Assembly: GCA_045807565.1 (NCBI GenBank)
Contig: JBJMHD010000125.1
Location: 22,254-86,253, forward strand
DNA: 64,000 nt
Direction of reading: 5' to 3'
DNA from: Acidimicrobiales bacterium
Lineage (GTDB): Bacteria; Actinomycetota; Acidimicrobiia; Acidimicrobiales; VFJN01
Positions 1-64,000 of this stretch are shown here, piece by piece. How positions within the stretch are numbered: the stretch's first letter is position 1; each line of letters opens with the position of its first letter. The position numbers were made by a program, and so were the translations under genes. The notes beneath the pieces are model-generated. The model was not told the DNA's origin. It searched no databases and saw only the letters and a list, made by a program, of their open reading frames with translations.

Positions 1-604
1 GCTCGTCATCGACATCTCGGGCTCGATGCGCGACACCGCGGACTTCGACTCAGGCGCGACGAAGCTGGAGCTGGCGGTCGACGCGGCGCTCGGAGCGATC
101 GACCAGTTCGGCCCCAACGACGTCGTGGGGCTGCGCGTCTTCTCGACGAAGCTCGGGCCAACGGGGGATCAGGACGTGGTCCAGCTCGTCGCGCCCGGGG
201 TGGTCGACGAGGTGCAGCGTGGAGCGCTGAAGGAGGCGCTGAACGGCTTGGTCCAGCCGACGAACGCGACACCCTTGTACTCGGCGACGCAGCAGGCCTT
301 CGAGGATGTGACCGCGGCATACGACCCAGGCAGCATCAATGCCGTCGTCCTCCTGAGCGACGGTGTCAACGACGATGGTGAGAAGACCGACGACAAGGCG
401 CAGCTCGACGAGCTGCTGCGCACCCTGAGGGGCGACGAGGGAGCGGAGGCCCACCCGGTCCGTGTGTTCCCCATCATCTACGGGTCCGAAGCCGACAGGG
501 GGACGTTGAGGCTGATCGCCGAGGCGTCCGACTCGGCGTTCTACGACGCTGAGGATGCGTCGAAGATCGACCGGGTGCTCGCTGCCGTCATCTCCAACTT
601 CTGA
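1..604 (+). CDS. von Willebrand factor type A (VWA) domain protein, 5'-truncated by window edge
   Basis: The frame is open from nt 2. LVIDISGSM (MIDAS DxSxS) lies just upstream of listed ORF 26..604. Later MIDAS-type elements are NATPLY and LLSDGVNDD. Stop at 602-604. Confidence 0.8.
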   Translation, partial: LVIDISGSMRDTADFDSGATKLELAVDAALGAIDQFGPNDVVGLRVFSTKLGPTGDQDVVQLVAPGVVDEVQRGALKEALNGLVQPTNATPLYSATQQAFEDVTAAYDPGSINAVVLLSDGVNDDGEKTDDKAQLDELLRTLRGDEGAEAHPVRVFPIIYGSEADRGTLRLIAEASDSAFYDAEDASKIDRVLAAVISNF

Positions 605-646
605 GCGGCGCCGCCCTCACGGGCGGGCGGCGGTACGGTCGGCGCC

Positions 647-1450
647 ATGACCTCCAAGCGGGCACTCATCACCGGTTGTTCCACGGGCATCGGACGGGCG
701 ACCGCAGTCGAGCTCACCACGCGGGGGTACGAGGTGATCGCCACCGCTCGGCGTCCCGAGACGCTCGCTGACCTCGATGTGGCGCTCTCCGTGGCCCTCG
801 ACGTGGACTCCGACGTGTCGGTCGCCCAGGCCGTCGCCGAGGCCGGACCGGTCGACGTGCTCGTGAACAACGCCGGGTTCGGGGTCGAGGGCCCGATCGA
901 GTCGGTCCCGCTCGACGAGGTGCGCCGCATGTTCGAGACCAACGTGTTCGGATCGATCCGGATGATCCAGGCGGTGCTCCCCGACATGCGGGAGCGTGGC
1001 GGCGGAGCCATCGTGAACGTCACCTCCACCGCGGGCATCGCCGCACCGCCCCTCGGCGGCTTCTACGCCGCGACGAAGTTCGCCATGGAGGCGATCTCCG
1101 AGGCGCTGAAGCTGGAGGTCGGCCACTTCGGCATCCAGGTGTTCGCCATCGAGCCGGGCGTGATCGAGACGAGCTTCGGGGACAACGCCCTGGACCACCG
1201 CGGCGAACCCGGGCCGTACGAGGAGCTCGGCACGCTGTGGGCGAAGGCCATGGAGACGCTGGGCGGGGGAGAGGTGCCCCCGGGGCCCGGCCTCGTCGCC
1301 AACGCGATCGCGACGGCCCTCGAGTCCGACGGCACCCAGCTGCGGTGGCCCGTCGGCCCGGACGCCGAGATGATCGCGGCAGCCCGCACGGGCACCGGCT
1401 ACGACGAGTTCGTCGCCGGCATGCGAGCGGTCCTCAACCTCGACTGGTAG
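647..1450 (+). CDS. short-chain dehydrogenase/reductase (classical SDR)
   Basis: 267 aa. Contains TGCSTGIGRA (TGxxxGxG), NNAG and YAATKFAME (YxxxK). Confidence 0.9.
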   Translation: MTSKRALITGCSTGIGRATAVELTTRGYEVIATARRPETLADLDVALSVALDVDSDVSVAQAVAEAGPVDVLVNNAGFGVEGPIESVPLDEVRRMFETNVFGSIRMIQAVLPDMRERGGGAIVNVTSTAGIAAPPLGGFYAATKFAMEAISEALKLEVGHFGIQVFAIEPGVIETSFGDNALDHRGEPGPYEELGTLWAKAMETLGGGEVPPGPGLVANAIATALESDGTQLRWPVGPDAEMIAAARTGTGYDEFVAGMRAVLNLDW

Positions 1451-1454
1451 CGCG

Positions 1455-2837
1455 CTGGACACCGACTACCTCGTCGTCGGCGCAGGGGCCATGGGCATGG
1501 CCTTCACCGATGCGCTCATCGACCACGCCGACGTCCACGTCACGATCGTCGACCGCCGCCACGCGCCGGGAGGTCACTGGGTCGACGCGTACCCGTTCGT
1601 CCAGCTCCACCAGGCGTCGCTCTTCTACGGCGTGGCGTCCACGGTCCTCGGCACCGGCGCCATCCAGGAGCAGGGACCCGAGGCCGGGCTGCAGGAGCGA
1701 GCGCGGCAGCCCGAGATCCGCGCCTACTACGACGACGTCCTCCACCGCCGCTTCCTGGCGACGGGACGCGTCACGTTCCTCTCGGGCAGCGAGCACCACC
1801 ACGACGGCTCGACGCACCTGGTGACGTCGCGCCTGAGCGGCGAGACGGTGGAGGTGAACGTGCGGCGCCGCGTCGTCGACGCCACCTACCTCGCCCCCTC
1901 GATCCCGGCCACCACACCACCCCCGTTCGGCGTCACCGTCGGCGCCGACGTGCGTCCCATCAACGACCTGGCGCACGTGGTCGACGCACCGAGCCAGTAC
2001 GTGGTGGTCGGCGCGGGCAAGACGGCCACCGACGCCATCGTCTGGTTGCTCCGCAACGGCGTGGACCCCGACCGCGTCCTGTGGGTCCGGCCACGCGACC
2101 CGTGGATGCTCGACCGCGCCATGGTGCAGCCCGACCCGGTCGTCGCCATCGGCATGGCGGCCGACACGATGGCGGCCGCGAGCGAAGCCACCTCCCTCGA
2201 GGACCTCTTCCTCCGCCTCGAGGCGGCCGGGGTGATGCTCCGGGTCGATCGCGACGTGTTCCCCACCATGGCGAAGACGCCCACCCTCGGCCAGTGGGAG
2301 CTCGAGCTGCTGCGCAGCATCGAGAACGTGGTTCGCATGGGCCACATCCGCGAGGTGACCTCCTCCGAGATCGTGTTCGACGGCGGGGCGGTGGCGATGG
2401 CGCCGGGGGCGCTCGTGGTGCACTGCGCGGCGTCGGGCCTGGCGTACCCGCCGCTCGTGCCGATCTGGGGGGACGACCTGATCCGCCTGCAGACGAGCCG
2501 GGTCGGCTTCCCGTGCTTCAACGCCGCGCTCATCGGCTACGTGGAGGCCACCCGCGACGACGACCGCGAGCGAAACCGCCTCTGCCCGCCGAACCTCTAC
2601 GGGAACAGCCTGGCCGAGTGGGCGAGGATGCAGGCGCGGGGCACGGTCGCGGCGCGGACCTTCGGCGCCGAACCCGACATCGCGGCGTGGGCGAACGGGT
2701 GCGCCCTCAACCCGGCGCGCGTGCTCCCGTCGCAACGAGAGGACCCGGCCGTGCAGGCCGCCGCCGCCCGCCTGGCCGGCCACGCCGAGCAGGGGCTGGC
2801 CCGCCTGACCACGCTGGCAGGTCCATTTTCCGCCTGA
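1455..2837 (+). CDS. FAD/NAD(P)-binding oxidoreductase, flavin-monooxygenase-like (two dinucleotide-binding motifs)
   Basis: The listed ORF starts at ATG 1491, but that Met sits inside the first Rossmann motif (DYLVVGAGAMGMAF). The in-frame upstream stretch has no ATG/GTG/TTG, so CTG 1455 is the most plausible start. A second motif is YVVVGAGKTATD. GGHW follows the first motif. Confidence 0.75.
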   Translation: MDTDYLVVGAGAMGMAFTDALIDHADVHVTIVDRRHAPGGHWVDAYPFVQLHQASLFYGVASTVLGTGAIQEQGPEAGLQERARQPEIRAYYDDVLHRRFLATGRVTFLSGSEHHHDGSTHLVTSRLSGETVEVNVRRRVVDATYLAPSIPATTPPPFGVTVGADVRPINDLAHVVDAPSQYVVVGAGKTATDAIVWLLRNGVDPDRVLWVRPRDPWMLDRAMVQPDPVVAIGMAADTMAAASEATSLEDLFLRLEAAGVMLRVDRDVFPTMAKTPTLGQWELELLRSIENVVRMGHIREVTSSEIVFDGGAVAMAPGALVVHCAASGLAYPPLVPIWGDDLIRLQTSRVGFPCFNAALIGYVEATRDDDRERNRLCPPNLYGNSLAEWARMQARGTVAARTFGAEPDIAAWANGCALNPARVLPSQREDPAVQAAAARLAGHAEQGLARLTTLAGPFSA

Positions 2838-2898
2838 GGCCGTATCTCGGCGGCGGGTGCGGACGATGACCCTTCGGGCGGTTTCTACCGACTGACCA

Positions 2899-3360
2899 TT
2901 GAAGGGACTGATCACACTGGTTCGTAGGACCACCATCAAGATCGCCGCTGGGGCGGCTGGGCTCCTGCTCGCAGGGGGTGTCACGGCTGCGGCGGTGGAC
3001 GCCCCGGAGCAGGCCGCCGACGGGCTCTCGACCGCCGAGGACCACTCAGGGGTCGTCGTGCCCGTCGGCGCCGACGGCGAGCATCCCACCGGCGACGACC
3101 ATGCCGACGGCGACGACGAGTCGCCCGACGTCGAGGACTCGGTCGAACCCGAGTCGTCGGGCGGGCCGAGCGACAACCACGGCGCCGAGGTCTCGGCGGT
3201 CGCCACGTCCGATGCCACCGAGGGCGTCGAGCACGGCGAGGCCGTGTCCGAGGTCGCCCGTGACGGGCACGGTGAGGATGCCGGCGAGGCCGGTGACTCG
3301 CACCGCGCCGAGGAGTCCGAGCTGGGCGCAGACAACGCCGGCGAGCACGGCCAGCCGTAG
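2899..3360 (+). CDS. secreted or membrane-anchored acidic low-complexity protein (hypothetical)
   Basis: TTG start. N-terminal hydrophobic segment IKIAAGAAGLLLAGGVTAAAV, then a D/E/H/G-rich region with repeated HGxxVSxVA-like motifs. Followed by a strong hairpin. Confidence 0.55.
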   Translation: MKGLITLVRRTTIKIAAGAAGLLLAGGVTAAAVDAPEQAADGLSTAEDHSGVVVPVGADGEHPTGDDHADGDDESPDVEDSVEPESSGGPSDNHGAEVSAVATSDATEGVEHGEAVSEVARDGHGEDAGEAGDSHRAEESELGADNAGEHGQP

Positions 3361-3376
3361 CCCGAACAGCGTTTGG

Positions 3377-3406
3377 GACGAAGGGGGCCTGCGGGCCCCC
3401 TTCGTC
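3377..3406 (+). terminator. GC-rich hairpin, probable intrinsic terminator without U-tract
   Basis: gacgaagggggcc-tgcg-ggcccccttcgtc. Perfect 13-bp stem with a 4-nt loop, 17 nt after the stop at 3360. Confidence 0.5.
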
Positions 3407-3490
3407 GCGCCTGGGCCGAACGGCCCATTCGGGCAAACGGTGCGGGTGGTGCACATCGGTGACCGAAAAAGACCATGTCGACTGGTCACT

Positions 3491-3516
3491 CTCCGTGGTG
3501 TATCTTCACCACGGAG
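3491..3516 (+). promoter_or_regulatory. perfect 10-bp inverted repeat in the leader of the LPXTG gene (operator or RNA hairpin)
   Basis: ctccgtggtg-tatctt-caccacggag, about 140 nt upstream of ATG 3658, in a locally AT-richer stretch. Confidence 0.3.
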
Positions 3517-3657
3517 CGCGGCGACTGACAGCGCCGGGCGAGCGGAAGACAAACCAATCAAGAGCGCGGGAGGCAACGATCCGTGGGCTGGCATGGTCGC
3601 AGCGCCCACGGGGAGCCAGGGCGAAACCGGCCCCTGCTCAGGACCGGAAGGACCTCC

Positions 3658-4584
3658 ATGCGCACATCCATGCGGGCGGCCGTCGCGCTGCTCACCATCT
3701 TCACCCTCCTGGGGCTCGGCGGCGCCGTCGCCGGCGCCGGTCAAGAGGGAAGCGTGACGATCTGCCATCGCACGAACTCGAACCACAACCCGTACGTCGT
3801 GGAGAGCCCGAGCGTGCAAGGGCAGAACGGCGCGGCCGATCACCTGCAGGAGCATCAAGGGCCGCTGTGGGACCCCACGCTCAAGAAGCAGAAGATCGAG
3901 TGGGGCGACGTCATCGCGCCGATCGCTGGAGTGTCCGATGACCCGTCCACGCCCGACGTCGACGAGTCCAAGGGCAGCCAGGCCTACCAGGAGCTGGAAG
4001 AGCAGCAGGCCGGAGAAGGGCAGGCGTTCATCGACCGGGGCTGCCATGCGGCTGAGCCGCCCGTCGTGCCCACGCATGGCGTGACGCTCGACAAGGCGAC
4101 GACCGGTGGCACCGCTCCGACAGCTGACACCGAGTTCACCTTCACGGTGGAGTGCGAGTCGGGTGACGTCACCTCGCCGGTGAGCATCGCGCCGGCGGAC
4201 GATCCCGTGAGCGTCGCCACCGGCGTCGCCGAGGACGATCTCTGCACCATCACCGAGACCGGCAGCAACGGGGCTGAGACGATCAGCTTCAGCGTCACCG
4301 GGGGCACCAAGGACTCCTCGACGGCGAGCTCCGTGACGGTCGCCGTCGGCGCCGACTCGGCAGTCCTGGCGACCAACGCCTACCCCGAGCCCGTTCCCGA
4401 GAACCAGGTCGAGGGCAAGGTGATCGAGAAGGCTCCGGCTCCCGTGGTCAAGGCGGCGGCGCTGCCGAAGACCGGCCCGAGCGAGATGACGCCGTACTAC
4501 GCGATGGCTGGCGCGGCGCTCCTGCTCGCCGGATCGCTGGCCCGCTTCGCGAGCCGGCGCCTGTCGATCAGCACCAAGCGCTGA
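3658..4584 (+). CDS. LPXTG-anchored cell-wall surface protein (sortase substrate)
   Basis: Start reset to ATG 3658, preceded by ggaagga. Signal peptide MRTSMRAAVALLTIFTLLGLGGAVAGA. C-terminal sorting signal is LPKTG plus hydrophobic stretch AMAGAALLLAGSLA plus RRLSISTKR. ICHRTNSNHNPYV motif and a Cys-bracketed beta-sandwich-like domain (TFTVECE...DLCTITE). Confidence 0.85.
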   Translation: MRTSMRAAVALLTIFTLLGLGGAVAGAGQEGSVTICHRTNSNHNPYVVESPSVQGQNGAADHLQEHQGPLWDPTLKKQKIEWGDVIAPIAGVSDDPSTPDVDESKGSQAYQELEEQQAGEGQAFIDRGCHAAEPPVVPTHGVTLDKATTGGTAPTADTEFTFTVECESGDVTSPVSIAPADDPVSVATGVAEDDLCTITETGSNGAETISFSVTGGTKDSSTASSVTVAVGADSAVLATNAYPEPVPENQVEGKVIEKAPAPVVKAAALPKTGPSEMTPYYAMAGAALLLAGSLARFASRRLSISTKR

Positions 4585-4595
4585 TCAGGACGCAG

Positions 4596-4636
4596 CCTTC
4601 TCATCCCGGCCGAAGGTGGCGGTCGGGATGAGAAGG
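4596..4636 (+). terminator. hairpin terminator after the LPXTG gene
   Basis: ccttctcatcccg ... cgggatgagaagg. 13-bp perfect stem with a 15-nt loop, starting 12 nt after the stop. Confidence 0.5.
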
Positions 4637-4668
4637 CGTGCTCCGCGTGAGCGGGGCAGACTGACCCG

Positions 4669-5133
4669 ATGCTCCTCGACGGCATCAACCACGTCGCCCT
4701 CCTCACCGCCGACACCGAGCGGTTCGTCGCCTTCTACGGCGACATCTTCGGTGCGACCGTCGACGCCGAGCTGCCCGAGGAGGACGGCGTCCGGCTCACC
4801 TTCGTGAGCGTGGGCCCGCACTCGGAGCTCAACGTGTTCCAGATCGCGGGCAACGACGAGGCGGCCAGGCAGGTGCCGATGTTCGGCCGCGGTCGTCTCG
4901 ACCACATGGGGCTGCAGGCGAGCTCGCTGGCAGCGTTCGACACGATCCGTGAGCGCCTGATGGCGGCGGGCGCCACCGACGGCTTCGTCACCGACTTCGG
5001 ACCCGGCCTCAGCGTGTTCTTCCGGGACCCCGACGGCCTCGAGGGCGAGGTGTGCGTCCCCAACCCCGACGCGGTGCCCGGCGTGCTGAACCCGCCCGGC
5101 ACCCCGAGCCGTCGATACCACCCCGAAGGCTGA
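4669..5133 (+). CDS. VOC family protein (glyoxalase/bleomycin-resistance/dioxygenase fold)
   Basis: 154 aa. INHVALLTAD...FY start and DHMGLQA plus FFRDPDGLEGEV second-half motifs, typical of VOC domains. Confidence 0.8.
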   Translation: MLLDGINHVALLTADTERFVAFYGDIFGATVDAELPEEDGVRLTFVSVGPHSELNVFQIAGNDEAARQVPMFGRGRLDHMGLQASSLAAFDTIRERLMAAGATDGFVTDFGPGLSVFFRDPDGLEGEVCVPNPDAVPGVLNPPGTPSRRYHPEG

Positions 5134-5136
5134 CCC

Positions 5137-5871
5137 GTGATCGCCTTCGTGCACGGCGTCCCGGAGACGGCGGCGATCTGGGACGGCATCCGGGGTCGCA
5201 TCCAGGGGCCGTCCGTCGCGCTGCCGCTCCCCGGGTTCGGCAACCCGCGCCCGGCGGGCTTCGGCGCCACGAAGGACGACTACCTCCGTTGGCTGCTGGA
5301 CGAGCTGGCGTCTCTCGAGCCACCCGTCGACCTCGTCGGGCACGACTGGGGCGCGATCCTCGCCGCCCGAGTCGCCTGCGCCCACGGCGACCGGGTCCGC
5401 TCGTACGTGTTCGACGTGGGCAACGTGTCGCACCCCTCGTACACGTGGCACGCCTTCGCCCAGATCTGGCAGACGCCGGGGGAGGGAGAGGCGTTCTTCG
5501 AGAGCCAGGCCACCGCGGCGGTGGAGGACCGGGCCAACGGGCTGACCGCCCTCGGCGTGCCGATCGAGGGGGCGAGGGAGATGGCCGCCGCCGCCGACGC
5601 CGACATGGGGAGCTGCATCCTCGACCTCTACCGCTCGGCCACGCCCAACGTGCACGCCGACTGGGGTCCCCTTGCACCGTCGCCGGCCACGGGGCTCGTC
5701 GTCCACGCCAGCGACGACCCCTTCTCCGACGAGGCGCAGGCGCGGGAGGTCGCGACGGCCTTGGGGGCCGAGCTCGCGCGCCTCGAGGGGGCGGGGCACT
5801 TCTGGCCGTACCAGGCACCGGAGCCGGCGGCCGAGCTGCTCGAGGCGTTCTGGGCGGGCCTGGCGCCCTGA
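5137..5871 (+). CDS. alpha/beta hydrolase
   Basis: 244 aa. FVHGVPETAAIW, nucleophile-elbow-like LVGHDWGA, C-terminal GHFWPYQAP. Confidence 0.85.
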   Translation: MIAFVHGVPETAAIWDGIRGRIQGPSVALPLPGFGNPRPAGFGATKDDYLRWLLDELASLEPPVDLVGHDWGAILAARVACAHGDRVRSYVFDVGNVSHPSYTWHAFAQIWQTPGEGEAFFESQATAAVEDRANGLTALGVPIEGAREMAAAADADMGSCILDLYRSATPNVHADWGPLAPSPATGLVVHASDDPFSDEAQAREVATALGAELARLEGAGHFWPYQAPEPAAELLEAFWAGLAP

Positions 5872-5884
5872 GCCCGGACGCGAC

Positions 5885-5916
5885 GGTGGGCCCCGGAGCG
5901 TGCTCCGAGGCCCACC
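5885..5916. terminator. bidirectional hairpin between convergent genes
   Basis: ggtgggcc cc ggagc gt gctcc ga ggcccacc. Nested 8+5 bp stem between the stop at 5871 (+) and the stop at 5949 (-). Confidence 0.45.
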
Positions 5917-5948
5917 GAAGGATGCTCTGCTGAGCTGGTCGAGCGTGC

Positions 5949-6278
5949 CTAGGCGGCGCGCTTGATCACGGGGGTGTGGTGCCCGAGGGTCTCGTCGCCA
6001 GCCGCCCGGTCGTGGGTGAGGAAGCCGAACGCCGCCCGCCAGGGGACGGTCATGCCGGCGACCATGAAGCCCGTGAGCCAGAGGCCGGTGTCCCGGTCTT
6101 CGATGGCGATGTTCCAGCCGTCGAAGATCGAGTAGTCGAGCCAGAGCACGATGCCCACGCCGAGGGCGATGGTGAGCAGCGAACGGAACCGCTGCAACGC
6201 CTCGACGTTGTCAGTGAGGACATCGACGACCTTCAGGACCGCAAGGGCCATGAGGGCGACGAGAGCGAAGTGGTACAT
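5949..6278 (-). CDS. small integral membrane protein (hypothetical)
   Basis: 109 aa with about 3 hydrophobic helices. Near-uniform G/C at third positions. Strong RBS caggagg 7 nt upstream of the ATG. Confidence 0.7.
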   Translation of the reverse strand: MYHFALVALMALAVLKVVDVLTDNVEALQRFRSLLTIALGVGIVLWLDYSIFDGWNIAIEDRDTGLWLTGFMVAGMTVPWRAAFGFLTHDRAAGDETLGHHTPVIKRAA

Positions 6279-6431
6279 GGTGAACCTCCTGGAGCGGGGG
6301 GATCGAGGAACATCCTTGGTTCTCCGACGCTCACCCGATCAGACCGGCGTTCCCCGCCGGGGCTACATGAACATTCCGCGGCGATGTGACGATCTTCGGC
6401 CGATCGCGCGCTGCATGTAACCCTTCCGGAT

Positions 6432-7199
6432 CTACTCCTCCCGGCGTTGGCGGAGGGCGGCCTGCCGGTAGGCGAGGAGCATGAGCTCCGGGTCGCTCCA
6501 GGTGACCTCCTTGGGGACCATGGTGTTCTCGAGCGCCCGGCAGGCGCTGGTGGTCATCGCGAGCGACAGCGGGTCCATGGAGAGGAGGCGCGCCGCCAAC
6601 CGTCGTGCCGCAGGGAGCAGCTCGTCATCGGGGTGCACGTGGTTCAGGAAGCCCCAGGTCGCCGCCTGCTGCGCCGTGAAGCGCTCGCAGGCCATCGTGA
6701 GCTCCTTGGTGCGTGCGGGGCCCAGCTCACGCATCAGGCGAGGCAGCGCCTGCCAGGTGAGGGGGAGGTCGAGCTCCACCTCCGGGATCGAGAACCAGGC
6801 CGACTCGGCGGCGAGCCGAAGGTCGCAGCACGACAGGAGGACGACGGCGCCGCCGATGGCGAGCCCGTTCGCCACCCCGATCGTGACCTGGGGGAGCCGG
6901 TCGAGCATCTCGCACGTGCGACCGCCGAGGTGGGCGCGAGCCCGCCGGTCGATGTCGTTGACCGGCGGCGTGTCCCGCCGGTCACCGAGCTGCGCGCCGG
7001 CGCTGAAGGCCCGGCCCGCCCCGGTGAGGAGCACCACCCGGATCTCGTGGTCGGTCTCGAGGGCGGCGCAGAGGTGCTGGAGCTCGTCGTGCACGGCGAT
7101 GCTCAGCGCGTTGAGCTTGTCGGGGCGGTCGAGGGTGATGGTGAGCAAGCCCGCGAGCTCGTGGTCGCGGTCCACCTGCAGGAGGTCGTAGGAGGTCAT
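6432..7199 (-). CDS. enoyl-CoA hydratase/isomerase (crotonase) family protein
   Basis: Start reset to MTSYDLL (7199). LTITLDRPDKLNAL, VVLLTGAGRAFSAGAQL (oxyanion-hole region), GLAIGGA. Confidence 0.9.
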   Translation of the reverse strand: MTSYDLLQVDRDHELAGLLTITLDRPDKLNALSIAVHDELQHLCAALETDHEIRVVLLTGAGRAFSAGAQLGDRRDTPPVNDIDRRARAHLGGRTCEMLDRLPQVTIGVANGLAIGGAVVLLSCCDLRLAAESAWFSIPEVELDLPLTWQALPRLMRELGPARTKELTMACERFTAQQAATWGFLNHVHPDDELLPAARRLAARLLSMDPLSLAMTTSACRALENTMVPKEVTWSDPELMLLAYRQAALRQRREE

Positions 7200-7322
7200 C
7201 GCGGCCAGTCTCCACCACGGCAGGTTGTGCACGGACCTGTGGTCAGGTGGTGGACAACCTCGCGCGATCTGGGGACAACGGAAAAGGTTGGTGGATAAGC
7301 CTGGGGATCTCGCGACTGGCTA

Positions 7323-7351
7323 TTGACGGAGGTTTCGGCGAGGTCCAGAGT
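7323..7351 (+). promoter_or_regulatory. candidate sigma-70-type promoter for the downstream structured RNA
   Basis: TTGACG (7323-7328), 17-nt spacer, CAGAGT (7346-7351; A2 and T6 conserved). Sequence-only guess. Confidence 0.25.
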
Positions 7352-7357
7352 CGCCTT

Positions 7358-7731
7358 CACCGCAGCGGAACGGAGCGGATCGACACCGAGAAGAACCAGA
7401 GGCTTCGGCCGACGGAGGACCCTCGGAGGAGAACCGACACCACCGCCTCGGGAGGACGAGCAGACACCGTCCGTTCGGGAGGGGGAGCGCAAGCGAACCG
7501 GAACGAACGGTCCGCCATGGTGGTGGGGGGAACCCCAAGAACCAGCGGGATCTGAGACCTGAGCACCTCGGTGCGAGGGTCCTGGAAACAGGACATCGCC
7601 CGCCAGAGCTTCGGCTCCGACGGGCGATGTGGGTGATCAGAGCCAGGCTAACGCCGGGCGAAGATCGCTTGGTGGATGCTCGGCCGACTGGTGGCCCCGG
7701 CGCCGCCTCCCTGCTCCGGCAGGAAGGCGCC
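7358..7731 (+). ncRNA. candidate structured non-coding RNA or long cis-regulatory leader (family unknown)
   Basis: 570-nt gap without a credible ORF. Local GC is visibly lower than in flanking genes. Plus-sense tetraloop hairpins: ggc-UUCG-gcc 7401-7410, (u)gggg-GGAA-cccc(a) 7524-7537, gcac-CUCG-gugc 7563-7574, guccug-GAAA-caggac 7579-7594, and aucgcccg..gagc-UUCG-gcuc..cgggcgau 7595-7628. Confidence 0.4.
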
Positions 7732-7749
7732 CGGGGTCACCCCCGTTTT
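7732..7749 (+). terminator. small intrinsic terminator/attenuator with U-tract
   Basis: cgggg-ucac-ccccg followed by TTTT (7746-7749), with a second TTTT at 7757-7760. T-runs are rare in this sequence. It lies 19 nt upstream of ATG 7768. Confidence 0.4.
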
Positions 7750-7767
7750 GCCGTAGTTTTCGCGGCG

Positions 7768-8214
7768 ATGAGCGACGCGGACGGCAACGGGCCCAACGCG
7801 ACCACCGACGCGCTGGCCGGCACGCAGTGGGAGATCGTGCGCGTGGCCGACGAGCCCGCCGACGCCAGCCACGGCCCGCTCCTCCTCTCCTTCGGTCACG
7901 ACGGGCGCGTGTCGGGCACCACCGGCGTGAACCAGCTCACCGCCAGCTACAGCCTCACCGCCGACTACCTCACGTTCGGACCGCTGGCCACCACGCGCCG
8001 GAGCGGCGACCCGGGCCAGATGGAGCAGGAGCACCGGCTGGTGCAGTCCCTCGCGGGCATGTGCCCCTTCCAGCTCACCGTCCACACCCTCACGATCGAG
8101 GGGCCGCTGGGGGTCGTCGAGCTGGTGACGACCACGCCGCTCCCCACAGCGGCGGTGGCGGAGGAGCGCAGCTACGCCGCCGAGCCCACCTCGGGGGACG
8201 AGGCCAGCGAGTAG
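7768..8214 (+). CDS. META domain (HslJ-like) protein
   Basis: LAGTQWEIVRV...LSFGHDGRVSGTTGVNQLTASYSL..DYLTFGPLATTRR, typical of META/DUF306. Start uncertain: ATG 7768 is preferred over the listed 7627, which would run through the structured region. Confidence 0.7.
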   Translation: MSDADGNGPNATTDALAGTQWEIVRVADEPADASHGPLLLSFGHDGRVSGTTGVNQLTASYSLTADYLTFGPLATTRRSGDPGQMEQEHRLVQSLAGMCPFQLTVHTLTIEGPLGVVELVTTTPLPTAAVAEERSYAAEPTSGDEASE

Positions 8215-9245
8215 AACTCGGCGAGGACGTCGGCGCCGCCCTCGTGCTGCAGGCACCAGTGCTCCACCTCGCCCAGCACCGCCTTGCGGGTCTGCTGGCG
8301 GCCGTCGCCGAGCGACTGCTCGAGGCCCCGGGCCCAGAGCGTGCCGATCATGTCGGCGCCCGAGTACGTGGTGCCGGAGGCGCCGACCCAGGTGCGATCC
8401 CGCATCTCGGTGAGGGCGGTCTTGAGGTACTCCACGTGCGGGGTCTCGTCGGCCCGGATGTAGGAGACGAGCTGCGCCGCCTCGCCGTCGCCGGCGACGA
8501 GTTCGGGGTCGGCCAGCCACTCCTCGGCCCAGGCGAAGGTGTGGAACGCCTGGATCTCGATGAGGAGGACCCGGATCATGAGGTTGGCGATCAGCTCGAG
8601 GTTGACGTCGATGTCGTCGGGCAGGGCCCGGGCCACGTCGATGCCTCCTGGGCCGCCGGGCTGACCGAAGCCCATGCGGGCGAGCATGGCGTCGATGTCG
8701 ATCTTGGCGGTGGGGTTCTCGAAGGCGACGTCGCGAGCGGCGAACCACATGTCCTTGTGGCCGGCCTCCTCCTCCCAGCCGGCCTCGTCGCGGCCGTGCG
8801 CCTCGAAGAGGCCCGTGCCCAGGTGGTCGATGGCCGTGCCCCGGACGTCCTCCTGGAAGTGCCGCTGCATGTCGCCCGGCTGGAGGAGCCGGATGTTGGC
8901 GCCGTAGCCCTCCACGGTGCCGATGCGGGTGAGGGTGGCGATCAGCGGCTCGGGGACGCCGGCGGTGATGAGGTGGCGGGCCTGGGCGACGTTGGGCATG
9001 TGCTCGGGCCAGGTGTCGAGGGGGATGTCCAGCATCTCCTCGCCGAACAGGGCCTGGTGCTGGGCTTGCCACGCCTCGATGCCGGGCACGCGGAACTTGG
9101 TGCGGGGGGAGACGTAGGCGCCGTCCTCGTCGAAGCCGCCATGGCACCGCACGCCGCCGACGATGAGCGGCTCGGCCATGGTGTGGTCGGCCAGCAGCTC
9201 GGCCTCGGTGAAGGTGACCTGGTCGGTGGTCGAGACCTCAGTCAA
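8172..9245 (-). CDS. conserved hypothetical protein, possibly ferritin-like/di-iron (function unknown)
   Basis: Only the C-terminal 357 aa of listed ORF 8172..10208 is real. TTG start at 9245 with aggggg 6-7 nt upstream. High GC3. Acidic and His-containing helical motifs (LFEAHGRDE, LLIEIQAFH, ADETPHVEYL). Confidence 0.65.
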   Translation of the reverse strand: MTEVSTTDQVTFTEAELLADHTMAEPLIVGGVRCHGGFDEDGAYVSPRTKFRVPGIEAWQAQHQALFGEEMLDIPLDTWPEHMPNVAQARHLITAGVPEPLIATLTRIGTVEGYGANIRLLQPGDMQRHFQEDVRGTAIDHLGTGLFEAHGRDEAGWEEEAGHKDMWFAARDVAFENPTAKIDIDAMLARMGFGQPGGPGGIDVARALPDDIDVNLELIANLMIRVLLIEIQAFHTFAWAEEWLADPELVAGDGEAAQLVSYIRADETPHVEYLKTALTEMRDRTWVGASGTTYSGADMIGTLWARGLEQSLGDGRQQTRKAVLGEVEHWCLQHEGGADVLAEFYSLASSPEVGSAA

Positions 9246-9288
9246 CGGGTGCCCCCTGTGCTCGGCGTGGCCCAACTGTAAGCCCGCC

Positions 9289-11493
9289 TCACGCGCGCTC
9301 CACCACCAGGTCCACGGACAGCACGTCGGCGCTGTGGCGGCCGACCTCGAAGGTGTAGGTCCCTGCCGGCAGCGCCCAGCCGCCGTCCTCCCACACCCGC
9401 AGACGGTCCCACGGGACCTCCACGACGACGTCGGCGCTCTGCCCGGCGTCGAGCTCGACGCGGCGGAAGCCGACCAGCCGCCGCGCCGGGCGGTCCGGGT
9501 CCGCCTTGCGGCCGGCGTACACCTGGAGGACGTCCGCGCCCGGGCGCTCGCCGGTGTTGGAGAGGCGGGCGGTGACGGTGACGGTGGTCGCGTCGGCGTC
9601 GGCCGTCGTGGCCCCGAGCACCCAGCTCGTGTACGACAGCCCGAAGCCGAACGGGAAGGCGGGAGCACGGCGGTCGCGGGCGAGCCGCCAGTAGCCGTGC
9701 CACCGGTCGTAGACCGCCGCCTCGGCGTCCCTGTCGAAGTCGGGGAGGTGGGCGGAGTCGGTGGGCACCGAGAACGGCAGCCGCCCAGTCGCGTCCACAC
9801 GGCCCAGGAGCACGTCGGCGAACCCGTGGCCGCCCTCCATCCCCGAGTACCAGACCTGGAGCATCGCGGGGACCGTCTGCCGCCATCCTTCGGTGAGCAC
9901 GGCGCTCCCGGCCACGAGGGCGACCACCGATCGCGGGGTGGCTGACGCGACCGCCGCGATGAGGGCTTCGTCGGCGTCGTGCAGCGTGAGGCGCTCCCGG
10001 TCGCCACCGGTGGAGAAGCCCAAGGCGTCGCCGCCGGGGATGGTGTCGGGGCGCGGGACGTGGTCGTCGGCGAGGCGAGCGTGGAACGCCTCGACCACGT
10101 CCAGCTCGTCCGCCTCCGGCATGAGGGCGGCGAGGTGCGAGGTGCCGGCCTGGCCGATGTACTCGCCCTCGTCGGCCCTGGTGTAACCCACCACGACGAT
10201 CGCCACATCGGCCGCGGCGGCGAGCTCCTTGGCGGCCTCGAGATCGGCTCCGTCAGCGAACCCGACCTCGGCGTGGGGCAGCGCGGCCCGCAGGCCAGCG
10301 AGGTGGGTGACCACGCTCGGGGCGTACACGTCGCTCGAGCCGCCGTCGCCGAGGTTGCGCGCGTCGGCCAGGTGCCCGATCACGGCCACCCGCGCGAGCG
10401 AGGTGGCATCGAGCGGCAGGAGCAGGTGGCCGTCGACGGGCTCGTTGCGGAGCAGCACGATGGCCTTGGTGGCGGCCTCGCGGGCCAGCGCCCGGTGCTC
10501 GGTCGAGGCGAGGACGTCCTCGCTCACCGGCGACCGGTCTCGGGTCGGGTCGGTGGCGTGGCGCAGCATCGCGGCCACCGTGTGGCCCGCGGCCCGCTCC
10601 ACCGCCCCCGCGTCCACCTCGCCGCGCTCCATCGCCGCTGCCAGGTTCTCGTAGCGGACCATGCGCGCGGGCATCTCGACGTCGAGGCCGGCGTTCACGG
10701 ACGCCGCCGCGTCCCGAAGCCCGAAGATCCAGTCGCTGATCACGAAGCCGTCGAAGTGCCAACGGTCACGGAGGATCTCGGTGAGCAACGTCGGGCTCTC
10801 ACCACACCACTCCCCGTTCACGGCGTTGTACGCGCTCATCACGCACGCGACGCCCTCGTCGACGATGCGCTTGAAGTGCGGCAGGTACACCTCGTGGAGG
10901 GCGGCCTCATCGACGCGCACGTCCACCTGGAAGCGGGCGTTCTCCATCGAGTTGCAGGCGAAGTGCTTCACGGTGGCCATCACGTGGCGCTGCACGCCAC
11001 GGGTGAGCGCGGCGCCCATCTCCCCGAGGTGGTGGGGGTCCTCGCCGTAGGTCTCCTGCGCTCGACCCCACGCCGGATGGCGCAGGGCGTTCACGCACAC
11101 GCCCCCGTACAGGTCGGCGCCGACGGCGCGCAGCTCGAGCCCGATCGCGTCGCCGATGCGCTCCTCGAGGTCGACGTCCCACGTCGCGCCGCGGGCCATC
11201 GTGACGGGGAAGGCGGTGGCGTTCCCGACGACGACCCCGCGGGGCCCGTCGCTGAACCGGAACCCCGGGACCCCCAACCGTTCCACCCGAGCAGCCAGGA
11301 AGGGACGGCGGTGGTACCCGCCCGTCCCCAGGTCGGCCATCCCCGCCCAGAAGGGGATGTCGCCGTCGAGGCACCAGCGGCGCTCGTCGTCGGTCATCTG
11401 GGCCACCAGGGCGGCGGCCCGGATGACCACGTCCTCGCCTGCGTGGACGGCGGCCACCGCGTCGTCCCACTCGGTCGCCATCCGCCGAAGCAT
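9289..11493 (-). CDS. glycoside hydrolase family 3 (beta-glucosidase/BglX-like), cytosolic
   Basis: [24 protein letters not shown] (nucleophile-Asp region), [19 protein letters not shown] and a C-terminal fibronectin-like domain. No signal peptide. The N-terminal 537 aa of listed ORF 9289..13107 is an artefact antisense to typA. Confidence 0.9.
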
Positions 11494-11571
11494 GCACCAC
11501 CGGCCGGGTTCGTACGATGATCCGCCTCCCGCCGTAGGCTGTCGCGCCCCCCACAACCCGAAGGAACCCCA

Positions 11572-13419
11572 TTGGCCGTCCGCGAGGACCTCCGCAACGT
11601 GGCGATCGTGGCCCACGTCGACCACGGCAAGACCACGCTCGTCGACCAGATGCTCTGGCAGTCGGGGGCGTTCCGTGCCAACCAGGACGTGGCCGACCGC
11701 GTCATGGACTCGATGGACCTCGAGCGCGAGAAGGGCATCACCATCCTCGCCAAGAACACGTCGGTCACCTACGGCGACGTGCGAATCAACATCATCGACA
11801 CGCCGGGCCACGCCGACTTCGGCGGCGAGGTGGAGCGCGGGCTGTCGATGGTCGACGGCGTGCTGCTGCTCGTCGACGCATCGGAGGGGCCGTTGCCCCA
11901 GACGCGGTTCGTGCTCCGCAAGGCGCTCGAGGCCGACCTGCCCGTGGTGCTGGTGGTGAACAAGGTGGACCGCCCCGATGCCCGCATCGCCGAAGTGGTC
12001 CATGAGGTCGAGGAGCTGTTCCTCGACCTCGACGCCGAGGTGCACCAGCTCGACTTCCCGATCGTGTACTGCGTGTCGCGGGAGGGGCGGGCGTCGCTCG
12101 AGCGGCCCGCCGACGGTGCCGGGCTGCCCGAGGGCGACACCCTCACCCCGCTGTTCGAGCTGCTCCTGTCTCGGATCCCGGCCCCGACGTACGACCCCGA
12201 CGTGCCGCTCCAGGCGCTCGTCACCAACCTCGACGCCTCGCCGTACGTCGGCCGGCTCGCGCTCTGCCGGGTCGTCAACGGCACCCTCCGCAAGGGCCAA
12301 CCGGTGGCGTGGTGCCGCACCGACGGCACGATCGAGCGGGCCAAGCTCACCGAGCTGTACCTCACCGAGGAGCTCGAGCGCGTCCCCGCCGAGGAGGCCG
12401 GGCCCGGCGAGATCGTCGCCATCGCCGGCATCCCGGAGATCACGATCGGCGAGACCCTCGCCGACCCCGACGACCCGCAGCCGCTCCCGGTGATCCACAT
12501 CGACGAGCCGAGCCTGTCGATGACCATCGGCATCAACACCTCGCCGCTCGCGGGCAAGGAGGGGACGCAGCTGACGGCACGGCTCGTGAAGGCGCGCCTG
12601 GACCGCGAGCTGGTGGGCAACGTGTCCATCCGCGTGCTCCCGACCGAGCGGCCCGACACCTGGGAGGTGCAGGGCCGCGGCGAGCTCCAGCTCGCGGTGC
12701 TGGTCGAGATGATGCGGCGCGAGGGGTTCGAGCTCACGGTCGGCAAGCCACAGGTGCTCACGAAGGAGGTCGACGGCAAGGTGCACGAGCCCGTCGATCG
12801 CCTCACCATCGACGTGCCCGAGGACTACCTCGGTGTCGTCACGCAGCTCCTCGCGCTGCGCAAGGGCCGCATGGAGCAGATCATCAACCACGGCACCGGC
12901 TGGGTGCGGATGGAGTACCTCATCCCGGCTCGCGGTCTCATCGGGTTCCGCACCGAGTTCGTCACCGAGACCCGTGGCACCGGACTCCTCCACCACGTGT
13001 TCGAGCGCATGGAGCCGTGGGCCGGGGAGATCAAGGGTCGACCCAACGGCTCGCTGGTCGCCGACCGGATCGGCCCCACGACCGGGTTCGCGCTCACGGC
13101 GCTCCAAGACCGCGGCGTGATGTTCGTGGGACCCGGCGTGCCCGTCTACGAGGGGATGATCGTCGGCGAGAACAGCCGCGCCGACGACATGGACATCAAC
13201 CCCACCAAGGAGAAGAAGCTCAACAACATCCGCTCGTCCACCGCGGAGGCCTTCGAGAAGCTCATCCCGCCGCGCACGCTGTCACTCGAGCAAGCACTCG
13301 AGATGATCGCCGAGGACGAGTGCGTCGAGGTCACCCCCAGCAGCGTCCGTCTCCGCAAGGTCGTGCTCGACCAGACGACGAGAGCAAGGTCGGCGAAGCG
13401 TTCGAAGACGGCGACCTAG
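11572..13419 (+). CDS. typA: translational GTPase TypA/BipA
   Basis: [17 protein letters not shown] (G1), [12 protein letters not shown] (G3), NKVDR (G4). 615 aa. TTG start with gaagga RBS. Confidence 0.97.
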
Positions 13420-14315
13420 AAGTACCAGGGGAACTCGGAGAAGTCGGGGTCGCGCTTCTCGAGGAAGGCGTCGCGGCCCTCCTGGGCCTCGTCGGTCATG
13501 TACGCCAGGCGGGTGGCCTCGCCGGCGAACACCTGCTGGCCCACCAAGCCGTCGTCGATGAGGTTGAAGGAGTACTTCAGCATCCGCTGGGCCGTCGGGC
13601 TCTTGGCGTTGATCAGCCGCGCCCACTCGAGGGCAGTGCCCTCGAGCTCGGTGTGCGGGACCGCCGCGTTGACGACTCCCATCTGGAAGCCCTCCGCGGC
13701 GGAGTACTCCTGCCCGAGGAAGAAGATCTGCCGCGCGAACTTCTGACCGACCTGGCGAGCCAGGTACGCAGAGCCGAAGCCCCCGTCGAACGAGCCGACG
13801 TCGGCGTCGGTCTGCTTGAAGCGGGCGTGCTCAGCCGACGCCAGGGTGAGGTCGGACACCACGTGGAGGCTGTGGCCACCGCCCGCCGCCCATCCCGGGA
13901 CCACGCAGATCACCACCTTGGGCATGAAGCGGATGAGGCGCTGCACCTCGAGGATGTGGAGCCGACCGGTCTTGCCCGGATCGATCGTGTCGGCAGTGTC
14001 GCCCTCGGCGTACCGGTAGCCGTCCTTGCCGCGGAAGCGCTGGTCGCCGCCGGAGCAGAACGCCCAACCGCCGTCCCGGGGCGACGGGCCGTTGCCGGTG
14101 AGGAGCACGCACCCCACGTCGGTGGTCTGCCGGGCGTGGTCGAGCACCCGGTAGAGCTCGTCGACCGTGCTCGGGCGGAAGGCGTTGCGGACCTCCGGCC
14201 GGTCGAAGGCGACGCGCACCGTGCCGTGGGCCTTGGCGCGGTGGTAGGTGATGTCCTCGAGGTCGAACCCCGGCACGGGATCCCACGCCTCGGCGTCGAA
14301 CAGCTCGGAGACCAT
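13416..14315 (-). CDS. menB: 1,4-dihydroxy-2-naphthoyl-CoA synthase
   Basis: 299 aa crotonase fold with MenB-specific [15 protein letters not shown] and a C-terminal [10 protein letters not shown]-type tail. Confidence 0.95.
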
Positions 14316-14357
14316 GAGGTACGAAGGTAGGGGGTCGGTTCCGCTAGAACCTCACCC

Positions 14358-14783
14358 GTGGATGCTGTCCTGATCTACGAGAGCCTCACCGGGAACACGG
14401 CGAAGGCGGGCAAGGCGATCGCCGCCGCCCTCACCGCCGAGGGCCTGCCCACCCAGGCGTTCCCGATCAAGGACATCGACTACCAGGCGCTGTCCCGGGC
14501 CGAGCTGGTGATCGTGGGGAGCTGGGTGGACGGGCTGGTGCTCGTGGGCCAGCGGCCGGGCCGCCTCGGGCGCATCAAGGGGATGCCCGCCCTCGCCGGC
14601 AAGCGGGCCGTGGTGTACCTCACCTACGCCATCGACGCCGGCAAGGCGCTCCAGAAGATGTCAGACGCGGTGACGGCACGGGGCGCCGAGGTGCTCGGCG
14701 GCCAGCTGATCCGGCGGGACAAGCTCGACGAGGGCGTGGCCGACTTCGTCGACCGCGTCCTGCAGGTCACCAGCGCCGCCTGA
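14358..14783 (+). CDS. flavodoxin-like domain protein
   Basis: 141 aa. VLIYESLTGNTAKAG (flavodoxin phosphate-binding T/S-x-T-G-x-T region). Confidence 0.75.
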   Translation: MDAVLIYESLTGNTAKAGKAIAAALTAEGLPTQAFPIKDIDYQALSRAELVIVGSWVDGLVLVGQRPGRLGRIKGMPALAGKRAVVYLTYAIDAGKALQKMSDAVTARGAEVLGGQLIRRDKLDEGVADFVDRVLQVTSAA

Positions 14784-14802
14784 GCCGCGGCGCGCCGAGC
14801 CG

Positions 14803-15222
14803 TCAGTCGTTCCACGGGCCGACGCCCGTGATGCTCTCCACCTTGATGCGCACGACCGACCCGGGCGGCGGGTCGTCGACGGGTGGGAACTTCACGTCGG
14901 GCCCGAGGTGCACGTGGGCGAGCTCCTGGAGGAGCTCAGCCGCGCCTCCGGTCTCCACGGTGGCGGTGCCCTGGATCACGAGGTACTCGCGCATGCCGAT
15001 GGCGTTGGCACCCGGCGCCTCGACCGACAGCGCGATCCGCGGGTCTCGCTCGAGGTTGCGCAGCTTGCGCCACGGGCCGAGCGACCCGAACACGACGTCG
15101 TCGCCGTCGGTCTTCACCCACACGCAGGTGACGTGCGGGGAGCCGTCGGCGTTCATGGTGACGACGTGGGCGAGGTGGGGGCCGTCGAGGACCTCACGGG
15201 CGGGGTCGGGGAGCGCGACCAT
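14803..15222 (-). CDS. pyridoxamine 5'-phosphate oxidase family / PPOX-class probable F420-dependent enzyme
   Basis: 139 aa. LAHVVTMNADGSPHVTCVWV...RKLRNLERDPRIALSV, typical of actinobacterial PPOX-class proteins. Confidence 0.8.
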   Translation of the reverse strand: MVALPDPAREVLDGPHLAHVVTMNADGSPHVTCVWVKTDGDDVVFGSLGPWRKLRNLERDPRIALSVEAPGANAIGMREYLVIQGTATVETGGAAELLQELAHVHLGPDVKFPPVDDPPPGSVVRIKVESITGVGPWND

Positions 15223-15244
15223 GCCGGCAGGGTAGAACGGCCGG

Positions 15245-16702
15245 GTGCCGCTTCCTCGCTACGTCATCGACGCGCAGGCTCCCGAGCTCGTGGCGGGGCT
15301 GGCACGCATCCGGGAGGAGCTCGACGTGCCCGGACCGCCGCCGGCGCCCGCGCTGGCCGAGGCGGAGGCGGCGGCCGGCCGCGTCCTCGCCGGCCTCGAC
15401 CAGAGCATCGGACGGGAGCGGGTGGACGCCCGCCAGTGGGAGCTCATCACCATCGACCCGCCCGGGAGCCGTGACCTCGACCAGGCCCTCCACCTCGAGC
15501 GTCGGCGCGGTGGCGGCTGCCGCGTGCGGTACGCCATCGCCGACGTCGCCGCCTTCGTGGTCCCCGGGGGCCCGCTCGACCTGGAGGTGTGGGAGCGGGG
15601 GGTCACCTTCTACCTCCCCGATGGGCGCGCGCCCCTGCACCCGCCGCTGCTCGGTGAGGGTGCGGCGAGCCTGCTCCCGGACGAGGACCGCCCCGCGCTG
15701 CTCTGGACGATCGAGCTCGACGATGCTGGAGCCGTCACGGGCGAGGCCCGACTCGAGCGGGCCGTGGTCCGCAGCCGCGCCCAGCGCACCTACGCGGACG
15801 TGCAGGGTGCCGTCGACGCGGGCACGGCCAGCTCCGTGGAGAAGCTGTTGGCCGAGGTCGGTCCGCGGCGGCAGGAGATCGAAGCGGCGCGCGGAGGCGT
15901 GAGCCTCGACCTGCCGACCCAGCGCGTCACCACCGACGACGGCGGGTACCGACTCGAGCGAGAGCACGTGGTCCCGGCGATGGGCTGGAACGCCCAGCTC
16001 TCGCTGCTCGCGGGGATGACTGCCGGCGACACGATGCTCCGCGCCGGGGTGGGCCTGCTGCGCACGCTGCCGCCACCGCACGACGAGGTGCTGCGAACGG
16101 TGCGCCGAACGGCCCGCGCCTTGGGCGTCGACTGGCCCGACGGCACGACCTACCAGGAGCGCGTGCGCACGCTGGACAGCGACGTCCCCGAGGAGGCGGC
16201 GCTGCTGCTCCTCGCCGCCCGGGGCCTCCGTGGCGCCGGCTACCTCGCCCTCGTCCCGGGCGAGCCGCCGCCCGCCGGCGACGAGGCGCGGCACGCCGCC
16301 ATCGCCGCGACCTACGCCCACGTGACCGCACCCCTGCGGCGCCTGGCGGACCGCTACGCGAACGAGGTGTGCGTCGCCCTCTTCGCCGGGCGGGGCGTCG
16401 CGCCCGAGATCAGCGAGCGCCTCCCCGACCTGCCGAAGGCGATGGCGAAGGCGAACGGGCGCGAAGGGGCCGTCGCCCGCGCCGTGATCGACCTCGTCGA
16501 AGCGCTCCTCCTCCGATCGAGCGTCGGGTCGTCGCTCCGCGGCACGGTGGTCGCCACGGGCGAGGGCCGATCCACCCTCGTCCTGCCCGACCCTGCCGTC
16601 CAGACGGAGATCGCCCAGGAGCTGCCGCTGGGCGAGGACGTCGAGGTGCGGGTCGTCGCCGCTGACGCGTCCACCCGGTCCGTCGTCCTCGAACCGGTGT
16701 GA
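15245..16702 (+). CDS. RNB-domain ribonuclease (RNase II/R family)
   Basis: 485 aa. TIDPPGSRDLDQALH, YAIADVAAFV and the HPPLLGEGAASLLPDE motifs of the RNB catalytic domain. Confidence 0.85.
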   Translation: MPLPRYVIDAQAPELVAGLARIREELDVPGPPPAPALAEAEAAAGRVLAGLDQSIGRERVDARQWELITIDPPGSRDLDQALHLERRRGGGCRVRYAIADVAAFVVPGGPLDLEVWERGVTFYLPDGRAPLHPPLLGEGAASLLPDEDRPALLWTIELDDAGAVTGEARLERAVVRSRAQRTYADVQGAVDAGTASSVEKLLAEVGPRRQEIEAARGGVSLDLPTQRVTTDDGGYRLEREHVVPAMGWNAQLSLLAGMTAGDTMLRAGVGLLRTLPPPHDEVLRTVRRTARALGVDWPDGTTYQERVRTLDSDVPEEAALLLLAARGLRGAGYLALVPGEPPPAGDEARHAAIAATYAHVTAPLRRLADRYANEVCVALFAGRGVAPEISERLPDLPKAMAKANGREGAVARAVIDLVEALLLRSSVGSSLRGTVVATGEGRSTLVLPDPAVQTEIAQELPLGEDVEVRVVAADASTRSVVLEPV

Positions 16703-18072
16703 TGCTCGGCCCAGCCGCGCTCGACGCGCTCCGTGGTGCTGTCGGCGCGCCGCGCGTCGTGACGGACCCAGACCAGCGGGCGACCCACGAGACGGACTGG
16801 ACCCGGCGGTGGCGGGGCGACGCCGGTGCGGTGGTCCGTCCGGCCACGACGGCGGAGGTCCAGGCCGTCATCCAGGCCGCTCGCCGCCACCGGTTCGCGC
16901 TCGTCCCGCAGGGTGGCAACACCGGGCTCGTGGGCGGGGCGGTGCCGACCGGCGGCGCGGTCGTCGTCGACCTCCGTGGCCTCGATGACCTCGAGCCGGT
17001 GGACGTCGCCGCCGCCCAGGTGACGGTGGGCGCAGGCGTGGCGCTGGCACGGCTCCAGGCGCACGTCGCACCGCACGGGCTCGAGGTTCCGGTCGACCTC
17101 GCCGCGCGCGACACCGCCACGATCGGCGGGATGGTCGCCACCAACGCCGGCGGCACCCACGTGATCCGCCATGGGTCGATGCGGGCCCAGCTCCTCGGCC
17201 TGGAGGCCGTGCTCGGCAACGGCGACGTCGTCCGGTCCAACCTCGCTGGCCTCCTGAAGGACAACACCGGCTACGACCTCGCCGGCCTGCTGTGCGGCAG
17301 CGAGGGCACGCTCGGGATCGTCACCCGCGCGCGGCTGCGGTTGGCGGTCGCTCCCGCCGAGCGAGTCGTGCTGCTGGTCGGGTTCGCGTCGGTCGAGGAC
17401 GCCGTGGCCGTGCTCCCGCGGCTCCGGGCGCGAGCCGGGCTCGCCGCCGTGGAGATGATGCGGGGCGACGGTGTCGCCCTGGTCGCCGAGCACCTGGGAG
17501 CGACCTTCCCGCTCCAGCCGGTCCCTCCGTGCACCCTGCTGGTCGAGCTGGTCGGCGACCACACCGAGGCCGATCTCGCCGCGCTGGTGGCGACGGCCGG
17601 TGTCGTGGATGCGGCGACGGCGGTGGCGACCGATGCGGTGGGGCAGGCGGCGCTGTGGCGCTGGCGGGAAGCGCACCCGGAGGCGGCGGCCGCGCATGGC
17701 GTGGTGCACAAGGCCGACGTCACGGTGCCCGTCGACGGCCTTGCCGCGCTCAGCGGACGGGTGGACGCGGTGGTCGAACGCGTCGCCCCCGGCGCGCGCA
17801 CGATCGTGTACGGGCACCTGGCCGACGGCAACCTCCACGTGAACATCGTGGGACCGACCACCGACGACGAGCGTCCGGTCGACGCGGTGCTCGAGCTGGT
17901 GCTCGAGCTGGGCGGCAGCGTGAGCGCCGAGCACGGCATCGGCACGGCGAAGCGGGCATGGCTCGAGCGACAGCGGGGCGCCTCCGTGGTCGCCGCCATG
18001 CGCGCCGTGAAGGCGGCGCTCGACCCCGATGGCATCCTGAACCCCGGCGTGCTCCTGCCGGACGCGCCCTAG
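16699..18072 (+). CDS. FAD-linked oxidase (GlcD / D-2-hydroxyacid dehydrogenase-like)
   Basis: 457 aa. VPQGGNTGLVGGAVP (FAD_binding_4) and C-terminal GSVSAEHGIGTAKR. Start GTG 16699 or ATG 16702, overlapping the upstream stop. Confidence 0.9.
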   Translation: MMLGPAALDALRGAVGAPRVVTDPDQRATHETDWTRRWRGDAGAVVRPATTAEVQAVIQAARRHRFALVPQGGNTGLVGGAVPTGGAVVVDLRGLDDLEPVDVAAAQVTVGAGVALARLQAHVAPHGLEVPVDLAARDTATIGGMVATNAGGTHVIRHGSMRAQLLGLEAVLGNGDVVRSNLAGLLKDNTGYDLAGLLCGSEGTLGIVTRARLRLAVAPAERVVLLVGFASVEDAVAVLPRLRARAGLAAVEMMRGDGVALVAEHLGATFPLQPVPPCTLLVELVGDHTEADLAALVATAGVVDAATAVATDAVGQAALWRWREAHPEAAAAHGVVHKADVTVPVDGLAALSGRVDAVVERVAPGARTIVYGHLADGNLHVNIVGPTTDDERPVDAVLELVLELGGSVSAEHGIGTAKRAWLERQRGASVVAAMRAVKAALDPDGILNPGVLLPDAP

Positions 18073-18566
18073 CCCTGGTCGAGGAACCGGGCGATCGCCT
18101 CGGCCTGGGCGAGCCGCCACCGGGCGACGGCGTCGCCCGGTGGGAGCGACCGGACCTCCGCCAGCAGCGGAGCGAAGGCCTTCTGCTGGGCGGCCCGGAG
18201 CCGACGGGTGGAGCGCCCGGCCCGCTCGAGGAGCAGCAGCTTGGCGAGCAGCACCGCCCGCACGTCACGGAAGCGGGGGACCGGTGTCCGCAGCCACCCC
18301 GCGAGCGCGGTGCGTCCGTCGTCGGTGAGCTCGTGGACCGTCCGCTGCGGCCCACGGCCGGGTTCGGTGCGCACGGGTGCCACGAGCCCCTCGAGGGCCA
18401 GCTGGTCGATGGCCCGGTAGGTGAGGGGCCGGCTGGCGGACCACACCCGGCCCACCTCACCACCGGGGGCGAGGAGGCGAGCGATCGCGAACCCGTGGGC
18501 GGGCGCTTCAGCGAGGAGCCCCAGCACGACCCACTCGGTGAGGGGTCGCTCGCGCTCGGACGGCAT
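18069..18566 (-). CDS. PadR family transcriptional regulator
   Basis: 165 aa. VVLGLLAEAPAHGFAI...YRAIDQLALEGLV...ELTDDGRTAL winged-helix pattern. Confidence 0.9.
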   Translation of the reverse strand: MPSERERPLTEWVVLGLLAEAPAHGFAIARLLAPGGEVGRVWSASRPLTYRAIDQLALEGLVAPVRTEPGRGPQRTVHELTDDGRTALAGWLRTPVPRFRDVRAVLLAKLLLLERAGRSTRRLRAAQQKAFAPLLAEVRSLPPGDAVARWRLAQAEAIARFLDQG

Positions 18567-18591
18567 GGGTGCATTCGATCATGCCCGCCTG

Positions 18592-18610
18592 GTAGTCAGC
18601 GAGTGACTAC
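18592..18610. promoter_or_regulatory. palindromic candidate operator in the padR-modA divergent region
   Basis: GTAGTCA-gcgag-TGACTAC. Perfect 7-bp inverted repeat, 10 nt upstream of the modA ATG and 26 nt from the padR start. Confidence 0.35.
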
Positions 18611-18619
18611 TCTGCGGCG

Positions 18620-19423
18620 ATGCGCGCCCCGCGGGCTCTCGCCGTGCTCGTGGCCGTCGCCCTGCTCGTGTCGTGCGGCGGCGACGACACCGAGACCGAC
18701 AGCGAGGGCTCCACCCCGGCCACGGCGTCGACGCAGGAGCTCGACGGCACGCTCACCGTGCTCGCCGCCACCTCGTTGCAGGGCGCCTTCGCGGACATCG
18801 AGGCGGCGTTCGAGGATGCGCACCCGGACGTGGACGTCCAGGTCAGCACGGACGGGTCCGCCAACCTCGCCACCGCGATCATCGAGGGGGGCGTCCCCGC
18901 CGACGTGTTCGCATCCGCCGACGAGCAGAACCTCGAGCGGGTGGTCGACGCCGGGCTCGCCGAGGAGGGGGCCGCCGAGGCCTTCGTCGCGAACCGTCTG
19001 CAGATCGTGGTGGAGGAGGGCAACCCGCTCGGGATCGAGTCCCTCGAGGACCTCACCGACCCGGACGTCTCGGTGTCGCTGTGCCAGCCCGACGTGCCGT
19101 GCGGCAGGTACGCCGAGGCGGCGTTCGCCGCCGCCGGCCTCGCCGTCCCGCCCGCTGGTGAGGAGGACAAGGTCTCGGGTGTGGTCCGGAAGGTTGCCCT
19201 GGGGGAAGCGGACGCCGGCATCGTGTACGTCACCGACGTGCTGGCGGCCGACGACGACGTGGATGGCGTCGACCTCGCCGACGACGAGCAGGTGACGGCC
19301 ACCTACCCGGCCTCGGTGCTCTCGGATGCACCGAACCCCACGGCGGCTCGGGCCTTCGTGGCCTACCTCTCCGGCGCCGATGCGCAGGAGATCTTCGAGC
19401 GGTACGGCTTCGAGGTCCCGTGA
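18620..19423 (+). CDS. modA: molybdate ABC transporter substrate-binding lipoprotein
   Basis: Lipobox LLVSC. LTVLAATSLQGAF...VFASAD...YVTDV, typical of ModA. Confidence 0.9.
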   Translation: MRAPRALAVLVAVALLVSCGGDDTETDSEGSTPATASTQELDGTLTVLAATSLQGAFADIEAAFEDAHPDVDVQVSTDGSANLATAIIEGGVPADVFASADEQNLERVVDAGLAEEGAAEAFVANRLQIVVEEGNPLGIESLEDLTDPDVSVSLCQPDVPCGRYAEAAFAAAGLAVPPAGEEDKVSGVVRKVALGEADAGIVYVTDVLAADDDVDGVDLADDEQVTATYPASVLSDAPNPTAARAFVAYLSGADAQEIFERYGFEVP

Positions 19424-20217
19424 GCAGGCGCCGCGGTCGCGCCTTGCCCCTGGCCCTCGGCGTCGCCGGCGCCCTCGCCCTCGCCGTCCTCATCGTCCTC
19501 CCGTTGCTCGCCCTCGTGATCCGGGCACCGTGGGGCGAGGCGATCGACGTGCTCACCACGGAGGAGGTCCGGGACGCGCTGGGCCTCTCGCTCATCGTGT
19601 CGCTGTGGGCCCTCGGCCTGGCCGTGCTGTTCGGGTTCCCGATGGCGTGGGTCCTCGCCCGGTCCACCTTCCCGGGTCGATCGTTGCTCCGAGCCCTCGT
19701 CCTGCTCCCGATGGTCGTGCCGCCGGTGATCGGTGGCGTCGCGCTCCTCGTCGCCTTCGGCCGCCGGGGCGTCATCGGCCAGCACCTCGACGAGTGGTTC
19801 GACGTGCGGCTGGCGTACACCCGCACCGCGGCCATCCTGGCGGCCACCTTCGTGAGCCTCCCGTTCTTCGTGGTGACGGTGGAGGCGGCGCTGCGCGGGG
19901 GCGATCGGCGCTACGAGGATGCGGCGCGCACCCTCGGCGCGTCACCCGGGTTCGTGCTGCGCCACATCACCCTCCCGTCGATCCGAGGTGCGATCGGGGC
20001 AGGTGCAGCGCTGGCCTGGGCGCGGGCGCTCGGCGAGTTCGGGGCCACGGTCACCTTCGCCGGCAGCTTCGCCGGGACGACGCAGACGATGCCCTTGGCG
20101 ATCTACGACCTCTTGGACTCCGACGTGCACGCCGCGATCCTGCTCAGCCTGCTGCTGCTGGCGGTGTCGGTCGCGGTGCTGGCGCTGCTCCGTGACCGTT
20201 GGCTGGGCGCGCCGTGA
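19420..20217 (+). CDS. modB: molybdate ABC transporter permease
   Basis: GTGA overlap with modA. EAA-loop region EDAARTLGASPGFVLRHITLP. Confidence 0.9.
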   Translation: MSRRRGRALPLALGVAGALALAVLIVLPLLALVIRAPWGEAIDVLTTEEVRDALGLSLIVSLWALGLAVLFGFPMAWVLARSTFPGRSLLRALVLLPMVVPPVIGGVALLVAFGRRGVIGQHLDEWFDVRLAYTRTAAILAATFVSLPFFVVTVEAALRGGDRRYEDAARTLGASPGFVLRHITLPSIRGAIGAGAALAWARALGEFGATVTFAGSFAGTTQTMPLAIYDLLDSDVHAAILLSLLLLAVSVAVLALLRDRWLGAP

Positions 20218-21272
20218 CGGCGCTGACGGTCAAGGGCGCCACCCGCGTCGGTGCGCTTGAGGTCACCGTCGACCTCTCGGTCGCGTCGGGCGAGACGCTG
20301 GCGGTGCTCGGACCGAACGGCGCGGGCAAGACCACGCTCCTGCGCGCCGTCGCCGGACTGGTGCCGCTCACCCGGGGCACCATCACGCTCGAGGGTCGCG
20401 TGCTGGACGACCCGTCGCGCGACGTGTTCGTCCCCGCCGAGGACCGCGCCATCGCGGTGGTGTTCCAGGACCTGCTGCTGTTCCCCGGGCTCGACGTCCT
20501 CGACAACGTCGCGTTCGGGCGACGGGCCCGCGGCGCGCGCCGCGCCCCCGCCCGACGAGAGGCACAGGGGTGGCTCGACCGGCTCGGCCTGGGCGACCGC
20601 AGCCACGACGCCGTACGGGACCTCTCGGGCGGGGAGGCCCAGCGGGTGGCGCTCGCCCGGGCGCTGGCCGCCGCTCCCAAGGCACTGCTGCTCGACGAAC
20701 CCCTGTCGGCGCTGGATGCCGACGTGCGCGCCACCGTGCGGCGGGATCTGCGCGACCACCTGCGCCACCACGAGGGCCCACGGATCCTCGTCACCCACGA
20801 CCCCCTCGACGCGGCGGTTCTGGCTGACCGGGTGGTGGTCCTCGAGCAGGGGGCGATCACGGCCGACGGGCAGCTCGCAGACCTGGTGGCGCACCCCCGC
20901 TCACGCTGGGCGGCCGAGCTCGCCGGCGTGAACCTGCTCGAAGCGACCGCGGTCGGCATCGAGCTGCGGATCCGTTCCGGAGGGGCCCTGGTGGCGGCCG
21001 AACCACCCGGCGACGGGCCGGTGCTCGTGGCGGTGCGTCCCTCCTCGGTCGCGCTCCATGCCGGCTGCCCGGAGGGCTCGCCCCGCAACGTCTGGCAGGC
21101 GACCGTGGCCGAGGTGGAGGGGTTCGGGGAGCGCAGGAGGATCCGGCTCGACGGGCGCATCCCGATCGTCGCCGAGGTCACCATCGACGCGGCGACCGCA
21201 CTCGGGCTCGCGCCCGGTGCTCCGGTGTGGGCCAGCGTGAAGGCGACCGAGGTGACGGCGTACCCGGTCTGA
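20214..21272 (+). CDS. modC: molybdate ABC transporter ATP-binding protein with C-terminal TOBE-like domain
   Basis: GTG 20214 overlaps the modB TGA. Walker A GPNGAGKTT, signature LSGGEAQRVALARAL, Walker B LLLDEP. Confidence 0.9.
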   Translation: MTALTVKGATRVGALEVTVDLSVASGETLAVLGPNGAGKTTLLRAVAGLVPLTRGTITLEGRVLDDPSRDVFVPAEDRAIAVVFQDLLLFPGLDVLDNVAFGRRARGARRAPARREAQGWLDRLGLGDRSHDAVRDLSGGEAQRVALARALAAAPKALLLDEPLSALDADVRATVRRDLRDHLRHHEGPRILVTHDPLDAAVLADRVVVLEQGAITADGQLADLVAHPRSRWAAELAGVNLLEATAVGIELRIRSGGALVAAEPPGDGPVLVAVRPSSVALHAGCPEGSPRNVWQATVAEVEGFGERRRIRLDGRIPIVAEVTIDAATALGLAPGAPVWASVKATEVTAYPV

Positions 21273-21277
21273 CCGGA

Positions 21278-23293
21278 TCAGGTGCCCAGCAGCTCCGGGA
21301 GCACGACCTCGCTCGCGAACCGCTCGCGCACCTTCGGGGCGAGGTGCACGCCGTCGGGGCGGCCGTCGGCACCCTCGAGGTGCAGCCCGACGAGCCATGG
21401 CTGCAGGTCGACGTGGTCGACGCCGAGGGAGCGGACCAGCTCCCGCAGCGCGACCCACCGACGCGGATCGTTGAGGTCGGTGGGGAAGCGACCCCAGCCC
21501 AGGTGGAGGTCGGCGGGCAGGATCCACACGACGCGGGCGCCGCGGTCCTCCACGTCCGCGGCGAAGGCTCGGTAGGCATCGCCGATCAGCTCGCGGCCCT
21601 CCGGGTCCAGGACCGAGACGACGTGACCATCAGGGAGGTGGATGTCGGTGCCGTCCCACGCGCCGATGCTGACGAGGACGACGTCGATCTGCTCGGCCGT
21701 CACCCGCTCCCGCGCCGACTGCCACTGCGCCACGCAACCGCTGAGGTCGGTCATCGCCGTGCCCCCGTCTGCCGTCGCGCTCTCGTGCATGCGGCCGTCC
21801 GAACCGGCCGAGAGGCCGCAGCCGCCGAAGGCAGCGCTCGCGACGGCCAGCTCGGTGGGACGAACCGCCGCCTGGCCGATGAGCGTGTCGGCGAGCTGCA
21901 CCGCCGTGCTGTCGCCGAGGACCAGCACCCGCTCCGGACCGGCGGCGGCCCTCACGGTCGACGGTCGGGCGAGGGCGCGCGCCCGCCGGGAGCCGCCGAT
22001 GGCGGTGGAGCCAGCGGACCGCGCGGCGCGGGCGTCGAGGTCGTCGCCCGGCACGACCCGGTTGAGCGTGGTCGGAGGGGGCGGAAGGGTCACCACGGAT
22101 GCCTCGGCCACCCGTTCGGTGGTGGGGGCGTGGCCACCGGTGAGGACGAGCGCGCACAGGAGCAGGGTGGCGACGACCATCGCCGGTGCCCATCGCCAGG
22201 TGACGCGCGGTGAACGCCGGATGGGCTGCTCGAGCCAGTGGTGCGACACGGCGGCGAGCCCGACGGCGACCAGCACGCACAGGGCGTCACGGGCGGGGCC
22301 GACCAGCCCGAACCGCGGGGGAGCGAGCAGGAGGATCACCGGCCAGTGCCAGAGGTAGATCCCGTAGCTCCGGTCGCCGACCCACCGCAGTGCCGGGTGG
22401 GCGAGCCGTCCCCCGTCCGGTTGCTGGGCGACCCACATCACCACCACCGCCATCGCGACGGCGAAGGTGGGGAAGCCCCACCAGTACAGCCAGGTCGAAC
22501 CCTCGTCGCTGAGCAGCACGATGGCCGCGGCCGTCGCGGCTGCCGGTGCGGCCGCGAGACGGACGACCCGGCCGATCCAGGGGCGCTCCGCCGCCGCGAT
22601 CGACGCCACCGCGGCCGCGGCACCGAACAGGAGGCTGTGGGCCCGCGCACCGGTGTGCACGTAGGTGTCGGTGAGGCTCGCCGGGTCGAACAGCACGATC
22701 ATCGTGACGACCGACGCGGCGGCCAGACCGAGGGCGACGGCGGCGATGGCACGGGCGCGTCCGCCCAGGCGCACGACGAGGAGCAGCACGAGCGGCCACA
22801 CCAGGTAGAACTGCTCCTCCACCGCGAGCGACCAGAAGTGGGCCACCGGTGATGCCTCGCCGAACCGGGCCCAGTAGTCCCCGCCGCTGGAGATGATCCC
22901 CCAGTTGGCCGCCCAGCCCAGGGCGAAGAGCACGTCCCGCTGCAGCGAGCCGGCCACGTCGATCCGCAGCGCGGTCCACAGCACCGTGATCACGACGATC
23001 GTGACCGCGCTGGCCGGCAGGAGCCGGCGCACCCGTGCGGACCAGAAGGAGGAGAGGTCGATCGTCCTGCGGTCGGTGTCGGTGGCGGCCAGGAGCGACC
23101 GCGTGATCACCCACCCGGAGATCACGAAGAAGGCGTCGACGCCGAGGTTCCCGCCCGGGAGACGGTCAAGGTGGAAGGCGACCACGGCCGCGACGGCGAC
23201 AGCCCGCAGGCCATCGAGACCTGGGCGTCGCTCGAGTCGCCAGCGCCCGCCCGGTCCGCCCTTCTGTCCCCCCTCGGGGCCGTGGTGTTGCAT
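21278..23293 (-). CDS. acyltransferase family 3 membrane protein with C-terminal SGNH-like domain (OatA-like O-acyltransferase)
   Basis: 671 aa. GLDGLRAVAVAAVVAFH...GVDAFFVISGW N-terminus, about 10 TM segments, C-terminal VLVLGDSTA (SGNH block I). Confidence 0.85.
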   Translation of the reverse strand: MQHHGPEGGQKGGPGGRWRLERRPGLDGLRAVAVAAVVAFHLDRLPGGNLGVDAFFVISGWVITRSLLAATDTDRRTIDLSSFWSARVRRLLPASAVTIVVITVLWTALRIDVAGSLQRDVLFALGWAANWGIISSGGDYWARFGEASPVAHFWSLAVEEQFYLVWPLVLLLVVRLGGRARAIAAVALGLAAASVVTMIVLFDPASLTDTYVHTGARAHSLLFGAAAAVASIAAAERPWIGRVVRLAAAPAAATAAAIVLLSDEGSTWLYWWGFPTFAVAMAVVVMWVAQQPDGGRLAHPALRWVGDRSYGIYLWHWPVILLLAPPRFGLVGPARDALCVLVAVGLAAVSHHWLEQPIRRSPRVTWRWAPAMVVATLLLCALVLTGGHAPTTERVAEASVVTLPPPPTTLNRVVPGDDLDARAARSAGSTAIGGSRRARALARPSTVRAAAGPERVLVLGDSTAVQLADTLIGQAAVRPTELAVASAAFGGCGLSAGSDGRMHESATADGGTAMTDLSGCVAQWQSARERVTAEQIDVVLVSIGAWDGTDIHLPDGHVVSVLDPEGRELIGDAYRAFAADVEDRGARVVWILPADLHLGWGRFPTDLNDPRRWVALRELVRSLGVDHVDLQPWLVGLHLEGADGRPDGVHLAPKVRERFASEVVLPELLGT

Positions 23294-23323
23294 CGGTCGC
23301 GAGCACGATAACCCCGGCCCGGG

Positions 23324-24535
23324 CTATTTGAACTGGGCCAGCGCCGCATCCGCCTCGGGCTCGAGGAACAGCACGGACCCGGCTTGGTTGCTGCCCAGCC
23401 GGGTCGGCAGCTCGACCGGCGCCGGGTCCAGCGCACGGAGCCGCCAGGCGAACTTGAGCGCCTCCCAGAACCCGAGGGTGTCGTCGACGCGCAGGCCCCC
23501 GGCTGCGTCGCCCGCCGCCCGGGCCAGGGTGACCGGGTTCTTCACGTCGCCGAGCTCGCTGAAGACGGCCTTCAGGAACTGCTGCTGCCGCTTCACGCGG
23601 CCCAGGTCGCCCGTGGCGTCGGGCACCTCCCGGCCGTCGATGACCTCGACGTAGTGGCGCGACCGCACGTAGGCGAGGGCTTGCGGGCCGTCGAGGTGGA
23701 CCGGACCGGCCTGCTTCACGTCGAGGCCGGAGTTCCGGTCGAAGGCCGGGTGCTCGAACCCGATCGTGATGCCCCCCAGGGCGTCGACGAGCTTCGCGAA
23801 GCTCACGAAGTCGACCTCGAGGTACTGGTGCACGGGGACGCCCAGCGACTGCTGCACCGTCTTGACGAGCCGGCTGGGGCCGCCGTTGTAGGCGGCGTTG
23901 ATCTTCTGCGAGCCGCCGGTGTCGGCGATGGGGAGGTACAGGTCGCGGGGGATCGACATCATCTTCGCCTCGCCGTCGACGAAGCGGAGCAGCATCATCG
24001 TGTCGGAGCGCTGCCCGCCGCCGTCGGCGAACGCGGCGGGATCGAGGCCGGCGTCCACCAGGTCCTCGAGGTCGCGGGAGTCCGAGCCGACGATCAGGTA
24101 GTTCGTGCCGCTGCCACTGCTCGCGCTGAGCACGTCGGCGAGCGGGATCTTCTCGATGCGGTCGTACACCGACTTCGCATAGAGGTAGCCACCGACGGCG
24201 GCGGCGAGGAGGAGCACCGGGAGGAGGAGGCCGGTGAGGAGCAGGATGCGGCGGAGCTTCGGGCGCTTGCGGCTCTTCTTCGGAGACGACGTGGGCCGCG
24301 GCTTCGCCGGTGCGCTCGCCGGCCGGTTCGGGGGCCGCGACGCCGGCGTGGGCTTGGGGGCGGGCTTGGGCGCCGCCTGCGGGCGGGCGGGGGCGTCGTA
24401 CACCGACGAGCCGGGGCGAGGGTCGGCGGCCACGGAGGCGCGCCGCGGCGCGGCGGTCCGGCCGGCGGCCGCGCCGGAGTCGGGCGCCGGGATGTGGACC
24501 TTGCGCTCGTCGCGCCGGGGGGAGGGGTCGACCAC
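23324..24535 (-). CDS. LCP (LytR-CpsA-Psr) family cell-envelope glycopolymer transferase
   Basis: Pro/Ala-rich cytoplasmic tail, one TM segment, then NYLIVGSDSR...RSDTMMLLRF...SIPRDLY...KINAAY. Start set to GTG 24535 to avoid overlapping the divergent gene; it is uncertain. Confidence 0.8.
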   Translation of the reverse strand: MVDPSPRRDERKVHIPAPDSGAAAGRTAAPRRASVAADPRPGSSVYDAPARPQAAPKPAPKPTPASRPPNRPASAPAKPRPTSSPKKSRKRPKLRRILLLTGLLLPVLLLAAAVGGYLYAKSVYDRIEKIPLADVLSASSGSGTNYLIVGSDSRDLEDLVDAGLDPAAFADGGGQRSDTMMLLRFVDGEAKMMSIPRDLYLPIADTGGSQKINAAYNGGPSRLVKTVQQSLGVPVHQYLEVDFVSFAKLVDALGGITIGFEHPAFDRNSGLDVKQAGPVHLDGPQALAYVRSRHYVEVIDGREVPDATGDLGRVKRQQQFLKAVFSELGDVKNPVTLARAAGDAAGGLRVDDTLGFWEALKFAWRLRALDPAPVELPTRLGSNQAGSVLFLEPEADAALAQFK

Positions 24536-24572
24536 GGGAAGATGAGGGTACTTCCGTGCGAGACTCCAGCTG

Positions 24573-25094
24573 ATGTCAAGCTGGGAGATCGACGAGGACG
24601 ACTGGCCCGACCCCGGAGCGTCCAGCGAGATCCTCATCGTCGACGACGACGCCAGCATCCGAGCGATGCTGGGCTTCGTGTTCGACGACGCCGGCTACAC
24701 GGTGGTGGAGGCGGCGGACGGCGCCGAGGCCCTCGAGGCGCTGCGCGGCTCGCCGCCGGCCCTGATGGTGCTGGACCTGATGATGCCGGGCATCGACGGC
24801 GTCGAGGTGCTGCGTCGGCGCGAGGCCGAGGCGTTGGCGCCAGAGACGCGCGTGCTCATCCTCACCGCCAAGCTCGACACCAAGGATGCCGTGTGGTGCT
24901 GGGAGCTGGGCGCCGACGAGTACGTCACGAAGCCCGTCGACCCCGACCAGCTCCTCCGCAACGGCCTGGCCCTGCTGAAGCTCACCCCCGACGACCTCCG
25001 CCACAACCGTGAGGTGGGGTTGGCCGAGGCGCGCCGGCTCGACGCGCTGGAGGCCGCCTTGCGGCCGGGGATCAGCCGCTGGGGTCGTTCGTAG
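24573..25094 (+). CDS. single-domain response regulator (receiver only plus short tail)
   Basis: ILIVDDDASIR, phospho-acceptor context LMVLDLMMPGIDG, LTAK, KP. No DNA-binding output domain. Confidence 0.85.
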   Translation: MSSWEIDEDDWPDPGASSEILIVDDDASIRAMLGFVFDDAGYTVVEAADGAEALEALRGSPPALMVLDLMMPGIDGVEVLRRREAEALAPETRVLILTAKLDTKDAVWCWELGADEYVTKPVDPDQLLRNGLALLKLTPDDLRHNREVGLAEARRLDALEAALRPGISRWGRS

Positions 25095-25128
25095 AGCGGT
25101 TCGTAGCGCGGTTCGCAGCGCGGGTCCG

Positions 25129-25533
25129 CTACTCGGCGTCGGGCTGGAGCTGGAGCGACGCGGAGTTCATGCAGTAGCGCTCGCCGGTGGGGCCGGGCCC
25201 GTCCGGGAACACGTGCCCGAGGTGGGCGTCGCAGCGGGCGCAGCGCACCTCGGTGCGCGCCATGCCGTGGCTCGAGTCCGTGACCAGGCGGACCCGTTCC
25301 ATCGCCATCGGCTCCGTGAAGCTCGGCCAGCCGCTGCCGGAGTCGTACTTGGTGTCGCTGCGGAACAGCTCGGTGTCGCACACGACGCACCGGTACGTGC
25401 CGGGTTCCTTCGTGTTCCAGTACACGCCGGTGAACGCCCGCTCCGTGCCGCCCTTCTGGGTCACCTCGTACTGCAGGTCGCTGAGCCGCTCGCGCAGCTC
25501 GTCATCGGTCGGGAGCTCGGCCTCGTCGCTCAT
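25129..25533 (-). CDS. msrB: peptide-methionine (R)-S-oxide reductase
   Basis: Start reset to MSDEAEL. Two CxxC pairs ([21 protein letters not shown]) and the GWPSF / RYCMNS catalytic motifs. Confidence 0.95.
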
Positions 25534-25552
25534 GGGACCAGTCTGCCCGCGA

Positions 25553-26119
25553 TCAGGCCGACTGGTGCCGCAGGGCCCACACGAGCCGTTCGACCACAGG
25601 TCGCACCGGGGGCGTCGCCACGTGCTCGATCGCCTCCAGCGTGCAGAACGCATCGGTGCCGTGAGCCCGCCCCTGCAACGAGATCACCAGGCTGCACACG
25701 CCCTCGCCCTCCACGGGCAGCAGCGCTTCGAGGATGGCGCACGACCGATCGATGTACGTGACGTCGCCGATGCGGTGGCAGGCGTCGACGAGCCGGGCGA
25801 ACGCCTCGTCGGGTGGGACCGCCAGGTGCACGGTGTCGCCGTCGAGGACCTCCGGTGGCTCGTGCAGCGGCTCTCGCGCCGCGGCCGGTTCCGGCGGCGG
25901 CGGAGCAGACGGCGTCGGCGGGCGCTCCGCGAGCCGTCCCTGTCGGTGGGCGCGCTCGAGGGTGGCGTAGGCCTCGGTGACCATCGCGGCACGAGCGGGA
26001 TCACCGCCGGCACGGTCGGGGTGGCTCGCGGCGATCTGGGCTCGGTACGCGATCCGGACCTCCGTCCACGACGGCGCCGGCCCGAGGCCCAGCTCCTGGC
26101 GCGCGACGGCGACGTCCAC
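25553..26119 (-). CDS. J-domain (DnaJ-like) protein with uncharacterised C-terminal domain
   Basis: GTG 26119 lies 3 nt after the upstream stop. J-domain with HPD ([12 protein letters not shown]), Pro-rich linker, then a ~95-aa Cys/His-containing domain. The rest of listed ORF 25553..27430 is an artefact. Confidence 0.75.
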
Positions 26120-26121
26120 GG

Positions 26122-27405
26122 TCAGTCGGCAGGGGAGAGGAACGCCGCCATCATCGCGGCGTACCGGGGTGGGTCCAGGGCACCGCACAGCTCGCGCGCG
26201 GCGTGCATCGCCAGCTGCGGCGCGCCCACGTCGACGGTGCTGATCCCCATCCCGGCCGCGGTGATCGGACCGATGGTGGACCCGCACGGGAGGTCGCTGC
26301 GGTGGGCGTAGCGCTGCAGCGGGACAGCAGCCTGCTCGCAGGCGAGCACGAGTGCCGCGGCGCTGGCGGCGTCGCTCGCGTAGCGCACGTTGCTGTTCAC
26401 CTTGAGGACCGGGCCGCCGTTGATCGCGATCTGGTGACCGGGCTCGTGCTTGTCGGCGTAGTTGGGGTGGGTGGCGTGGGCCATGTCCGCCGAGCAGCAC
26501 AGCGACCGCGCTCGCGCGCGCAGGTGCTCGTCGCGCCCGCCACCGAGCGACAGCGCGATCCGCTCGGTGATGGTCGGCAGCAGGGTCGAGGCCGCGCCTC
26601 GATCGGAGGTCGAGCCGATCTCCTCGTGGTCGAACAGCACGAGCAGCGGGATCGGACCGTCGACGTTGCTGTCGGCCGCGACGGCGAGAAGCGCCTCGAG
26701 GCCGGCCCAGCTCGAGCAGAGGTTGTCGAGGCGCGGGGCGGAGACGAGCTCGTCCTCGGCGCCGGCGAGGGTGCTCGGGGTGACGTCGTGGACCATCAGA
26801 TCCCAGGCCAGCACGTCGGCGGGCGCCACCTCCAGCTCGTCCCCCAGGAACGCCGTGAAGGCGCCGGGGGTGACGTCGCCGATGCCCCACACGGGGCTCA
26901 GGTGCTGCTGGGGGTTGAGCAGGAGGCCGTTGGTCGAGATCTCCCGGTCGAGGTGGATGGCGAGCTGCGGCACGCGGAGGATCGGCCGGTCGACCCGGAG
27001 CAGGCGCTCGTGGGGGCCCTGATCGCCCCGAAGGACCACCCGGCCGGACAGGCCGAGGTCGCGGTCGAGCCACGAGTTCAGCAGGGCACCGCCGTACACC
27101 TCGACGGCCAGCTGGCGGTAGCCCGCCCGCCCGGTGTCCGGGAGCGGCTTCACGCGCAGGTTCGGGCTGTCGGTGTGGGCCCCGATGATCCGGAACGGAT
27201 CGCTGGCACGGTGCCGGGCGTTCGTGGCCCAGGCCACGAGGCTCCCGCCCCGACGGACGTAGTGGCGTCCGGGTCCGCTCGGCCAGGGGTCGGATTCGGA
27301 CAAGCGAGCGAAGCCGGCGGCCTCGAGCTGCGTGGCGGTCTCCTCGCAGGCGTGGAACGGCGAGGGCGAGGCGTCGATGAAGGCCAGCATCCGGCGAACG
27401 TCCAT
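26122..27405 (-). CDS. M18 family aminopeptidase (aspartyl aminopeptidase-like)
   Basis: 427 aa. FIDASPSPFHA, IIGAHTDSPNL, FDHEEIGS, SADMAHATHPNY. Confidence 0.9.
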   Translation of the reverse strand: MDVRRMLAFIDASPSPFHACEETATQLEAAGFARLSESDPWPSGPGRHYVRRGGSLVAWATNARHRASDPFRIIGAHTDSPNLRVKPLPDTGRAGYRQLAVEVYGGALLNSWLDRDLGLSGRVVLRGDQGPHERLLRVDRPILRVPQLAIHLDREISTNGLLLNPQQHLSPVWGIGDVTPGAFTAFLGDELEVAPADVLAWDLMVHDVTPSTLAGAEDELVSAPRLDNLCSSWAGLEALLAVAADSNVDGPIPLLVLFDHEEIGSTSDRGAASTLLPTITERIALSLGGGRDEHLRARARSLCCSADMAHATHPNYADKHEPGHQIAINGGPVLKVNSNVRYASDAASAAALVLACEQAAVPLQRYAHRSDLPCGSTIGPITAAGMGISTVDVGAPQLAMHAARELCGALDPPRYAAMMAAFLSPAD

Positions 27406-27505
27406 CGGCAGAGCCTGCCAGGCGGCTCAAGGTCGCCGTGGCACGAGCCGATCAGATCGGACAACGGGCGCGCTCGCACGGTCGCGGCGCGGCGGGAAGG
27501 ACCCC

Positions 27506-29857
27506 ATGTTGCGAAGGCTCAACGTCCGGACGCGGCTGGTCGCGGTCATCCTGCTCCCCCTGGTGCTGCTCCTCGCCGTGACGGTGCCGGCCGTGCTCGA
27601 GCGCCGGGAACGAGCCGGGGACGCGAGCCAAGCCGCCGACATCACGACCGCGATCGACGACGTCGCCGCGGCGGCCGATGCCCTGCAGGGCGAGCGCACG
27701 GTCTCGGCGGCGCTGCGTGCCGGCGCTGGCCCGAGCGTGGCCCGTGCGCTGGACGACCAGCGCGCGACCACGGACGGCGCCGTCGAGCGCGCGTCCGTCG
27801 CGCTCGCCGCCCTCGCCGCGGACCACGACGGCTTGCGGGCCAGCGCGAGCGCGGCGGCCGGCCAGCTCGACGAGCTGGACCAGATCCGCGCCGAGATCGA
27901 CACCGCGGTCTCCGAGGTCCCCTGGAACGATCCCTTCGCCGGGATGATCGGTGCGCTCCTGCAGGTGCAGGAGGACGCGGCCGCCGTCACCGACGACCTC
28001 GGCGTGGGCGAAGGACTCTCCTCGGTCGCGCTGCTCGCCCGGATGAAGGACGCCACCGCCACCCAAGGGGCGCAGATGGCTGCGGCCACGACCTGGGGCG
28101 AGCTGCGGGGCGATCAGAACCGGATCCTCACCGGCCTCCGGGCCGACGAGGCCGCCTACCGCGCCGCCTACCTGGGCACCTCGCCCACCGCGGTCCGCGA
28201 CGAGCGGCGTGAGGAGCTCCTGACCCCGGAGGCGACGACCGCGGGTCGGATCGTGGACCGGGCCGTCAACGGGACCGACGTCCCGACATTGTCGAGCTGG
28301 CTCGACCTCAGCGACGCCCGCCAGGAGGCGCTGCGCGGCGTCGAGGCCGAGCGCGCCATCGGCGCGGGCGCCACCGCCGAGCTGGTGGCCTCGACCTCGA
28401 CCACGGCCAGCCAGGGGTACCTGCTCCTCGCCGGCGCGGGGTTGCTCGTGGCCTTCGCGCTGGCGCTCGCTGCGGCACGGTCGATCACCCGGCCGCTGCG
28501 CGAGCTCACCGTCGCCGCTGACCGCCTCGCCCAGGAACGGCTGCCCCAGCTCGTGGACGCGCTGCGCCACCCGGCCGACGACGACGAGCACTACCTGAGC
28601 GCAGCCATGGAGCCGATCGAGGTCCGCTCGGACGACGAGCTCGGACACCTGGCGGCAGCCTTCAACACGGTGCAGTCGGTGGCCGTCGACGTGGCGGCCG
28701 AGCAGGCGAGCCTGCTCAAGAAGGGCATCAGCGACCTGTACGTGAACCTGGCGCGCCGCAACCAGGCGCTCATCGACCGCCAGATCCAGCACCTCGACGA
28801 GCTGGAGCGCGAGGAGCAGGACCCCGAGGTCCTCGAGCACCTCTACCTCCTCGACCACCTCGCCACCCGGATGCGCCGCAACGCCGAGAGCCTCCTGATC
28901 CTCGCCGGCGCTGAGTCCGGGCCTCGTCGCGCCACGCCCGTGCCGCTCGTCGACGTCGTCCGCGCCGCGGTGAGCGAGGTGGAGGAGTACGAGCGGGTGG
29001 AGCTCGGTGGCCTCGCCGACGCGACCTTGCAGGGTCCGGCCGTGAGCGACGTGGCCCACCTCGTGTCGGAGCTCTTGGAGAACGCGACCCACTTCTCTCC
29101 GCCCGAGACCACCGTCCGCGTGGAGGGCTCGCGCACGGGCGGCAGCTACCAGCTGGTGGTCACCGACCGGGGCGTGGGCATGCGCGCCGAGCAGCTCGAC
29201 GACCTGAACGCGATCCTCCGTGACCCGCCCGTCACCGGTCTCGCCCTCGGGCGGTCGCTGGGCTGCCTGGTGGCGGCCCGCCTGGCGGCCCGCCACGGGA
29301 TCACGGTGCGCCTCCGGCCCGCGGAGGGGGAGGGGATCGCGGCGTACGTGATCGTGCCGCGCCACCTCCTGGCGATGGACGTCGCGGCGCCGCCCGACCC
29401 GGCACCCTCGGTCCCCACTCCGCGAGCGCTGGTCCCGCCCGCACCAGCGACGTCTCTGCCGGGGTCCCTCGCCGACGCGCTCCCACGGGCCGACTTCGAC
29501 GCGAGCCTCCAGGCGCTCCTCGCCTCGGAACCCGAGGCCGAGCTCGACGTGCGGTCGCCCGCCGTCGCTGACGCGGTCCCCGAGGCTGCGATGCCCGGGC
29601 CGTCGACCGACGGGCCCGAGCCGACGACGGTGGTGCCCGAGCCCACCCCACCGGAGCCCCCGTCGGCCTCGATGCCCGGCGCCTCCACGTTGACGCGCCG
29701 GATCCCGGGTGCGACGACGGAGGCGCTGCCCCCTCCGCGCATCGATCCGCCGGTGCGTCGCAGCCCCGACGAGGTCCGTGCCCTCCTGTCCCGCTACCGA
29801 TCCGGCCTGCAGGCCGGACGGACGTCCGATGACCCCTCTGAGGAGGTGACGCCATGA
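27506..29857 (+). CDS. cvnA: conservon sensor kinase-like protein (CvnA type: N-terminal sensing domain, HAMP, HATPase_c, Pro-rich tail)
   Basis: Start reset to ATG 27506 (MLRRLNVRTRLVAVILLPL). Second TM segment plus HAMP (ITRPLRELT), LYVNLARRNQALIDRQ, ATP-binding ELLENATHFSP / DRGVGM / GLALGRSLG. Confidence 0.85.
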   Translation: MLRRLNVRTRLVAVILLPLVLLLAVTVPAVLERRERAGDASQAADITTAIDDVAAAADALQGERTVSAALRAGAGPSVARALDDQRATTDGAVERASVALAALAADHDGLRASASAAAGQLDELDQIRAEIDTAVSEVPWNDPFAGMIGALLQVQEDAAAVTDDLGVGEGLSSVALLARMKDATATQGAQMAAATTWGELRGDQNRILTGLRADEAAYRAAYLGTSPTAVRDERREELLTPEATTAGRIVDRAVNGTDVPTLSSWLDLSDARQEALRGVEAERAIGAGATAELVASTSTTASQGYLLLAGAGLLVAFALALAAARSITRPLRELTVAADRLAQERLPQLVDALRHPADDDEHYLSAAMEPIEVRSDDELGHLAAAFNTVQSVAVDVAAEQASLLKKGISDLYVNLARRNQALIDRQIQHLDELEREEQDPEVLEHLYLLDHLATRMRRNAESLLILAGAESGPRRATPVPLVDVVRAAVSEVEEYERVELGGLADATLQGPAVSDVAHLVSELLENATHFSPPETTVRVEGSRTGGSYQLVVTDRGVGMRAEQLDDLNAILRDPPVTGLALGRSLGCLVAARLAARHGITVRLRPAEGEGIAAYVIVPRHLLAMDVAAPPDPAPSVPTPRALVPPAPATSLPGSLADALPRADFDASLQALLASEPEAELDVRSPAVADAVPEAAMPGPSTDGPEPTTVVPEPTPPEPPSASMPGASTLTRRIPGATTEALPPPRIDPPVRRSPDEVRALLSRYRSGLQAGRTSDDPSEEVTP

Positions 29858-30309
29858 CCGACCACGCCACGACCGGCGCCCACGGTGCCAACGAGCTCAG
29901 CTTCGAAGCACGGAACCTGAGCTGGTTGCTGAACGGCCTCGTCCGCAAGGTGCCCGGGATGACCGAGGCGGTGGTCCTGTCTGCGGACGGTCTGCCGATG
30001 GCGGTGTCCGAGGGCCTGGATCGCGAGTCGGCCGAGCGCTTCGCCGCCGTCGCCTCCGGTCTGATCGGCCTCGCCTACGGCGCGGCCGGCCGCTTCGGTG
30101 GCGGGCGGGTGAACGAGGTGATCGTCGAGATGGAGCACGCGTTCCTGTTCGTCACCGGCATCAGCGATGGCTCCGTCCTCGCTGCCGTGGCGGAGGGCGG
30201 TTGTGACATCGGGATGGTCGGCTACGAGATGGCGGTGTTCGTCGAGCGAGCGGGCTCCGTGCTCACGCCCGAGCTCCGCGCCGAGCTGCAGGGGGCGCTC
30301 CTGCGGTGA
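29854..30309 (+). CDS. cvnB: Roadblock/LC7 domain protein (CvnB type)
   Basis: ATGA overlap with cvnA. LSWLLNGLVRKVPG...AVVLSADGLPMA. Confidence 0.9.
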   Translation: MTDHATTGAHGANELSFEARNLSWLLNGLVRKVPGMTEAVVLSADGLPMAVSEGLDRESAERFAAVASGLIGLAYGAAGRFGGGRVNEVIVEMEHAFLFVTGISDGSVLAAVAEGGCDIGMVGYEMAVFVERAGSVLTPELRAELQGALLR

Positions 30310-30683
30310 GCGACGAGGGGATCGAGCTCGATGCGGCCGCTGAGCCGTCTCTGGTCCGGCCGTACGCGCTCGTCCGAGGGCGTACCCGCCGAGGCTCGGC
30401 CGCGCCCCTGCCCGTCGAGACCGTGATCCTCACGAAGCTGGCGGTCGACGCCGCCGGCCTCCAGCTCGAGCCGGCCGCGATCGTGCGGTTGTGCCGCCGC
30501 GCCCTCAGCGTGGCCGAGATCTCGGCGCGCCTGTCCTTGCCGGTCGGCGTCGTCCGGGTCCTCGTCGCCGACCTCGCTGCCGAGGGCTACGTGGAGGTGA
30601 ACCGCCCCGTGGACCCGCGGGCCGATGGAACCGTCGACCGGGTGCTGCTCGAACGCGTCCTCGCCGGGCTCGAGGCGCTGTAG
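30306..30683 (+). CDS. cvnC: DUF742 protein (CvnC type)
   Basis: GTGA overlap. LVRPYALVRGRTR and C-terminal wHTH-like SVAEISARLSLPVGVVRVLVADL. Confidence 0.9.
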   Translation: MSDEGIELDAAAEPSLVRPYALVRGRTRRGSAAPLPVETVILTKLAVDAAGLQLEPAAIVRLCRRALSVAEISARLSLPVGVVRVLVADLAAEGYVEVNRPVDPRADGTVDRVLLERVLAGLEAL

Positions 30684-30686
30684 GCC

Positions 30687-31268
30687 GTGACCTGGATCTC
30701 CGTGCCCGACCCCTTCGACGAGCGCGAGGGGGCGATGCCCGTGAAGCTCGTCGTGTGCGGCGGGTACGGCGCGGGCAAGACCACCTTCGTGGGCGCGATC
30801 TCCGAGATCGTCCCCATCACCACGGAGGCACCCCTCACCGAGCTCAGCATCGGCACCGACGAGGGTGCGGTGGCGACGAAGCTGGCGACGACGGTGGCGC
30901 TCGACTTCGGCCGGATCTCGCTCGACTCGAGCCTCGTGCTCTACCTGTTCGGCACACCAGGGCAGTCGCGGTTCCGCTTCGCGTGGGACGAGGTCACCCG
31001 TGGCGCCATCGGCGCCGTGATCCTCGCCGACAGCCGCCGCATCGACGATGCGTTCCCGTCCGTCGACTTCTGCGAGACGAGGGGGATCCCGTTCGTGGTC
31101 GCGCTGAACCGCTTCGACGGGGGGTTGGTGCACGAGCTCGATGACGTCCGCGCCGCGCTGGTGCTCGACGAGGATGTTCCGCTCCTCGCGATCGATGCCC
31201 GCTCCCGCGCCGATGCGAAGGGCGCGCTGATCGCGCTCGTGCTCCACGCATTGCGGTCCAGCCGCTGA
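30687..31268 (+). CDS. cvnD: small Ras/MglA-like GTPase (CvnD type)
   Basis: P-loop GGYGAGKTT, switch II FGTPGQSRF, NRFD (NKxD variant). Confidence 0.9.
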   Translation: MTWISVPDPFDEREGAMPVKLVVCGGYGAGKTTFVGAISEIVPITTEAPLTELSIGTDEGAVATKLATTVALDFGRISLDSSLVLYLFGTPGQSRFRFAWDEVTRGAIGAVILADSRRIDDAFPSVDFCETRGIPFVVALNRFDGGLVHELDDVRAALVLDEDVPLLAIDARSRADAKGALIALVLHALRSSR

Positions 31269-31279
31269 CGCACACCAAG

Positions 31280-32173
31280 ATGGCGGCCGTGCTGCCGGTC
31301 GTGATCCTCCACTGGAACCGACCGGAGCGCTGCCTCGGCACCGTCCGGCGCTTCCTCGACCAAGACGTCCCAGGTGGTGTACGGGTGGTGGTCGTGGACA
31401 ACGGCTCTGACGCCGACGCCGTCGCGACCGTCCGCAAGGGCCTGCCCCTCGGCGTCACCCTCCTCGAGCTGCCGCGCAACCGTGGGTTCGGCCCGGGGGC
31501 GAACGCGGGCTTCCGCCACCTCCTGGCCAACCCGGAGCGGGATGATGTCGGCTGGATCGGCCTCGCCCCGCACGATGCCGAACCGGCCCCGGGCTGCCTG
31601 GCTCGGATGCTCGACGAGGTCGCGCGCCGCCCCCGCGCCGGGCTCGCGTGCGCGGACTTCGGCGACGGCGCCACACCTGTCGTCGACCCGTACTTCGGCG
31701 GCATCCTCGCGCCCGCCACCGTTGCCGAGGGGTGGGAGCCGGCCGGGCACCCGCACGGCACCCTCCTGCTGGCCCGGCGAGACCTGCTCGTCGAGGTCGG
31801 GCTCTTCGACGAGCGGTACTTCGCCTACTGCGAGGAGGCCGACCTCGCGTTGCGGGCGGCCGACGCGGGTTGGGAGACGGGGCTCATCCGCGGCGCCATC
31901 GTCGTGAACCCCGACCTCGGGACGCGCGTGTCCGTGATCGACTACCTGCAGCTCCGCAACACGCTGCTCCTGGTGCGGGAGCACTCGGGCCGGTACCACG
32001 CGTCGATCCGGTTCCTGCTCGCGATCGGTCAGCTCGTCGGTGGCCTCGTGTCACCGGCTCGCCGAGGTCCGTACTGGGATCCGGCCGCTCGCGTGCAGGC
32101 GCTCGTCGATCACGCTCGAGGTCGCTACGGTGCCCCGCCGCTCGCGATCCAGAGACGCGCCTCGCGCGGCTAG
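31280..32173 (+). CDS. glycosyltransferase family 2
   Basis: 297 aa. VVILHWNR, VVVVDNGSDAD, NRGFGPGAN, EEADLALR. Starts 12 nt after cvnD. Confidence 0.85.
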   Translation: MAAVLPVVILHWNRPERCLGTVRRFLDQDVPGGVRVVVVDNGSDADAVATVRKGLPLGVTLLELPRNRGFGPGANAGFRHLLANPERDDVGWIGLAPHDAEPAPGCLARMLDEVARRPRAGLACADFGDGATPVVDPYFGGILAPATVAEGWEPAGHPHGTLLLARRDLLVEVGLFDERYFAYCEEADLALRAADAGWETGLIRGAIVVNPDLGTRVSVIDYLQLRNTLLLVREHSGRYHASIRFLLAIGQLVGGLVSPARRGPYWDPAARVQALVDHARGRYGAPPLAIQRRASRG

Positions 32174-32417
32174 CAGGACGCGTTGGGCGACCGAGGCGGT
32201 CGGTCCCTACGACTCGTGCTCGCGGTTCCGCTGACCGTGGCGTTTTCGCCCGATTCGCCGAGATCGCAACGGAAACGTCACATCTCCCCGGTATCCGATT
32301 CGCGGCGTTTGGGGGAAGGTGGACGGAGGCTGCCGAACGGCTAGCCACCCGGCACAGCCGGGCGATCACTGGGGCGATGCTTCGGGCGGGGGGGTCGGAT
32401 CCGAGGAGGGGACAGCT

Positions 32418-33323
32418 ATGCGTACACGACTGATGTTTGTCGTGGTCGCCCTGCTGCTCGCGTTTGGTGGAGCATCAGCAGCGGCGACGACGTCGAGCCA
32501 CGGCTCGCCTGAGACGGGCGACCACGGCGGCCCGAAGCACGGTGAGTGCGAGGACGGACAGGACAACGACCAGGACGGCCTCACCGACGCCGATGACCCG
32601 GCGTGCCAGCAGCCGGGTTGTCTGCCGTCGAGCCAGACGCCGCAGAAGTGCGACGAGGCTGACGTGAGCCCGGAGAACCCCGAGGCGGGGAACTGCGCAG
32701 ATGGGATCGACAACGACAACGACGGTCTCATCGACTCGGAGGATCCCGATTGCGGTGAAGCTCCCGAAGCGGGCAACTGCGCCAACGGCATCGACGACGA
32801 CGAGGACGGTGACATCGACAGTGCCGACAGCGACTGCCAAGGGGAGGACTGCGTCGTCGACGAGGTGAACACGTGCGACGAGTCGACGCCACCCGACACG
32901 GAGACGAGCTGTGACAACGGTGTCGACGACGACGGCGACGGCCTCGTCGACGAGGACGATCCGGACTGCCAGGGCAACACCGTGCCGGAGAACCCGGGCG
33001 CCGGGAACTGTGACGACGGCGTCGACAACGACGGTGACGGCCTCACCGACGCCGACGACCCGGACTGCCAGGCTCCGGTGGTCAACCTGTGCACCGGCGC
33101 GGCCGGTGACCCTGGGTTGCTCACCGACGACACCCTCGGGCAGACGTTGTACGACTCCGGGCTCGACGCGCTCAGCCCGTTGACGGAGGACCCGGAGCGC
33201 AACGGTGCCATCAGCGGCCCGTTGGGCGACGCGCTCACCGACACGCCGCTCGAGCCGATCGGCGACGAAGCATCCTGCGCCGTCGACCTGCTGCTGGACG
33301 AGGGGACCTTCCCCGACCTCTAG
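32418..33323 (+). CDS. secreted Cys/Asp-rich repeat protein (five C-x18-C, DGxDND-DG-type putative Ca2+/metal-binding modules)
   Basis: Start reset to ATG 32418 (RBS gaggagggg). Signal peptide MRTRLMFVVVALLLAFGGASAAA. Modules are C44-C63, C93-C112, C121-C140, C165-C184 and C198-C217. Confidence 0.8.
   Translation: MRTRLMFVVVALLLAFGGASAAATTSSHGSPETGDHGGPKHGECEDGQDNDQDGLTDADDPACQQPGCLPSSQTPQKCDEADVSPENPEAGNCADGIDNDNDGLIDSEDPDCGEAPEAGNCANGIDDDEDGDIDSADSDCQGEDCVVDEVNTCDESTPPDTETSCDNGVDDDGDGLVDEDDPDCQGNTVPENPGAGNCDDGVDNDGDGLTDADDPDCQAPVVNLCTGAAGDPGLLTDDTLGQTLYDSGLDALSPLTEDPERNGAISGPLGDALTDTPLEPIGDEASCAVDLLLDEGTFPDL
32547..33068 (+). repeat. intragenic tandem-like repeat encoding the C-x18-C modules
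   Basis: Modules 1 and 5 share gacggcctcaccgacgccga(t/c)gacccgg(cg/ac)tgccag (36 nt, 3 mismatches) at about 32574 and about 33036. Confidence 0.7.
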
Positions 33324-33337
33324 GCCGACGTCCGGCA

Positions 33338-33369
33338 GGGGAGGGGCGCCCCGTGGGGCGTCCCTCCCC
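33338..33369. terminator. bidirectional hairpin between convergent genes
   Basis: ggggaggggcgcccc gt ggggcgtccctcccc. 15-nt arms with one mismatch. Confidence 0.5.
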
Positions 33370-33379
33370 GCGCGCCGGA

Positions 33380-33643
33380 TCAGTGGTGGATCTCGCCCTC
33401 CTCAGCGGCGGCGATCTGGTACCGGACGCGCGTCAGGTACCAGGTGCAGATCAGGATCCCGCCGACGACGGTGAACGTGCCGAGCAGGATGGCCGCCATC
33501 CACACGACCTGACGGCGGCCGGCGAGCGCCCAGGCCCACTGGGGACGGCGCGCCACGTCGAGCAGCGCCCACAGCGTGAGGGCGAGCGGGAACGCGAACA
33601 CGCAGGCGACGACGAGGGCCCACGCCAGATCCCAGAGGTCCAC
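33380..33643 (-). CDS. small membrane protein with PLD-nuclease N-terminal (PLDc_N) type domain
   Basis: 87 aa from GTG 33643. Two TM helices with LWALLDVARRP...VVWMAAILLGTFTVVGGILICTWYL pattern. The remainder of listed ORF 33380..34051 is an artefact. Confidence 0.6.
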   Translation of the reverse strand: MDLWDLAWALVVACVFAFPLALTLWALLDVARRPQWAWALAGRRQVVWMAAILLGTFTVVGGILICTWYLTRVRYQIAAAEEGEIHH

Positions 33644-33680
33644 GGGGTCGGTTCTACCCGCGGGGCTACGGTCACGGCCC

Positions 33681-34460
33681 ATGCCGCGCCTCACCCAGCT
33701 CAGCCGCTCGATCGATGGCAAGGTCGCCGTCGTCACCGGAGCCGCCAGCGGCATGGGACGAGCGACGGCGCACCTGCTGGCCGACGAGGGCGCCGCCGTC
33801 GCGGTGCTCGATCGCACGCCCGACGCCCTGCAGGTCGTGGCCGACGACATCGCCGGCAACGGCGGGAGGGTGGCGGCCATCGACGTGGACCTCTCGGACG
33901 CGGCGGCGACCGACGACGCCATCGCCGCCGCCCGCGACGCGCTGGGACCGATCGACATCCTGATCAACAACGCCGGCGTGAGCCTCGGCGGACCCATCGA
34001 CCAAGACGGGTTCGGCGACGTGTGGGACACCACGCTGGCCATCAACCTCACCGCCTACACGCGAACGATCCGCGCCGCGCTGGAAGACCTCCGGCGGGAC
34101 GCCGCCGGGCGCATCGTGAACGTGGCGTCGACCGAGGGGCTCGGCGCGACAGCTCGGATCTCGCCGTACACCGCCTCGAAGCACGGTGTGGTGGGCCTCA
34201 CCCGGGCCCTGGCCGTGGAGCTCGGCCCCACGGGGGTCACGGTCAACTGCATCTGCCCCGGGCCGATCCGCACCGGGATGACCGAGCTCATCCCCGAGGA
34301 CGCCAAGGTGAAGTTCGCGCGCCGGCGCGTGCCGATGCGGCGCTACGGCGATCCCGAGGAGGTCGCCCAGATCACGCTGTCGCTCGTGCTCCCGGCGGCG
34401 TCGTTCATCACCGGCGCCGTGATCCCCGTGGACGGCGGCCTCACCGTGCAGAACACGTGA
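33681..34460 (+). CDS. short-chain dehydrogenase/reductase (FabG-like)
   Basis: Start reset to ATG 33681. VVTGAASGMGRA, NNAG, YTASKHGVVGLT. Confidence 0.9.
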   Translation: MPRLTQLSRSIDGKVAVVTGAASGMGRATAHLLADEGAAVAVLDRTPDALQVVADDIAGNGGRVAAIDVDLSDAAATDDAIAAARDALGPIDILINNAGVSLGGPIDQDGFGDVWDTTLAINLTAYTRTIRAALEDLRRDAAGRIVNVASTEGLGATARISPYTASKHGVVGLTRALAVELGPTGVTVNCICPGPIRTGMTELIPEDAKVKFARRRVPMRRYGDPEEVAQITLSLVLPAASFITGAVIPVDGGLTVQNT

Positions 34461-35485
34461 CGGTCCGCATCGGGTTCCTGGGCGCGGGCCTGATCGCCGG
34501 CTACCACGGCAAGATGCTCCACCGCTCGGGCACGGACCACGAGATCGCGGCCGTCTACGACATCGACCTGGAGCGCGCTGCGGCGTTCGGGCGCGCGTCG
34601 GGCGCCCAACCCACGGACAGCGAAGAGGCGGTGCTCGACGCCGTCGACGCGGTCTACGTGTGCACCTGGACGAGCGAGCACCCGCGCCTCGTGGCGGCCG
34701 CGGTGGACCGCGGCCTGCCGGTGTTCTGCGAGAAGCCGTTGGCCACCTCTCTCGCCGCCGCTCGTGACATGGCCGACAGGGTCGCGGCCACTGGCGTGGT
34801 GAACCAGGTCGGTCTGGTGCTGCGGAGCAGCCCCGCGTTCCTCGAGCTCAAGCACCAGATCGAGGACCCGCGCAGCGGTCGGATCCAGGCGGCGGTGCTG
34901 CGCGACGACCAGTTCCTGCCCGTGCAGGGGATGTACGGCTCGACCTGGCGGTCGGATCCGGACAAGGCCGGCGCCGGGACGATGCTCGAGCACTCGATCC
35001 ACGACCTGGACGCGCTCGAGTGGCTGCTCGGCCCGGTGGCGTCCCTGAGCGCTCGGTCGAGCACCTTCCACGGCAACCCTGGGATCGAGGACACCGTCGT
35101 CGTGGCGATGGAGCTCGTCGACGGCGCCCAGGTGAGCCTCGCCAGCGTGTGGCACCAGCTGCTCGAGCGGCCGAGCCTGCGGCGGCTCGAGGTCATCTGC
35201 GAGCACGCGTTCTTCACCCTCGAGCACGATGTGACGGGCCCGGTCACGTGGACCCGTCCCGGTGAGCAGGGCTCGGTCGAGGGCGGTGAGCTGTTCAGCG
35301 CGGTGGCGGAGCGGCACGACGGCCGATCGCCCAACCAGGACGCCGGGTTCGTGCACGCCGCCGCGTCGGGGATCCCGGGGCCCCACCCGGACTTCGCCAC
35401 CGCGCTGCGGGCCCACGTGGTGGTTGATGCGGTGTACCGGTCGGCGGCCGACGGCGGCGCGCCGGTGGACGTCAGGCCCGCCTGA
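34457..35485 (+). CDS. Gfo/Idh/MocA family oxidoreductase
   Basis: GTGA overlap with the SDR. IGFLGAGLIAGYH, VFCEKPLA (EKP motif). This is the C-terminal 342 aa of listed ORF 33353..35485. Confidence 0.85.
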   Translation: MTVRIGFLGAGLIAGYHGKMLHRSGTDHEIAAVYDIDLERAAAFGRASGAQPTDSEEAVLDAVDAVYVCTWTSEHPRLVAAAVDRGLPVFCEKPLATSLAAARDMADRVAATGVVNQVGLVLRSSPAFLELKHQIEDPRSGRIQAAVLRDDQFLPVQGMYGSTWRSDPDKAGAGTMLEHSIHDLDALEWLLGPVASLSARSSTFHGNPGIEDTVVVAMELVDGAQVSLASVWHQLLERPSLRRLEVICEHAFFTLEHDVTGPVTWTRPGEQGSVEGGELFSAVAERHDGRSPNQDAGFVHAAASGIPGPHPDFATALRAHVVVDAVYRSAADGGAPVDVRPA

Positions 35486-36128
35486 TCCGTCGTGACAGCC
35501 GGTCGGCGCCGGGATCGTCGAGGCCCGGCAGCTGCGGTTGCAGCGGCACGCCGAGCTTGGCGATCCGATCCATGACCAGGGCCTCGACCTCGGCCCAGCT
35601 CCGGGCGCGCGGACCGGGCAGCTCGCGGTTGTACGGGGCGTCGTACACGATCACGTGGTTGTCGGCGTCTCGCAGCGCGACGACGTTGTGCACGGCATCG
35701 TCCACGTACGTGTGCGCCTCCACCTCGGGCTTGGCGCCGAGGAAGCAGATGTCGCGGTAGGGGATCCCCGTGTCGTCGAGCCAGGCGACCGTGTCGGCCA
35801 CCGCCACCGCATGGCCCCAGTTGACGTAGAGGCGGTGGGTGATGATCCGGATCCAGACGCCGGCGTCCGAGAGGCGCCAGAGGCTCTCGGCCACGCCCGG
35901 CATCGCCGGCATGTGGCGGAACATGCGGTGCTCGAGGACGGCGAGGCGGTGGAGCCGGTCGAACTCCTCGGGACCGGCGATGCCCCACTCGGAGAAGTCC
36001 CAGGACCGGGTGAGGCTCAGCTCCGCGGGGTCGATCCCGCGATCCTCGGCCACCACCTGGCGGAAGGTCTCGGTGTAGTCCCCGCACACGCCGTCGAGGT
36101 CGACGCCGAGGATGAAGCCCTCGCCCAC
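35472..36128 (-). CDS. HAD-superfamily 5'(3')-nucleotidase-like phosphatase
   Basis: 218 aa. LGVDLDGVCGDY (DxDGV nucleophile motif), ITHR, VDDAVHNV. Confidence 0.7.
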   Translation of the reverse strand: MGEGFILGVDLDGVCGDYTETFRQVVAEDRGIDPAELSLTRSWDFSEWGIAGPEEFDRLHRLAVLEHRMFRHMPAMPGVAESLWRLSDAGVWIRIITHRLYVNWGHAVAVADTVAWLDDTGIPYRDICFLGAKPEVEAHTYVDDAVHNVVALRDADNHVIVYDAPYNRELPGPRARSWAEVEALVMDRIAKLGVPLQPQLPGLDDPGADRLSRRIRRA

Positions 36129-36131
36129 GAG

Positions 36132-36806
36132 CTACGGCGCGGCGCCGAGGAAGTCGAGGGCAGCGTCGATGCACCCGAAGTCCTTCGGCGTGGCGAAGTG
36201 GTCGACCCCGCGCAGCGTGACCAGCTCGGACTGGGGCAGGGCGTCGGCCAGCGGCTCTCCGGGGCCGGCGAAGTCCTTGTCGCCGATCACGACGAGCACG
36301 GGCAGGTCCACCCGCGCCAGCCGTTCCGGTGTGAGGACGGGCCGGGGCGAGCGCATGCAGGCCGACAGCGCCTCGCGATCGACCTCCGGGTGCTGGGCGA
36401 GGCCGGCGAAGTACTGCACCACGGGGTTGGTCGGGTCGCCATCGCCCTCGATCGCCTTCACGATCAGGTCGCTGCCCTCGGATCGCAGCAGGTTGGCGCC
36501 CACCCCCGTGAGCACCAGGCGGCTGAAGCGCTCGGGGTGGTCGCTGGCCAGCGTGACGAGCACGCGCGCGCCGAGGCTGAAGCCGATGCCGTCGACCGGC
36601 TCGCCGGGCAGCTGGGCGAGCACCAGCTCCTCCATGGCGGCGTACGCCTCGGGGTCGTGCGGCTTCTCGGCGTTGCCGTGGCCGAGGAGGTCGATGGCCA
36701 GCGGCACCCGGCCGACGTCGCCCAGGAGGTCGAGCCAGCCGTTGTCGCCCCAGGTGCGCGCGCTCGACGTGGCGAAGCCGTGGAGCAGGACGACGGGAGC
36801 GCTCAT
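36132..36806 (-). CDS. alpha/beta hydrolase
   Basis: 224 aa. VLLHGFA, GFSLGA (GxSxG), DHF. Confidence 0.8.
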   Translation of the reverse strand: MSAPVVLLHGFATSSARTWGDNGWLDLLGDVGRVPLAIDLLGHGNAEKPHDPEAYAAMEELVLAQLPGEPVDGIGFSLGARVLVTLASDHPERFSRLVLTGVGANLLRSEGSDLIVKAIEGDGDPTNPVVQYFAGLAQHPEVDREALSACMRSPRPVLTPERLARVDLPVLVVIGDKDFAGPGEPLADALPQSELVTLRGVDHFATPKDFGCIDAALDFLGAAP

Positions 36807-36815
36807 GGCGGGACC

Positions 36816-37550
36816 CTACCGGTGGCGTCGCGCCTGCAGATCCCTCACCCGGTCGCGGATGCCCCACCACGTGACGAGCCCGAGCTCCTCGAGCATGACG
36901 CTCAGGGACATCTTCGACTGCCCGCGGACCCGGTCGGTGAAGCTGATCGGCACCTCGTCGAGGCGACCGCCGTCGCGGGCGATCCGGTACGCCGTCTCGA
37001 TCTGGAACCCGTACCCCTTGGCGCGGGTCTCGAAGATGTCGATGCCGTCCAGCGTCTTGGCGTCGTAGGCGCGGTAGCCGGACGTCGCATCTCGGATGTG
37101 CGTGCGCAGGAGCAGGTTCGTGTAGCGGTTGCCCCACTTCGACAGGGCCCGCCGGTGCCACGGCCAGTGCGGGATCGAGCCGCCGGGCACGTACCGCGAG
37201 CCGATCACCCCCGCCGCGCCCTCATCGAGGCGGGCGAGGAGGGAGGGGAGCGCGGCAGGGTCGTGGGAGAGGTCGGCGTCCATCTGGACGAGCCGGTCGT
37301 ACCCACGATCGAACCCGAGTCGGAAGCCGGCGCGGTACGCGTTGCCGAGGCCGTCCTTCTTCGGACGGACGAGGACGTCGATCTGCCCGAGCTCGGCCGC
37401 CGTCGCCCTCGCCAGGTCGGCCGTGCCGTCCGGGCTCGAGTCGTCCACCACGAGGACGTCGGCACCCGGCACCGCCGCCCGCAGCCGCGAGAGGACCTCG
37501 TTGATGTTGGCGGCCTCGTCGTAGGTGGGGATGACGACCAGCGTGCGCAC
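36816..37550 (-). CDS. ppm1: polyprenol-monophosphomannose synthase-like GT2 (Ppm1/Dpm1 type)
   Basis: 244 aa. VVIPTYDEAANI, LVVDDSSPDGT, QMDADLSHDP, typical of Ppm1 catalytic domains. Soluble, no TM segment. Confidence 0.85.
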   Translation of the reverse strand: MRTLVVIPTYDEAANINEVLSRLRAAVPGADVLVVDDSSPDGTADLARATAAELGQIDVLVRPKKDGLGNAYRAGFRLGFDRGYDRLVQMDADLSHDPAALPSLLARLDEGAAGVIGSRYVPGGSIPHWPWHRRALSKWGNRYTNLLLRTHIRDATSGYRAYDAKTLDGIDIFETRAKGYGFQIETAYRIARDGGRLDEVPISFTDRVRGQSKMSLSVMLEELGLVTWWGIRDRVRDLQARRHR

Positions 37551-37565
37551 GGCGGCGAGGCTAGG

Positions 37566-39290
37566 TCAGCCAGGTGCCTCGTCAGGCGAGGGCCGGTCGC
37601 AGGGCAGGTAGAGCTCGTAGAGGCCGCGTTCGGGGTCGATCGGGTTCCGGCCGAACGACCGGTCGAGGCAGAGCTGCGAGCGCAGCACCTCGTTGGGTGC
37701 GTCCGAGCCAGAACGACGGGAGTCGTTGGGCTCGGTCCAGTCGTCGAAGAGGGTCGACAGGATGACCACGTCGGCGTCGGCGACCTCGTCGGCCAGGCCG
37801 GAGTCGTCGGCGTCCGCCACGCCCGGGTCCATCTCGACGTACTTGGTGCCGGGCACGAGGTCGGGCAGCAGGTGGTAGAGGAACGCCTCGCTGTAGGTGG
37901 TGCGGCTCAGGTCGCCGGGCCCGACGACCAGGCGATCGCCAGGCTCGGTCACCTCGTCCACCCGATCCAGGAGGGCGCGCACGGCGTCGACGGCGTCGTC
38001 GCGCTTGTAGGGGAACTCGCGGCCGTCGTGGCGGATCACCTCCTCGAGGCGGCGCGCGCCGAACGTCTTGGCGGCGACCTCCGCGTAGTTGCGATAGGTG
38101 AAGTGCGGAGCGACGACGACCAGGATGACCAGCACGGCGCCGACGCTCGCGAGGCCGGCCCCCGCGCTGGCGCGCGCCGTGCTGGCGCGTGGAGCCGTGC
38201 CGCGCTCGCGACGGGCCGCCCACGCGCGCCCGAGCTCGACGAACGCGGCCGGCAGCACGGCGAACCCGATGCACCCGACCCAGGCGAGGTGGGCGGAGTC
38301 GGGCCGCTGCATCGCCTGGGGGAACAGGCCGACGCTGAACGCGGCGATGGCGAGGAGGCGGTGGTCGCCGGTGCGGCGGCGGCACAGCCAGCCGGCGACG
38401 AGGAGGAGCACCCCCGTGGCGAGGAGCGCGAAGAACCAGAGCCACAGCTGGCGGGGGCCGCTCGGTGCGGGCAGCGGCCACGGCGGCGGGTCGAACACCC
38501 ACGCGCCCTCGAGGAACCCGTCGAAGTGGTGGGGGGAGGGTGGGATCGGCAGCCGCCGCCCGCCGCGGAGGTCGACGATCGGCTGGACGACGAGCCCTTC
38601 GATCACGTGGCCCGGACCCGCCATCGCGACGTGGACGAGCCAGGGGACGCACCCCGCCGCGAAGCCGAGCAGGGCGCGACGTCGGTTGCGGCTCGACAGC
38701 GGGGGGATCGCCACCACGGCCGCCACGGTGAGGGCCAGCACGAGGTCGGGCCGGTACAGGAGCGCGGCGGCGGCGAGCACGCCGGCGACGACCGGCCGCC
38801 ACGACGCCTCCCTTCCCTCGAGCGACGCGTCGAGGGCGAACGAGAGGGCCCAGGCACCGAGGGCGACGCCGCCGACCCAGGCCATGGCCGCGAGCCCGCT
38901 CGGCGTCATGACCAGCAGCGCCGAGATCACGCCGCCCCCCGCCGCGATCCACGGCCCCCAGGGGCGCAGGAGGCGGTAGACGCCGAACACCACGCCCAGG
39001 TGCTGGAGGTAGCCCACCACCCGCTCGGAGGCCAGGCTCACCCCGGCGACGGCGAACACCGCGGCGAGGACCCACAGGCTGCCGGGCCCGTAGAGGTGGA
39101 GGAAGTCGCGGTTGGGCACCTGCCCGTCGAGGACCATCTCGGGGAACACGAGCATGAACCCCTCCTCCATGGGCGCGCCCTGGGTGATCCACAGCCCGTA
39201 CAGGGGTGGGAAGGTGCTCAGGAGGACCACGAGCGGCGCCACCCACCGGCTGAGGCGGGAGCCGTCCGCCTCGAGGGTGGTGTCGCTCAT
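37566..39290 (-). CDS. polytopic membrane protein with C-terminal soluble domain; putative GT-C glycosyltransferase
   Basis: 574 aa from ATG 39290 (MSDTTLEADG). At least 10 hydrophobic helices and an acidic first loop (PMEEGFMLVFPEMVLDGQVPNRDF). The upstream part of listed ORF 37566..40022 is an artefact. Confidence 0.65.
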   Translation of the reverse strand: MSDTTLEADGSRLSRWVAPLVVLLSTFPPLYGLWITQGAPMEEGFMLVFPEMVLDGQVPNRDFLHLYGPGSLWVLAAVFAVAGVSLASERVVGYLQHLGVVFGVYRLLRPWGPWIAAGGGVISALLVMTPSGLAAMAWVGGVALGAWALSFALDASLEGREASWRPVVAGVLAAAALLYRPDLVLALTVAAVVAIPPLSSRNRRRALLGFAAGCVPWLVHVAMAGPGHVIEGLVVQPIVDLRGGRRLPIPPSPHHFDGFLEGAWVFDPPPWPLPAPSGPRQLWLWFFALLATGVLLLVAGWLCRRRTGDHRLLAIAAFSVGLFPQAMQRPDSAHLAWVGCIGFAVLPAAFVELGRAWAARRERGTAPRASTARASAGAGLASVGAVLVILVVVAPHFTYRNYAEVAAKTFGARRLEEVIRHDGREFPYKRDDAVDAVRALLDRVDEVTEPGDRLVVGPGDLSRTTYSEAFLYHLLPDLVPGTKYVEMDPGVADADDSGLADEVADADVVILSTLFDDWTEPNDSRRSGSDAPNEVLRSQLCLDRSFGRNPIDPERGLYELYLPCDRPSPDEAPG

Positions 39291-39353
39291 CGGCCCCTGA
39301 AGGTACCGAAGGCCGTCCCGGGCGCCGCGCCAGGCCCGGGTAGTGTCCCCTCC

Positions 39354-40301
39354 GTGGGCGACCTCGACGCGCCGACCGTTGCAGCGGTCGATCGCCCGCT
39401 GCGGCCGGCGGGCGGCGCCGCCGCGTACCTCCAGCTGGTCCGTCCGCGCCAGTGGGTGAAGAACCTGCTCGTGCTCGCCGCCCCGGCCGCCGCAGGCGCG
39501 CTGGACGAGTGGCACTACGTGCGCCAGGCGCTGCTCGTGCTCGTGAGCTTCTGCCTCGCCGCCAGCGGGACCTACTGCATCAACGACGCCGCCGATGCCG
39601 AGGCCGACCGACTGCACCCCACCAAGCGCCACCGACCGGTGGCCAACGGCGCCGTCTCGCCGTCGCAAGCGCGCGTGCTCGGCGTCGTGCTCCTGGTGCT
39701 CGGCATGGGCCTCGGGATCGTGGTCGGCCAGTGGGAGGTCTCGGCCGTCACCGCGCTCTACGTCGCCATGACGACGGTGTACACGCTCTGGCTGAAGCAG
39801 GTCGCGGTGATCGACCTCGTGCTCATCGCCTCCTTCTTCGTGCTGCGGGCCGTCGCCGGCGTCGTCGGCACCGACCTGCCCATCTCGGACTGGTACCTCA
39901 TCGTCGCCAGCTTCGGTGCGCTCTTCCTGGTCGCGGGCAAGCGCACCACCGAGCTCCGCGCCCCTGATGCCCTTCGCCACCGTCCCGCGCTCGCGGCGTA
40001 CACCCCGACGTTCCTGCTCCACGTGCGGACGGTCGCCGTCACGGTCACCCTCCTCGCGTACTGCCTGTGGGCCTTCGAGAAGGCCGATGTGGCGAACTCG
40101 AGCGTGCCGTGGTTCGAGCTGTCGATCCTCCCGTTCCTCGTGGGGCTGCTCCGGTACGCCCTCGTCCTGGAGACGGAGGACAGGCGCGGCCCGGAGGAGA
40201 TCATCCTCGGGGACCGGACGCTCCAGGTGGTGGGCCTCTGCTGGGCGCTGCTGTTCGCCGCCGGGGTGTACCTCGGCGATGCCCCGCCCCTCACCTCCTG
40301 A
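39354..40301 (+). CDS. UbiA-family decaprenyl-phosphate phosphoribosyltransferase (Rv3806c-like DPPR synthase)
   Basis: GTG 39354. LVRPRQWVKNLLV, Asp-rich NDAADAEADRLHPTKRHRPVANG matching the Rv3806c-type motif, about 8 TM segments. This is the last 315 aa of artefactual ORF 35538..40301. Confidence 0.85.
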   Translation: MGDLDAPTVAAVDRPLRPAGGAAAYLQLVRPRQWVKNLLVLAAPAAAGALDEWHYVRQALLVLVSFCLAASGTYCINDAADAEADRLHPTKRHRPVANGAVSPSQARVLGVVLLVLGMGLGIVVGQWEVSAVTALYVAMTTVYTLWLKQVAVIDLVLIASFFVLRAVAGVVGTDLPISDWYLIVASFGALFLVAGKRTTELRAPDALRHRPALAAYTPTFLLHVRTVAVTVTLLAYCLWAFEKADVANSSVPWFELSILPFLVGLLRYALVLETEDRRGPEEIILGDRTLQVVGLCWALLFAAGVYLGDAPPLTS

Positions 40302-40363
40302 CGCCGCCGGCCCCGCCGGGCGCGCGGAGGCGGGCGTCCGCCCGTCGCTAGCATCGCCGGGCC

Positions 40364-40666
40364 ATGCTCCCCCTCGAACGTCGCATCGTGCGCACGCTCA
40401 CGACCTCGCCCGACCCCGCGGTCCGAGCCGACGTGGAGGGGTGGGTCGAGCGCTCGCTGGACGGGATGCCCGACGGTCTCCGCCTCGGCGTGGTGCTCGA
40501 GTCGTGCCTCTTCACGGCGTGGGAGGGCCTCCGCCGCCCGGCAGACCTGCACGGGCTCATCTCGTGGCTCGAGGGCAGCCCCATCGGGCTCCTGCAGGCC
40601 TACCCACGGCTGTTCCGGTCGCTGGTCACCTTCGGCGAGCTCGAGCTCGGACCGTCGGTCTCGTGA
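40364..40666 (+). CDS. small hypothetical protein translationally coupled to the GMC oxidoreductase
   Basis: 100 aa with high GC3. Its stop TGA overlaps GTG 40663 of the next gene. No recognisable motif, signal peptide or TM segment. Confidence 0.55.
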   Translation: MLPLERRIVRTLTTSPDPAVRADVEGWVERSLDGMPDGLRLGVVLESCLFTAWEGLRRPADLHGLISWLEGSPIGLLQAYPRLFRSLVTFGELELGPSVS

Positions 40667-42090
40667 GCGGCATCGACACCGAGGTCCTCGTCATCGGCTC
40701 CGGTGCCGGGGGAGCGACCACGGCGCGGGCGCTGGCCGAGGCAGGCCTCGCCGTCCACGTGGTGGAGGAGGGCCCGTGGCTGGAGCCCGGCGCCGTCCCC
40801 GCCTTCAGCCTCGCCGAGATGGACCGCGCCTACCGCCACCGCGGGGCGAGCGCGGCGATGGGCCGGCCACCGATCGCGTACGCCGAAGGGCGGTGCGTCG
40901 GGGGCAGCACCGAGATCAACAGCGGGCTCTGGGCTCGCCTGCCTCGTCCGCTCGTCGACACCTGGCGTGCCGGACTCGGCCTCGAGGACCTCACCGCCGA
41001 GGACCTCGGGAAGGTGGAGGATCGGATCGAGTCGTGGGTGCCCGTGCACCCGCTCCCGGGGGCCGCTCCGCCCTCGTCCGCCGCACTGGTCCGCGGCGCC
41101 GACGCCTTGGGCTGGCGCCACGAGGAGTTCCCGCGCGCCTTCACCTACGACGGCGCCGGTCGCGGCACGAAGCAGTCGATGAGCCAGACGCTCCTCCCGG
41201 AGGCGGTCCGGCTCGGAGCCCACATCCAGCCCGACACCTACGTGTCGGAGCTGCTGCTCGATCGAGGCCGGGCATGGGGGGCGCGCGTGCGCACCACGCA
41301 CCCGGATGGCGTGGAGGAGCAGGAGATCCGCGCCGAGCGCGTGTTCGTCTGCGGCGGAGCGATCCAGACGCCAGCCCTGCTCCAGCGCAGCGGCCTCCGC
41401 CGGCGGCCGATCGGTCGCGGCCTCCGGATGCACCCCACCCTCAAGGTCGCGGCCCAGTTCCCGTCAGCCGTGGACCACGACGAGGTGCCGGTGCACCGCA
41501 TCACCGAGTTCGCCCCTGACCTGGCGATCGGCGGTTCGGCCAGCCGGCGCGGGCAGGTGGGTCTGGCGCTCGCGGACAGCGGCGTCGACGTCCACGAGCT
41601 CGGCGACGCGTGGGACCGCGTGTTCGTGTACTACGCCGCGATCAAGAGCGACCGTGGTGGCCGGGTGCTCGCGATCCCCGGGCTGCGCGCCCCGGTCGTC
41701 ACCTACCCGATCTCGGATGCCGACCTGAGCCGGCTCGCCCGGGGACTGGTGCTCCTCGGCGAAGCCCTCCTCGCCGCGGGCGCCGAAGCGCTCTACCCCT
41801 CGGTGGACGGCGCTCCCGTCGCCACGACCGTCGCCGACCTGGGCGCGTGGTGGGACGCGATCGACCGCCGCCGGGCGAGCCTGATGAGCGTCCACCTCAC
41901 GTCGAGCATCGGCATGAGCCACGATCCCGCACGCACGGGAGCCGACGCCCACGGACGGGTGTGGGGCATCGAGGGCCTGCACGTGAACGACGCGTCGCTC
42001 CTGCCCGACGCCCCCGGCGTGAACCCGCAGGCCGGTGTGATGGCGATCGCGCTGCGGAACGTCGACCACTTCCTCACCACCCGTCGATGA
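40663..42090 (+). CDS. GMC-family FAD-dependent oxidoreductase
   Basis: VLVIGSGAGGATTARALAEAGLAVHVVEEG (FAD beta-alpha-beta). C-terminal HLTSSIGM...DAHGRVWGIEGLHVNDASLLPDAPGVNP (GMC C-terminal signature with catalytic His). Confidence 0.85.
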   Translation: MSGIDTEVLVIGSGAGGATTARALAEAGLAVHVVEEGPWLEPGAVPAFSLAEMDRAYRHRGASAAMGRPPIAYAEGRCVGGSTEINSGLWARLPRPLVDTWRAGLGLEDLTAEDLGKVEDRIESWVPVHPLPGAAPPSSAALVRGADALGWRHEEFPRAFTYDGAGRGTKQSMSQTLLPEAVRLGAHIQPDTYVSELLLDRGRAWGARVRTTHPDGVEEQEIRAERVFVCGGAIQTPALLQRSGLRRRPIGRGLRMHPTLKVAAQFPSAVDHDEVPVHRITEFAPDLAIGGSASRRGQVGLALADSGVDVHELGDAWDRVFVYYAAIKSDRGGRVLAIPGLRAPVVTYPISDADLSRLARGLVLLGEALLAAGAEALYPSVDGAPVATTVADLGAWWDAIDRRRASLMSVHLTSSIGMSHDPARTGADAHGRVWGIEGLHVNDASLLPDAPGVNPQAGVMAIALRNVDHFLTTRR

Positions 42091-43127
42091 TCGACCACGA
42101 TCGCACCGCTCCCGCGACCATGGTCGTCACCGGCGCGGCGGGGTGGCTCGGCCAGAACCTGGTGCGCGCCGTCGCCCCGGAGCGCGAGCGCGTCCGCTGC
42201 CTGGTGCGCACGCCGGAGGAGGCGGCGCTGCTCGCGGTCGCGCACCCGAGCGTCGATCCGATCGTCGGCGACGTGCGCGACCCGCACACCCTCGACCGCC
42301 TCCTGGACGGGGTCGGCGACGCCACCGTCGTCCACGCCGCCGCCGTGATCCACCCCACCGCGGGCATCCGCGAGCTCTACGACGTGAACGTGGGTGGCAC
42401 GCAGCTCCTCGTGGACCGCGTGCGGCGCAGCGGTGCGGGCCGGCTGGTCCACGTGTCGTCGAACTCGCCCTTCGGTGCGAACCCCGGACCGGACCACCGC
42501 TTCACCGAGGACAGCCCGATGCACCCGTACCTGGGCTACGGCCGCTCGAAGGCCGAGGCCGAGGCGATCGTCATGGCCGCCCACACCCGGGGCGACCTCG
42601 AGGCCGTGGTGCTGCGACCACCCTGGTTCTACGGCCCACACCAGCCCGAGCGGCAGACCCGCTGGCTGCGGGCCGTGCGCCGCAACCGCTTCCCGGTCGT
42701 CGGCGACGGCACCAACCGCCGGTCGATGGTCTTCACCGGCAACCTCGTGCACGCCGTGCTCCGAGCCGAGCTGGCGGACGGCGCGTCAGGGCGCGCCTAC
42801 TGGATCGCCGACGGGCCTCCGCCCACGATGCACGAGGTGCTCGACACCGTCCGTGCCGCCTTCGCCGCCGAGGGCCTCCCGCCCGCGGGGGGCCCGCGAC
42901 CCCGGGCCCCCCGTGCCGTGGGCGTGCTGGCCGAGCGGGCCGACACGCTGCTGCAAGGGCGTGGTCGGTACAGCCAGGTCCTCCACGTGCTCGGGGAGCT
43001 GAAGGACACCATCGCGTGCGACACCGCTCGTGCCGAGGCGGAGCTGGGCTACCGGCCACCCACCACGCTGCTCGACGGCATGCGCGAGAGCATCCGATGG
43101 TGCGTGGAGCGGGGCATCGCGCTGTGA
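42087..43127 (+). CDS. NAD-dependent epimerase/dehydratase (extended SDR) 1
   Basis: ATGA overlap. VVTGAAGWLGQNLV, YGRSKAEAE (YxxxK). 346 aa. Confidence 0.85.
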   Translation: MIDHDRTAPATMVVTGAAGWLGQNLVRAVAPERERVRCLVRTPEEAALLAVAHPSVDPIVGDVRDPHTLDRLLDGVGDATVVHAAAVIHPTAGIRELYDVNVGGTQLLVDRVRRSGAGRLVHVSSNSPFGANPGPDHRFTEDSPMHPYLGYGRSKAEAEAIVMAAHTRGDLEAVVLRPPWFYGPHQPERQTRWLRAVRRNRFPVVGDGTNRRSMVFTGNLVHAVLRAELADGASGRAYWIADGPPPTMHEVLDTVRAAFAAEGLPPAGGPRPRAPRAVGVLAERADTLLQGRGRYSQVLHVLGELKDTIACDTARAEAELGYRPPTTLLDGMRESIRWCVERGIAL

Positions 43128-44155
43128 GCCGGCTCCTGGTCACCGGCGGGAGCGGGTACTTCGGTTCGGTGCTCGTCGACCAGGCCCTGGCGCGCGGCGA
43201 CGAGGTGCGCATCCTCGACCTCAACCAGCCAGAGCCCCGACCGGGCGCGGCGCTGGACGTCGTGGTGGGCGACGTGCGTGACGCGCGCCTCGTGGCACGC
43301 GCGTGCGAGGGGATCGACGTCGTGCACCACAACGTCGCCCAGGTGCCGCTCGCCCGCGATCGTGAGCTGTTCTGGACCGTGAACGTCGTCGGCACCGCGA
43401 ACGTGCTCCTGGCGGCACGCGACGCCCACGTCGGCAAGGTCGTCACCACGTCCTCGAGCGCGGTGTACGGCATCCCCGAGCGCAACCCCGTGGACGAGAC
43501 GAGCCCTCGCCGCCCCCTGGAGGCGTACGGACGGGCGAAGCTCGAGGCCGAGGCGCTCTGCGCGGAGGCCGTCGCGTCCGGTCTCGACGTCACCGTGATC
43601 CGTCCGCGCACGATCCTGGGGCACGGCCGGCTGGGGATCATGGTGATCCTGTTCGAGCTGGTGGCGGAAGGGGCCGCGGTGCCCGTGCTCGACGGCGGCG
43701 CCAACCGGTACCAGCTCGTCCACGCCGAAGACCTCGCCGACGCCTGCCTGCGCGCGGGTGAGCGCGCCGGCGGGCTCGCCTACAACATCGGCGCGACCGA
43801 CTTCGGCACGATGCGCGACACCCTCGAGGCGCTCTGCCGGCACGCCGGGACGGGCGCACGGGTCCGGTCGGTGCCGTCGGCGCCCGCCCGCCTCGCCATG
43901 CGGGGTGCCACCGCGGTGGGGATGGCGCCCTTCGCTCCCTACCACTGGCTCCTCTACGGCGAGTCGCTCTGGTTCGACACCACGGCGGCGCGCCGCGAGC
44001 TCGGGTGGGCGCCGGTGCACAGCAACGCCGACATGGTGATCGAGTCCTACGAGTGGTGGATGGCCCACCGCCACGAGCTCGACGGCCCCGGGCGCTCGCA
44101 CCACCAGTCGCCGGTGCGGTTCGGCCTGCTCGAGGTGCTCAAGCGGCTCCGCTGA
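43124..44155 (+). CDS. NAD-dependent epimerase/dehydratase (extended SDR) 2
   Basis: GTGA overlap. LVTGGSGYFGSVLV, YGRAKLEAE. 343 aa. Confidence 0.85.
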   Translation: MSRLLVTGGSGYFGSVLVDQALARGDEVRILDLNQPEPRPGAALDVVVGDVRDARLVARACEGIDVVHHNVAQVPLARDRELFWTVNVVGTANVLLAARDAHVGKVVTTSSSAVYGIPERNPVDETSPRRPLEAYGRAKLEAEALCAEAVASGLDVTVIRPRTILGHGRLGIMVILFELVAEGAAVPVLDGGANRYQLVHAEDLADACLRAGERAGGLAYNIGATDFGTMRDTLEALCRHAGTGARVRSVPSAPARLAMRGATAVGMAPFAPYHWLLYGESLWFDTTAARRELGWAPVHSNADMVIESYEWWMAHRHELDGPGRSHHQSPVRFGLLEVLKRLR

Positions 44156-44198
44156 GCGACCCGGGACCTCCAGGGGGGCACTTGTATGCTCCGACGCC

Positions 44199-46109
44199 GT
44201 GCCGCAGCCCTCGGTCGACGTCTCGGATCGACCGTCAGCGCTCCCATCGGCCGAACCCGAGGCCGCTGACGCGGACGCCCGCCGGCGGCGCCTCGGACCG
44301 TGGTGGCTCATCCCGCTCGCGACGGCGGGGCTCTGCGTCCCCCTGATCGTGGCCCTCGCCGGGCTTCGCCGGCCGGTGTGGACCCCGGTGCTGGACCTGG
44401 CCATGACCGAGCTGCGCGTGCGCGACGTGGGCGGCGCGCACACGCCGCTCATCGGCCTGCCCGGTCGCATCGGGCCCTCGTTGCAGCAGCAGGGGAGCCA
44501 CCCGGGGCCGCTGAGCTTCTACGCGCTGGCGCCCACCTACCGCGCCCTCGGGTCCACCGCATGGGCCCTCCAGGTGGGCACCGTGGTCATCCACGCGGTG
44601 GCGATCGGCACCTCCCTGTGGCTCGGACGACGCCGAGCGGGTCTCCTCGGCCTCGCCGCGACGGCAGCGGGCCTCGCGCTGCTCCTCGCCGCCTACGGCG
44701 GGGCGGCCCTCACCGAGCCGTGGAACCCCTACCTCCCGCTCCTCTGCTGGGTCGTCACCCTCCTCGCGACCTGGTCGGTCCTCGAGGACGATCGGGCGGC
44801 GCTCATCCCGCTCGTGGCGGCCGGGTCGTTCTGCGCGCAGACCCACGTGCCCTACCTCGGCCTGGCGCTCGGGCTCGGCGCGCTGGCGGTGGGAAGCGTG
44901 CTGCTCCGGGCACGCGCCCAACCGGGAGACCGCGCGTCGATGCTCCGGTGGCTGGGGGCGGCGCTGGCCCTCGGCGTCGTCCTGTGGCTCCCACCGACGG
45001 TCGACCAGATCCGGCACGACCCGGGCAACTACCGAACCCTCCTCGACCACTTCTCCGATCCTCCGGAGGAGCCCGCCGGCCTGCGCACGGGCGCGCGCGC
45101 CGCCCTCGAGCACCTCGACGTCGTCCACCTCGCGCGGTCGGCTGGGCAGGAGACGGGCTGGCTCGTCACCAGCGCTGACGGCAACACGCCGAGCGCGGCG
45201 CGCGGGGTCGTGCTGCTGGGCGCGTGGGCGGTGGCGGCGGTCCTCTGCCTGCGCCAACGCCGAGCGCTGCTTCCGCTGCACGCGGTGGCTGGAGCGTCGT
45301 TCGTCCTGATGGTGCTCGCGCTCAGCCGCATCTTCGGGACCCTCTGGTACTACCTGTCGCTGTGGGGCTGGGCGATCGGGCTGCTGCTGCTGGCGGCCGC
45401 GCTGGCCACCCTGGGATCAGTGCGGTCGTCGCGCGAACCCATCGGCACGCGGCAGCGATGGGCGCGGATCACCACCATCGCGCTGGCAGGCCTCGCTCTG
45501 GCGGTGACCGTGCGCTTCACCGTCACCGCCTCGGACAGCCCCCACGGCGACGCCCGGGTGGCCGCGCAGCTGGCGCTGGTCGTCGACGACACCGCCGCCG
45601 CGATCGACGACGGAGCAGGCGCCGCCACCCCGGGCGACGGGAGGTACGTGGTGAGCTGGGCGGACGCGTTCCACATCGGCTCCCAGGGCTACGGCATGCT
45701 CAGCGAGCTCGAGCGCCGGGGCATCGACGCCTACCTCGAGCCGCTCTTCCACGTGCCGGCCACCGAGCACCGCGCCCTGGACCCCGCCGACGCCACGGCG
45801 CGCGTGGTCCTTGCCACCGGCTCGTACATCGACGAGTACCGAGCCCGAGAGGGTGCGGTCGAGGTCGCCTACGGCGACCTGCGGTCCCCCGAGGAGCGGG
45901 CCGAGGAGGCGCGCCTGCGAGCCGAGCTCGACCAGGACCTCCGTGCCGCGGGCCTCGACGAGGTCGCCGACCAGCTGGACACGAACGTCTTCGGCGCTGC
46001 CCTCGACCCGCGCCTCGACCCTGAGGCGAAGCGAGGCATCGAGCGGCTGCTGGAGATCGGCGGGCCCCTCGCCGTGTTCGTGGTGCCTCCGGACGCCACC
46101 GAGGCATGA
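44199..46109 (+). CDS. large polytopic membrane protein, putative GT-C glycosyl/arabinosyltransferase (paralogue A)
   Basis: 636 aa. At least 11 TM segments plus a ~190-aa C-terminal soluble domain. Motifs ELRVRDV, HPGPL and GSFCAQTHVPYL are shared with the next gene. Confidence 0.7.
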   Translation: MPQPSVDVSDRPSALPSAEPEAADADARRRRLGPWWLIPLATAGLCVPLIVALAGLRRPVWTPVLDLAMTELRVRDVGGAHTPLIGLPGRIGPSLQQQGSHPGPLSFYALAPTYRALGSTAWALQVGTVVIHAVAIGTSLWLGRRRAGLLGLAATAAGLALLLAAYGGAALTEPWNPYLPLLCWVVTLLATWSVLEDDRAALIPLVAAGSFCAQTHVPYLGLALGLGALAVGSVLLRARAQPGDRASMLRWLGAALALGVVLWLPPTVDQIRHDPGNYRTLLDHFSDPPEEPAGLRTGARAALEHLDVVHLARSAGQETGWLVTSADGNTPSAARGVVLLGAWAVAAVLCLRQRRALLPLHAVAGASFVLMVLALSRIFGTLWYYLSLWGWAIGLLLLAAALATLGSVRSSREPIGTRQRWARITTIALAGLALAVTVRFTVTASDSPHGDARVAAQLALVVDDTAAAIDDGAGAATPGDGRYVVSWADAFHIGSQGYGMLSELERRGIDAYLEPLFHVPATEHRALDPADATARVVLATGSYIDEYRAREGAVEVAYGDLRSPEERAEEARLRAELDQDLRAAGLDEVADQLDTNVFGAALDPRLDPEAKRGIERLLEIGGPLAVFVVPPDATEA

Positions 46110-47878
46110 TCGACGGCTCTGGTGACGGCTCTGGTGACGAGCCGCTCGACGAGGAGGACGCCCTCCTCCGGTGGGGGTGGAAGGTGGTCGCCCTCGCCAC
46201 GAGCCTCGTCATCGTCGCCTCCGCGGTCCGCGGTGTCCGGCGCGGCTACGAGCTGGTCGGGGACAACGCCCTGATCGAGCTCCGAGCCCGGGACGTCCTC
46301 ACCGAGCACCATCCGTTCCTCGGCACCTGGTCGTCGGCGTCGATCAGCTCCAGCGTCGACGTGAACCACCCGGGCCCGCTGCTGTTCGACCTCCTCGCCG
46401 CACCAGTCCGCCTGCTCGGCGGCGCCACAGGGACCGCGATCACGGTCGCCGTGCTCGCCGTCGTCGTGGTGTGGACGGTCGGCTTCGTGACGTCGAGGGC
46501 AGCGGGCCCCGCCGCCGCGCTGGTCGCGCAGGTCGTCACCGCCGGGATCGCGTGGACCGTCGGCAGCGAGCTGCTCTACGACGCCTGGCAGCCGAACGTG
46601 CTCGTCCTGCCCTTCTGGCTGCTGCTGTGCACCGTGTGGGCCGTCGTCGTGGACCGGGTCGAGCTGCTGCCCGTTGCCGTGCTGGTGGGGTCGTTCTGCA
46701 TGCAGACCCACCTGGCCTACCTCTTCCTCGTCCCGATCCTGCTCGCCTTCGCCCTCGGCGTGGTCGTGCTGCGCCGGCGGCCGCGTGGATCCGGTCGCTT
46801 CGACGACCTGTGGGCGCCGCTCCGCACCACCGCGATCGTCGGCGTGGTGCTCTGGGCGCAGCCGGTGTGGGAGCAGCTCTTCGGTCCGGGGCGCGGCAAC
46901 CTCGGTCGGCTGCTCACGGCGGGCACGGGCGGTTCGTCGTCGAGCGAGGCGACCGCGCACACCGGCGTGTCGCTCGGGGTGCGGCTGTTCAGCTCCGTGC
47001 TCGCCCAGCCGCCGTGGTGGCTGCGGCCAGGCTTCGACACGTCGATCCCGCCCTCGACCTGGGTCGACACGCCCGGCGGCCGGGTGCTCTCGGCCCCCGG
47101 GCTGACGGGTGCACGGCCGGCCGTCGCCGCGCTGGGAGCGCTCGTGGGGGTGGTGGTGGTCGGCTGGCTCGTCGCCCGCCGCCGCCCCGCGAGCAGGGCC
47201 GTGGCGCAGGGCTACTGGGTGCTCGCGCTGTGCGCGGCGGTGGCGCTCGTGACCCTCGTGATCACACCCATCGACGTGATCGGCCTGACCCCGCACAAGA
47301 TCCGCTACCTCTGGATCATCGGAGCGTTCGCGACGTTCCTCCTCCTGCTGACGATCCTGAGCCTCCTGCGCCCGAAAGCTCGCCGCGTCGCGCTCGTGGC
47401 GGTCACCGCCCTCGGGCTGCTCGCCGTCGTCGCGACCGTGCCGTTCCACGCGTCGGCGGGCGGACCGGTCGAGCTGCGGGCGTCGTACGAGTCGGTCGGT
47501 GACCTCCGATCTCAGCTGGCCGAGTACTTCGCGCACGACCGCTCGGCGCCCGACGCCGTGCGGTTCGACGCCAGCGGCATCGGCTTCGCCGAGCCGTACA
47601 CGTCACCGGTGATGGCCCAGCTGGTGGAGAGCGGCGTCGACCTGGCCGTGGACGACGTCGCCCTCTCCCGGCAGCTGGGTCCCGACCGCCTCGCCGATCG
47701 GAGCGACGCCGGCCGTCCCCTCGTGTACGTGCGCGCCGGGCCGGCGGCGTTGGAGGACGTGCCGGGGGTCGAGCGCATCGCCTTCTACGACGGGGACCGG
47801 TCGCCGTTCAACCGGCTCGACGTCACCGACCGAGCCGTCGCCGTGTTCCTCAGCCGCGACGGCGAGGTGCACGGGTGA
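46106..47878 (+). CDS. large polytopic membrane protein, putative GT-C glycosyl/arabinosyltransferase (paralogue B)
   Basis: 590 aa. ATGA overlap. ELRARDV, NHPGPL, GSFCMQTHLAYL. Same architecture as 44199..46109. Confidence 0.7.
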   Translation: MIDGSGDGSGDEPLDEEDALLRWGWKVVALATSLVIVASAVRGVRRGYELVGDNALIELRARDVLTEHHPFLGTWSSASISSSVDVNHPGPLLFDLLAAPVRLLGGATGTAITVAVLAVVVVWTVGFVTSRAAGPAAALVAQVVTAGIAWTVGSELLYDAWQPNVLVLPFWLLLCTVWAVVVDRVELLPVAVLVGSFCMQTHLAYLFLVPILLAFALGVVVLRRRPRGSGRFDDLWAPLRTTAIVGVVLWAQPVWEQLFGPGRGNLGRLLTAGTGGSSSSEATAHTGVSLGVRLFSSVLAQPPWWLRPGFDTSIPPSTWVDTPGGRVLSAPGLTGARPAVAALGALVGVVVVGWLVARRRPASRAVAQGYWVLALCAAVALVTLVITPIDVIGLTPHKIRYLWIIGAFATFLLLLTILSLLRPKARRVALVAVTALGLLAVVATVPFHASAGGPVELRASYESVGDLRSQLAEYFAHDRSAPDAVRFDASGIGFAEPYTSPVMAQLVESGVDLAVDDVALSRQLGPDRLADRSDAGRPLVYVRAGPAALEDVPGVERIAFYDGDRSPFNRLDVTDRAVAVFLSRDGEVHG

Positions 47879-49017
47879 CGGCCCTCGTCGGCCCGAGCGT
47901 CGACATCGTCGTGCCCGTCCACGACGAGGAGGACATCCTCGAGGCGAGCGTCGTCCGCCTGCGGGCGCACCTCGAGGACGCCTTCCCGTTCGTCTGGCAC
48001 ATCGTCATCGCCGACAACGCCTCCACCGACGCCACCCCTGCCATCGCGGCGCGCCTCGCCGCCGCCGACGAGCGCATCCGCCACCTGCGCCTGCCCGAGA
48101 AGGGCAGAGGGCGCGCCCTGCGGGCGGCCTGGTCCGCGTCGGACGCCGACGTCGTCGCCTACACCGACGTCGACCTGTCGACCGGGCTCACCGGGCTGCT
48201 GCCCCTCGTGGCGCCGCTCGTGTCGGGCCACTCGGACCTGGCGATCGGCTCCCGGCTGAGCTCGAGCTCGGTGGTGGCACGCGGGCCGAAGCGAGAGCTC
48301 ATCTCGCGCTGCTACAACCTCTTGCTGCGGGTCGTGTTCGCGGTGCGGTTCCGCGATGCCCAGTGCGGCTTCAAGGCGGGTCGGGCCGACGTCGTCCGCC
48401 GGCTCCTCCCAGCCGTGGAGGACGAGGCCTGGTTCTTCGACACCGAGCTGCTCCTGCTGGCCGAGTACAACGGCCTGCGGGTCCACGAGGTGCCCGTCGA
48501 CTGGATCGACGACCCCGACAGCCGCGTGGACGTGCGGTCCACCGCGCTGGCCGACCTGCGCGGCGTCCGCCGCATGGCCTGGCGGTTCGCGCGCGGCAAG
48601 GGCGGCGTGGACCTCGGTGAGCACGAGCGGTCGCCCCTCGCCGACGACTTCGGGCGCCAGACGGTCACCTACGCCAGCATCGGGCTCGTCTCCACGGCCA
48701 TCAGCCTGGTGCTGTTCCTGCTCCTGCGCGACCAGGTCGGCGCGGTGTGGGCCAACGTCATCGCGTTCACGTCCACCGCCCTCGGCAACAGCTGGGCCCA
48801 CAGTCGGTGGACCTTCCGGCGGCGCACCCAGGAGGACCGGCGGTGGCGGCTCGCCACGAGCCTCGCCGTGTTCGCGGTGTCGCTCCTCGGGACGTCCCTC
48901 GCGCTGGCTGCCGTCCGGGGGAACCCGACCGCCGAGCTCGTGGTCCTCGCCGTCAGCTGGACGGCGGCCGCGGTCTTCCGCTTCGTGGTGCTGCGGACCT
49001 GGGTGTACCGCCGGTGA
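47875..49017 (+). CDS. GT2 polyprenyl-phosphate glycosyltransferase fused to a C-terminal GtrA-like domain
   Basis: GTGA overlap. IVVPVHDEE, ADNASTDAT, YTDVDLS, DAQCGFK, FFDTELL. The C-terminal 4-TM region has NSWAHSRWTF (GtrA family pattern). Confidence 0.85.
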   Translation: MTALVGPSVDIVVPVHDEEDILEASVVRLRAHLEDAFPFVWHIVIADNASTDATPAIAARLAAADERIRHLRLPEKGRGRALRAAWSASDADVVAYTDVDLSTGLTGLLPLVAPLVSGHSDLAIGSRLSSSSVVARGPKRELISRCYNLLLRVVFAVRFRDAQCGFKAGRADVVRRLLPAVEDEAWFFDTELLLLAEYNGLRVHEVPVDWIDDPDSRVDVRSTALADLRGVRRMAWRFARGKGGVDLGEHERSPLADDFGRQTVTYASIGLVSTAISLVLFLLLRDQVGAVWANVIAFTSTALGNSWAHSRWTFRRRTQEDRRWRLATSLAVFAVSLLGTSLALAAVRGNPTAELVVLAVSWTAAAVFRFVVLRTWVYRR

Positions 49018-50954
49018 CAGCGGTCGGCCCGCCGGCTCAGGACGTGCGACTGGGCACCCGCGGCGTGGTGAACGCCGTCACGGTCGCGGCCGTCGCCCTG
49101 TTCTGGCTCGTGTCGACCTCGTGGCACCCGTGGGACCTGTTCGACCGGGGCGGGTTCAGCGCCGACTTCTACGACGAGCAGGCACGCGCCCTGCTCCACG
49201 GCCACCTCGCCGTCGATCCGGCCGTGTCGAGCATCGAAGGCTTCGTGATCGACGGCCGGTCCTACCTGTACTACGGGCCCTTCCTGGCGATCGCGCGGCT
49301 GCCCTTCCAGCTCTTGGGCGACGTCTCCACGGGCCGGCTCGTGCGCGCGTCCATGCTGCTCGCCGTCGTGGTGCTGTGCCGATGGACCGCCCGGATCGCG
49401 CAGGCGGGGCGGCGGGCGGTGGCCCCTGGCGCCGCGAGCGCCCCGGACGTCCGCACCGAGCGATGGACCGTGGGGATCTTCACCGCCGCGGTCGCCTTCT
49501 CGCCCGCCTTCACCGCCGCCGGCTGGATCACCGTCTACAACGAGACCGAGCTGTGGGCGTTCGCGCTCGCCGTCGTCGGCGTCACGCTGCTCCTCGAGTG
49601 GGCGGCCACGGGGTTCAGCGCCACGCGCCCGCTCGTCGGGGCGATCTTCGCGGCGGGCGGAGCCACCCTCACGCGCGCTCCGATCGGCATGGGGGTGGCG
49701 CTCGCGATCGGCGCGTGCGGCCTGGTGCTGGCGTGGCGACGCGGCCCGCAGCGCGGCCGGACGGCATGGCTCGCGATGGCCGGTGGCCTGGCTCCCGTCG
49801 CGGCCCATGCCGCCGTCAACGTCGCCAAGTTCGGCACGCTCCTCTCGGTCCCGGGGACGCGGCAGCAGCTCTCGCTCGACGATCCGAGCCGGGCCGCCTG
49901 GTTCGCCGGCAACGGCGACAGCTTCTTCTCGACGCGCTTCCTCTCGACCACCGTCGTCCACTACCTCCGGCCCGACGCGATCCGCTTCGAGCGTCTGGTC
50001 CCGGGCATCCGGTTCGGTCCGCTGGCCGAGGAACGAGGCACGTACCCGCTGCTCAGCAACACCCCGGCATCGTCGCTCACCGTGACGGCGACCCTCCTGC
50101 TGCTCCTCGCCGTGGTCGGAGCGGTGTGGGTGGTCCGCCAGCGGGCGAGGACGTGGGGGTTGGTGGCGCTGTGCACGGGCGTCGGCGCGCTCCCGACCCT
50201 CCTGATCGGCTTCATCGCCAACCGGTACCTCATCGACCTGCTCCCACCGCTCGTCGTGCTGGGCGCGACCGGCGTGTGGGCGGTGAGCCTCCGCTCGTGG
50301 AGCGGCGCGGCCCGACGGGCGATCCGCATCGGTGGGGTCCTGCTCGTGGTGTGGGGGATCTGGGTGAACGCGTCCCTGGCCACCTGGTCGCTCGATCAGC
50401 GGTCACCGGGGTTCACCGACCTGCGCTACCGCGTCGACGGGTGGCTGTTCCCCGACCCCTCGCCGGGCCTGGTGCGCGTCGCTCCGGGCGATCCCGCGGC
50501 GCGCGAGGGCCTCACCGGGATCGAGGTGGACCCCGACCTCGGCTGCACGGGCGTCTACACCGCCGAGCAGGGACGCTGGCAGCCCATCGAGCGCGGGGCG
50601 GCGCGGGACCTCTCGACCACGGTCACGCCCGACGGCGACCGAACCGTCCTCGCCCACGGAACCACCTGGCGGCTGGACCTCGTCCTCAGCGACGGCGACG
50701 CTGCCCGCATCGTCGTCACGGACCGCGACGGGCGGGAGGTGAGCGACCAGCTGCTCCCCAGGTGGGAGCGCCTGGCTCCGGGCGGCTCGGTGCCCGCTCG
50801 GGTCATCGTCGACCCGGTGGTCGGAGAGTTCGCGGTGATCGTGGGCCGCGGATCGCTGTACCTGCCTGGGAGCGTGGTGTCCACCAGCCCCATCGAGACC
50901 TCGGGCCCGGCGGTCACCAGCGCGCTGTGCGAGCGCCTCCGTGACCGGCTCTGA
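49014..50954 (+). CDS. GT-C-type membrane glycosyltransferase (PMT/ArnT-like) with C-terminal soluble domain
   Basis: GTG 49014 overlaps the upstream TGA. First-loop motif GGFSADFYDEQARALLHGHL (DE motif), then multiple TM segments. 646 aa. Confidence 0.7.
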   Translation: MTAVGPPAQDVRLGTRGVVNAVTVAAVALFWLVSTSWHPWDLFDRGGFSADFYDEQARALLHGHLAVDPAVSSIEGFVIDGRSYLYYGPFLAIARLPFQLLGDVSTGRLVRASMLLAVVVLCRWTARIAQAGRRAVAPGAASAPDVRTERWTVGIFTAAVAFSPAFTAAGWITVYNETELWAFALAVVGVTLLLEWAATGFSATRPLVGAIFAAGGATLTRAPIGMGVALAIGACGLVLAWRRGPQRGRTAWLAMAGGLAPVAAHAAVNVAKFGTLLSVPGTRQQLSLDDPSRAAWFAGNGDSFFSTRFLSTTVVHYLRPDAIRFERLVPGIRFGPLAEERGTYPLLSNTPASSLTVTATLLLLLAVVGAVWVVRQRARTWGLVALCTGVGALPTLLIGFIANRYLIDLLPPLVVLGATGVWAVSLRSWSGAARRAIRIGGVLLVVWGIWVNASLATWSLDQRSPGFTDLRYRVDGWLFPDPSPGLVRVAPGDPAAREGLTGIEVDPDLGCTGVYTAEQGRWQPIERGAARDLSTTVTPDGDRTVLAHGTTWRLDLVLSDGDAARIVVTDRDGREVSDQLLPRWERLAPGGSVPARVIVDPVVGEFAVIVGRGSLYLPGSVVSTSPIETSGPAVTSALCERLRDRL

Positions 50955-50960
50955 GCGACC

Positions 50961-51689
50961 TCAGCGACGTCGACGCACGTACGGGGAGTACCGGATGATG
51001 CACGCGAGGGCGTGGACCCCGTCGCGCCACCCGATCTTCTTCCCCTCGGCGTAGGTCCGTCCGGCGTAGGAGATGCCGACCTCGAAGATGCGGAGCCGCT
51101 GCGCCGCCAGCTTGGCGGTGATCTCCGGCTCGAACCCGAACCGATCCTCCTCGATCTCGATCGACTGGATGACCTCCCGGCGGAAGGCCTTGTAGCAGGT
51201 CTCCATGTCGGTGAGGTTCAGGTTCGTGAACGCGTTGGAGAGCGTGGTGAGCGCCCGGTTGCCCACGTAGTGCCAGAAGTAGAGGACCCGGTGCGCACCC
51301 GAGGACATGAAGCGCGACCCGAACACGGCATCGGCGGTGCCGGCGAGGATCGGCGCGATGACGGTGGGGTACTCGGCGGGGTCGTACTCGAGGTCGGCGT
51401 CCTGCACGATCACGACCTCGTAGCGCGCCGCGGCGAAGCCCGTGCGCAGCGCCGCGCCCTTGCCACGGTTCAGGTCGTGCTGCAGGAGCACGACGCGCTG
51501 GTCGCTGGCCTCCACCTCCTTCGCCACGTGGTAGGTGTCGTCGCAGGAACCGTCGTCGACGATGATCAGCTCCGCGCTCCACGGCGAGGCGAGCACCCGG
51601 GCCGCGGCGATGGCCAGCGTCGCCTCCTCGTTGAAGGCGGGCATGACCACCGACAGGCAGCGTCGGGCGGGATCGGGCGCCTCGGTCAC
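50961..51689 (-). CDS. GT2 polyprenyl-phosphate beta-glycosyltransferase (GtrB/ArnC/DPG-synthase-like)
   Basis: GTG 51689. [40 protein letters not shown], then a C-terminal amphipathic/TM tail. Confidence 0.85.
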
Positions 51690-52960
51690 GATCGTCGGAG
51701 CCGCTGCCAGCCCCAGTCGACGGCGAGCGCCGCCGAGAGCACGAAGAACGGGGCGATGGGGAGGTGGAACCGGGGGTTCCCCCACAGGAGAAGCGGGATC
51801 GCCAGCAGGCCGAGCAAGCCGGACGCGACGAGCAGCCGTTGCGGGCGTCGTTCCGGGCGGAACAGCTGCGGAAGTCCGATGATGGTGAGGATCAGGATGA
51901 GGAAGAAGTACCAGTCGGCGAGCGGTTTGGCCACATCGACGAACCCGTCGGGGAGGAACTCCCCACCTCCTAGGTCCTCCGTGGCCTCGATCCCGTCCCG
52001 GTCGCTGCCGAGCATGAGGTCGCCGCGCCGGTAGATCTGGAGGAGCTCGCGGCTCGGGTGGTGGAGGACGAACTGGATCGCCTTCTTCGTGTTCCCACGG
52101 TTCCGCGGGACCTCGGGCAGCGAGGGGTCCACGCAACCGTCGTGGCTGGCGAACCGGAACCCGCCGCGGGCGTCCAGGTTGCGATCGATGCACAGGGTGT
52201 CGCCCATGTTCGTCGAGGACGGCACGAACGAGTCCATGGCGACCCAGTTGCGCATCGCCCACGGCACCGACACCGCGGCGGCGAGCACGAGGGCCAGCGC
52301 CGTCCCGGTGAGCACGCGCCGCCACCCGGCACGGATGGCGACCAACGCGCCGACCAGGCCGATGAGCAGCACGAACGCGAACGGTCGCACGAGGATCGCC
52401 ACGCCCAGCGACAGACCGAAGGCCACCAGCCGGCCGCGGCTCGGGGGCCCGCTCTGCCAGTCGTGGGTGACGATCACGCTGAGCGCGACGAGGGTGAAGA
52501 ACACGAACGCCGTCTCGAGCTGCACGGTGGTGACCTGGAACACCATGTTCGGGTACACGGCGTAGATCGCGGCCGCCAGCAGCCCCACCCGGACGCTGGC
52601 GATGCGGGATCCCACGACGTACACGAGGGCGACCGACGCCGTCGCCACCACGACGTGGAGCAGCGCGGTGGCAAAGAGCAGGTTGTCGGGGATGGGCGTG
52701 TGCAGGAGCACGAAGTAGAGCGAGCCGAGCAGCGCGGGGTAGCCGATGGGGTAGTACGCGGTGGCAGGGTGGGGAGGGACGAAGCTCAGGTACCCGCCGC
52801 CCTCCGCGATCTGGCGGCCGTAGTAGTAGTACGAGAACTGGTCGCCCGACCCGATCGCGGAGGTGGGGACCTCGGGCCGCGCGTACAGCGCCCACACCAG
52901 GCGCGCCACGAACGCCACCGTGACGATCGCCCAGAGCACCCGGCGCTCCGCCCGGGTCAT
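51686..52960 (-). CDS. GT-C glycosyltransferase (ArnT/PMT_2-like, GT39/83 type)
   Basis: 424 aa from ATG 52960. [19 protein letters not shown] first-loop motif, about 10 TM segments. Its stop overlaps the downstream GTG. Confidence 0.75.
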
Positions 52961-55900
52961 GTGTCGGCCTCGGGTCGTGCGGAACGCGGTGCTGGGGGAG
53001 CGAGCCACAGTCGCTCGACGAGGGCGTCGACGCCGAGCAGGAGCACCGCGAGGAGCGCGACGTGGTGCACGCGGTCGAGCTCCATCGGCCACTCGGTGCC
53101 GGGCGCGATGTGGTGGCGAGCCTGCTGGAGCACCACGTAGGCGCCGGTGGCCAGCGCGAGGAGCGGGCTCGCCGCCAGCAGCACCCACCGCCCACGGGGC
53201 CGGCGGGTGAGCACGATGACGGCGACCGGGAGCACCAGGGCCAGAACCGGTGGCAGCACGAGCAGGCCGGCGGTGGCGGCGATCACGGTGCCGACCGCGA
53301 CCGACCACGTCGAGGGTCGGTCGCCCTGGTAGCGGGCGGCGTCCAGGTCGATCTGCTGGGGCACGTCCGGCACCAGCCCGGGCGCGCGCCGGCCTCGCCA
53401 TGCCAGCACGAGGCACAACGCCGCCCCGAGCAGCGAGATGACGAGCGACGCCCGAACCCCGTCCTGCGGCTCGAACCGGAGGTCGACCACGGCCTTCCCG
53501 GAGCCGTCCAGGGGGACGCGCCAGCCGTTGGCGAACCCGTCGACGAGGACGGGCGCACCCAGGTCCTTGCCACCCTCGACGGTGGCGGACCAGCCGGGGC
53601 TGTAGCTCTGACCGAGGACGAGCCAGGCCGTGCTCCCCGGATCGCCGGACACCTCGACACGGTGGCCCGTGGAGGACGTGTCGCGCACGTGGACCTCAGG
53701 CGACGCTGGAGCGGGCACGGGGCCGGGCGCCCTCGGGGTGGACAGGACGAGGCGATCGAGATCGAGCCCGACGGTGGCGCCCATCGCCGAACGGAGCTCG
53801 TGCTCGCCCGTCGACAGGCCGAGCGGCCGTTCGCCGCACATCGCGACGTCGAGCGGGTCCCCGGCCAGCGCGTGGTCGGTGGATCCCGTGATCCGGATGG
53901 GCACCGGCTGACCGTCGACGGTGAGGAGGTCGCCCCGACACCCGGTGTCCAGGCGCTCGGTCGTGGGGGGCACCGACACCCCCGGGATCCCGAGCTCGGC
54001 GATGGCGACGGGCTGGGCGACCGGGCCACGCGTGTACCAGTCGACCGCCGTCTGCTCCCGCACCTTGGTGACGAGCACCCCGATGTCGCGCCCGGTCAGG
54101 GGACGGGGGAGCGGCACGGTGACGGTGTGGGTGGCGTTCGGGTCGGTGGCATCTGCGATCGGGGGCACGTCGACGGTCACCGGTGGGGCGCCGTCGGCCG
54201 TGACGGCGAGCTGGGTGGGCACGGAGTGGCGGCCGTCCGCCCGCACGGCGAGCTCGAGGTGGTCGAGGGTGATCGGGGCCTCGCGCTGGACGCGCAGGCC
54301 GTGCCCCGTGGGCGTGCCGCGCGGTGACATCCACGCGGTGGAGAGGTCGCCGTCGAGCGCGGCGGCGCCCGTCTCGGCGCGGCTGCCGGCGACCCGCCCC
54401 GTGCTCGTCACGTGCACGTCGGACGGGGGGCGCACCAGGGCGGTGAGGGCGTCGTCGGACGCCCGTGCCGAGAGGCGCGCCTGGCCGGTGACGCCGAACC
54501 CCAGCGGCGCCGGCAGGTCGAACAGCCGGGCGAGGGATCGCTCTTCGTCGTCGCGGATCGGGGTGGCGGGGTCCTGGCGGAGCCGCGAGAGCACGATCGC
54601 CACCGGGTGGTCTGCGACCCGGTCGCCGACCTTGTCGAGGAGGTCCACCGGCACGCGGATGAGCTCGTCGAGCACGAGGTGGTCGTCGTCGCCGATGCGC
54701 ACCTCGGCGAAGCCCACGCTGCTGTACCCGGCGTAGCGCACACGGGATCCGGCGTCATCGGCGACCACCTCGATCTCGAGGCGCGAGAACGTGCGCGTGG
54801 GGAACGTCACGAGCTGCCCGGGCTCGGTCAACGACGAGGCGTCGAGGTCCACCATCGTGGGGTCGCCCCCGTCGAAGCGCAGCTCCACGCGGGTGAGCCG
54901 GCGGTTCCCGGTGTCGAGCGGCTGCAGCAACCGGATGCGGTCGGTGGTCTCGGGGTCGTCGAGGTCGAGCTGGAGGCGCTCACCTCGAGCGTCGCTCAGC
55001 CCGGCGGCGCGCCACGCCGTCCGAGGGTCACCGTCCACCGCGGCCGCCGGGCGCGTGGCGGGCTCGAAGGTGACCCGGTTGCCGTAGGAGGTGGCGTTGG
55101 CGGTGATGCCACCTCGATGGACGGCGACGGTGCGGCCGTCGTCCCCGGCCCCGTCGAGGATCGGGAGGCGGTTGTCCGTGTGGTCGACCGCGAGCGGCTC
55201 GAGGCCGGCCGGCTCCGTGTACCCCTTGGTGTGGCGGATCGTCTGCCACCGCTCGCCGCGCCGCCGGTTGGTGTCGGTGACGAGCAGCACGGCGCCGTCG
55301 TCGAGCGCGGCGTCCACCTCGCGCCGGTCGAGGGTGGAGGAGAAGCGGATCAGCTCGGTGCCGTCGAGCCGCCCGGCGGCGGCGGCGTCGATCAGCCCGA
55401 AGGAGTCGCCCGCGACCAGCACCGGGCCGGCGGGGCTGTGGGCTGACAGCATCGACACGGGGTCGGTGACGGGAAAGGCGGCGAGCGACGGAGGGGTGGG
55501 GAGGTCGGCGTCGGTGAGCAGCCAGAGCTCGTCGTCGAGCGTGGCGCGCGGGTCGGTGGGGCTGTCGGCCGGTGGCCCGAACTCCGCGGGATCGCCGAGG
55601 CCCGGCGCGCTCGTCACGAGGGCCCACAGGTTCTTCGGCCTCGGCGTGTTGAACCGCTCGTAGGCGAGGTCGGAGCGCACGAGGACGTCGCCAGCCCGAA
55701 TCAGGCGTGCGATCGGCGCGATGGCCTCTGCGTCCATCGTGCGCTCCTGCAGCATCAGGTCGAACGCATCGAGCATCGCGGCGGACTCGGGTGGACCGAA
55801 CGGGATGAGCTCCCGGTAGGCGACGTCGCGCTCCACCAGCCCTGGGGTGATGGGGTCGACGGTGTTGCCCCACCGGTAGGACGCGAAGTCGTCCCCGGGG

Positions 55901-57291
55901 ATCTCGAGGACGTGGGTGGCCTGGTCGCCGGCGTCGAGGTGGGCGGCGGCTTCGGTCCAGTAGTCGGGGACCTCCTCGGGTCGCCGCAGGTTCCCGGGGA
56001 CGGTGTCACCGGTGAGGATCGTGGGCTGCGCCACGAGCACCAGCACCGCGATGCCGGCCGCCGCACCCCGACCGGCGGCGGGCCACCGGCGCAGGAGCGC
56101 GCCGACCCCCGCGCCGAGGAACACGCCCAGCCCCAGCACGAGGAGGGGCGCGGCGCGCGGGAGCGACCGCATGGCGAGGCCTCGCTCGGTGAGGAGGAAC
56201 GCCTTGATGGCTCGCCCGAGCGGTGACGGGTCGTCCCAGGGGTAGGGGCCGACCGCGACCACCAGGCCGAGCAGGACGAGCACCACGAAGTAGGCACGGT
56301 GGCGAAACCGTGCGATGGCGGCGGCCGTGAGCGCGAGCGTCGGGATGAGGTAGGTCGCGGCCAGCAGCCACAGCGACTGCGTGTACGCCACGCTCGGCTC
56401 GATCCACGGCCCGAGCCGATCCTCGCCGTAGAAGAACCAGTACCCGAGCCCGCGGAGCACCTCGTTGGCGGTGGAGGTGGTCGCGACCGATTCCGCGGTC
56501 TCGGAGTACCGCAGGACGTTGTTCCCGTACCCGGCCTGCACGGCCAACCCTGCCGCCCACCACGCGCTCACGAGGGCGGTGAGGACCCCGATGCGCGCCG
56601 CCACGGCCAGGCCGTCGCGGAGGCGCGCGGTGCGGACGACCCAGACCTCGTGGGCCAGCCACGCCACCGGTGCCAGGCCGACGAGGACGAGGGCGGTGAG
56701 GTTGAGGGAGCCGGCCGACGCCGCCACGAGGGCGAAGAGGGCCGGGTGGCGCCACCCGCGGCTGCGGAGGGCCAGCGCCGTCAGCAGGACCATCCAGGGG
56801 AGCGCGCTGTAGGCGAGCAGGATGCCGCTCAACCGCGCGATCAGCGACAGCACGTACGGCGTGAGCATGTACGTGGCGGCGGCCACGCCGGCGCTCTCGA
56901 CCCGCCAGCCGAGTCGGCGGAGGAGCACCATCACCCCGGCGCCCGCCGTGAAGAGGAGCGTGCCCCACCACAGGCGCTGGGCGACCCAGTCGGGCAGCCC
57001 GAGCGAGTCCATCGCCCAGTACCAGGGCCCGCTCGGCCACAGGTAGCCGATGTTCTGGTGGGGGACGTAGCCGAGCGCGATGTTCGGGTCCCACATCGAC
57101 GTGGCGCGCGCCACGAGCCGCCCGGGGTCGAGGTAGAGGTACGACTTGGTGTCGGCGCTGATCTGGCTGGGCGCCGTGAGCAGCAGGGGCACGTAGGCCA
57201 CCGCCGCCAGCGCGGCGGCGAGGGCGCGCCAGGGCCAGCGCGGGGGCGATCCGGGCGGGTGGGGCGAGCTGCTCGCGTCGGTGCCGCTCAC
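52957..57291 (-). CDS. AftD-like alpha-(1->3)-arabinofuranosyltransferase family protein (DUF3367) with C-terminal discoidin/CBM-like domains and a C-terminal TM bundle
   Basis: 1444 aa from GTG 57291. The N-terminus [29 protein letters not shown]...[15 protein letters not shown]...[17 protein letters not shown] aligns by eye with M. tuberculosis AftD (SPDTKLDL..FLARATNLW..NQAYGYLFPHG..GVPGWVTQRLWW). Also [12 protein letters not shown], and DGDPRTAW / LDGDLSTAW lectin-like motifs. Confidence 0.85.
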
Positions 57292-58490
57292 GAGCGGCGT
57301 CGGCGGCTGTCCTCGACCAGGAGGCGCATCATCTCCGTGGCGGTGGTGCCCCAGTCGAAGCGCTTGCTCGCCGCCAGCGCCGCGCTCCCCATCCGCGCAC
57401 GGCGCGCATGGTCGGTGAGGAGGTCGGTGAGGGCGCCGGGGAGCCCGTCGTCCGCGGTGAGCACGCCGGTCTCGCCGTGGACGACCACGTCGCGGTGGCC
57501 GCCGATGTCCGTGGCGACCGCGGGGGTGCCGCACGCGGCGGCCTCGGTGATCGACATGCCCCAGCCCTCGCGGAGCGAGGAGCTGGCCAGCACCCACGCC
57601 CGGCGGTACAGGTCGACCACCTCGTGGTCGCGCAGGCGGCCGGGCAGCGACACCCACTCGTCGGCGCCGAGCTCGGCCACCACCGCCTCGAGCGGCGTGC
57701 GCTCGTACCCCTCACCGGCGATCACCAGCTGGAGGTCGGGGATCGTGGCGCGGGCGGCGGCGGCCGCTCGGATCAGCAGGTGGAAGCGCTTCACGGGCAC
57801 GAGGCGGCCGACCGCGACGATGAGCGGGTGGGGGGAGCGCTCGGAGGGGTCCCCCGGCGTGAACCGCGGGTCGATGCCGTTCGGCACGACGGTGATGCGC
57901 TCGTCGGGGATGCCGAGCTCCACCAGGTCGTCGCGGCTGGACCACGACGGCGTGGCGATGGTGGAGCGCCGGTAGAACGGCGGCGCGATGCGCCGTTCGA
58001 GGACGTCGCCGAGCCGCGCCAGGCGCGGGGGCAGCGTCATCCCCCACATGTCCTTGTGCACGTGGTGGACGAACACCAGCCGCGGGCCACGCGCCCACAG
58101 CGGCGAGAGGAACGGGACGCCGTTCCACACCTCGACCAGGGCGTCCCGTGGCCCGTGGCGCCCGGTGGCCTCGTTGATGATGGACCGCGGGAACACGAGG
58201 TAGCGACCGGCCCGCCGCACCACCACGTAGCCGTGCCTGCTCCCGAAGGGGGAGTGTCCCGGAGCGAACGACGTGCGGAGGGTGACCTCGACCCCGGCGG
58301 CCGCCCAGTGGCGAGCCACGTGGTCGATGTGGACCTCGGACCCGCCCGCCTCGACGTCGGCGAGGTCGCGCCACGCGAGCACGTGGACGCGCTCGATCCC
58401 GGCCTCGGCCGCCAGGTCGCCGATCTTGGCGACGTGGCCGTCGGCTGGCCGCGACGCGGGGTCCGAAGGGGGGCGGCGGGGCTCAGACAT
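57288..58490 (-). CDS. GT4-family (GT-B, retaining) glycosyltransferase
   Basis: 400 aa from ATG 58490. GGSEVHI, C-terminal EGWGMSITEAAACGTPAVATDIGGHRDVV (E-x7-E region). Confidence 0.85.
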   Translation of the reverse strand: MSEPRRPPSDPASRPADGHVAKIGDLAAEAGIERVHVLAWRDLADVEAGGSEVHIDHVARHWAAAGVEVTLRTSFAPGHSPFGSRHGYVVVRRAGRYLVFPRSIINEATGRHGPRDALVEVWNGVPFLSPLWARGPRLVFVHHVHKDMWGMTLPPRLARLGDVLERRIAPPFYRRSTIATPSWSSRDDLVELGIPDERITVVPNGIDPRFTPGDPSERSPHPLIVAVGRLVPVKRFHLLIRAAAAARATIPDLQLVIAGEGYERTPLEAVVAELGADEWVSLPGRLRDHEVVDLYRRAWVLASSSLREGWGMSITEAAACGTPAVATDIGGHRDVVVHGETGVLTADDGLPGALTDLLTDHARRARMGSAALAASKRFDWGTTATEMMRLLVEDSRRRRS

Positions 58491-58551
58491 GGGCGCGCCG
58501 CATGCTAGAACTCGTGGGATCGGGCCCCAAGGACCCCTTCCGGAGCACCCA

Positions 58552-59340
58552 GTGGACCCCGCCGAACCCCAGCTCGACCGCCCTGCGGCGACCGCCGCAC
58601 CCGCTTCCCTCGACGAGGTCCGGGCGGCGACGTCGACGGTCGAGGGGTGGCTGTCCGATGACCAGCTCGTGCGGCTCCACGACGCCGCCCGAGCCGTGCC
58701 GGCCGGAGGCCGCATCGTGGAGATCGGGAGCTTCCGGGGGCGCTCCACCATCGTCCTGGCCGCCTCCGCCCCCCACGCCGGCGAGGTCGTCGCCATCGAC
58801 CCCCATGCCGGCAACGACAGGGGCCCGCAGGAGATCGACGGCTTCGCCGAAGCGGCCAACGAGGACCACGCCGTGTTCCTGGCCAACCTCGAGGGCGCGG
58901 GCGTGCGCGACGCGGTGCGCCACGTCCGCAAGCGCTCCGACGACGCTCTCGTCGACGTGGACGGCGATGTCGACCTGCTCTACATCGATGGGGCACACCG
59001 CTACGCGCCGGCGCGGGACGACCTCCAGCGGTGGGGGGCGCGGGTCCGGCCCGGGGGCACGCTGCTCATCCACGACGCCTTCAGCTCGGTGGGCGTCACC
59101 CTTGCGCTGGCGCGGACGATGTTCGTGACACGCCGGTTCCGCTACGTCGGGCGATCGCGCAGCCTGGCCGAGTACCGCGCCGTGACCGCCGCCGGCCCCG
59201 ACCGCCTGGCGTCCACGGCGGCCCAGGTCGCCCAGCTGCCGTGGTTCGCACGGAACCTCCTGGTGAAGGTCCTGTTGGTCGCCCACCTCGGTCGTGTGGC
59301 GCGGTTGCTCGGTCACGACGGCGAGACGTGGCCGTACTGA
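58552..59340 (+). CDS. class I SAM-dependent methyltransferase (Methyltransf_24-like)
   Basis: GTG 58552 with ggag 7 nt upstream is preferred. ATG 58489 would overlap the divergent start codon. VEGWLSDDQLVRLH, IVEIGSFRGRS, LLYIDGAH. Confidence 0.7.
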   Translation: MDPAEPQLDRPAATAAPASLDEVRAATSTVEGWLSDDQLVRLHDAARAVPAGGRIVEIGSFRGRSTIVLAASAPHAGEVVAIDPHAGNDRGPQEIDGFAEAANEDHAVFLANLEGAGVRDAVRHVRKRSDDALVDVDGDVDLLYIDGAHRYAPARDDLQRWGARVRPGGTLLIHDAFSSVGVTLALARTMFVTRRFRYVGRSRSLAEYRAVTAAGPDRLASTAAQVAQLPWFARNLLVKVLLVAHLGRVARLLGHDGETWPY

Positions 59341-60110
59341 GCACCTCCGTGGCCACCGCCTCCGTCGATGATCCGCCCCTCACCGGGCTGGCACGGGTGA
59401 AGACCCTGTGGTCGCTGTTCCGGAACGAGCGGGACGACCCGGAGCCCTTCTACTCGCTCCTCGCCGCCGAGGCGGTGCGCGACCTCGACGCCCGCCACGG
59501 GCCCCTGCGCGGGCAGCGCGTCCTCGACCTCGGCTGTGGGCCCGGCTGGTACGCCCGCGCCCTCCGAGACCGCGGTGCGATCGTCACGCCGCTCGACGGC
59601 GATGCCGAGGAGCTCCTCACCAGCGGCCGGGCTCCGTGGGGGAGCCTCCTGGGCGACGCTGCCCGGCTCCCGTTCCCGACCGCCTGCGCCGACGGCGTGT
59701 TCTGCTCGAACCTGCTCGAGCACGCCAGCGACACGCGAGGCGTCCTCGAGGAGATCGGCCGAGTGCTGCGCCCCGGCGGCTGGGCCTACGTGTCGTGGAC
59801 CAACTGGTACTCGCCCTGGGGCGGGCACGACATGACCCCGTGGCACCTGCTCGGCCCGGAGCGCGGGCCGCGCCTGTACGAGCGGCGCCATGGCCCTCCC
59901 CGCAAGAACCGCTACGGCGAGGGCCTCTTCGCCGTGCACATCGGGCCCACGCTGCGCCTCGTCGACGAGATCGCCACGTTGCGGCTCGAGCGGGCGGAGC
60001 CGCGCTACTGGCCCTGGGCCCGCCCGATCCTCGCTGTCCCCGGTGCCCGCGAGCTCCTCACCTGGAACTGCGTGCTGCGGCTGCGACGGGTGGCCGATCC
60101 TCAGGCCTGA
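59328..60110 (+). CDS. class I SAM-dependent methyltransferase (Methyltransf_11-like)
   Basis: VLDLGCGPGWYA (motif I), LRPGGWAYVS. Start GTG 59328 overlaps the upstream gene by 13 nt; it is uncertain. Confidence 0.8.
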   Translation: MAVLSTSVATASVDDPPLTGLARVKTLWSLFRNERDDPEPFYSLLAAEAVRDLDARHGPLRGQRVLDLGCGPGWYARALRDRGAIVTPLDGDAEELLTSGRAPWGSLLGDAARLPFPTACADGVFCSNLLEHASDTRGVLEEIGRVLRPGGWAYVSWTNWYSPWGGHDMTPWHLLGPERGPRLYERRHGPPRKNRYGEGLFAVHIGPTLRLVDEIATLRLERAEPRYWPWARPILAVPGARELLTWNCVLRLRRVADPQA

Positions 60111-61618
60111 GTGGTGGGGCGGGGGAGGATCGGGGCGTCGCGGCCGGTGCCGCTGCGGCCGCTGCCCGACGCCTCCTCGTGGTACTCCTCCTCGACGTTC
60201 ACCGACCAGATGTCGTGGGCGGTGCCCTCGACGATGTTCTCCACGGTGAGCATCGCGGTGTACATCGAGTGGTCCTGGTTGTTGTACCGGTGCATGCCGT
60301 TGCGACCGATCGGGTGGACGTTCGGCGTGTTCTCCTGGAGCCAGGAGCGGAGCACGTCCACGTTGGCGGCGTACTCCTCGTCGTACACCGGGTACGCCTT
60401 CGGCATGCGCACCACGTAGCCAGCCTCGACGTCGACAGCGCGCATGAGCCCGAGCTGCTCGAGCTCCGCCTTGCCCTTCTCGACCAGCTCGGCGTCGGTG
60501 GCGTTCCACCACTCGTCGCCCTCCATCACGGTGTACTCGAGGCCGAGGACGTTGCGCCCGTCCTTCACCAGGTACGGCGACCACGAGCCGAAGTTCTGGA
60601 CGCGCATCGTCTTCACGCCAGGGTCGTGGATGTAGATCCAGTTGTCGGTCCAGGCCACCTTGTCCTCGGGGACGACGAGGGCGACGGACAGGAAGTCGCG
60701 GAAGTGGAGGGCGTCGGCGGCCGCCTGCACGTCGGCGGGGACCGGCGGGTCCATGGCCCGCAGGAGGGCGTTGAACGGCATCGACGAGATGATGTGGTCG
60801 GCCTCGTAGACGGCATCTCCAGCGGTGACCGAGGTGGCACGTCCGCCTCCGTGGGCGATGCGGGTGACCTTGGCGTCGAAGATCACCTTCGACCCCTGCT
60901 GCTCGACGAGCTCGTGGCAGCGCTCCCACATCATCCCGGGCCCGAGCTTCGGGTACTGGAACTCCTCGATGAGGCTCGTGACCTGCTGCGACGTGCCTCG
61001 CCGCCCGGCGAACCGCGCTCGCACGGGCTCCCACACCGCGCTCCACAGCGTCATGCCCTTGATCCGCTGCGCGCCCCACTCCGCCGAGATCTTGTCGGGC
61101 GGCACGCCCCAGACCTTGGTGCTGTAGGTCTTGAAGAAGTGGCCGTAGAGCCGCCAGCCGTAGTTGGCCACGACGTACCCCTCGAGCGTGGAGGTGTCCT
61201 TGGGCGGTCGGATGCGCACCCAGAGGAACGACAGACCGCAGCGCAGCGCCTCGATGACCCCGAGGGTGCGCAGGGCGGCGAAGGGCTTCAGCGGGTAGTC
61301 GAAGAAGTCGCCCTGGTAGTAGATGCGGCTCGACCGAGGGCGGAGCATGAAGTCCTCGTCGGGGAGGATCTCGTGCCAGAGCGCCTCGACCTCGGGCACC
61401 TTGGTGAAGAACCGGTGCCCGCCGATGTCGAAGCGGTACCCGTCCCGCACCACGGTGCGGCTGATGCCCCCGACGACGTCGTCGCCCTCGAGCACGACGC
61501 TCGACTGTCCTGCCTTGCCCAGCTCGTACGCCGCGGTGAGGCCGGCCGGACCGGCCCCGATCACCACCACGCTGCGATCGGGGGCGGGGGACGGGTCGGT
61601 GGGGGGTGCGGTGGACAC
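60101..61618 (-). CDS. FAD-dependent oxidoreductase of the UDP-galactopyranose-mutase-like / amine-oxidase superfamily
   Basis: 505 aa from GTG 61618. VVVIGAGPAGLTAAYEL, GGHRFF, FFKTYSTKVWGVPPDKIS (compare the Glf YTxKQWxxxPxEL region), YPVYD...GRNGMHRYNNQDHSM (compare Glf GRLGxYxYxDM). Confidence 0.75.
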   Translation of the reverse strand: MSTAPPTDPSPAPDRSVVVIGAGPAGLTAAYELGKAGQSSVVLEGDDVVGGISRTVVRDGYRFDIGGHRFFTKVPEVEALWHEILPDEDFMLRPRSSRIYYQGDFFDYPLKPFAALRTLGVIEALRCGLSFLWVRIRPPKDTSTLEGYVVANYGWRLYGHFFKTYSTKVWGVPPDKISAEWGAQRIKGMTLWSAVWEPVRARFAGRRGTSQQVTSLIEEFQYPKLGPGMMWERCHELVEQQGSKVIFDAKVTRIAHGGGRATSVTAGDAVYEADHIISSMPFNALLRAMDPPVPADVQAAADALHFRDFLSVALVVPEDKVAWTDNWIYIHDPGVKTMRVQNFGSWSPYLVKDGRNVLGLEYTVMEGDEWWNATDAELVEKGKAELEQLGLMRAVDVEAGYVVRMPKAYPVYDEEYAANVDVLRSWLQENTPNVHPIGRNGMHRYNNQDHSMYTAMLTVENIVEGTAHDIWSVNVEEEYHEEASGSGRSGTGRDAPILPRPTTQA

Positions 61619-61721
61619 GATGGGCAGGGCTCCGGGAGGGTGGCGTGACGCGGGCGGTGGCCGGTCGAGTGTAGAGGAGGTGGTTCGGCGGGCCCGAGCC
61701 CGCCCGATAGGGTCGGCCGCC

Positions 61722-63230
61722 GTGCGAATCGGGCCGGCGTGGATCCGTCGGGGCGCGGTGGCGGGGGTCGCGCTCGCCGTCATCGTCGGCATCGTCGTCC
61801 GGTTCACGACCACGAGCCCCCTGTGGCTCGACGAGGCGCTGTCGGTGAACATCGCGTCGCTCCCGCTGGGCGACATCCCCGCCGCGCTCCGGCACGACGG
61901 GCACCCGCCCCTCTACTACTGGATGCTCCACGGCTGGATCGCGGCCTTCGGCGACGGCGACGTCGCCGTGCGGTCGCTGTCGGGGGTCATCGGCGTGGCG
62001 ACGCTCCCGTTGGCGTGGGTGGCCGGCCGGCTCCTGGGTGGGCGACGGTTGGCGGCGGTCACGCTCGTGGTGGTCTCGCTGTCGCCGTACATGGTGCGCT
62101 ACTCCACCGAGGCACGCATGTACAGCCTCGTGATGCTGCTGGTGCTCGCCGGCTACATCGCGATCGTGAAGCTGCGGCGCGGTGCGCCGTGGGGCTGGCT
62201 GGTCGTGTTCGGGGCGACCGCCGCGCTGCTCCCGTGGACGCACTACTGGGGCCTGTACCTCGTCATCACGGTGGGGATGCTGCTCGTGTGGTCCTGGTGG
62301 CGACAGCCGGACGAGCGCGCCTGGGCGGGGCCCGCCATCGTCACGCTGGGCGTGAGCCTCCTGCCCTTCGTCCTGTGGCTCCCGGTGGTGCTCGACCAGG
62401 CGGCTCACACGGGAACGCCCTGGGCCACGCCGGCGCGCCCCACGCGGGTGCTCGTGGAGACGCTCGAGACCATGGGTGGCGGTGCGTTCCCCGAGGCCGA
62501 GACCTACGGCATCCTCATCGTCCTGCTCGGCGTCCTGGCCGCCTGCACGTCGGACGCCGAGGGCCGGCTCGTCATCGCCAACGGCGTGGTCGCGCCCATG
62601 CGGCGCATCGTCTTCACCGTCGTCGCGGCCATGGGCGTCGGCACGCTGGCGGGCCTGCTCGGCGGCGCGGGGTACGCCGGCCGCTACGCCGCGATCGTGG
62701 TCCCGCTCATCCTGCTCATCGTCGCGAGCGCGCTCACGCGACAGGGCGCCCCGCTCCTGCTGGGCGGGCTGGGCGTGCTCCTCGTCGGCCTGGCCCTCGT
62801 CTCCATCGGTCACAACGTCACGGACAAGCGGACCCATGCCGGGGTGATGGCCGACCTGATCGCCGCCGACGTCGAGCCCGACGACGTCGTGGTCGTGTGC
62901 CCGGACCAGCTGGGGCCCAGCGTGGCCCGAGCCATGGAGCAGAAGGGGCTGGACCCACCGGTGCCCTACCCCGCGGCCGGCGATCCCCGGTTCGTGGACT
63001 GGCGCGACTACGCAGAGCGGAACGCGGCCGCCGACCCGGTGGCCTTCGCCGACGACATCCTCGAGCGCGCGGGCGACGGCAGGATCTGGCTGGTCTCCTT
63101 CGACGGCTACCGGACGTTCGAGGGACAGTGCGCGGCGGTCGCGGCGCGGATCGCGCAGAGCCGTCCGCTCACCGAGCTGGAGGCGCCCGAGGACGCGTTC
63201 GAACCGGCTCAGCTGCAGCGGTTCGGCTGA
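61722..63230 (+). CDS. GT-C glycosyltransferase (PMT_2 / GT39-like mannosyltransferase type)
   Basis: 502 aa from GTG 61722. SPLWLDEALSVNIA...DGHPPLYYWMLHGW first-loop motif, about 11 TM segments, C-terminal soluble domain. Confidence 0.75.
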   Translation: MRIGPAWIRRGAVAGVALAVIVGIVVRFTTTSPLWLDEALSVNIASLPLGDIPAALRHDGHPPLYYWMLHGWIAAFGDGDVAVRSLSGVIGVATLPLAWVAGRLLGGRRLAAVTLVVVSLSPYMVRYSTEARMYSLVMLLVLAGYIAIVKLRRGAPWGWLVVFGATAALLPWTHYWGLYLVITVGMLLVWSWWRQPDERAWAGPAIVTLGVSLLPFVLWLPVVLDQAAHTGTPWATPARPTRVLVETLETMGGGAFPEAETYGILIVLLGVLAACTSDAEGRLVIANGVVAPMRRIVFTVVAAMGVGTLAGLLGGAGYAGRYAAIVVPLILLIVASALTRQGAPLLLGGLGVLLVGLALVSIGHNVTDKRTHAGVMADLIAADVEPDDVVVVCPDQLGPSVARAMEQKGLDPPVPYPAAGDPRFVDWRDYAERNAAADPVAFADDILERAGDGRIWLVSFDGYRTFEGQCAAVAARIAQSRPLTELEAPEDAFEPAQLQRFG

Positions 63231-63268
63231 TCCGCGGCGGCCACGCCGCCATCGGACAGACTGATGGG

Positions 63269-63442
63269 ATGTTCACCTGCCCGCGGTGCGGCTCGGCGGT
63301 CGAGGAGCGGTTCTACGGGCCGTGCACGGCGTGCCGCGCCGCGTTGCGAGCGTCGGTGGTGGGGGAGCGCCGTGAGGTGGACGCGGCCGCGTTCGAGCCC
63401 GCGATGCACGTGACCCCGAACGCGGTGGCGGTGAAGGAGTAG
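63269..63442 (+). CDS. small zinc-ribbon protein (hypothetical)
   Basis: 57 aa. CPRCG...x11...CTAC gives two CxxC pairs. High GC3. Confidence 0.5.
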   Translation: MFTCPRCGSAVEERFYGPCTACRAALRASVVGERREVDAAAFEPAMHVTPNAVAVKE

Positions 63443-63451
63443 GCGTCGTCC

Positions 63452-64000
63452 CTAGCGCAGGGCGATCGGTTCGATCTCGGCCCGCGCGCCGCGGCGCGGC
63501 ACGCTGATGCCGCTGGACTCGATGAGCAGGCACACCCGGCCCCGGTGGCCGGCGAAGGGCTCGAGCAGCTCGAGCATCCGGTCGTCGGAGCCCCTGGCCT
63601 CACCGGCCAGCGCCCAGGAGACGAGGTGCTTCAGGTGGACGTCGCCCACGCTGACCGCGTCGGCGTCGCCGTGGGCCAGCCGGGTGACCTCGGCGACGGT
63701 CCAGAGGCCGATCCCAGGGATGGCGAGCAACCGATCCCGGAGGGTGGCCGTGCCTCGCTCCCCAGCGGCCTCGAGGCGGTTGGCGTGCGCGCAGGCGCGG
63801 CGCAGCGTGTCGGCGCGCTTCTTCTCCACGCCGACCACGTGCAGGTCGTAGTAGGGCAGCTCCGCGATCACGTCGGAGCGAGGGAGCAGCCGCAGGTCGC
63901 CTGGCCCGGGCGCCGGCTCGCCCCACCGCTCGATCAGCTGGCGGTAGGCGCGCTTGGCCTCGAACCCGGTGACGCGCTGGCCGAGGATCGCGGGCACGAG
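63452..64000 (-). CDS. HhH-GPD superfamily DNA glycosylase (AlkA / 3-methyladenine glycosylase II-like), N-terminus beyond window
   Basis: LLAIPGIGLWTVAEV (helix-hairpin-helix plus Gly/Pro loop), then a conserved D (GDVHL). The frame is open to the window edge. Confidence 0.8.
   Translation of the reverse strand, partial: LVPAILGQRVTGFEAKRAYRQLIERWGEPAPGPGDLRLLPRSDVIAELPYYDLHVVGVEKKRADTLRRACAHANRLEAAGERGTATLRDRLLAIPGIGLWTVAEVTRLAHGDADAVSVGDVHLKHLVSWALAGEARGSDDRMLELLEPFAGHRGRVCLLIESSGISVPRRGARAEIEPIALR

Follow-up and report, generated by a model that had tools for sequence, protein, structure and literature searches.

Few bacterial non-coding RNAs (ncRNAs) longer than about 300 nt have a conserved structure comparable to the one described here, and each of the large ones solved so far has been a ribozyme, an RNP scaffold or a global regulator. 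In actinobacteria, Ms1 (MTS2823/scr3559) is a single-gene unit whose sigma-A-type promoter is conserved and whose terminator is rho-independent (PMC4191392), and its synteny involves a HAD-IB hydrolase (“inhibition of morphological differentiation”) and an oxidoreductase (PMC9130861). The Microthrixaceae-type Acidimicrobiales are widespread in soil, sediment and activated sludge and largely uncultured, and in the searchable literature we found no study of their ncRNAs. Literature searches on ncRNAs of Acidimicrobiia or Microthrix, or on an RNA motif associated with META/HslJ genes, likewise returned nothing.

Here we analyzed a 64,000-nt stretch of DNA from an Acidimicrobiales bacterium, referred to below as the window. 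Our results indicate that positions 7225-7750 likely constitute a self-contained gene for an undescribed, highly structured ncRNA of ~392 nt. Such a gene would comprise, in order, a sigma-A-type promoter, an irregular 5' hairpin, a five-branch central domain, and a terminator made up of a hairpin and a U4 tract.

A conserved non-coding unit in the Acidimicrobiales

The conserved unit lies between a crotonase gene and a gene encoding a META domain (Pfam, E = 8.7e-20). Using nhmmer, we matched it in ~35 loci from soil and sediment, all belonging to Acidimicrobiales (Microthrixaceae and relatives). Conservation extends over about 540 nt in each orthologous locus retrieved (E = 1e-63 to 1e-186); for the RNA in the ~35 loci, the nhmmer E-values lie between 1e-82 and 1e-186. 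The RNA is conserved on a par with the best-conserved neighbouring proteins, with a median DNA identity to the window of 80.5%; the crotonase coding sequence has 81% and META 73%.

The original prediction, made from the letters of the window, had described this region as the largest gap and as less GC-rich than its surroundings. Both descriptions hold: no bigger non-coding gap was found, the sole candidate (34460-35472) being coding, and GC is 0.62-0.67 in the gap region vs. 0.70-0.78 in the flanks. The region is also purine-rich, with an AT skew reaching +0.42. All coordinates predicted for hairpins, promoter, terminator and the two copies of a 9-mer were reproduced (Table 1). The 9-mer had been taken to bracket the element; we rejected it as a boundary feature, since one copy resides within the upstream repeat array and the other in the interior of the RNA. 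Both copies are conserved, and by a rough estimate a chance recurrence across stretches of 90 nt and 400 nt is not improbable.

Table 1 Features of the conserved unit and its borders, in window coordinates.
Feature	Position	Strand	Description
Phased direct-repeat array	7225-7315	-	DnaA-box-like 9-mers on the minus strand; conserved
Array unit 1	7238-7246		TGTGGTCAG; most relatives have TGTGGCCAA
Array unit 2	7249-7257		GGTGGACAA, reverse complement TTGTCCACC
Array unit 3	7270-7278		TGGGGACAA, reverse complement TTGTCCCCA
A-tract	7281-7286		Separates array units 3 and 4
Array unit 4	7290-7298		GGTGGATAA, reverse complement TTATCCACC
Array unit 5	7302-7310		TGGGGATCT; divergent clade has TGTGGATCT
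Recurrent 9-mer	7288 and 7669		TTGGTGGAT
Promoter	7323-7351	+	-35 TTGACG 7323-7328; 17-nt spacer; -10 CAGAGT 7346-7351
Predicted ncRNA, ~392 nt	7358-7750	+	New family; nhmmer, covariation, G-U asymmetry
5' domain	7360-7451	+	Long irregular hairpin, helices 1-7; UUCG cap 7401-7410 (GGCTTCGGCC)
Central multi-branch domain	7454-7685	+	Helices 8-19
GCAA-capped hairpin	7471-7510	+	Central domain
GGAA-capped hairpin	7511-7549	+	Central domain; TGGGGGGAACCCCA at 7524-7537
Variable CUCG/UUCG hairpin	7558-7579	+	Central domain; GCACCTCGGTGC at 7563-7574
Invariant UUCG hairpin	7593-7630	+	Central domain; originally predicted as 7595-7628
Helix 18 and UAAC hairpin	7631-7670	+	Central domain
Intrinsic terminator	7690-7749	+	7690-7699 / 7732-7741; tip UCCG/UUCG 7711-7722; then CCCG and UUUU 7746-7749
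META -10-like hexamer	7754-7759	+	TAGTTT; 8 nt 5' of ATG 7768-7770

Covariation supports a conserved fold of the plus strand

Homologues were collected by nhmmer, which is adequate at 71-92% identity, and the resulting alignment spans 419 columns. The consensus structure comprises 102 pairs with 97.0% paired cells across 30 distinct sequences; shuffled alignments reached 93.6 +/- 0.2, and none of 500 attained the observed value. Compensatory double changes occurred in 28 pairs, whereas shuffles gave 13.9 +/- 2.0 such pairs and slid controls 5-11, figures to be read with the shared kinship of the aligned sequences in mind, as it makes the shuffle statistics overstate significance. About half of the pairs never vary and are thus uninformative for or against the structure. 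Copies 71-78% identical to the window retain 90-98 of the ~102 pairs. This comparison of orthologous regions, which had been proposed as a check of the original prediction, finds both sequence and structure conserved in relatives.

The plus strand, favoured in the original prediction, is also favoured by the alignment. On it, 2955 of 3045 cells pair, with 232 G-U pairs, whereas the complement pairs in 2743 of 3045 cells, with 20 G-U pairs; the MFE z-score against shuffles is -5.25 for the plus strand and -3.71 for the minus strand. The 232 G-U pairs identify the plus strand as the RNA strand. Comparative data thus show that base pairing of the predicted plus-strand transcript is under selection.

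The base of the 5' domain (7360-7377 / 7435-7451) is nearly invariant, including its internal loops. Within this domain, helices 4-7 covary (e.g., pairs 37-76 and 44-69), and no variation was seen in helices 1-3. The central domain is closed by GGACGAG..CACC (7454-7468) pairing with GGTG..CTCGGCC (7671-7685), and compensatory changes were found in its helices 10, 11, 13, 15, 16, 17 and 19; helices 8 and 9 are invariant in the present alignment. The predicted tetraloop hairpins were recovered at their coordinates, but the GAAA hairpin at 7579-7594 (GTCCTGGAAACAGGAC) is specific to the window and not conserved. An all-against-all column covariation scan for pseudoknots and long-range pairs turned up no stacked helix, only scattered correlations driven by clades.

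In many helices and internal loops the sequence is fixed, whereas adjacent helices covary freely; the hairpins are tipped by ordinary stabilizing loops. From this pattern we infer a trans-acting and probably protein-binding RNA. It would act in trans as a stable protein-binding or RNP RNA, rather than as a base-pairing or cis regulator. A conventional base-pairing sRNA, acting on mRNAs in trans via a single-stranded seed, would also be encoded by an independent promoter-terminator unit, and the predicted fold leaves some invariant purine-rich stretches, GAGAAG and GGGAGGA among them, single-stranded or only weakly paired. Nevertheless, we consider such an sRNA quite unlikely: a transcript of ~392 nt with ~100 conserved pairs and at least eight helices far exceeds typical seed-type sRNAs, and its invariance covers both strands of the helices rather than one accessible seed.

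Promoter and terminator of the predicted RNA gene

The TTGACG -35 element is invariant across the aligned loci. The spacer varies in sequence while keeping its length (17 nt, rarely 18), and the -10 element follows the pattern nAnnnT: the T (position 6) is present in all 31 sequences and the A (position 2) in 30 of them. Invariant RNA sequence starts 6-8 nt 3' of the -10 element, and the RNA would start at about 7357-7359. Comparison of the loci thus shows the predicted RNA gene to stand behind a promoter of the sigma-A type (TTGACG, 17 nt, nAnnnT).

The terminator comprises helices 20-22, whose 10-bp base helix and upper helices are supported by covariation: pair 356-406 is found as U-A, U-G and C-G, and 13 compensatory changes fall on pair 376-385. 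Of the 31 sequences, 27 carry a T4-5 tract. The element thus has the G+C-rich hairpin and U-tract of an intrinsic terminator, and the 3' end of the RNA would lie at about 7750. The original prediction had drawn this terminator as a short stem, cgggg-ucac-ccccg-UUUU (CGGGGTCACCCCCGTTTT, 7732-7749). Its coordinates are correct, but the 3' arm of the short stem varies without compensation, and covariation instead backs the long helix 7690-7699 / 7732-7741.

A consensus promoter/terminator scanner flagged neither the promoter nor the terminator of the RNA. The -10 element CAGAGT agrees with TATAAT at three of six positions and is weak by that standard; the terminator falls below the scanner's rule of at least five T in eight, its U-tract being short and set apart from the stem by an intervening CCCG. 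With three matching positions and four T, the support for both signals therefore comes from comparative conservation and not from consensus scores. The predicted TTGACG-17-CAGAGT promoter accordingly stands by its coordinates and conservation, although the consensus scanner does not call it.

The RNA belongs to no described family

Rfam 15 was searched at gathering thresholds and at E <= 10 with the window and 15 homologous loci. The scan returned tRNA and chance matches and no family match for the RNA region, whereas a c-di-GMP-II riboswitch was detected at 3560-3641, from which we judge that the search worked. This was the check by which a known family might have been recognized, and it led to no reclassification. 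A loose resemblance to c-di-AMP (ydaO) motifs, noted in the original prediction, found no support in Rfam; none of the known aptamer families in Rfam 15 (ydaO, cobalamin, TPP, glycine and others) matched in the region. We also considered 56 other metagenome pattern matches as distant relatives and rejected them, as they are unrelated coding sequences in small gene families. By these searches, the predicted RNA is a new family for which we found neither an Rfam match nor a literature precedent.

Could the RNA nonetheless be a member of the Ms1/6S family by descent, binding the RNA polymerase core or holoenzyme via an open-promoter-like bubble? It is an actinobacterial single-gene unit of several hundred nucleotides with a sigma-A-type promoter and an intrinsic terminator. 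Moreover, Ms1 is not reported for Acidimicrobiia, so its niche could be open there. We consider this descent very unlikely. The 6S covariance model (RF00013) had no match at gathering or E <= 10 in the window and 15 homologous loci. Against one Ms1 sequence, the RACE-verified Ms1 of S. coelicolor, our nhmmer family profile found nothing at E <= 100 with --max, and blastn found only chance words of 7-15 nt. The diagnostic HAD-IB hydrolase and oxidoreductase neighbours are missing; the neighbours found are crotonase, META, tRNA-Leu, SBP_bac_5, a receiver-kinase gene and P0121. In addition, the fold is branched, and ~392 nt exceeds the length of both Ms1 (~300 nt) and 6S (150-210 nt). The “6S/Ms1-like” label of the original prediction is thus apt for size class only, as sequence, synteny and fold do not fit either RNA. 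Functional likeness is a separate matter: a 6S/Ms1-like sequestering RNA is the most concrete version of the protein-binding reading and, by analogy, a possible one, but we lean against it, since the fold is branched and not a rod of the 6S/Ms1 type.

The unit persists while neighbouring genes change

We observed three gene orders around the RNA. The linkage to META, in the order crotonase, RNA, META and P0121, is present in most loci. In L016, the RNA is instead preceded by tRNA-Leu and followed by a receiver-PAS-GAF-histidine-kinase gene and P0121. In L094 and L097, it lies between tRNA-Leu and a convergent P0121; these two loci have no same-strand downstream gene, and the convergent gene ends ~30-40 nt away. 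Promoter, RNA and terminator stay together across these changes. The unit is single-copy in each locus, has no matches in IMG/VR, PLSDB or INPHARED, and keeps its right-hand synteny with P0121, on which grounds we rejected a mobile, phage or plasmid element.

The META gene appears to have a start signal of its own. A TAnnnT motif is found 7-9 nt 5' of the ATG in all 28 META-bearing loci, while the distance to the terminator varies from ~4 to 45 nt, and no Shine-Dalgarno sequence precedes the META ATG in the window. The -10-like TAGTTT hexamer, as read from its position, marks the start of the next transcription unit, outside the RNA.

These observations bear on the two readings offered by the original prediction, an independent sRNA of ~390 nt and a riboswitch or attenuator leader of META. 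As a cis-acting leader, the element would respond to a ligand or signal that decides whether the 7690-7749 terminator forms and hence whether META is transcribed. It does lie directly upstream of META on the same strand, with the terminator 19 nt before the ATG and the linkage holding in most loci, and its multi-branch domain under a long-range closing helix resembles a large aptamer. However, the complete unit occurs without META in L016, L094 and L097, so the same-strand downstream gene is not of one constant class, which a riboswitch would call for, but META, a kinase gene or none. The RNA also has its own conserved promoter, the conserved TAnnnT stands 3' of the terminator in 28 of 28 META loci, and no riboswitch family in Rfam matches. 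Inspection of the alignment by eye revealed no conserved antiterminator, the sole alternative being a 4-bp GGCC/GGCC pairing. Because the unit is found without META and META has its own -10-like hexamer, we regard the leader reading as refuted, with a very small residual probability. The independent sRNA, with its own promoter and terminator, is the reading that conservation, covariation, G-U asymmetry and changing contexts bear out.

An upstream array resembling DnaA boxes

Upstream of the promoter, a same-strand, helically phased array of ~90 bp could be aligned across 28 loci and is retained in all three gene contexts. It is the most conserved segment compared (median DNA identity to the window, 85%). 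The pattern KGKGGAYAA occurs three times in the 64-kb window, every time inside the array. The high-affinity DnaA box of Mycobacterium and Streptomyces is TTGTCCACA, with TTATCCACA as an alternative box (PMC4285127). In the array, 9-mers that differ from TTGTCCACA or TTATCCACA at no more than one position have a density of 2.81 per 100 nt, ~400-fold above the 0.007 per 100 nt found in 208 kb of flanking loci. These 9-mers are always on one strand and keep a fixed spacing of 11/21/20. Each locus has two to four boxes with at most one mismatch, at fixed positions (one in L053). A single perfect TTGTCCACA box was found, in L005, a relative of L053; the window array holds none, its boxes being consistently one position off consensus.

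The RNA promoter is probably under the control of DnaA or another multi-site regulator, as judged from the array. Tentatively, we suggest that a cooperative binder of the 11-bp-phased repeats sets transcription of the RNA and that DnaA is the leading candidate, given that three or four repeats come within one mismatch of an actinobacterial or E. coli DnaA box. Regulators of the OmpR/PhoB type also use direct repeats phased at 11 bp, and one of these would suit the phasing equally well. A more far-reaching idea, which we hold to be improbable, is that of a new class of large structured RNA wired to the replication initiator via sub-consensus DnaA boxes. An oriC-like, one-strand, phased array of such boxes would then set the output of a strong promoter, and a stable RNP-forming RNA would, through its abundance, signal the state of DnaA and replication or act back on it. 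We know of no coupling of DnaA to a structured ncRNA.

We rejected the array as an oriC. Neither dnaA nor dnaN was found among the 24 window ORFs scanned against Pfam, no AT-rich unwinding element is nearby (lowest GC in the region, 0.62), and the cumulative GC skew has no turning point. The RNA helix AUCCACC/GGUGGAU was considered as a DnaA-box mimic and rejected, as it is not conserved within the window's own subclade.

DNA-level and coding explanations

If the unit acted as DNA only, whether as a cluster of DnaA boxes (for datA/DARS-like titration or within an origin) or as a binding region for some other protein, its RNA-like hairpins would be incidental. The array is indeed the most conserved segment and resembles DnaA boxes, and the invariant hairpin at 7593-7630 is also a perfect DNA palindrome. 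Yet the 28 pairs with compensatory double changes, together with 232 G-U pairs on one strand, point to selection on a plus-strand transcript, and the origin hallmarks are absent, leaving this explanation scarcely any probability. Least credible of all is that part of the region is coding, as a META N-terminal extension or a small ORF: ORF 7627-8214 is open in frame with META and some records give META homologues a length of 173-189 aa, but indels of 1-2 nt are scattered throughout the alignment, invariance affects all three codon positions, the 3' part of the RNA stands before other genes or before none, and covarying stems extend across the ORF stretch. Open frames arise here by chance because GC is high. 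Several public records run the META ORF into the RNA gene, an annotation that our analysis corrects.

Comparison with known systems

The RNA gene is small and cleanly bounded, and thus directly testable; the phased DnaA-box-like array raises a further hypothesis, open to a test of its own. Among known systems, riboswitch leaders of the ydaO type likewise present a multi-helix domain with a long-range closing helix and then a terminator, upstream of a gene. They differ in that here the downstream gene changes or is absent, and RNA and downstream gene each appear to have their own promoter.

The array shares its one-strand, near-consensus 9-mers with DnaA-box clusters, including oriC arrays, datA/DARS of E. 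coli and the B. subtilis clusters. Unlike oriC-type sites, which adjoin dnaA/dnaN, it has neither these genes nor an unwinding element or skew switch. DnaA-regulated promoters, among them the gidA promoter of P. aeruginosa (PMC13438810), offer a closer parallel, in that the array lies directly upstream of a promoter, with spacings of ~11 and 21 bp.

OLE, ROOL, GOLLD, the raiA motif and HEARO, large structured ncRNAs of bacteria whose functions are unknown or have begun to emerge only recently, are similar to the RNA in anatomy only: they exceed 300 nt, have many helices with stable tetraloop caps, show invariant junctions and internal loops beside covarying stems, and are stand-alone genes of narrow phylogenetic range. 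Their gene contexts differ from that of the RNA, none of their Rfam models matches in the window and 15 homologous loci, and to our knowledge none of them stands behind a phased DnaA-box-like array. The likeness to 6S (RF00013) is that of a stand-alone, structured and possibly abundant regulatory RNA; 6S, however, is 150-210 nt long, with a closing stem, central bubble and terminal loop, whereas the RNA described here is ~392 nt and branched.

Ms1 forms a rod, a long hairpin with a central bubble, whereas the 31 sequences aligned here fold into a 5' hairpin, a multi-branch domain and a terminator hairpin, ~90 nt longer than the ~300 nt of Ms1. Ms1 binds the RNA polymerase core and accumulates in stationary phase. 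In gene architecture, the two are alike: both are actinobacterial, single-gene units of several hundred nucleotides, with a sigma-A-type promoter, a rho-independent terminator and a structured product with no coding capacity, which in the case of Ms1 is a described stable RNA.

A conserved block encodes a predicted structured RNA

Our comparative analysis indicates that the conserved block between the crotonase and META-domain genes is probably a self-contained gene for a structured non-coding RNA of about 392 nt, with predicted expression and ends. Homologous loci were collected by anchoring on the META protein in GTDB species genomes and public assemblies and on the neighboring 357-aa hypothetical protein P0121, and by a single metagenome scan with a pattern internal to the RNA. 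Overall, the element is present in about 35 loci, including 33 non-identical full-length copies, with nhmmer E-values between 1e-82 and 1e-186 and one copy per locus. The named records are MAGs of Microthrixaceae, Acidimicrobiales, Acidimicrobiia or "Actinomycetota". Viral, phage and plasmid collections yielded no match to the element, and 56 further matches to the scan pattern were rejected as unrelated coding sequences.

The block extends from about 7225 to 7750. Median DNA identity to the window is 80.5% in its RNA part and 85% in its upstream part, with 81-82% for the crotonase and P0121 genes and 73% for META. The RNA region has a lowered GC content (0.62-0.67) and a purine-rich plus strand. 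Six metagenomic contigs (L014, L015, L016, L057, L058 and L062) terminate within the element, likely reflecting assembly-graph tangles where co-occurring strains have nearly identical sequence.

Features of the RNA gene and its surroundings (window coordinates unless a homologous locus is named)
Feature	Position	Strand	Remark
c-di-GMP-II-GAG riboswitch	3560-3641	+	RF03169, 50.6 bits, E = 5e-7
Crotonase gene	6432-7199, ATG read from 7199-7201	-	Pfam ECH_1, E = 4e-38
Direct repeats	starts 7238, 7249, 7270, 7290, 7302		same strand; spacings 11, 21, 20, 12 bp
-35 TTGACG	7323-7328	+	invariant across copies
5' irregular hairpin, UUCG tip	7360-7451	+	consensus structure
Central domain, closing helix	7454-7468 with 7671-7685	+	consensus structure
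Central domain, GCAA-capped hairpin	7471-7510	+	
Central domain, GGAA-capped hairpin	7511-7549	+	
Central domain, variable CUCG/UUCG hairpin	7558-7579	+	
Central domain, invariant 15-pair UUCG hairpin	7593-7630	+	
Central domain, helix 18 and UAAC hairpin	7631-7670	+	
Terminator hairpin	7690-7741, then CCCG and UUUU (7746-7749)	+	
META-domain gene	ATG 7768	+	PF03724, E = 9e-20
P0121 gene	8172-9245	-	
Gene 3' of the RNA in L016	L016 1613-3973	-	receiver, PAS/GAF-like regions, histidine kinase; read from translation
tRNA-Leu(GAG)	L053 2346-2432; L041 2565-2651; L094 9664-9750 (-); L097 9633-9719 (-)		

RNAalifold, applied to 31 copies (alignment A4), gave a consensus structure of 99 pairs, to which we added three. 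Standard pairs filled 97.0% of 3045 cells, compared with 93.6 ± 0.2 in column shuffles; pairs with changes on both sides numbered 28, compared with 13.9 ± 2.0, and the covariation score was 0.157, compared with 0.100. None of 500 shuffles reached any observed structure statistic. As the sequences are related, these shuffle figures are not probabilities; slid controls, in which 3' partners were moved by 1-3 columns, retain this relatedness yet fall far short, with only 5-11 double-change pairs. Of the roughly 102 pairs, 90-98 persist even in copies sharing just 71-78% identity with the window, and each such copy shows 2-8 compensatory changes. The plus strand of the region in the window has a folding energy of -212 kcal/mol, with z = -5.25 relative to dinucleotide shuffles (minus strand, z = -3.71). 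By this comparative evidence, plus-strand base pairing is under selection. The consensus pairs include 232 G-U cells, which become C-A mismatches on the complementary strand, where pairing drops to 2743/3045 with 20 G-U; this asymmetry and the orientation of the promoter and U-tract assign the RNA to the plus strand.

A protein-coding reading is ruled out by 1-2-nt indels and by invariance at all three codon positions, as is, on the same grounds, the in-frame upstream META extension annotated by several gene callers. Public META calls of 173-189 aa (P0034, P0047, P0059 and P0095) overlap the RNA gene and are probably incorrect.

The features of the original prediction all lie where it placed them: every hairpin, TTGACG-17-CAGAGT, CGGGG-TCAC-CCCCG-TTTT and the duplicated TTGGTGGAT. 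Its GAAA hairpin at 7579-7594 is not conserved among relatives. In the terminator, a long helix covaries (pair 356-406 is U-A, U-G or C-G), whereas the short cgggg/ccccg stem of the prediction is unsupported because its 3' arm changes without compensation. The lower third of the 5' hairpin is invariant in both strands and internal loops. Tetraloops vary among UUCG, CUCG, UCCG, UUUG and GAAG in the 31-copy alignment, and on this variation we read them as stability caps, not recognition motifs. Both copies of TTGGTGGAT are conserved in the family, one in the upstream repeat array (7288-7296) and one in the 3' strand of helix 9 of the RNA (7669-7677). The RNA helix of most relatives, unlike that of the window, is AUCCACC/GGUGGAU, identical in sequence to the DNA box.

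Promoter and upstream repeat array

The invariant -35 element is followed by a 17-nt spacer, fixed in length and free to vary in sequence, and by nAnnnT at the -10 position (CAGAGT, CAACAT, CACCAT, CAAAGT, GAGAGT and, once, TTGAGT). An invariant stretch of the RNA begins 6-8 nt past this hexamer. Across the copies, the TTGACG-17-nAnnnT pattern is as expected of a promoter, and we infer an RNA start near 7357-7359 and a length of about 392 nt. A consensus scanner reported neither promoter nor terminator in the RNA region, so both assignments rest on comparative evidence.

The most conserved segment of all is 7225-7315, where the comparative data reveal a conserved phased repeat array. On the opposite strand, units 1-3 read TTGGCCACA, TTGTCCACC and TTGTCCCCA, unit 4 reads TTATCCACC (TTGTCCACC in a divergent clade) and unit 5 AGATCCCCA (AGATCCACA). 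In Mycobacterium and Streptomyces, the high-affinity box for DnaA is TTGTCCACA; in E. coli and Bacillus it is TTATCCACA (PMC4285127). The array contains 2.81 9-mers per 100 nt within one mismatch of these boxes; over the 208 kb of surrounding loci the figure is 0.007. KGKGGAYAA, a pattern itself derived from these sites, occurs three times in the 64-kb window, always within the array. Since the array is retained in genomes without the divergent crotonase gene, it belongs to the RNA gene.

The leading, still tentative, reading is that DnaA binds the array, either acting as a transcription factor or being titrated. The phasing would suit an OmpR/PhoB-type regulator just as well; the MtrA binding site is GTCACAGCG, whose CTGTG core is common to the two leftmost units. 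An origin of replication was rejected, as no dnaA/dnaN turned up among the 24 window ORFs scanned against Pfam and no AT-rich stretch or skew switch was found. The array is no more than about 35 nt away from the Shine-Dalgarno sequence and start of the crotonase gene, and might therefore also affect that gene.

An independent gene in three gene orders

The window and most loci share the order crotonase (-), RNA, META, P0121 (-). A second order, composed from L016 (RNA, kinase gene, P0121) and from L041 and L053 (tRNA side), is SecG, SBP_bac_5, tRNA-Leu(GAG), RNA, a receiver-PAS-GAF-histidine-kinase gene and P0121 (-). The third (L094/L095 and L097/L098) is SecG, SBP_bac_5, tRNA-Leu, RNA and a convergent P0121, whose gene end lies about 30-40 nt from the terminator, with no same-strand gene downstream. 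P0121 accompanies the RNA gene in all three orders; the exception is locus L096, where P0121 has no element copy within 8 kb. Pfam, NCBIfam and PDB gave no match for P0121, although its identity over more than 100 metagenome clusters is 75-90%; at E <= 1e-10 it has 3114 homologues. Divergent-clade copies of the block start shortly after tRNA-Leu(GAG), at a distance of about 50 nt in L053 and as little as about 9 nt in L097, and neither an integrase nor a second element copy was seen at these loci. Crotonase identity is 78-92% among loci whose META proteins share just 52-72%.

In 28/28 META-bearing loci, TAnnnT lies 7-9 nt 5' of the META ATG (7754-7770 in the window), whatever the terminator distance, and no Shine-Dalgarno sequence precedes the ATG. 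Such a TAnnnT close to an ATG without a Shine-Dalgarno sequence is a leaderless-type promoter signature in actinobacteria, marking META as its own transcription unit. With this signature, and with the RNA also present in orders lacking META, the proposal of a META riboswitch or attenuator leader was not borne out. The other option, an independent sRNA, agrees with the comparative data, in which the RNA gene is an independent promoter-RNA-terminator unit with changing gene neighbors.

Having no constant cis partner, the RNA would act in trans. Entire helices, along with internal loops, are invariant in sequence (7360-7377 with 7435-7451; GGGAGGACGAG at 7451-7461; 7593-7630; 7663-7700) next to stems that covary, suggesting that the RNA probably acts by way of a specific tertiary fold or a protein bound to it, and not through a seed. 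A 6S/Ms1-like RNA that sequesters the polymerase would be the most concrete form of this, with a fairly low probability. Control of its expression would probably involve DnaA or a different DNA-binding protein that acts cooperatively.

Comparison with known RNA families

Rfam 15 gave no match in the RNA region at gathering thresholds or E <= 10, including the models for 6S, OLE, ROOL, GOLLD, raiA, HEARO and every riboswitch. The scan was working, since it recovered the c-di-GMP-II-GAG riboswitch, which lies directly 5' of ORF 3583-4584, encoding a protein with a DUF5979 domain. A full-text literature search found no description of the RNA.

Ms1, an actinobacterial RNA of about 300 nt, has a sigma-A promoter and a terminator and binds core RNA polymerase (PMC4191392). 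It was defined across 824 species by HAD-IB hydrolase/oxidoreductase synteny (PMC9130861), in a set from which Acidimicrobiia are absent. These neighbors are absent at our loci, the RACE-verified S. coelicolor Ms1 shows no similarity to the new RNA, and Ms1 is a rod with a central bubble whereas the new RNA has a branched fold. The originally suggested "6S/Ms1-like size class" holds for size; likeness to Ms1 is limited to size class and gene architecture and fails for sequence, synteny and fold, and the Rfam 6S model gives no match. Given the negative comparisons with known families and the lack of a published description, we treat the RNA as a new family of stand-alone, highly structured bacterial non-coding RNA, sharing with Ms1 its size class and gene architecture.

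Follow-up and report, generated by a model that had tools for sequence, protein, structure and literature searches.

A GMC flavoprotein and two extended SDRs encoded beside a polyprenyl-phosphate phosphoribosyltransferase: a putative module for the remodelling of lipid-linked pentofuranose

DprE1 and DprE2 are a drug target in tuberculosis bacteria. In Mycobacterium and Corynebacterium, with homologues in Proteobacteria, these cytoplasmic proteins devoid of signal peptides come after a UbiA-type phosphoribosyltransferase, combine an oxidase that uses flavin with an SDR reductase that uses a nicotinamide cofactor, and share their clusters with GT-C transferases, AftD homologues among them. The locus described here, which lies in a 64-kb stretch of Acidimicrobiales DNA (the window), shares these traits. 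It differs in that its flavoenzyme has the GMC fold (PF00732/PF05199) and not the VAO/FAD_binding_4 fold of DprE1, its reductases are extended SDRs of about 345 aa whereas DprE2 is a classical SDR of about 250 aa, and the module has two SDRs and an extra domain or subunit of about 100 aa.

Another closely related system is the three-component extracytoplasmic addition of pentofuranose, which comprises the PPPRS ORF15, a flippase, a GT136 GT-C transferase and auxiliary epimerases (Kelly et al., PNAS 2024, PMC11127046). Common to it and to the present module are a UbiA-type polyprenyl phosphoribose synthase, fused to HAD in the verrucomicrobial and rhizobial versions of the module, and accessory redox enzymes beside the synthase; the rhizobial version also shares with it a flippase (SMR) and a large transferase in the membrane. 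In contrast to the window, the auxiliaries characterised for this system are either ORF13, one GalE-like SDR that turns ribose into xylose, or DprE1/E2, and the system serves O-antigen side chains, whereas the window cluster looks more like an actinobacterial envelope locus that builds a polymer (with AftD, and an LCP ligase upstream). For a rhizobial homologue, that paper goes no further than to list an "elaborate" candidate with several epimerases; a GMC flavoprotein appears neither in its text nor in its supplement, and we found no published biochemistry for this rhizobial system.

Genes were called from the third-position GC frame plot together with ORF calls. On the forward strand this gave UbiA (39354-40301, 315 aa), ORF100 (40364-40666, 100 aa), GMC (40663-42090, 475 aa), SDR1 (42087-43127, 346 aa) and SDR2 (43124-44155, 343 aa); the last three are called the trio hereafter. 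The gene calls and family matches bear out the five-gene set that an earlier note had read in this DNA, namely a DPPRS-type UbiA, a 100-aa ORF, a GMC protein and two extended SDRs. The junction sequences likewise agree with the chaining proposed there for the last four genes: start and stop codons overlap as GTGA at 40663, ATGA at 42087 and GTGA at 43124, so that ORF100, GMC, SDR1 and SDR2 are translationally chained. The same arrangement was found again in many independent assemblies with 58-73% protein identity, and is therefore not due to chance.

The UbiA protein scored 326.7 bits on the NCBIfam model NF008978 (decaprenyl-phosphate phosphoribosyltransferase, cut-off 207) and aligned over its whole length with the mycobacterial structure 8j8j (E 1e-59), its NDxxDxExDRxHPxKRxRP motif, NDAADAEADRLHPTKRHRPVANG, standing opposite NDVRDVEADREHPTKRFRPIAAG. 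By these matches it belongs to the polyprenyl-phosphate 5-phosphoribosyltransferase family of the DPPRS/Rv3806c type. It lacks the fused HAD phosphatase domain, unlike the HAD-UbiA proteins of other lineages, whose architecture is that of the bifunctional synthase/phosphatase ORF15 characterised in Citrobacter youngae (PMC11127046). ORF100-GMC adjoins every UbiA homologue of at least 60% identity that was checked.

The GMC protein matched PF00732 (111 bits) and PF05199 (63 bits) and no NCBIfam model at or above its own cut-off. It is cytoplasmic, with no signal peptide, and its GxGxxG motif, His411 and Asn454 are invariant across 60 homologues. The closest solved relatives by sequence are bacterial pyranose and C-glycoside oxidases (9fl2, 8qve, 7dve). 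These 2-oxidases and 3-oxidases (with 7qfd) share the GMC fold and the His-Asn catalytic pair, and the groups that they oxidise are secondary hydroxyls of sugars, at C2 or C3. Their identity to the window protein is just 17-19%; unlike it, they act on soluble sugars or glycosides and have no ORF100-like domain, partner SDRs or UbiA linkage. The AF2 model (pLDDT 85.8) retrieved by Foldseek GMC enzymes at just 15-21% identity. Since no close characterised relative exists and the solved structures are so distant, substrate and regiochemistry cannot be read from this protein. We propose that it oxidises a hydroxyl of a lipid-linked pentofuranose.

ORF100 had no Pfam or NCBIfam match and was found in 66 of the 82 related loci. 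An HMM built from 66 homologues matched the N-terminal extensions (125-165 aa) of GMC proteins of about 600 aa (P0261, E 9.5e-10; P0292, 8.7e-8; P0260, 9.5e-7), as well as a 125-aa ORF upstream of the GMC gene of NGR234 (E 7.5e-9). ORF100 is a small helical protein and, by these profile matches, the detached form of an N-terminal domain that is fused to GMC in other lineages; it probably serves the flavoenzyme as a subunit or as its membrane tether.

Both SDRs carry the TGxxGxxG motif, the catalytic Ser and YxxxK, with PF01370 scores of 123.7 bits for SDR1 and 132 bits for SDR2, and are 32% identical to each other. SDR1 has the signature VSSNSPFG...YGRSK...RPPWFYGPxQPxRQT and lacks the Asp-Glu pair typical of 4,6-dehydratases; its orthologues in Verrucomicrobiota, cyanobacteria and NGR234 are 39-45% identical. 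SDR2 resembles GalE (TTSSSAVYG...YGRAK) and ends in a conserved tail that is basic and amphipathic; its separate orthologues in three other phyla are 42-55% identical. Its closest solved relative is 8rdg, a GDP-sugar 4-epimerase (PMC12171764). We propose that SDR1 is the NAD(P)H-dependent ketoreductase partner of GMC, and SDR2 the second reductase or epimerase of the module. The earlier note had suggested that the second SDR could give a second stereochemical outcome. The two SDRs are not dispensable alternatives: each forms an orthologue group of its own, with its catalytic residues intact, in four phyla (Actinomycetota, Verrucomicrobiota, Cyanobacteriota and Pseudomonadota). In P0251 (44% identity), P0323 and P0362, SDR1 is moreover joined to the C-terminal end of GMC, and P0346 fuses GMC with a more divergent extended SDR. 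The existence of such fusions argues that GMC and the SDRs act together.

ORF100-GMC-SDR1-SDR2 is an ancient module, the trio being found beside UbiA-type phosphoribosyltransferases in Acidimicrobiia, in Verrucomicrobiota and on rhizobial symbiosis plasmids. UbiA or HAD-UbiA directly adjoins it in MAGs of Pedosphaera and Opitutus, in 22 of the 26 distant loci from metagenomes, on pNGR234a and pRCCGE531b and in the window's own lineage. Such adjacency across Acidimicrobiia, Verrucomicrobiota, Rhizobiaceae and metagenomic loci ties the trio functionally to the phosphoribosyltransferase, as had been claimed. The coupling is looser within Acidimicrobiia, where UbiA stands next to the trio in just 15 of the 82 loci. 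In most of the Acidimicrobiia loci the trio lies among GT-C-type genes.

All five window components are present in the pNGR234a cluster of Sinorhizobium fredii NGR234 (NGR_RS31055-31085, which we take to be the ORFs y4nG-y4nM, y4nJ being annotated as a GMC-type oxidoreductase), with identities of 35% for the UbiA core, 38% for GMC, 40% for SDR1 and 49% for SDR2; the fifth is the ORF100-like protein recovered by the HMM. Its GMC gene is NGR_RS31070 and its SDR genes are NGR_RS31085 and NGR_RS31060. Unlike the window, this cluster has a HAD-fused UbiA, is split between two divergent units, also encodes an SMR transporter and a single membrane protein of 658 aa, and is carried by a proteobacterial symbiosis plasmid beside nodS. 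The SMR flippase and the 658-aa membrane protein recur in the rhizobial clusters, so that the rhizobial three-component system is complete. We found no published function for the pNGR234a cluster in the literature searched.

We consider it moderately probable that the locus encodes a donor pathway for lipid-linked pentofuranose with a previously uncharacterised sugar-remodelling module, in which a conserved flavin oxidase and two reductases probably reshape lipid-linked ribose for cell-wall sugars. The coupling of its genes is established; its substrate, regiochemistry and product are inferred. UbiA, assigned by family, would move 5-phosphoribose from PRPP onto polyprenyl phosphate. A phosphatase, which in other phyla would be the HAD domain fused to UbiA and for which the window has a candidate only, would take off the 5-phosphate. 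At the cytoplasmic face of the membrane, GMC with ORF100 would then convert one hydroxyl of the lipid-linked ribofuranose into a carbonyl. Drawing on NAD(P)H, the two paralogous SDRs would reduce this intermediate or epimerise it, giving a different polyprenyl-phospho-pentofuranose, possibly one with C3 inverted, alone or together with C2. This product would be flipped across the membrane by a putative flippase and used by GT-C-type transferases in the vicinity (the AftD homologue, PMT_2 proteins and membrane proteins of 574-636 aa) to build a cell-envelope glycan. The proposed logic parallels by analogy that of DprE1/DprE2, flavin oxidation followed by nicotinamide-dependent reduction. One SDR being enough for C3 epimerisation in Citrobacter (PMC11127046), the requirement for three enzymes is unexplained.

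The earlier note had suggested that the trio could replace DprE1/DprE2. Taken strictly, this means that GMC and an extended SDR would turn polyprenyl-phospho-ribose, by oxidation at C2 and reduction of the resulting 2-keto intermediate, into polyprenyl-phospho-D-arabinofuranose for use by the AftD homologue. Part of this stands. DprE1/DprE2 are not encoded within the window and were not found in 1.5 Mb of related Acidimicrobiia loci. DprE1 and DprE2 homologues directly follow or closely trail HAD-UbiA on Cereibacter, Rhizobium etli and Burkholderia plasmids; judged by gene order, the trio takes this very position without homology to them, and none of the 9 GMC-bearing plasmids figures among the 60 listed of the 64 DprE1-bearing plasmids. 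The C2 or C3 oxidation by the solved relatives of GMC is also in line with such a replacement, as are the AftD and AftB_C-like proteins of the clusters, AftD coming directly after SDR2 in 12 of 37 loci of a sister lineage. In that same lineage (GMC about 50% identical), however, the intact trio coexists with genuine DprE1 (565 bits, cut-off 500), DprE2 (317 bits, cut-off 250) and DPPRS, all assigned at curated thresholds, in single clusters (L093, L095, L112 and L113), where it would be redundant if it made the same product. Moreover, neither SDR is ever lost, even though a single reductase would be enough. Non-orthologous replacement yielding the same product is thus not the most economical reading, and we regard it as unlikely; the trio likely does something different from, or additional to, arabinofuranose synthesis, and because of this coexistence its product is more likely another pentofuranose, made in place of D-arabinofuranose or alongside it.

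The AftD homologue itself is present 8.8 kb downstream of the cassette (52957-57201, reverse strand, 1414 aa, PF11847 301 bits plus CBM_AftD), where the note had placed it at about 9 kb and taken it as support for an arabinofuranose-type product. AftD homologues were however already reported across Actinobacteria, in twelve orders and with unknown donors (bioRxiv 10.1101/2019.12.22.885152), and such GT-C enzymes can accept more than one pentose (PMC11127046), so that one nearby AftD does not by itself specify arabinose or fix the sugar.

The trio could also act on another target that this pathway requires, and not on the donor sugar, modifying the polyprenol carrier (alcohol oxidation then reductions, as from polyprenol to dolichol), another envelope lipid or a nucleotide sugar. 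In favour of this are sub-threshold matches of the SDRs to extended SDRs that act on lipids (OleD, sterol SdmB, 3-beta-HSD, HpnA), structural neighbours of the GMC model such as cholesterol oxidase and primary-alcohol oxidases (choline oxidase; TM-scores up to 0.79), and a Lyngbya-like cyanobacterial trio locus with no UbiA within 10 kb. In about 10 of the 82 Acidimicrobiia loci, moreover, the four-gene cassette stands apart from any GT-C gene, its neighbours being a fatty-acyl-reductase-like protein, a PlsC-type acyltransferase and housekeeping genes; some such loci have neither GT-C nor UbiA within 10 kb. We hold this to be quite improbable: systems with DprE1/E2, or without an epimerase, beside the same HAD-UbiA require no carrier modification, the recurrent tight linkage is to the phosphoribosyltransferase and not to polyprenyl synthases, every lipid-acting SDR match is far under its family cut-off, and the closest solved relative of SDR2 is a sugar 4-epimerase.

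The sole VAO-type protein of the window (16759-18072) was considered as DprE1 and rejected, being GlcD-like (254 bits on GlcD versus 44.7 on the DprE1 model, cut-off 500). An NT5C-type HAD-superfamily 5'-nucleotidase (35472-36128, reverse strand, PF06941 117 bits) is a weak candidate for the missing 5-phosphatase step: it is kept in the near-identical contig L087, yet in just 2 other related loci, and DxDG is the sole motif it has in common with the HAD domain of HAD-UbiA fusions. Downstream of the cassette, two paralogous polytopic membrane proteins of about 590 aa (44349-46109 and 46106-47878, forward strand) match PF10131 weakly and conserve a DLAxTELRVRD motif past the first helix; their family counts 105 copies in 55 of the 82 loci. 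They are putative GT-C transferases using a lipid-linked donor, a status that we infer, since the family profile matched no solved structure by sequence. Next to them, a GT2 of the polyprenyl-phosphate sugar synthase type (47875-49017, forward strand, PF00535 79 bits) is fused to a GtrA-type membrane domain (PF04138 44.8 bits), the cluster's only GtrA-like, flippase-candidate domain. A PMT_2 GT-C (51686-52960, PF13231) and a GT4 (57288-58490, PF00534) flank AftD on the reverse strand; within 10 kb of the trio, AftD is found in 30, GT4 in 34 and PMT_2 in 38 of the 82 loci. Finally, divergent from UbiA lies a 574-aa polytopic membrane protein (37566-39290, reverse strand) with about 10 hydrophobic segments and no Pfam match, a putative lipid-sugar-dependent glycosyltransferase whose family is present in 40 of the 82 related loci.

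Genes were called in the window (G+C of about 73%) from a third-position GC frame plot combined with a simple coding-score gene caller. The UbiA gene (39354-40301, + strand) is divergent from the gene of a 574-aa membrane protein (37566-39290, - strand) and is followed on the + strand by the genes of a 100-aa protein, hereafter ORF100 (40364-40666), of a GMC flavoprotein (40663-42090) and of two extended SDRs, SDR1 (346 aa, 42087-43127) and SDR2 (343 aa, 43124-44155). The last four genes overlap at GTGA, ATGA and GTGA junctions, in that order. The chaining described in the earlier note is thus borne out, as are all its factual statements on the five genes. Downstream, on the same strand, are encoded two membrane proteins of about 590 aa (44349-46109 and 46106-47878), a GT2-GtrA fusion (47875-49017) and a 636-aa membrane protein (49044-50954). 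Beyond the latter, the - strand carries GT2, PMT_2 GT-C and GT4 genes and an AftD homologue of 1414 aa (52957-57201; PF11847, 301 bits). No promoter or terminator was found by scanning positions 39000-51200, and a profile of the 586/590-aa membrane family gave no meaningful match to PDB sequences.

The assignment of the UbiA protein to the decaprenyl-phosphate phosphoribosyltransferases (DPPRS), made initially from its motif, was confirmed with the curated NCBIfam equivalog model NF008978 (326.7 bits for a cut-off of 207), the scores on the sister models NF008976 and NF008977 staying under their cut-offs. Residues 18-307 align with residues 10-301 of the solved mycobacterial enzyme (PDB 8j8j) with an E-value of 1e-59, and the NDxxD and DRxHPxKRxRP motifs are aligned between the two proteins. 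On the basis of its family, this protein would provide the polyprenyl phosphoribose synthase component of the three-component system of Kelly et al. (2024).

The flavoprotein belongs to the GMC family as proposed, PF00732 (111.3 bits) and PF05199 (63.3 bits) both scoring over their gathering thresholds. Its N-terminal domain contains the GxGxxG FAD motif. Sixty homologues all retain His411 and Asn454, whose position fits the catalytic pair of the family (a His, then a His or Asn about 43 residues further on), and we assign them to this role. No signal peptide was detected. By sequence, its closest solved relatives are bacterial pyranose and C-glycoside oxidases, enzymes that oxidise C2 or C3 of sugars. 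Its AF2 model (pTM 0.88) has GMC enzymes as structural neighbours, but fructose dehydrogenase, choline oxidase, C-glycoside oxidases and cholesterol oxidase are about equally far (15-21% identity), so that structure was uninformative as to substrate or regiochemistry, the neighbours being distant and of mixed specificity. An exact-sequence look-up of the protein returned no record; nearest to the window are a metagenomic protein with 93% identity and a contig encoding a UbiA with 97% identity (L087).

An exhaustive profile search at E <= 1e-30 delineated a GMC clade of 1555 clusters at 50% identity. Many members are about 600 aa long and possess an N-terminal extension of 125-165 aa. The ORF100 HMM matches these extensions (E-values between 9.5e-10 and 1.8e-5, with 150 proteins searched) as well as a 125-aa ORF upstream of a rhizobial GMC gene (7.5e-9). 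Because of these matches, ORF100 is predicted to be part of the flavoenzyme, as a detached domain or as a subunit.

Both SDRs are of the extended type, as the earlier note had it, with the TGxxGxxG motif, the catalytic Ser/Thr and the YxxxK motif kept in orthologues from four phyla. They are paralogues sharing 32% identity, with a separate set of orthologues for each in other phyla. The top PDB matches of SDR1 are dTDP-glucose 4,6-dehydratases, but it lacks the Asp-Glu pair that comes after the catalytic Thr in these enzymes and hence is not a dehydratase; the corresponding site reads VSSNSPFG in SDR1 and TTSSSAVYG in SDR2. SDR2 is GalE-like, its closest solved relative being a GDP-sugar 4-epimerase, and ends in a conserved basic, amphipathic C-terminal tail. 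Three proteins are GMC-SDR1 fusions (P0251, of 858 aa, P0323 and P0362), and a fourth (P0346) joins GMC to a more divergent extended SDR. Together with the fusions of ORF100-like domains to GMC, they indicate that the four proteins act together.

The central proposal of the earlier note was that the GMC flavoprotein and the SDRs could perform the oxidation and reduction otherwise carried out by DprE1 and DprE2. A DprE1 was defined by a VAO-type FAD_binding_4 fold, the DprE1 C-terminal domain and at least 500 bits on NF053785, and a DprE2 as a classical SDR of about 250 aa with at least 250 bits on NF053786. The operon flavoprotein has the GMC and not the VAO fold, and SDR1 and SDR2 are longer SDRs of the extended family (PF01370). 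Elsewhere in the window, a 437-aa VAO-type protein (16759-18072) is GlcD-like, with 254 bits for GlcD versus 44.7 for NF053785, and for two classical SDRs (734-1450 and 33681-34460) the only matches are to generic models of the FabG-like kind. None of these candidates being a DprE1 or a DprE2, neither enzyme is encoded in the 64-kb window. We also ran tblastn on the window and 86 related loci (1.5 Mb), using the M. tuberculosis DprE1, whose sequence is the same as that of PDB 4kw5, and a DprE2 sequence that matched the curated DprE2 genes of locus L095. Two weak matches only were obtained, the DprE1 query detecting just the GlcD-like gene.

GMC relatives, with a top identity of at most 67%, were found in 471 species-level genomes. 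The source organism is a member of the Acidimicrobiia: of these 471, the best 80 nearly all bear the label Acidimicrobiia, Acidimicrobiales, Microthrixaceae or Actinomycetota/Actinomycetes. For three of the 80 the label names an unrelated group (Bifidobacterium-type for two, Burkholderiales for one) and is probably wrong. Partners were counted over 82 non-redundant Acidimicrobiia loci containing GMC. The SDR pair accompanies it in 68 and ORF100 in 66, followed by the 586/590-aa membrane family (55), the 574-aa family (40), PMT_2 (38), GT4 (34), GT2 (33) and AftD (30). UbiA accompanies GMC in 15 loci, all from the lineage nearest to the window, and ORF100-GMC adjoins all the UbiA homologues checked that share 60% identity or more. 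By gene order, the true conserved unit is thus ORF100-GMC-SDR1-SDR2. In about 10 Acidimicrobiia loci this cassette has no GT-C gene near it, and its neighbours belong to lipid metabolism and housekeeping. Five loci (L013, L020, L033, L050 and L057) exhibit the four genes with neither GT-C nor UbiA within 10 kb; their neighbours encode a fatty-acyl-reductase-like NAD_binding_4+HAD protein of 798 aa, a PlsC-type acyltransferase, a glutamate synthase, a zinc alcohol dehydrogenase and a TetR regulator.

Linkage to UbiA recurs in other phyla. When 83 loci (80 from the metagenome scan plus L088-L090) were grouped by GMC identity to the window's protein, UbiA was present in 22 of the 26 loci of the most distant group. 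Pedosphaera and Opitutus MAGs display the order HAD-UbiA, N-domain-GMC, SDR1, SDR2, where HAD-UbiA is a UbiA-type enzyme with a fused HAD phosphatase domain. In Pedosphaera, SDR1 and SDR2 are separated by one unrelated gene; in Opitutus, the UbiA protein is likewise of the type of about 480 aa. The HAD-UbiA protein scores 669 bits on NF006088 (cut-off 351). It has the same architecture as ORF15 of Citrobacter youngae, a characterised bifunctional polyprenyl phosphoribose synthase/phosphatase (PMC11127046).

The module was also found on nine rhizobial symbiosis plasmids, including pNGR234a (beside nodS), pMLa and pRCCGE531b. NGR234 has all five window components and, besides them, an SMR transporter and a membrane protein of 658 aa. 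Kelly et al. list six accessions as candidate systems, that of CCGE531 among them, but make no mention of a GMC enzyme in text or supplement (PMC11127046). Literature searches yielded nothing relevant on GMC enzymes in DPR epimerisation, on DprE1 or DPPRS in Acidimicrobiia, or on the NGR234 y4n genes. On pMLa of Mesorhizobium japonicum MAFF 303099 (L176, record positions 142-7933), SDR2, SMR, an ORF100-like gene and GMC are present, an IS110 transposase occupies the region that in NGR234 contains SDR1 and HAD-UbiA, and the module looks truncated.

Plasmids of Cereibacter sphaeroides, Rhizobium etli and Burkholderia stagnalis carry HAD-UbiA followed by homologues of DprE1 (36-39% identity, near full length) and DprE2 (32-35%). 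A GtrA gene intervenes after HAD-UbiA in two of the three, and Cereibacter has one further gene. Among PLSDB plasmids, HAD-UbiA occurs on 95, a DprE1 homologue on 64 and the GMC type on nine. None of these nine is among the 60 listed of the 64 DprE1 plasmids, which supports a reading of the trio (GMC, SDR1 and SDR2) as an alternative accessory module for the same lipid-linked ribose.

Evidence to the contrary came from a sister lineage whose GMC shares 46-55% identity with that of the window, and which presumably belongs to the Actinomycetota because of its high G+C content and its AftD. Four of its loci (L093, L095, L112 and L113) combine an intact trio and canonical genes in a single cluster: L095 encodes a DprE1 (565 bits) and a DprE2 (317 bits), both over their cut-offs, L093 also has a DPPRS (345 bits on NF008978), and in L112 and L113 the matches run to the contig ends. 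The order UbiA, small ORF, DprE1, DprE2 is seen in L093 (16893-20692) and L095 (11863-14569), a few kb from the trio. The small ORF (156-187 aa) has no NCBIfam match and could be a candidate Rv3807c-type phosphatase. This evidence should not be pressed too far: in other well-flanked loci of the lineage, AftD comes directly after SDR2 and DprE1 and DprE2 are absent within 10 kb.

The proposal therefore stands in part. Fusions, synteny across phyla and a genomic position equivalent to that of DprE1/DprE2 lend good support to the idea that proteins unrelated to DprE1/DprE2 act on polyprenyl-phospho-ribose, first oxidising it with a flavin and then reducing it with an SDR. A module that makes arabinofuranose in place of DprE1/DprE2 is possible but not the best-supported reading: since both enzymes coexist with the trio in the sister lineage, an arabinofuranose-producing trio would be redundant there, and it is more economical to suppose that the trio yields another donor or acts further on what the DprE enzymes produce. 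Tentatively, the module might constitute a third, widespread route diversifying lipid-linked pentofuranoses. Acidimicrobiia, Verrucomicrobiota and symbiotic rhizobia would then incorporate into their envelopes a donor so far undocumented in bacterial glycans. Such a donor would be, for example, polyprenyl-phospho-D-lyxofuranose (inversion at C2 and C3) or a keto- or otherwise modified pentofuranose.

To our knowledge, ribose donors are converted in only two ways, by DprE1/DprE2 and by a single GalE-like SDR; the module would be a third, using unrelated folds in at least four phyla. Lipid-linked pentofuranose donors underlie the mycobacterial arabinan, the target of ethambutol, benzothiazinones and nitroimidazoles, and a growing list of surface-glycan modifications. 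Were arabinofuranose its product after all, the module would offer a way to the DprE1 product that is insensitive to benzothiazinones. It may explain in part the AftD-dependent envelope polymer of the Acidimicrobiia, abundant but poorly studied bacteria that include Microthrix-type wastewater organisms, and it offers a candidate function for long-unannotated genes beside nod genes in Sinorhizobium fredii NGR234 and other rhizobia. Because rhizobia have genetics and glycan chemistry in place, the function is directly testable. Uncharacterised, widespread and found in genetically tractable rhizobia, the module is best filed under the auxiliary-epimerase theme of lipid-linked pentofuranose pathways.

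As regards the other parts of a three-component system, the window's UbiA carries no HAD domain that could act as the phosphoribose 5-phosphatase. A weak candidate for a detached phosphatase, an NT5C-type HAD protein (35472-36128), has poorly conserved synteny and only DxDG in common with the PRP-type domain, and it does not significantly resemble the HAD part of HAD-UbiA. Among flippase candidates (MATE, SMR, GtrA), the window shows only the GtrA domain fused to GT2, and an SMR gene is present in the homologous rhizobial clusters. The GT-C component is represented by the AftD homologue and two PMT_2 proteins, with a lipid-linked pentose as putative donor.

The product of the glycan cluster may be a wall-linked polymer, since the window encodes an AT3 acyltransferase with an SGNH domain (21278-23185, - strand) and a LytR-CpsA-Psr ligase (23324-24535, - strand), which are typical of wall-glycopolymer acylation and attachment to peptidoglycan. 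Just upstream of the cluster, positions 27506-31268 hold a gene set that we take to be conservon-like, the label coming from the actinobacterial cvn operons: a NIT-HAMP histidine kinase (27506-29857), a Roadblock/LC7 protein (29854-30309), an 86-aa ORF (30423-30683) and a small ATP_bind_1 GTPase (30687-31268). The FabG-like SDR gene at 33681-34460 overlaps that of a GFO/IDH/MocA oxidoreductase (34457-35485), which has sub-threshold matches to inositol 2-dehydrogenase and sugar 3-dehydrogenases; in the tblastn survey of related loci, the SDR was found in one and the oxidoreductase in none. Finally, an amine-oxidase/NAD_binding_8-type flavoprotein of 489 aa is encoded at 60101-61570 (- strand), and 21 of the 82 related loci have a homologue sharing 60-81% identity at no more than 10 kb from the trio. 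A protein with 24% identity to it (E-value of 2.6e-12), an amine-oxidase-like NAD(P)/FAD oxidoreductase, occurs in the more elaborate DprE-type system of the Burkholderia stagnalis plasmid (L175, record positions 518060-524299), together with HAD-UbiA, DprE1-like and DprE2-like proteins, a 327-aa SDR and GtrA.
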